Source of the DNA: Opitutaceae bacterium
GTDB lineage: Bacteria; Verrucomicrobiota; Verrucomicrobiia; Opitutales; Opitutaceae
Length of the DNA: 16,000 bases
Assembly (NCBI GenBank): GCA_044371245.1
Contig: JBILUB010000009.1
Coordinates: forward strand, 1-16,000
Direction of reading: 5' to 3'
Position numbers and translations under genes: made by a program. The notes below the pieces were generated by a model. That model was not told the DNA's origin. It saw only the letters and a program-made list of their open reading frames with translations, and made no database searches. Positions 1 through 16,000 of this stretch are shown piece by piece. Position 1 is the first letter of the stretch. The number at the start of each line of letters is the position of its first letter.

Positions 1-1476
1 GTCGGTGGAGGGGGTGTTGCCGAGGTTCCAGTCGGCGCCGCCTTGAGAGTCGGTGACGAAGGCGATTTTGGGGGTGTAGTAGGGGGAGGATTTGGCGGCT
101 TGGATGAGGGACTCCCAGTAGCCGGCGCCGTTAAAGCCGGTGCCGGAAAAGGTGATCCACTCGTTGCCGAATTGGCAGAAGATGCGGTCGAGGCTGTCGG
201 TCCAGGGGGCGGGGCGGCCGAGGGCGGCGCGGCGGGCGCCGCCGGGGGTGGTGACGGGGCCGGCGAGGTACTCCATGAGGAAGCGCACGTCGTCGGGCGT
301 CATGGAGCCGGGGAGGGTGTACCAGGGGGCGAACTCGGCGTACTCGGCGAGGCCGAAAAACTCGTGCATGCCCCAATCGATGCGGGAGATGGTGGCGAAG
401 GTGCGGTGGGCGTAGGAGCGGAGCGGGCCGGTGATGCGGTTTTCGAGGCGGTCGGCGCGGTTGACGAGGTAGCGGACGACGCCGGGGCGGAGGAAGCGGA
501 TGACGTCGACGAAGTCGTCGCGGAAGGTGGTGGGGTTTTCGTCACCGAGCTGGGTGATGACGACGTCGTCGATGAGGATGGAGCCGCCGGTGGCGCGGAA
601 GAGGAAGGAGGTCTGGTTGTTTTCGGTGGCGGGGTTGACGTTGAAGTTCAGCTCGTAGGTCTGCCAGTTCGCGCCGGGGTTGATGGTCTGGCGGAGCGAG
701 GAGATTTCGTTGACCCCGACCTCGAGCGAGCCGCCGGAGGTCTGGCGCTTGGCGGCGAAGCGTGCGCGCCAGGGGCCGCGGGTGTCGCCGATGGATTTGT
801 AGTGGGTGAAGAAGAGGTAGGAGGCCGCGGAGGAGGCGCCGTTAAGGCGGAGGGAGTTTTGGCCGAAGCCGGGCGCGCCGTCGGTGGTGATCAGGGTGGT
901 GTCGCCGGTGTCGAAGGCGTCGTTCGGGACCACCGGGCTGCCGATGGGGTTGGCGATGCTGGAGTAGGTGACGTAGCCGCGGGGGTCGAAGCAGTCGACC
1001 ATGATGCCGTTTTGGCGGGGGTCGGGGCGGAAGTTCGAGTCGAGGGTGAGGATGAGCTGGGTGCGGTTGGCGGTGGGATCGACCATCTCGATCTGGGTGA
1101 TGCGGCCGGTCTTCCAGATGTCGGGGCCGGCGACGATGGTGTAGGTCGCGTTGTTGTTGATGAGTTGCTGGGCGAGCTCGGGGCTGACGCCGTGCTCCAC
1201 GCGCACGCGATTGGCCCCGAGGACGGTGGAGCGGGCGATGAAGCGGGTGATGATGCCTTCGAAGTTTTCCTCCACGCGGGCTTTGCGGTTGGCGGAGTCG
1301 AAATAGTTGTCCCCGGTGGCGTGGGCGCCGAGGCGGGCCATGTCGCTGAAGATCACCTCGTCGGTGAAGGAGACGATGGTCTCGGCGCGCGCGGCGAAGG
1401 GCAGCAGTAACAGCGCAAGCGCCGCGCGAAGGGGGCGGGCGGAGACGATCGAGCGGAGGGTCCGGGGGGCATGCAT
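1..1476 (-). CDS. Secreted glycoside-hydrolase-like protein, N-terminal 492 codons; the C-terminus lies beyond the left edge. Signal peptide, CBM-like beta-sandwich, then a clan GH-A-like TIM barrel.
   Basis: Absent from the ORF track because there is no in-window stop. Manual reverse-strand translation from ATG (1476-1474) stays open to position 1 and is in frame (1476 nt = 492 codons). It reads MHAPRTLRSIVSARPLRAALALLLLPFAARA/ETIVSF..., a signal peptide. A CBM-like segment follows (GQNSLRLNG...WQTYELNFNV...FLFRATGGSILIDDVVI). A TIM-barrel-like segment follows that (VIRFLRPGVVRYLVN...IDWGMHEFFGLAEYAEF...RIFCQFGNEWITFSG). GNEW (157-168) resembles the acid/base motif of GH-A clan enzymes (GH51/GH79-like). 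Third codon positions are mostly G/C. The overlapping + ORF 43-1410 is a shadow frame. Confidence 0.8.
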   Translation of the reverse strand, partial: MHAPRTLRSIVSARPLRAALALLLLPFAARAETIVSFTDEVIFSDMARLGAHATGDNYFDSANRKARVEENFEGIITRFIARSTVLGANRVRVEHGVSPELAQQLINNNATYTIVAGPDIWKTGRITQIEMVDPTANRTQLILTLDSNFRPDPRQNGIMVDCFDPRGYVTYSSIANPIGSPVVPNDAFDTGDTTLITTDGAPGFGQNSLRLNGASSAASYLFFTHYKSIGDTRGPWRARFAAKRQTSGGSLEVGVNEISSLRQTINPGANWQTYELNFNVNPATENNQTSFLFRATGGSILIDDVVITQLGDENPTTFRDDFVDVIRFLRPGVVRYLVNRADRLENRITGPLRSYAHRTFATISRIDWGMHEFFGLAEYAEFAPWYTLPGSMTPDDVRFLMEYLAGPVTTPGGARRAALGRPAPWTDSLDRIFCQFGNEWITFSGTGFNGAGYWESLIQAAKSSPYYTPKIAFVTDSQGGADWNLGNTPSTD

Positions 1477-1501
1477 GGGGGGTGGAGTTTGGGAGCAGCT
1501 T

Positions 1502-1628
1502 AATCCTTCGGGTGCGGAGGATAAATAATCCTTACGTCCAAGCCGCGGATTCACGCTTAGATTACGCTCAAAAAACGTCTTGGGATTCCGGTGAAAAAAC
1601 ACCCACGCGTTTATGGGGAATCCTTCGG
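1502..1628. repeat. Repeated motif AATCCTTCGG (exact copies at 1502-1511 and 1619-1628), a variant AATCCTTA (1527-1534), and an inverted half-site GGATTCC (1583-1589), in the lower-GC spacer upstream of the GH gene.
   Basis: Read directly from the sequence. On the minus (coding) strand the motif reads (C)CGAAGGATT. It lies 26-152 nt upstream of the GH ATG at 1476. Confidence 0.5.
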
Positions 1629-1630
1629 TA

Positions 1631-1667
1631 GGGGGGCAGGTCCGAGTGGATGCCGCCCGTTTTTTTT
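1631..1667 (+). terminator. Intrinsic-terminator-like hairpin plus T8 tract, in plus orientation only.
   Basis: GGGGGGCA (1631-1638) pairs with TGCCGCCC (1651-1658): 7 of 8 pairs, one G-G mismatch. An inner TCC/GGA extension is possible within the 12-nt loop. The stem is followed by G and eight T (1660-1667), then eight G (1668-1675). On the minus strand the hairpin is preceded by A8 and not followed by a T-run, so it should terminate only plus-strand transcripts. No plus-strand CDS lies upstream. Confidence 0.4.
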
Positions 1668-1760
1668 GGGGGGGGAATGCGCGGGCGTCGCGGGGCGCTG
1701 GTACCGAGGATGGGAGCGAGCTGCAGTCGGGTGTTTGACCGGGGGCCGCCAGCCAGCGGC

Positions 1761-3128
1761 TCAGGCGCCGGGGCCGAAGAGGGAAGCGAGGGTGCGGCCG
1801 ACGCGGTCGAGGAGGGCGGGGCGGGCTTCGTGGTACTCGCGCGGGATGAAGATCCCATCCGCGCCGGCGGAGAAGGCGGCGCGCACGATGTGCTCGGCGT
1901 GGTCCTCGGGGCAGCGGTGGTAGGCGGCGACGTCGAAGCCGAGCCCGGGATAAACCCGGGCCTTGCCGGCGACGGCGGCGACGGCGCGGCGGGTGAAGCG
2001 GGCGACGTAGTCCGCGCTGGAGGCGTGGGTGCCGGCGGCGATGGCGGCGCGGGTGGGCTCCCGGTCCGGGTCGAGGCCGCGGAGCTGGAGAAAGGCGGCG
2101 TGGGCGGTGCTGTCGTCGAGGTCCGCGAAAGGACCGTGGCTCATGAAGGGAGCGTGGTAGCCGTCGGCGCGTTTGGCGGCGCAGTCGGAGTACATCACCG
2201 GTTTTATCCAGTCGGCATGGTCGGCGAGTTCGCCGAGGTCGGTCTGGGCCATGAAGAGGGGGTCCCAAGTGCCGCCGTGGACGATGTGCCACCCGACTTT
2301 TTTGGCGGGATCGACGGCTTTCACGCGGTGGAAGACGTCGCGCAGGACGCGGTCGCGTGCCTGATACCAGAGGCGTTCCCAGGCGAGGACGGCGGGGTGG
2401 CGGGTGAGGAGGCGCCAGAAGGCGACGAAAACGCCCCCGGGCGGTTTGTCGCCGGCGCGCACGGCGGAGAAGAGCTCGTGCAGGGCAAGCATGCCGGCTC
2501 GCGCCAGCTCCGCGTCGACCTGGTTTTCGCGGGCCTGCCGGCGGCAGTGTTCGCAGAAGCACATGGGCGCCTCGCCGAGCAGAAGATAGGTGAGGGGGCC
2601 GCCACGTTCCTGGCCGAACATAAATCCGGCGACCGAGGGGTGGAGCCGCACGATGTCCTCGGCGGAAGCGGGCCACCATTCGCGCAGGTCGGGGTGATTC
2701 AGGCAGAGGAGATCGTGCGGGCGGCCGCAGGCGTCGATCTGGCGGCAGTCGCCGAGGCCGGGCAGGGCGTCGTGGTAGGTGAAGTTCTCGAGGATGCGCG
2801 GGTAGACGGCGATGCCGTGGCGGGCGGCGGGCTCGGCGACCTCGTCGAGGATGTCACCCGCGTAGCGATGGGCGGGGGGATGGCGCAGGCGGGTGCGGGC
2901 GTAGTGTCGCTCCTCGGTCCGCACCCATTGCAGCGGGCCTTTCGGGCGGGGAACGAGACCGGCGCGGAGTTGGTCGTGGTGGTCGTACTGGTAGGAGGTG
3001 TAGTTCTGCGCGAAGAGGAGAAGCGTGTTGATGCGGGCGCGCCGGCGCATGTCCGCGAGCGTGGCCTCGATGCCGTGCTCGAGGAGCGTGCCGGGGAGGA
3101 CCTGGGTGCCGATGAGGGGGGAGCGCAT
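1761..3128 (-). CDS. Cytoplasmic GH42-like / GHL6-like TIM-barrel protein with a Cys cluster; function uncertain (455 aa).
   Basis: ORF track 1761-3257. The first 43 codons are Pro-rich and overlap the upstream gene, so I moved the start to ATG 3128, 7 nt after the upstream TAG (3136-3138). Stop TGA is at 1761-1763. There is no signal peptide. LCLNHPDLREWW...VAGFMFGQERGG...MCFCEHCRRQ (CFCEHC = 2544-2561) resembles the GH42 pattern C-N-x-P..yre...NE...C-x-C-x-x-C, which includes the zinc-binding Cys cluster. Confidence 0.75.
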   Translation of the reverse strand: MRSPLIGTQVLPGTLLEHGIEATLADMRRRARINTLLLFAQNYTSYQYDHHDQLRAGLVPRPKGPLQWVRTEERHYARTRLRHPPAHRYAGDILDEVAEPAARHGIAVYPRILENFTYHDALPGLGDCRQIDACGRPHDLLCLNHPDLREWWPASAEDIVRLHPSVAGFMFGQERGGPLTYLLLGEAPMCFCEHCRRQARENQVDAELARAGMLALHELFSAVRAGDKPPGGVFVAFWRLLTRHPAVLAWERLWYQARDRVLRDVFHRVKAVDPAKKVGWHIVHGGTWDPLFMAQTDLGELADHADWIKPVMYSDCAAKRADGYHAPFMSHGPFADLDDSTAHAAFLQLRGLDPDREPTRAAIAAGTHASSADYVARFTRRAVAAVAGKARVYPGLGFDVAAYHRCPEDHAEHIVRAAFSAGADGIFIPREYHEARPALLDRVGRTLASLFGPGA

Positions 3129-3135
3129 GGGCCGG

Positions 3136-4191
3136 CTACTCGCGGGCCCAGTCGAGGCGGCGGGCGAAATCGGCCTGGAAGGCGGGGCGGTGGCGGTGAA
3201 CGGTGGCGCGGGCGGCGTCGGGATCGTGCCGGGTGGACGGATCGATCCACCAGCCATCGTCGGCGCGTTCGTAGCGGCCGCCCCAGCCGGGGCGGGAGGG
3301 ATCGGAGGGGTCGTTGCCGCCGAGCGGGAGGAAGAAAAACCACGAAGGCGTGTCGCCCTCCTTGAGGCAACCGTGGGGATTGGGCGCGGTCCAGGTCTCG
3401 GTGGGAAAGAGGGCGCCCAAGGGGCTCGAGGAGAGGATGTGTTTCTCCACCCAGGCGCGGCTGGTCAGCGACTCGTCGCCGCCGAGGTACATGCCGCGGA
3501 AGGAGGCGGTGCGTTTGTCCGCGCCCGGGGCGGCGACGCTCAAGACGTAGTGGAGTCCCGGATACGCGGCGCGCATGCGGCCGGCGATGCCGTCCTGGTC
3601 CGCGATGTCGTGCACGCGCAGTCTCGCCGCGAACGCGCCGAGCCCGTCGGCGCCGCGCTCGTGGTTCACCCGCCATAGGGCCTGGGCGAGATCGGTCTGG
3701 CCGCCCCAGACGGAGAGGTTGAGCGGGCGCTCGGGGCTGCCGGCGTCCACGCGCGCGATGATCCAGCGCGAGGCCTCGGTATCGTGCCCCTCGCCGATGA
3801 AGTCGGCGCCGCGTTCGCGGCGTCCGACCTTGATCAAGCCGAGCAGGGTGTCGGCCTCGGGCCAGCCTTCGGCGTGGCGGAGCAGGCGGGGGCGGATGAG
3901 GCGGTAGGCCTCGATCTGCTCGCGGATCAGCTCGGGCCGGGGGCTCGCATCGCGCCGCTCCCCGGGGGTGCCGGAGGAGGTGGCGAGCAGGCCTTCCCAG
4001 GCAAACTCGTTGGCGTAGTGGAGCAGGCGGACGAGGGATTGCTGGTCGTCGGGGTCGCCGCCGATGTCGGTGGTGATCATCAGCCGCGGGCGCGGGTCGT
4101 CGGAGGCCGGAGCGGCGGGCGCCGGCCCGGTGAGGGTCAGCGCGAGGAGGGAGCCGCAGAGTCCGCGGAGGAGGGCGGGGAGCGTTTTCAT
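3136..4191 (-). CDS. Secreted DUF1593 protein with a nucleoside-hydrolase-like N-terminal fold family (351 aa).
   Basis: ORF track 3136-4338. Start set at ATG 4191, giving MKTLPALLRGLCGSLLALTLTGPAPAA, a signal peptide. ATGA start/stop overlap with the upstream gene (plus-strand tcat at 4188-4191). Family hallmarks: RLMITTDIGGDPDDQQSLVRLLHYANEF, KEGDTPSWFFFL, PGWGGRYER. Confidence 0.85.
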   Translation of the reverse strand: MKTLPALLRGLCGSLLALTLTGPAPAAPASDDPRPRLMITTDIGGDPDDQQSLVRLLHYANEFAWEGLLATSSGTPGERRDASPRPELIREQIEAYRLIRPRLLRHAEGWPEADTLLGLIKVGRRERGADFIGEGHDTEASRWIIARVDAGSPERPLNLSVWGGQTDLAQALWRVNHERGADGLGAFAARLRVHDIADQDGIAGRMRAAYPGLHYVLSVAAPGADKRTASFRGMYLGGDESLTSRAWVEKHILSSSPLGALFPTETWTAPNPHGCLKEGDTPSWFFFLPLGGNDPSDPSRPGWGGRYERADDGWWIDPSTRHDPDAARATVHRHRPAFQADFARRLDWARE

Positions 4192-5111
4192 CGGAAGGGG
4201 TAGCCGGGGCCGCGCGTGATCTCGCCGCCGGTGTGGCCGACGATCGCCACGAGCAGGCCGGCGAGCAGCAGGAGCCCGAGCAGCCAGGCGCGGCTGCGGG
4301 CGTGGTCGCGCCGCATGGCGCTCACCTGCAGCCGCCACAGGACCGGGGCCAGGAGGGCGAGGGCGATGCCGAGCCAGCGGTGGAGAAACACGGTGTCGTC
4401 GGAGTGGCCGTCGGCGCTGGCGAGCAACCAGCCGGTCGCGGCGGAGAGCGGGGCGGTGAGCGCGGCGACGCCCAGGCAGGTGACGAGGGCGAAGTCGGCC
4501 TCGGCCTGGCGCCGCCGGAGGCGGGCGAGGAGGGCGAGGCCGGCGGCGACGACGAGCAGTGCCACGGGGAAATGGACGATCATCGGGTGCAGGCGCGCGA
4601 TGACGGTGCGCGTGCTTGGTCCCGGTGTGGCGGACAGATCGGTGGATCCCACCGCTGCGGGTGGGGCGGGCAGTGGGGTCGGGTCCGGGGGCGGGGCCGG
4701 GATGGCCGCGGGCTGGTCGAGGGCGAGGATCCAGCGGCGAACCAAGTCGATCTCGGCGACGCTCAGGGCGGGGGCGTCGGAGTCGGGCGGGGGCATCAGC
4801 AAGTCCTGATCCGGGGTGACGAGGACATTGAGCAACTCACTCTGGTCCGGGCGGCCGGGCACGACGTAGTTGTCGTCGGCGGCGAGACGTCGGAGGTCGA
4901 GCACGTGGCCGAAGCCGCCTTTGGGGCGTGGCCGCCGCGCGGAGTCGTGGCACTCGGCGCAGCTGCGGGCGAAGATCTCGCCGAGTGCGGGCGCGAGGGC
5001 GGTGGCCGCGTCGGGCAGATCGGCGAGCAGGGGCCGGGGCGTCGAGACTGAGAGGGCGGCGAGGCCGAGGATGACGAGCGCGGCGCGCCCGCGGGGCCGG
5101 CGAGGGCTCAT
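4188..5111 (-). CDS. Membrane protein: N-terminal planctomycete-type cytochrome c domain (PSCyt1) fused to a DUF2231 multi-helix membrane domain (307 aa).
   Basis: ORF track 4188-5111; ATG at 5111 overlaps the b562 stop (tcat 5108-5111). Signal/anchor AALVILGLAALSVS. CAECH haem c motif at 4947-4961, in a PSCyt1-like context (FARSCAECHD...VVPGRPDQSELL...MPP...LSVAEIDLVRRWI). A Pro-rich linker follows. Then about four TM helices carry the DUF2231 signature HPMIVHFPVALL, plus FLHRW and VGHTGGE. Confidence 0.85.
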   Translation of the reverse strand: MSPRRPRGRAALVILGLAALSVSTPRPLLADLPDAATALAPALGEIFARSCAECHDSARRPRPKGGFGHVLDLRRLAADDNYVVPGRPDQSELLNVLVTPDQDLLMPPPDSDAPALSVAEIDLVRRWILALDQPAAIPAPPPDPTPLPAPPAAVGSTDLSATPGPSTRTVIARLHPMIVHFPVALLVVAAGLALLARLRRRQAEADFALVTCLGVAALTAPLSAATGWLLASADGHSDDTVFLHRWLGIALALLAPVLWRLQVSAMRRDHARSRAWLLGLLLLAGLLVAIVGHTGGEITRGPGYPFR

Positions 5112-5539
5112 TCGCCCTTGAAGCGTTCGTGGCCCTCGGATTTTTGCCGCTGCATCTGGCGGGCGAGTTGTCCGGCCTGCGTCCAGTCTCCGGCCTGGAT
5201 CGCCTGTTCGAGCTCACCGATGGTTTTGAGAAACGCGTCCATCTGTTCGCGGTAGGCGGGGAGGGCGGTGGCGAGCTCGGCCTCGGGCAGCGAGGAGAGG
5301 GTCTCGGGCACGAGGTCGCGGCTGCGGGCGGCCTCGGTCTTCAAGGTGGCGAGGGCGGCGAGGGCGTCCGGGGTCTGGGTGGTGTCGGGTGCCCGCAGGA
5401 TGCGGCGCAGGGTCTTGAAGGCTTCGTCGATGCGTTCCATCGAGTCGTGGACCGAGAGGGTCTCTTCGGCTGCGATGGTCCGCGGGCTGAGGGTGAAGGT
5501 GAGGAGCAGGGCGCAGAGGCCCGTACACAGGGAGTTCAT
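5108..5539 (-). CDS. Periplasmic cytochrome b562-family four-helix-bundle protein (143 aa).
   Basis: This is the C-terminal part of track ORF 5108-6289. Start set at ATG 5539 (MNSLCTGLCALLLTFTLSPRTIAA, a signal peptide). It aligns by eye with E. coli b562: VHDSMERIDEAFKTL against LEDNMETLNDNLKVI (Met ligand), and YREQMDAFLKTIGELEQAIQAGDWTQAGQLARQMQRQKSEGHERFK against [46 protein letters not shown] (His ligand). Confidence 0.8.
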   Translation of the reverse strand: MNSLCTGLCALLLTFTLSPRTIAAEETLSVHDSMERIDEAFKTLRRILRAPDTTQTPDALAALATLKTEAARSRDLVPETLSSLPEAELATALPAYREQMDAFLKTIGELEQAIQAGDWTQAGQLARQMQRQKSEGHERFKGE

Positions 5540-5561
5540 CGGGGTGAAGGGGGAGCGGAGC

Positions 5562-5591
5562 GGGGATCGGGAGGGAAGCGGGTGGGAGGGG
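5562..5591 (+). other. G-quadruplex-type motif on the plus strand: six G3-4 tracts with 1-4 nt loops. It gives a C-rich leader on the minus strand, immediately upstream of the b562 start.
   Basis: GGGGatcGGGaGGGaagcGGGtGGGaGGGG read directly from the sequence. It is part of a longer purine-rich run (5541-5592), 23-52 nt upstream of ATG 5539. No Shine-Dalgarno-like sequence is visible. Confidence 0.4.
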
Positions 5592-5602
5592 TTTTGGCCA
5601 TG

Positions 5603-5623
5603 CTGAAGGCATCCTACCTTCAG
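5603..5623. promoter_or_regulatory. 7-bp inverted repeat or hairpin (CTGAAGG-N7-CCTTCAG) in the divergent intergenic region.
   Basis: CTGAAGG (5603-5609) and CCTTCAG (5617-5623) with a 7-nt spacer. It lies 64-84 nt upstream of the b562 ATG and 167-187 nt upstream of the 5790 ATG. It is a candidate operator or leader structure. Only the repeat itself is observed. Confidence 0.25.
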
Positions 5624-5789
5624 TGGGTGGGGCGAGGGCTTGGCTCCCGGGGGCGTCGAGCCGGGGAGGAGGGGTCGGTGGAGCATGGCGCGCTTCTTGT
5701 TCGGGGGGCGCATCTTTTGGTGATACCGGCGTAGGATGGGAGCCCGGTCGGCGGGGGAGTAGACTCGGAGACCCCCGAAAGGCCACCCC

Positions 5790-8700
5790 ATGCGCGTCCG
5801 TCGATTTCTGGTCCTTGTGATGTTTTTCCTGCCGGTCGCGTTGCCTGGCTTGGAGCCCGACCGGGCGCTGCCGCCGAAGCGCTGGGCGGAGTTGCAGGCG
5901 CGGGCTCGGGCGGTGGGGTCGGCCGGGGAGCAGGCGGCGAGGCTGCTCGCCTGTCGGGATGAGGAGGAGTTGGAGCTGGCCTTGCTGGCGCTGGGTCGGG
6001 TGTGCGCGCGGGGCAAGGGGGCGGGGGCCTCGGCGGCGGCGATCTTTGACGAGTTGCGCGCGCGGCGTGATCCGCGGGCCGACGTGATCGCGGCCGAGCT
6101 GCTGTTGCAGACGGTGGGCGTGGGCAAAGTCGGCTCCTTCGCGCCCGCGCCGCAGATCCTCGATTTCCCCGCGGAGCTGTGCGAGCGGGCGGCCGGTCTG
6201 CTCGGGGATCCCAATCCGGTGGTGCAGGCGATGGGCGAGTGGACGCTGGCCTTGCGGGTGAAAAAGCAGGGCGCGTCGGTGAAGCGCATGGACCAGCTTT
6301 TTCGCCCGCGCCCGGCGGATCTGCGTTGGCACCGGGCGTGGAGCGCGCGTCCGCCGTCGCGCCGCCTGGAGGACGACTACGCGCGCCAGCTGGTGCAGTT
6401 GAACCTGCATCGTGGCCTCGCCGGGCTGCGCAGCGCCAACGAGGCGCTGCACGAGCGTCTGCGTCGGCTGCTCGATGATCCGGGCTCGCGCCGTCCGCCG
6501 GCCGCGGCCCTCGATGGCTACGCGGAGGCGCTGGCCGAGGCGAGGCGGCGGGCCGAGGGCCCGGAGTCCGGCCTGGCGGGCGCGCACCGGGCGCATGTGG
6601 CGCTGCGGGTGGCGGGCCGGGGACTGGTCGAGGCGGCGAGGACGGAGTTTCCGACCGAAGGTTTCGTCTTTCACACCGCCCGGGCGATCCCCGGCGGCGT
6701 GTGGAATGTCAACGTGCCGGTCACGGGTGACACCAACATACCCGGGGGCGACATCTGGGTGCGGCGCTCGGCCGATCCGGCGAGCGAGGGGGTCGCGTTG
6801 CTGCGCGGTGCGCTTGGCGACGGCTCTTTGTCGGGGCTGGATCTCGACTGGGAAGGGCGCGATTTGCTCTTTTCGTTTTGGCAGCAGCCGGTCGATCCCG
6901 CCGCCAAGCCGAGGGGCTGGCGCCTGGGCAACGCGCGTCTGTACCGGCTCGCGCTCGGGGGTGGCGAGCCGCGGGGCCTGCCGGCCAAGGCCGGACACAA
7001 CGATATCGAGCCCAGTTTCCTGCCCGATGGCGGCTATGTTTTCGCCTCGGATCGCTCGGGCTTCGGCAACCAGTGCGCGGGTCCGTTTCTTCAGGACAAG
7101 CGCTGCACGACCCTTTTTCGCCTGGCGCCGGAGGCGGGGGCGGAGCCGGTCGCGATCAGCAACAACAAGGATTTCGACCGCCAGCCGCACGTGCTGAACG
7201 ACGGCACGGTCGTTTTTCTGCACTGGGAGTACCAGGAGCGGGGGCTCTACGAGACGCACGCGGTCTGGCGTTGCCGGCCGGACGGCTCGGGCATGGACGC
7301 GTTTTTCAAGCAGCATCTGTCCCGTCCGATGTCGATCCGCGACGTGGGTCCGGTGCCGGAGTCCGAGTTGTGCGTCGGCACCGCGCAGGGCCACCATGAC
7401 GGGCACAACGGGCCGGTGCTGCTCTTCGACCCGGGCCGGGGTATCAACGCCGCGGATACGATGCTGCTCGTGACCCCGGGCGTCGGGCCGATCGAGGGCG
7501 GGCTCGGACCGCTGGCCGGCCGGACGGTGCCCGAGGGGGGCGTGGCAAACCGGGGAGGATCCTACATCAACCCCTTCGCGCTCTCGGCGCGCGCCTTTCT
7601 GGTCGGGCACGACCTGACGAACACGGAGGCCGATTTCGCCGTCTACTACATCGACGTGTGGGGCAACCGGGAGCTGCTGCATCGCGATCCGGAGTACAGC
7701 TGTGTCTCGCCGCACCCCCTGCGCCCTCGGCCGCGGCCGCCGGTGGTGGCCGACGTGGCCAAGCCGGGCCAGGACCATGCGCTGGCTTTTGTGGAGAACG
7801 TATACCGGGACCTGCCGGGGGTGGAGCCGGGCGCGGTGAAGTACCTGCGGCTCTCGCAGAGTTTGCCGCTGCCCGCGCCGGTGGAGGAGTCCGACCCACG
7901 GCATCGCTTCAACCACCTGCACTGGCTGCCGGGCGACGCGACCACCTCCCATTTTTCCTACTGGAGTTGGTCGCCCTCGCGCACGATCGGGCTGGTGCGC
8001 GTGGCCGAGGACGGCAGCGCCTACTTCAAGGTGCCGGCGGGCACGCCGATCTATCTGCAGGCGCTGGACGCGCGCTATCTCGAGGTTCGGCGCATGCGGA
8101 GCAGCTTCACCCTGCAGCGCGGCGAGTTCAGGGGCTGCGCGGGTTGCCACGAGAGCCGGCCGGAGAGCGCGGGCACGGCGACCCGTTATCCGCGCGAGAC
8201 CTTTGCCGCCGGCCCGCAGACACCGGAGGCGCCGCCGTGGGGCGGGGACACCGTGCTGGACTATCGGCGGCACATCCAGCCGATCTTCGACCGGGCCTGC
8301 GGCTCCTGCCATGGAGAGCGGGCGCCGGCGGGCGGTCTCGATTTGAGCGCGCGAGAGATCGGGGGCTTCGCGCAGTCGTATCGCAGCCTCTTCGGCCTGA
8401 AGCCGGGCGATCCCACGCCGGTCCGCGCGATGGAGTACCACCTCGCGCTGCATCCCGAGGCGAAGGGTGCGCGCTATGTTTCGGACCGCGCGGCCGCGCC
8501 GATCCATCAGCGCATGCAGCAGAATCGTCAGCCGGGGCAGCTCGTCTGGATCTCAGACCGGCTGTCGGGTGCCGAAATCACGGAGCCGCGGCAGTTCGGC
8601 AGCGGGCGTTCGCCGCTCATCCTGCGGCTGCTCGACCCGCAGGATGCCACCCATCGCGATCTGCCGCGCAAGATCGGCCGGGATGGGTGGCTGGCGCTCG

Positions 8701-8930
8701 TCACCTGGATCGATCACAACGCCAACTATCACAGCACGCTGATGGACAAAACGTCCTACGCGCGGGACCGCCAGATCCGTCGGGTGCCCTATGAGTTGCC
8801 CTCGATCTGGATCCCCGGGGACCGTGCGCCGCTCTACCTGAACCGGGCGAATCTGCGGCTCGTCTCTTCGGGCGGGCCGGACCCGGAGCCTCTGCCCGAG
8901 CTCGTGCCCGAGGAGGAGACCGAGCCGTGA
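5790..8930 (+). CDS. Secreted TolB/PD40-like beta-propeller dihaem cytochrome c with an HzsA-like (hydrazine synthase alpha-like) architecture and an N-terminal helical extension (1046 aa).
   Basis: ORF track 5790-8930; ATG at 5790. Signal peptide MRVRRFLVLVMFFLPVALPG. Helical or HEAT-like N-region (LGDPNPVVQAMGEWTLAL). Propeller strings: DLDWEGRDLLFSF, NDIEPSFLPDGGYVFASDRSG, FDRQPHVLNDGTVVFLHWEY, CRPDGSGMD. Two CxxCH motifs: CAGCH (8136-8150, in FTLQRGEFRGCAGCHESR) and CGSCH (8298-8312, in the PSCyt1-like context HIQPIFDRACGSCHGERAPAGGLDLS). The antisense 1097-aa ORF 5214-8507 is a shadow frame. Confidence 0.85.
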   Translation: MRVRRFLVLVMFFLPVALPGLEPDRALPPKRWAELQARARAVGSAGEQAARLLACRDEEELELALLALGRVCARGKGAGASAAAIFDELRARRDPRADVIAAELLLQTVGVGKVGSFAPAPQILDFPAELCERAAGLLGDPNPVVQAMGEWTLALRVKKQGASVKRMDQLFRPRPADLRWHRAWSARPPSRRLEDDYARQLVQLNLHRGLAGLRSANEALHERLRRLLDDPGSRRPPAAALDGYAEALAEARRRAEGPESGLAGAHRAHVALRVAGRGLVEAARTEFPTEGFVFHTARAIPGGVWNVNVPVTGDTNIPGGDIWVRRSADPASEGVALLRGALGDGSLSGLDLDWEGRDLLFSFWQQPVDPAAKPRGWRLGNARLYRLALGGGEPRGLPAKAGHNDIEPSFLPDGGYVFASDRSGFGNQCAGPFLQDKRCTTLFRLAPEAGAEPVAISNNKDFDRQPHVLNDGTVVFLHWEYQERGLYETHAVWRCRPDGSGMDAFFKQHLSRPMSIRDVGPVPESELCVGTAQGHHDGHNGPVLLFDPGRGINAADTMLLVTPGVGPIEGGLGPLAGRTVPEGGVANRGGSYINPFALSARAFLVGHDLTNTEADFAVYYIDVWGNRELLHRDPEYSCVSPHPLRPRPRPPVVADVAKPGQDHALAFVENVYRDLPGVEPGAVKYLRLSQSLPLPAPVEESDPRHRFNHLHWLPGDATTSHFSYWSWSPSRTIGLVRVAEDGSAYFKVPAGTPIYLQALDARYLEVRRMRSSFTLQRGEFRGCAGCHESRPESAGTATRYPRETFAAGPQTPEAPPWGGDTVLDYRRHIQPIFDRACGSCHGERAPAGGLDLSAREIGGFAQSYRSLFGLKPGDPTPVRAMEYHLALHPEAKGARYVSDRAAAPIHQRMQQNRQPGQLVWISDRLSGAEITEPRQFGSGRSPLILRLLDPQDATHRDLPRKIGRDGWLALVTWIDHNANYHSTLMDKTSYARDRQIRRVPYELPSIWIPGDRAPLYLNRANLRLVSSGGPDPEPLPELVPEEETEP

Positions 8931-10705
8931 AGTCGTTCGGGTGGGCGCTCGCGTGGGTCTGTTTCGCGTCGGTGGCGGGCGTGTCCGGGGCGGGTTACGC
9001 CGACCCGACGGCACTGCTCGCGGCGCCCGGTGGCGAGCGGCTGTGGGTGGCGGCGGGCGGCAGGGATGAGATCGTGGTGGTGGAAACGGCGGCGCCCCAC
9101 GTGGACGCGCGTTGGCCCCTGCCCGGCAGTCCGACCGGTCTGGCTCTCGGTCCGGACGGAGTGTCGCTCTACGCGACCTTGGGGGCGGCGGGCCCGGGGT
9201 CGGTGGTCGAGCTCGACGCGCGCGACGGCCGGGTGCGGGGGCACTGGACGGCGGGCCATGCGCCGCTCGCGCCGGTGCTGCTGGAGGAGGGGCGTGTGCT
9301 CGCGCTCGCCCGTCGTTTCGAGGGCGTGGTCGCGCTGCATGCCCTGCCCGGAGGGCGCGAGCTGGCGACGATCCCGGTGGGGCGGGAGCCGGTGGTCTTG
9401 TTGGCCGGTGGTGATGGGCGCTCGTTGTGGGTGGTGAACCAGCTGCCCGAGCAGGCGGCGACGGACGCGCACGTGGCGGCCGCGGTGGTGCGGGTCGACC
9501 TCGCGACGGGACGGGTCGATGCCCGGGTACCCTTGCCTAACGGCTCCTCGAGCGCGCGGGGCGCGACGCTCAGCCCGGACGGGGCCCTGCTGATGGTGAC
9601 GCACGTGGTGGGTCATTATCAGTTGCCGACCAATCAGCTCGAGCGGGGCTGGATGAACGTCAACGCCCTCTCGGTGATCGACACCCGCGAGGCCCGGCGC
9701 CTGGGCACGTTGTTGCTCGATGATCCGACGCGGGGCGCGGCGAATCCCCGCGGGGTGTTGGTGACGCCGGGTGCGCAGGACCTCGTGGTGGCGCTCTCGG
9801 GCACACACGAGCTGAGCATCTTTCCCTTCCGGGCGCTGCTCGACCGGCTGGCGGCCGCCGGGGGTGATGAAGGCGCCTGGGATCATGACTTGCTCTCGAT
9901 GAGGACGGTCGGCCGGCGGCGACTGGCATTGCCGGGACGCGGGCCGCGTGAAGTGGCGTGGGCCGCGGGCCGAATCTGGGCGGCGGAGTACTTCAGCGGC
10001 ACGCTGGTCGGGTTGGAGCCGGAGGGCGAGGGGCGTGCGGAGGTGGTGCTCGAGCTGGCGCCGGAACGGATCGAGCCCGATGCGGTGCGGCGGGGGGAGG
10101 AGGCGTTTTTCGACGCGGAGCGATGTTTCCAGGCCTGGCAGAGCTGCGCCAGCTGCCATCCGGACACCCGGGTGGATGGATTGAACTGGGATCTGCTCAA
10201 CGACGGGGTGGGCAACCCCAAGCAGACGCGCAGCCTAGTGCTCTCGCCCGCGACCCCGCCGGTGATGGCGCTCGGGGTGAGAGCGCATGCCGGGGTGGCG
10301 GTGCGGGCGGGTTTTCGTTTCATCCAGTTCGCGGGAGTGGACGAGGCCGTGGCCGCGGATGTGGACGCCTACCTCGACTCGCTGCGTCCGATCTTGCCGC
10401 CGCCGGTCGATCTCGAGCTGGCTCGCCGAGGGGAGCAGATCTTCGACCGCCTGGGCTGCGGCGAGTGCCACCCGGCGCCGCACGGCACGGACGGGCAGCT
10501 GCACCCGATCCGCCATGCGACGGGGACGGACCGGGGACGGGATTTCGAGACCCCGGTGCTGCGCGAACTTTGGCGCACGGCGCCCTATCTGCACGACGGT
10601 CGCGCGGCCGGGCTGGAAGAGGCGCTGCGGATCAAATCCAAAGCGGCGAGCGAGTTGGAGGCGAGTGAGCTCGGCGCCCTGGTCGCCTACCTCCGTAGCC
10701 TCTGA
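8927..10705 (+). CDS. Secreted YVTN-type beta-propeller fused to a dihaem cytochrome c peroxidase (CCP/MauG family) domain (592 aa).
   Basis: ORF track 8927-10705. A GTG start overlaps the upstream TGA (GTGA at 8927-8930). Signal peptide MKSFGWALAWVCFASVAGVSGA. About seven propeller-blade-like repeats (LWVAAGGRDEIVVVE, PTGLALGPDGVSLYATL, ATLSPDGALLMVTH, NALSVIDTREARRL, and others). CCP hallmarks: RRGEEAFFDAERCFQAWQSCASCHPD (CASCH 10145-10159), GEQIFDRLGCGECHPAP (CGECH 10457-10471), FETPVLRELWRTAPYLHDGRAAGLEEAL. Confidence 0.9.
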   Translation: MKSFGWALAWVCFASVAGVSGAGYADPTALLAAPGGERLWVAAGGRDEIVVVETAAPHVDARWPLPGSPTGLALGPDGVSLYATLGAAGPGSVVELDARDGRVRGHWTAGHAPLAPVLLEEGRVLALARRFEGVVALHALPGGRELATIPVGREPVVLLAGGDGRSLWVVNQLPEQAATDAHVAAAVVRVDLATGRVDARVPLPNGSSSARGATLSPDGALLMVTHVVGHYQLPTNQLERGWMNVNALSVIDTREARRLGTLLLDDPTRGAANPRGVLVTPGAQDLVVALSGTHELSIFPFRALLDRLAAAGGDEGAWDHDLLSMRTVGRRRLALPGRGPREVAWAAGRIWAAEYFSGTLVGLEPEGEGRAEVVLELAPERIEPDAVRRGEEAFFDAERCFQAWQSCASCHPDTRVDGLNWDLLNDGVGNPKQTRSLVLSPATPPVMALGVRAHAGVAVRAGFRFIQFAGVDEAVAADVDAYLDSLRPILPPPVDLELARRGEQIFDRLGCGECHPAPHGTDGQLHPIRHATGTDRGRDFETPVLRELWRTAPYLHDGRAAGLEEALRIKSKAASELEASELGALVAYLRSL

Positions 10706-10836
10706 TGCACATCTTGGCGCTTGGCGAGGCGGCTTGACCTACCAAGGTAGGGATGACGCATACCCGGCCTTGCGGCAGAGTGCGTTCAGCATACCCCTCT
10801 ACCCCAGACCCCGTCACGGCCCCGGCCGTGCTCGCC

Positions 10837-13800
10837 ATGGATCGTCGTACCCCAGCCATCCTGATTAGCCTGCTCGCTCTCGCCGGAGCGCGTGAGCTTC
10901 CCGCCGCCCCGTCTCCGATCTCCCCGGAAGCGGCGCAGGCCTTTGCCCGTTATTGCTACGAGTGTCACGGACTCGACAGCGACAAGGGCGAGCTGGCGGT
11001 GCAGGAAATCCTGGAGGAGCCGGCCCGCTACGAGCTGAACCACGACAGCTTGGAAAACATCCTCGAACAGATCGAGGAAGGCCTGATGCCGCCGCGCAAA
11101 GCCGAGGCGCAGCCGGATGACGCCACGCGGGAGACGCTGGCCGAGTCGATCCGATCGATCATCCGGCAGATGGCGGAAAAACAGCACGATGATCCCGGCT
11201 TGGTGGTGATGCCGCGGCTGAATCGTGACGACTACGCGCGCGCGGCCCGCGATCTGGCGGGGGTGCGTTTCGCCCGCCCGCCCTCGTGGCCGCTGCCGGC
11301 GGAGGGTGGAGCGGGCGAGGGCTTTGGGAATGTCGGGCAGGCGCAGGGCATGAACGACGCTTTGCTGGAGAAATACCTGCACACGGCGAAGGAGTTTCTT
11401 TCGCACCTGCGGGCGGATCCGGACGGAGGTTTCGCGTGGGACGAGACGCCCCGGACCGCGGTGGAGTCGCCCGCGGATCTGCGGCGTGAGGCCGTCGCGG
11501 ATTGGGTGGTGTTTCACCAATCGGTGCTCGCGGGGCAGCCCGAGCGACTGCTGGCCGCGGCGCGCGAGAAACTGGGATACAGCCATGGCGCGTACTGGGA
11601 AGTGGCCTGGGCCTACGAGCATCGAGCCGCGTTTAACCGGGCGAACACGACCTTCGCGGAGTTGATCAAAGGCTATCCGGTGGCGCTCTCCCCCTCCTCG
11701 GCCCGTCTCTGGCATGAATTTCTCACGGGCAAGGAAGACGGCGGGGCGCACCTCAACGAAGTGCGCGCCCGTTGGAGTCGCATCCCGCCTCCCGGCCGGC
11801 AGACGCTGGAGCAGCGCCGCGCGGACATCGCGGCGATCGACGCCTGGTTTCACCAACGTGCGCGCAACGACGCCCGCTACCCGGCGGAGGCGCAGGAGGA
11901 TCGCCGGGCTCGTCGGCAGAACCAAAAGGCGGCGGACGAGCGCCTGGTCGTCCGGGCCAACGCTTCCTCGGCTCGGGAGCTCTGGCTGGTGATCAGCTCG
12001 GGGGGCGACGCGTCGACCGGCGAGCGCCTGCGCCTGAGCGGCACCGCGGTCGATCAACGCCAGCGCAGCACCGCGTGGGACGCGGCGGGCTTCGCGCTGG
12101 AGGATGCGCGCGGCCAGCGCTTGAGCCTCGGTGGAGGCGGTCCGGTCCTGCAGGCGCCCGGGGCGTGGCGCATCCGCGTGCCGGCCGGCTTCGCCACGCT
12201 CGAGCTGGCGTGCGAGTTCGAGGCCGGCGGCCCGACGGATCCCACGGTGCAACTGGCCGTGCTCGACCGGGCGCCCTTGCCGGCCGAGATCGATTTCCTC
12301 GCGGGCAAACGCGTGAGGGGGCGCCCCGGCAGCGCCTTGGTCCGGGATGCGGCCAAGGCCGACGAAGAGGTCGACCGGGCGGTTCGCTCCCGGGTGCGGC
12401 GACTGGTCAACAACGAGGTGCTCTACTTCGCGGGCTTCGACGACTTTGACGTTTCCTACCTCGGGGCCGAGGCCTGGAAAGGCGAGCCGCCGGGGAACAG
12501 CCGGGCGGTGCGCCCCTACGCGCTGCATCCGCTGGAGATGCGTGAGGACGCGATGCTGGACCCGGTTTTCGGCCCGCGCCTGCAGGCCTTGCGGCAGCGT
12601 TTGCGCTTCGTGGCGCAGATCCCCCACCAGGATCTGGCCGCGCTGCGTCGACAGGCCGGCGCCAAGGACGCGATCGAGGGTGAGCCGATACCGCCGGCCG
12701 AGCTCGATCGGCTGCCATCGGACCAACGGCGAAAGGCGATGGAGCTGACCCGACGCATCGAGGAGGCCGAGCGCGGGGCCCGGGCCGCCGCGGCCCGGGA
12801 TCTGGCCGCGTTCGTACGGCGGGCGTGGCGCCGGGATCTGAGCGCCGAGGAGAACGCGGCCTTGCTCGCCCGCTACGACGCCGCCCGGGCGGAGGGACGT
12901 CCCTACGACTCGGCGATCAAAGCGACCCTGCAAGTCGCGTTGATGTCGCCCCAGTTCCTCTACCGGCTCCAGCCGCTGCCCGAAGCGGTGCCGAGCGCGC
13001 CCTCGGTGCTGCCGCTCGATCCCTGGGCGCTGGCCTCGCGGCTCTCGTTTTTCCTCTGGAGCTCGGTGCCGGACGAGCCTCTCCTCGCGGCCGCCCGCGA
13101 AGGACGTCTGAGCGACCCCGCGGAGCTCCGCACGCAGGTCGCACGCATGTTGCAGGATGAGCGGGCGCGGGCGCTGGCGGAGCTCTTTGCCGGCCAGTGG
13201 CTCGGCTATGCGGGGTTTTCGGACCACGCGGTGCCGGATGCGGAGCTTTTTCCCGAGTTCACCCCCGCGCTGCGGGTGGCGATGGAGGAGGAGACCACAC
13301 GATTCCTCCTCGATATCGTGCAAGGCCGCGCGCCGGTGCTCGATCTGATCGCGGCGGACTACACCTACCTCAACGAGGACCTCGCGCGTCATTACGGCGT
13401 GCCAGGAGTCGAGGGCCCGGAGCTGCGCCGCGTGCAAGTCGATCCCGCGCGGCGTGGAGGCATCCTCGCCCAAGGCAGCGTGTTGACGAAAACCTCGACC
13501 GCGCTGCGCACCAGCCCGGTGCTGCGCGGCGTGTGGTTGATCGAGCGCATCCTCGGCCAGGAGATCCCGACGCCGCCACCGGTGCCGGCCTTGTCCGACG
13601 GGGAGACCAGCCCGGAGGGCCTGACCCTGATCAAGCAACTCGAGGCCCATCGCGCCGACCCCTCCTGCGCGAGTTGTCACAACCGGATCGATCCCCCGGG
13701 CCTGAGCCTGGAAAATTTCGACGCGGTCGGGCGCTGGCGAGACAGCTACTCGGGCGGACTCGCGGTCGATGCCGCCGGACGACTGCCGAATGGCACGCGG

Positions 13801-14124
13801 GTCGAGGGCTTGAAGGGGCTCCGCTCGCTGCTGCTGACCCAGCGCGAGACCGTCCTGCGCACCTTCGCCACGAAGCTAATCGGCTATGCCCTCGGGCGCG
13901 CCTACCAACCGGGTGACGACGCGCTGCGCGCCCGCGTGATGCAGGCCCTCGCCGACCCGCGGGCGGGCTTCCCGGCCGCCACTCTCGAGATCGTCACCAG
14001 CCGCCAGTTTACCCATCGCCGCGCGGAGCCCGCCGCTCCGCTTTTCGCCGCGCCGACGCCGGCGCCGGCCAGCCCCGCCCTCGCCCAACACCCCTCCGGA
14101 CCCGCCGCCGGACCCCGACCATGA
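10837..14124 (+). CDS. DUF1592-family protein (DUF1587/1595/1592/1588/1585 = PSD3/PSD5/PSD4/PSCyt3/PSD2 modules) with two CxxCH motifs (1095 aa).
   Basis: ORF track 10753-14124. Start preferred at ATG 10837 (MDRRTPAILISLLALAGARELPA, a signal peptide). CYECH at 10954-10968. PRLNRDDYARAARDLAGV is DUF1587-like. FVRRAWRRDLSAEE...ATLQVALMSPQFLYR is DUF1595-like. LASRLSFFLWSSVPDEPLL is DUF1592-like. DYTYLNEDLARHYG...LRTSPVLRGVWLIERILG is DUF1588-like. CASCH at 13666-13680 (RADPSCASCHNRIDPPG). FATKLIGYALGR is DUF1585-like. Confidence 0.9.
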   Translation: MDRRTPAILISLLALAGARELPAAPSPISPEAAQAFARYCYECHGLDSDKGELAVQEILEEPARYELNHDSLENILEQIEEGLMPPRKAEAQPDDATRETLAESIRSIIRQMAEKQHDDPGLVVMPRLNRDDYARAARDLAGVRFARPPSWPLPAEGGAGEGFGNVGQAQGMNDALLEKYLHTAKEFLSHLRADPDGGFAWDETPRTAVESPADLRREAVADWVVFHQSVLAGQPERLLAAAREKLGYSHGAYWEVAWAYEHRAAFNRANTTFAELIKGYPVALSPSSARLWHEFLTGKEDGGAHLNEVRARWSRIPPPGRQTLEQRRADIAAIDAWFHQRARNDARYPAEAQEDRRARRQNQKAADERLVVRANASSARELWLVISSGGDASTGERLRLSGTAVDQRQRSTAWDAAGFALEDARGQRLSLGGGGPVLQAPGAWRIRVPAGFATLELACEFEAGGPTDPTVQLAVLDRAPLPAEIDFLAGKRVRGRPGSALVRDAAKADEEVDRAVRSRVRRLVNNEVLYFAGFDDFDVSYLGAEAWKGEPPGNSRAVRPYALHPLEMREDAMLDPVFGPRLQALRQRLRFVAQIPHQDLAALRRQAGAKDAIEGEPIPPAELDRLPSDQRRKAMELTRRIEEAERGARAAAARDLAAFVRRAWRRDLSAEENAALLARYDAARAEGRPYDSAIKATLQVALMSPQFLYRLQPLPEAVPSAPSVLPLDPWALASRLSFFLWSSVPDEPLLAAAREGRLSDPAELRTQVARMLQDERARALAELFAGQWLGYAGFSDHAVPDAELFPEFTPALRVAMEEETTRFLLDIVQGRAPVLDLIAADYTYLNEDLARHYGVPGVEGPELRRVQVDPARRGGILAQGSVLTKTSTALRTSPVLRGVWLIERILGQEIPTPPPVPALSDGETSPEGLTLIKQLEAHRADPSCASCHNRIDPPGLSLENFDAVGRWRDSYSGGLAVDAAGRLPNGTRVEGLKGLRSLLLTQRETVLRTFATKLIGYALGRAYQPGDDALRARVMQALADPRAGFPAATLEIVTSRQFTHRRAEPAAPLFAAPTPAPASPALAQHPSGPAAGPRP

Positions 14125-15476
14125 ATCCACAAATCACCACCGACACCTACCTACCCCGACTCTCCCGACGCTCGATGCTAAAAGGGCTGGGCGCGGCGGT
14201 CACGCTGCCCTGGCTGCGCAGCCTGGCCTGGGCGGACGGCGGGGAAAAAGCCGTGACGGCGAGCGCGCCTCCCCGGCGCTGGGCGACGCTGCTCTTCGCC
14301 AACGGAGTAAAGATCGACGACTGGTGGGCCCGCGACCAAGGCGGTGGCCGCATCGAGCTCTCGCGGACCCTCGCACCGTTGGCACCGCACACGAAGGATC
14401 TGATTTTCCTGAACGGCATGCGGCTGTTTGACAACGTGTCTGGCGTGCACTGGCCCTACTTCACCAACTTTCTGGCCGGCGAGAAAGTGAAGACCGGCTC
14501 GATGCCCGACGTCGCGGAGTCGCTTGATCAATACATGGCGCGCACGATCGGCGCGAACACCGCCGTGCCGGTGCTGAACCTCGCGGTCGAGCCGGTGCAG
14601 CACGGGGTGCGGAGCGGCGTGCCCTCGGTCTACTTCGGCACCATCTCGTGGAGTTCGGAGACGACGCCGGTGGCGCCCGAGATCTACCCGCAGCAGGCTT
14701 TTGACCGGCTCTTCGACACCCGGGGACTGCGACGTGACCGGAGCGTGCTCGATGGAGTGCTCGATCAGGCCAAGGGAGTGGGCCGGCGCCTCGATCGTCA
14801 CGATCAGGAGAAGCTCGACGGGTTCATGGACTCGGTGCGCTCGGTCGAGCGGCGCCTGGAGCGTGCGGCCGAGGATGCGCGGGAGGGAGGCTCCTGGCAT
14901 GCCGGTTTCGCCAAGCCGAGTCTGGTGAGGCCGGAGGCGGGCCTGCCCGCGACGGTGCATGAGCACATGCGCCTGATGATCGACATCCAGGTGCTGGCCT
15001 TCCAGATGGACAAGACGCGGATCAGCACGCTGCTCTTCAACAACGACGGCACCTACGACATGAAGTTCAACTTCCTCGAGGGGGTGAGCGGCAACTCGAT
15101 GCACGTGATCTCGCATCACAACAACGTCGCCAAGGTTCTCTCGGACTATCAGCGCATAAACCAGTTTCACGTGGAGCTCTTCGCCTACTACCTCGAAAAG
15201 ATGAAGTCGGTGGACGAGGGCAACGGCTCCCTGCTCGACAACTCGATGGTGCTCTTCGGCTCGACCATGATGGACGGGTTTAAGCACGACGGTTCTCGGC
15301 TGCCGCTGGTGCTCGCGGGCCGCGGCGGCGGCACGATCCAGCCGGGCCGGGTGCTGGATTTTGAGCGCACCGAGGAGCGCCGCCTGTGCAACCTGCACCT
15401 CGCGTTGCTGCAACGCATGGGCGTACCCACGACCACCTTTGGCAACAGCCACCACGCGACCAAGGGGCTCTCCTAG
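14121..15476 (+). CDS. DUF1552 protein with a twin-arginine (Tat) signal; the usual partner of DUF1592 proteins (451 aa).
   Basis: ORF track 14121-15476. ATGA overlap with the upstream stop (14121-14124). Tat-like N-terminus LSRRSMLKGLGAAVTLPWL. Family-typical strings: LFANGV, FLNGMR, SLDQY, MHVISHHNN, LFGSTMMDG.KHD. Stop TAG at 15474-15476. Confidence 0.9.
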   Translation: MNPQITTDTYLPRLSRRSMLKGLGAAVTLPWLRSLAWADGGEKAVTASAPPRRWATLLFANGVKIDDWWARDQGGGRIELSRTLAPLAPHTKDLIFLNGMRLFDNVSGVHWPYFTNFLAGEKVKTGSMPDVAESLDQYMARTIGANTAVPVLNLAVEPVQHGVRSGVPSVYFGTISWSSETTPVAPEIYPQQAFDRLFDTRGLRRDRSVLDGVLDQAKGVGRRLDRHDQEKLDGFMDSVRSVERRLERAAEDAREGGSWHAGFAKPSLVRPEAGLPATVHEHMRLMIDIQVLAFQMDKTRISTLLFNNDGTYDMKFNFLEGVSGNSMHVISHHNNVAKVLSDYQRINQFHVELFAYYLEKMKSVDEGNGSLLDNSMVLFGSTMMDGFKHDGSRLPLVLAGRGGGTIQPGRVLDFERTEERRLCNLHLALLQRMGVPTTTFGNSHHATKGLS

Positions 15477-15657
15477 GGTGTGTCTGGTAAACAAGCACAT
15501 CCTGAGCGCAGACCAGAGGGGAAACCCGCTGGGCCGGCGTTGTCCTCGGCGGTATGGACCGCTGGTCCACCTCCGCCTCGGTCGCCTTGGCCGAGCGGGT
15601 TTCTCCTCTGGCTCACGACGAGTTTATTTTCCAGACACACCCCAGCGTGTGTCTGGG
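15476..15657. repeat. Long imperfect foldback (rod-like palindromic) element with a third flanking copy of its terminal 10-mer. Candidate MITE/REP-like repeat or structured RNA.
   Basis: - Outer inverted repeat: GGGTGTGTCTGG (15476-15487) against CCAGACACACCC (15631-15642), 12/12.
- Inner inverted repeat: CCAGAGGGGAAACCCGCTGGGCC (15513-15535) against GGCCGAGCGGGTTTCTCCTCTGG (15589-15611), 21/23 plus one G-U.
- The segments between outer and inner arms are about 70% complementary.
- The core has further stems: GGCG/CGCC, GGCGG/CCGCC, and the GGACC-GCT-GGTCC hairpin at 15556-15568.
- An extra direct copy GTGTGTCTGG (15647-15656) forms a perfect 10-bp hairpin with 15631-15640. Confidence 0.7.
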
Positions 15658-15695
15658 AGATAAGGCGGGGCGACGCCGCGCCGCGGGGCCCGTGC

Positions 15696-16000
15696 TCAGG
15701 AGCGCCCGGCGAAGGGCGGGGCCCCGAGCAGTTCGATCCGTGTCCAGGTGTTGAGCAGAGGGTCGCGGGCCTCCTCCATCGCGGCGGCGAGACGGGCGCG
15801 GAGCGCGGCCAAGGTTTCGCGGTGGAGCGGGTCGGCGCTGAGGTTGACCTGTTCGGACGGATCGGTGTGGAGATCGTAGAGTTCGTCCCGGTCTCCGGTG
15901 GGATGGTAGACGTACTTCCACTCCGCAGTGCGCAGCATTCGGAGACTCGCGGAGCCCGATTCGGTGCCGAAGTACTGGGCGAAGGCGTGGTCGCGACCCG
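15696..16000 (-). CDS. Sulfatase (arylsulfatase family), C-terminal fragment; the N-terminus lies beyond the right edge.
   Basis: Track ORF 15696-15938 begins at an internal Met. The frame stays open to 16000 (...RDHAFAQYFGTESGSASLRMLRTAEWKYVYHPTGDRDELYDLHTDPSEQVNLSADP...). (W)KY.Y......ELYDL..DP.E..NL is the characteristic sulfatase C-terminal motif. Stop TGA at 15696-15698. Confidence 0.85.
   Translation of the reverse strand, partial: GRDHAFAQYFGTESGSASLRMLRTAEWKYVYHPTGDRDELYDLHTDPSEQVNLSADPLHRETLAALRARLAAAMEEARDPLLNTWTRIELLGAPPFAGRS

Follow-up and report, generated by a model that had tools for sequence, protein, structure and literature searches.

Hydrazine synthase and its described relatives

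The hydrazine synthase (HZS) of anammox bacteria, as known from Kuenenia stuttgartiensis (PDB 5C2V) and Scalindua, consists of three modules. HzsA combines a propeller of six blades with a middle domain and a C-domain that each carry one CxxCH motif, HzsB forms a propeller of seven blades into which a conserved loop is inserted, and HzsC is a CCP/MauG-like dihaem domain. In the Scalindua type the latter two are fused, giving HzsA plus HzsBC. The genes are adjacent, with βγ upstream of α, and their products are exported. HZS-like pairs have also been published from outside anammox (Dalcin Martins et al. 2023; Hägglund et al. 2025, clades I-IV). These are co-localised with α upstream, do not conserve the key HZS residues and are hosted by Planctomycetota and other PVC bacteria, and homologues of this kind are judged in the literature not to be HZS (PMC12758564, PMC10732223). 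Also relevant are the planctomycete-specific cytochromes (PSCyt/PSD) that have DUF1552/DUF1501 partners. These c-type cytochromes are exported by PVC bacteria, are often fused to Laminin_G_3, NPCBM or Bac_rhamnosid_N and adjoin sulfatases and GHs (He et al. 2017, PMC5615132).

On the whole, profile searches and predicted structures indicate that genes 1 and 2 of the locus studied here are full-length homologues of all three HZS subunits, and the pair is of the non-anammox kind already published.

Genes and features of the window

The window is the whole stretch of 16,000 nucleotides analysed here, from an Opitutaceae bacterium. Its features are as follows.

1761..3128, −: GH-like TIM-barrel relative ("fam500"; family HMM, 412 bits)
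4188..5111, −: PSCyt1 cytochrome c fused to a DUF2231 membrane domain (Pfam; one CAECH)
5108..5539, −: cytochrome b562-like, first gene of the divergent operon (PF07361, 47.4 bits)
5790..8930, +: gene 1, HZS-alpha-like dihaem protein, 1046 aa (ORF, ATG start; PF18582; best PDB match 5c2v_A)
5874..6638, +: helical-only N-terminal domain of gene 1, aa 29-283 (DSSP on the AF2 model, pLDDT ~90-97)
6663..7793, +: beta-propeller of gene 1, about six blades, aa 292-668 (model strands; weak TolB/PD40 profile match)
7899..8153, +: HZS_alpha middle domain with haem motif 1 at its end, aa 704-788 (Pfam coordinates; aligned to 5c2v_A 453-561)
8136..8150, +: CAGCH, counterpart of haem alpha-I, followed by ESRPE with no Tyr
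8298..8312, +: CGSCH, counterpart of haem alpha-II (aligned to 5c2v_A 641-693; invariant in A1)
8927..8930, +: GTGA, 4-bp overlap of the gene 1 stop and gene 2 start codons (read from the sequence)
8927..10705, +: gene 2, fused HZS-beta-gamma-like protein, 592 aa (ORF, GTG start; matches 5c2v_B and 5c2v_C)
9005..10054, +: HzsB-like seven-bladed propeller, aa 27-376 (28 model strands, or 7 blades; 5c2v_B)
9620..9652, +: loop QLPTNQLERGW, aa 232-242 (aligned to the HzsB tunnel loop, Kuenenia PVCEAENGQ)
10082..10702, +: dihaem CCP/MauG/HzsC-like domain, aa 386-592 (5c2v_C 39-313)
10145..10159, +: CASCH, counterpart of haem gamma-I (aligned to Kuenenia SCASCH)
10457..10471, +: CGECH, counterpart of haem gamma-II (aligned to Kuenenia CLECH)
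10753..14124, +: PSD/PSCyt3 protein (DUF1592/1588/1595/1585/1587) with two CxxCH, 47 bp after gene 2 (Pfam)
14121..15476, +: DUF1552 (HXXSHH) protein with a Tat-like N-terminus, SRRSMLK (Pfam, 237 bits)

The sequence-only reading had placed both ORFs, the GTGA overlap and the four CxxCH motifs just as listed here. It had also read signal peptides in both genes, and their N-termini, MRVRRFLVLVMFFLPVALPG and VKSFGWALAWVCFASVAGVSGAGYA respectively, look signal-peptide-like by eye. L007 and L003-5 share this 4-bp overlap. A GC3 of 0.86-0.87 favours the + strand for both ORFs; a longer antisense ORF (5214-8507, −) was rejected as a high-GC shadow. The whole proteins of genes 1 and 2 hold no CxxCH beyond these four, which are not there by chance, since they are invariant among the homologues (38 of 38 in gene 1, 50 of 50 in gene 2).

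Comparison with HzsA

Gene 1 matches the middle/haem domain of HzsA, with 66.5 bits for PF18582 (Pfam HZS_alpha; cutoff 26.6), and its best match in a sequence/profile search of the PDB is 5c2v_A (2e-15). With the AF2 model as query, HzsA is the top Foldseek match (5c2v_A, E = 1.3e-21 over 867 columns) and the only full-length one, the next fold being 15 orders of magnitude worse. The TolB/PD40-like propeller read earlier in gene 1 stands as a propeller of about six blades in the model, whereas the match of the family profile to TolB is weak (E = 4e-4). C429, W479, Y481, Q482, E483, R484, H509 and H535 are invariant in it. Unlike HzsA, gene 1 carries an extra N-terminal all-helical domain of 255 aa, which has no Pfam match; distant alpha-like proteins can be aligned only from profile position ~275-346 onward. 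Gene 1 of the window has no CBM.

Comparison with HzsB, HzsC and the peroxidases

The NCBIfam matches of gene 2 are headed by three models, hydrazine_BC, hydrazine_beta and hydrazine_gamma, the best being the beta-gamma fusion subunit. Such a fusion in some anammox lineages, also named in the sequence-only reading, is real (NCBIfam fusion model; PMC10732223; PMC12758564). The gene 2 profile matches 5c2v_B 8-349 with E = 3.4e-43 and the top Foldseek match of the model is likewise HzsB, with a TM of 0.86; the propeller of about seven blades proposed earlier is seen as 28 strands. In the loop QLPTNQLERGW, which is the most conserved βγ loop, P234, Q237, R240, G241 and W242 are invariant among gene 2 homologues; residues 232-241 have a pLDDT below 50 in the monomer model.

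The C-terminal 200 aa resemble dihaem CCP/MauG proteins in having two CxxCH about 100 residues apart and PYLHDG, and Pfam CCP_MauG is matched right at the cutoff (25.6 bits). The CCPs 3o5c, 1iqc and 1nml are weak sequence matches, the family profile being nearer to HzsC (5c2v_C, 3e-34) than to the best CCP (1.5e-11). HzsB and HzsC are the best matches of gene 2, ranking above ordinary peroxidases. Gene 2 further differs from CCP/MauG in its fused propeller, in the missing inter-haem Trp and in an invariant extra Cys (Cys400) 7 residues before CASCH.

Place among the HZS-like pairs

The pair shares with anammox HZS the three-module inventory and the fold, the β-γ fusion of the Scalindua type, the adjacency of the genes and the exported products. 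The order differs, α preceding βγ here, as do the missing HDH/HAO partners and the heterotrophic, CAZyme-rich context. With the non-anammox pairs it shares co-localisation with α upstream, non-conserved key residues and a PVC host. Clades I-III have an FG-GAP/CRTAC1 gene and ABC substrate-binding genes, both lacking here. There are two βγ CxxCH motifs, compared with 6-10 in clade I and 3 in clade III; alpha retains both haem motifs, unlike in clades II and III; and the γHis144 position, a Trp in clades I-III, is no Trp here. By exclusion of the clade I-III features, the pair resembles clade IV.

Neighbouring genes and pairing across loci

Among the neighbours read earlier, the DUF1592-type and DUF1552 genes are borne out, and so is a GH-like gene, as a TIM-barrel relative; the sulfatase is not, since no Pfam match to one is found anywhere in the window. 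The PSD/PSCyt3 and DUF1552 genes, themselves overlapping by 4 bp, place one PSD-DUF1552 pair in the same operon as genes 1 and 2. α-like genes and PSCyt/PSD proteins have CBM-type fusion modules and sulfatase/GH neighbours in common; the two are linked only by this context and are unrelated in fold and domains. The PSD/PSCyt3 family also adjoins alpha-like genes in L007, L010 and L041. The b562-like gene is called in L003 and lies upstream of the pair in L012, where PSCyt1-DUF2231 recurs too, the latter being fused to a DUF1592 protein in L007. The fam500 family, whose relatives match GHL10/GHL6 and Tat-signal weakly, is a recurrent neighbour (18/80 alpha-centred loci).

The pair is kept adjacent in its closest relatives (L006, L007, L009, L012, L019 and L024). 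Of 28 loci centred on a βγ gene, 19 have an α-like neighbour no more than 1.5 kb away, which in 16 of these 19 is upstream and in the same orientation. Two loci (L098 and L129) have natural single-ORF α-βγ fusions. Seen from the α side the synteny mostly fails: among 50 α-centred loci, a βγ gene is present in only 10 and missing from 40. Another CxxCH protein lies within two genes in 4 of 66 α-only loci. Overall, a putative complex of α and βγ is supported, to which the low pLDDT of the conserved βγ loop in the monomer model also speaks, and we infer that alpha is an autonomous core.

As for the glycan context, lectin/CBM modules such as Laminin_G_3, F5/8C, NPCBM and CBM9 are present in roughly half of the 39 long α-like representatives. 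L039 has α-α-βγ inside a SusC/SusD operon, L037 has the pair together with GH28, an esterase, a sulfatase and a lactonase, and the array of Anaerobaca lacustris includes NPCBM-α and F5/8C-α fusions. As a counterpoint, α-like genes have varied surroundings overall, and PVC genomes are so rich in CAZymes and sulfatases that much of the association may be coincidental. Ligands other than sugars are also open to lectin-like modules.

Alternative explanations

That the pair is a genuine but divergent HZS of a cryptic anammox-type organism is hardly credible, in spite of its full-length fold and Scalindua-like inventory. The NCBIfam scores are far below the equivalog cutoffs (47 vs 800 and 80.6 vs 1250), and identity by structural alignment is merely 14% to HzsA and 21% to HzsB. 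Gene 1 reads CAGCHESRPE, missing the Tyr of anammox CSGCHDGSY (αTyr591; the anammox fragment P0194 has CSGCHDGSYRGR in this region), and in alignments to HzsC the positions of γCys165 and γHis144 hold neither Cys nor His. Because these special residues are absent, the pair is not HZS itself but a paralogue of it, and joins the recently described HZS-like haem protein family. Moreover, the α-like genes are multicopy among heterotrophs, for example rumen Thermoguttaceae and Bacteroidota, and the window holds no octahaem or HAO/HDH-type multihaem gene, CxxCH per ORF never exceeding two. The sequence-only reading, which had noted this last absence and called the pair an HZS-like paralogue rather than bona fide anammox, agrees with the residues and the literature. 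Of the refuting checks it had named, all those that were run came out on its side.

Two other explanations were weighed. The genes may be independent, gene 2 being a lone propeller-peroxidase that detoxifies H2O2 and gene 1 an unrelated adjoining cytochrome; the 80% of α-centred loci without βγ, the ~30% of βγ loci where no α-like gene is seen within 1.5 kb and the CCP/MauG relation of the dihaem domain favour this. We consider it very unlikely in view of the gene overlap, the conserved α-then-βγ order, the two fusions, the specific nearness of each partner to subunits of one known complex and the missing inter-haem Trp. The earlier proposal of small-molecule N/O redox (NO, hydroxylamine, N-oxide or peroxide) in detoxification or respiration, with no glycan tie, is rather unlikely. 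It can draw on shared descent with an NO/hydroxylamine enzyme, on the γI-type CASCH pocket region as the best conserved part of gene 2, on the abundant electron carriers (7 CxxCH in the locus plus b562) and on the alternative substrates proposed for HZS-like enzymes by Dalcin Martins et al. (PMC10732223). The distal-pocket residues γAsp168 and βGlu253 align ambiguously, so the gamma haem may still carry out small-nitrogen chemistry of the HZS type. Against this proposal, neither the window nor the related loci inspected hold any nitrogen-cycle gene, the pocket residues of HZS are not conserved, and the α-like superfamily is often fused to lectin/CBM modules and found in SusC/D and CAZyme loci. 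The genomic context points to glycan-linked chemistry at least as much as to N-oxide, hydroxylamine or peroxide.

Proposed role

The best explanation, which we hold to be probable, is a periplasmic four-haem-c complex of α and βγ HZS paralogues, perhaps tied to glycan-derived substrates. Gene 1 would be the alpha part (helical N-domain, six-bladed propeller, middle domain with haem 1, C-domain with haem 2) and gene 2 the fused beta-gamma part, a seven-bladed propeller followed by the CCP/MauG-like dihaem domain. The two may be translationally coupled and their products assembled as in HZS, with the invariant loop PTNQLERGW of the beta part probably at the alpha/gamma interface. The alpha part would be the core catalytic unit. 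Since αTyr591 is missing, the alpha-I-type haem is expected to be canonically His-ligated, unlike in HZS, and the substrate may bind in the alpha cavity between this haem and the propeller. The α haems could also be plain six-coordinate electron carriers and not catalytic, as M769 is invariant and other His/Met are conserved. The gamma-type dihaem domain may serve as electron acceptor or donor, or activate a small oxidant, and electrons might be exchanged with the membrane via the neighbouring b562, PSCyt1-DUF2231 and PSD/PSCyt3 proteins. Most tentatively of all, the pair would serve a heterotroph in the redox processing of an organic compound in the periplasm, whether derived from glycans or not, and would not be part of nitrogen-cycle energy metabolism.

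The association with DUF1592/DUF1552, b562, PSCyt1-DUF2231 and the GH-like family is unmentioned by Hägglund et al. (2025) and Dalcin Martins et al. (2023). What is new here is the locus context of the pair, namely the pairing seen from the βγ side, the α-βγ fusions, the α genes without βγ, their multiple copies, the CBM fusions and the SusC/D-CAZyme loci.

Gene structure and haem motifs

On the whole, the gene pair is a real feature, and the sequence-only reading interpreted it correctly. The two genes are joined by a 4-bp overlap, GTGA, at the end of gene 1 and the start of gene 2, as that reading had described, and on three public contigs that are nearly identical (L003-L005), gene calls made independently show both genes and this overlap again.

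5790-8930, plus strand: gene 1, hydrazine synthase (HZS) alpha-like (α-like) dihaem protein, ORF of 1046 aa
8927-10705, plus strand: gene 2, fused beta-gamma-like (βγ) protein, ORF of 592 aa

Each protein has two CxxCH motifs and no others, namely CAGCH (haem alpha-I equivalent) and CGSCH (alpha-II) in gene 1, and CASCH (gamma-I) and CGECH (gamma-II) in gene 2. The positions earlier assigned to these four motifs match the ORF translation exactly, and all four are invariant in 38 gene 1 homologues and 50 gene 2 homologues. The frames were chosen with a GC3 filter, and GC3 of 0.86-0.87 in both plus-strand ORFs marks them as coding. At the 70% GC content of the window, a choice by longest ORF favoured the antisense ORF 5214-8507 (minus strand), which is longer than gene 1 and was rejected as a gene, being a shadow by GC3. 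Shadow ORFs of up to 1097 aa lie over real genes at 5214-8507, 8834-10159 and 10786-13680, all on the minus strand; these long antisense ORFs are due to the 70% GC, and in each of the three GC1 exceeds GC3. A scan for terminators and promoters between the four plus-strand genes of the window gave none above chance.

Homology to the hydrazine synthase subunits

The sole Pfam domain in gene 1 is HZS_alpha (PF18582), with 66.5 bits against a cutoff of 26.6. Its sole significant sequence match in the PDB is the HZS alpha subunit (5c2v_A, HzsA in the Kuenenia stuttgartiensis structure 5C2V), at 3.7e-7 with the single sequence and 2e-15 with the family profile, and this alignment spans both haem regions, so that the proposed affinity to the middle and haem domains of HzsA is upheld. 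The AlphaFold2 model of gene 1 (pLDDT 84, pTM 0.87) is divided as follows.

aa 29-283: helical N-domain
aa 292-668: propeller of about six blades
Middle domain: beta-rich, with CAGCH at its end
C-domain: with CGSCH

Searched with Foldseek, the model aligns to 5c2v_A over 867 columns (E = 1.3e-21), and the fold ranked next, the propeller of an S9 peptidase, is at 6.9e-7.

For gene 2, the three top NCBIfam models are the HZS beta-gamma fusion, beta and gamma subunits. With the family profile, HzsB is matched over its whole length (3.4e-43) and HzsC over residues 39-313 of 5c2v_C (3e-34), while the best cytochrome c peroxidase (CCP) reaches 1.5e-11 only. In the predicted structure (pLDDT 84, pTM 0.87), 28 strands form a seven-bladed propeller with a helical dihaem domain behind it, and the top Foldseek match is 5c2v_B, with TM 0.86, rmsd 3.0 Å and E = 1.9e-23. 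Pfam CCP_MauG (PF03150) scores 25.6 bits on gene 2 against a cutoff of 25.6, with no single stretch passing alone. The inter-haem Trp of CCP/MauG is absent from gene 2 in two alignments, and HzsC is a far better match than CCP. Taking Pfam, NCBIfam, PDB profiles and Foldseek together, the reading of the pair as alpha plus fused beta-gamma is right at the homology level. The two products are exported, translationally coupled HZS homologues with four haem c sites.

The most conserved stretch across the gene 2 family is PTNQLERGW, which aligns with the tunnel-gating beta loop of HZS and is disordered in the monomer model. Two further residues were observed in this family. Cys400 (window 10124-10126), seven residues before the first haem motif, is invariant among βγ members (CFQxWQSCASCH), and it is the sole non-motif Cys in the mature gene 2 protein. 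The His of PYLHDG (His556, window 10592-10594) is His in 66% and Tyr in 30% of βγ members, a variation reminiscent of the difference between HZS, where haem gamma-II has bis-His ligation, and MauG, with His-Tyr.

Distinction from anammox hydrazine synthase

Homology raises the question whether the pair is itself a hydrazine synthase. Against the NCBIfam equivalog for HZS alpha (NF052339), gene 1 scores 47 bits with a cutoff of 800; gene 2 scores 80.6, 58.8 and 45.5 bits against the beta-gamma, beta and gamma models, whose cutoffs are 1250, 560 and 625. The shortfall is more than tenfold for both alpha and beta-gamma.

The key residues were then compared. In HZS, γCys165 forms a third covalent bond to haem gamma-I and γHis144 sits between the gamma haems. 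Located via the Kuenenia sequence in two alignments and by CxxCH numbering, the position of γCys165 in gene 2 is Ala469 in one alignment and Gly462 in the other, and that of γHis144 is Ala448 or Leu449, inside the conserved TPPxMxLGVR. Other HZS residues are βGlu253 on the tunnel loop (Mg site) and γAsp168 in the distal pocket. The presumed βGlu253, for which the chain-numbering offset is inferred, aligns with the invariant Gln237 of gene 2, with Glu239 two positions on; γAsp168 aligns with Asp472 in one alignment and Phe465 in the other. In the alpha subunit of HZS, αCys303 is a Zn ligand and αHis772 the distal ligand of haem alpha-II; in the α-like family C429 is invariant, and H884, M909 and H955 are conserved. 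The proximal ligand of haem alpha-I in HZS is Tyr591, four residues after the CxxCH His (CSGCHxGSY), and His587 binds Zn. As the anammox reference, a 108-residue Kuenenia HzsA query gave two short fragments only in the searched collection (P0193 and P0194); P0194 reads CSGCHDGSYRGR, with the Tyr591 ligand four residues past the motif His. After haem motif 1 of gene 1 this Tyr is absent: the window reads CAGCHESRPESAG, and the motif region, CAGCHESRPE, follows the α-like family consensus CxGCHESRxE. The haem at CAGCH of gene 1 is therefore expected to be ordinarily His-ligated. The absence of the Tyr agrees with the literature on such homologues (PMC12758564).

No octahaem HAO/HDH gene is present in the window, as the sequence-only reading had noted in placing the pair outside bona fide anammox, and no ORF there has more than two CxxCH. 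With the NCBIfam cutoffs missed and Tyr591, γCys165 and γHis144 of HZS, the haem alpha-I ligand included, not kept at the aligned positions, sequence comparison shows that this placement is right and that the pair is not a hydrazine synthase.

Comparison with published HZS-like pairs

Genes termed 'hzs-like' have been reported in Planctomycetota and KSB1, in some cases as a fused hzsBC-like gene preceded by an hzsA-like one, and a broader HZS-like enzyme family with other substrates has been proposed (Dalcin Martins et al. 2023, PMC10732223). Outside anammox, alpha-like genes that lie together with fused beta-gamma-like ones have been described as clades I-IV, with predicted structures alike and the same key-residue loss (Hägglund et al. 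2025, PMC12758564). The present pair shares with these non-anammox pairs (PMC12758564, PMC10732223) the PF18582 domain in gene 1, a gene 2 made of a propeller and two C-terminal CxxCH, and the organisation in one operon with alpha upstream, here with the 4-bp overlap. Unlike clades I-III, the window has no FG-GAP/CRTAC1 gene by Pfam, gene 2 has exactly two haem motifs, gene 1 retains both of its own, and there is no Trp at the γHis144 position of gene 2. The pair thus resembles clade IV, by exclusion alone. Overall, it is a further representative of a family known from publications of 2023-2025, and the main value added here lies in the asymmetric partnership, the natural fusions and the carbohydrate-linked context.

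Distribution and asymmetric synteny

In a set of cluster representatives at 50% identity, gene 1 has 3441 relatives, and the number at E ≤ 1e-30 is 842. In GTDB species representatives they occupy 455 loci, often with several copies per genome, and range over Verrucomicrobiota, Planctomycetota, Sumerlaeota, KSB1, Bacteroidota and Victivallales. For gene 2 the relatives number over 854, with lengths of about 610 aa, and are annotated as YVTN/YncE, 'cell surface protein' or 'c-type cytochrome'.

The synteny of the two families is asymmetric. Of the βγ-centred metagenome loci, 28 have no less than 3.5 kb of flank on each side, and 19 of these have an α-like gene within 1.5 kb, upstream on the same strand in 16 of the 19. 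Seen from the alpha side, βγ is found in 10 of 50 loci with adequate flanks, tandem alpha copies occur in 8 of the 50, and another CxxCH protein lies within two genes in 4 of 66 alpha-only loci. βγ is evolutionarily dependent on alpha. The pair is kept in the closest relatives of gene 2, L006 (72% identity) and L007 (50%, with the same 4-bp overlap), and the α-then-βγ arrangement is conserved in these two loci as well as in L009, L012, L019, L022 and L024, which bears out the adjacency across relatives. Actually, α and βγ also exist as a single ORF, in L098 (5181-9722, 1513 aa) and in L129 (1339-5760), both with four CxxCH and no internal signal peptide. For a physical complex, these natural fusions are the strongest evidence at hand.

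Several side observations concern the same loci. Tandem arrays of two to four α-like paralogues without βγ are seen in L040, L044, L048 and L078 (also L045, L051, L055, L059 and L068), and single MAGs, e.g. CAZNGS01 and CAYLPJ01, carry five or more α-like copies on different contigs. CAZNGS01 (L011, L018, L048, L057, L073), with at least five α-like paralogues of non-anammox type, is titled 'uncultured candidatus Brocadiaceae bacterium', a label that may be a taxonomy-mapping artefact or may mean that anammox relatives also have the α-like family. An LRR-like protein of about 317 aa recurs beside the pair (L007 7421-8461, L020 12925-13878, L010, L019, L077); in L020 its gene lies between alpha and βγ, reminiscent of the FG-GAP gene between the pair in published clades I-II. 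In addition, a protein of about 350 aa, FkbO/Hyg5-like plus RidA (L-PSP), adjoins α-like genes in four unrelated loci.

FkbO/Hyg5-like plus RidA protein: L002 8949-10004; L012 2392-3453; L039 20409-21533; L084 19645-20883

Neighbouring genes

Downstream, 47 bp after gene 2, a plus-strand gene encodes a dihaem protein of the planctomycete-type PSD/PSCyt3 family (DUF1592-type), which overlaps by 4 bp the following Tat-type DUF1552 gene. The two adjoin α-like genes, after or before them, in L007, L010 and L041. A significant association with DUF1592/DUF1552 was considered and rejected, since only 4 related loci show it and such pairs are abundant in PVC genomes; the link is lineage-restricted. 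Upstream, a divergent operon on the minus strand reads, in order, cytochrome b562, a PSCyt1-DUF2231 fusion, an Sde182 nucleoside-hydrolase-like protein and a 455-aa GH-like protein.

1761-3128, minus strand: GH-like TIM-barrel family protein, 455 aa, no Pfam assignment
3136-5539, minus strand: cytochrome b562, PSCyt1-DUF2231 (membrane domain) and Sde182 nucleoside-hydrolase-like genes

L012, an Opitutales MAG, again has b562 and PSCyt1-DUF2231 upstream of the pair (655-2400), and the DUF1592 protein of L007 includes DUF2231-PSCyt1 as a fused part. The 1761-3128 protein appears to be an uncharacterised TIM barrel of GH-like type that bears a Cys cluster. Its family (about 500 aa) has invariant C142...C190-x-C192-xx-C195, E174 and E434, a cluster that may be of the GH42-like Zn-Cys type; relatives give weak GHL10/GHL6 matches and carry Tat signals, and the family profile has no significant match in the PDB. 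This family adjoins α-like genes in 18 of 80 loci. A census of the 62 immediate same-strand neighbours of α-like genes finds no recurrent Pfam family, and all-against-all clustering of neighbours was needed to reveal the GH-like family, the LRR-like family and sulfatases. For the sulfatase named earlier among the neighbours, Pfam gives no match anywhere in the window.

Glycan context

Some related loci are carbohydrate-linked. In Bacteroidota, L039 (2399-20391) reads ECF sigma, FecR, SusC, SusD, alpha, alpha, beta-gamma, a 299-aa protein and the GH-like family, and L037 (6-22291) has the pair with a sulfatase, SMP-30 lactonase, aldo-keto reductase, DUF4380, GH28, an esterase and a GH43-like protein. 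The cultured planctomycete Anaerobaca lacustris (L168, GCA_030012215.1, 1-12813) has four α-like paralogues around one βγ gene, with the fusions NPCBM + HZS_alpha + FGE-sulfatase and F5/8C + HZS_alpha, and would lend itself to experiments. Of 39 long α-like representatives, about half have lectin or CBM-type (carbohydrate-binding) domains, and He et al. 2017 (PMC5615132) noted the same CBM logic in Verrucomicrobia for PSCyt cytochromes. Processing of glycan-derived substrates as the physiological role is nevertheless our weakest inference, because the neighbours taken as a whole are heterogeneous and CAZyme genes are dense in PVC genomes.

Possible mechanism and meaning

The complex would assemble as HZS does, and the conserved beta loop would lie at the interface. 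Alpha may be an autonomous catalytic core, and βγ an added dihaem module that would carry electrons in or out or serve as the source of a small reactive intermediate. The cytochromes encoded next to the pair (b562, PSCyt1-DUF2231 and PSD) may link the complex to the membrane. A wider proposal, which we consider rather improbable, would make the α-like proteins, partnered by βγ or not, a large class of haem-dependent redox enzymes that has gone unrecognised. Their substrates would be glycans or molecules derived from glycans, their site the periplasm in PVC bacteria and Bacteroidota, and they would in effect form a new type of 'auxiliary activity'. On this view, such carbohydrate-linked proteins would be the stock from which anammox HZS was recruited, and the window cluster (α, βγ, PSD-cytochrome, DUF1552, b562, PSCyt1-DUF2231 and the GH-like TIM barrel) would be one complete system.

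For the window alone, the result is a correct annotation of two 'hypothetical' or 'YncE-like' proteins and no discovery. The context supplies testable hypotheses through the CBM fusions of α, the SusC/D and CAZyme loci, the GH-like partner, the α-βγ fusions and the cultured carriers. To our knowledge, hydrazine synthase was long held to be without relatives, and its origin is a question for the history of the nitrogen cycle. Such pairs display the scaffold that HZS came from, a widespread one with two haem sites and a propeller bearing a conserved interface loop.
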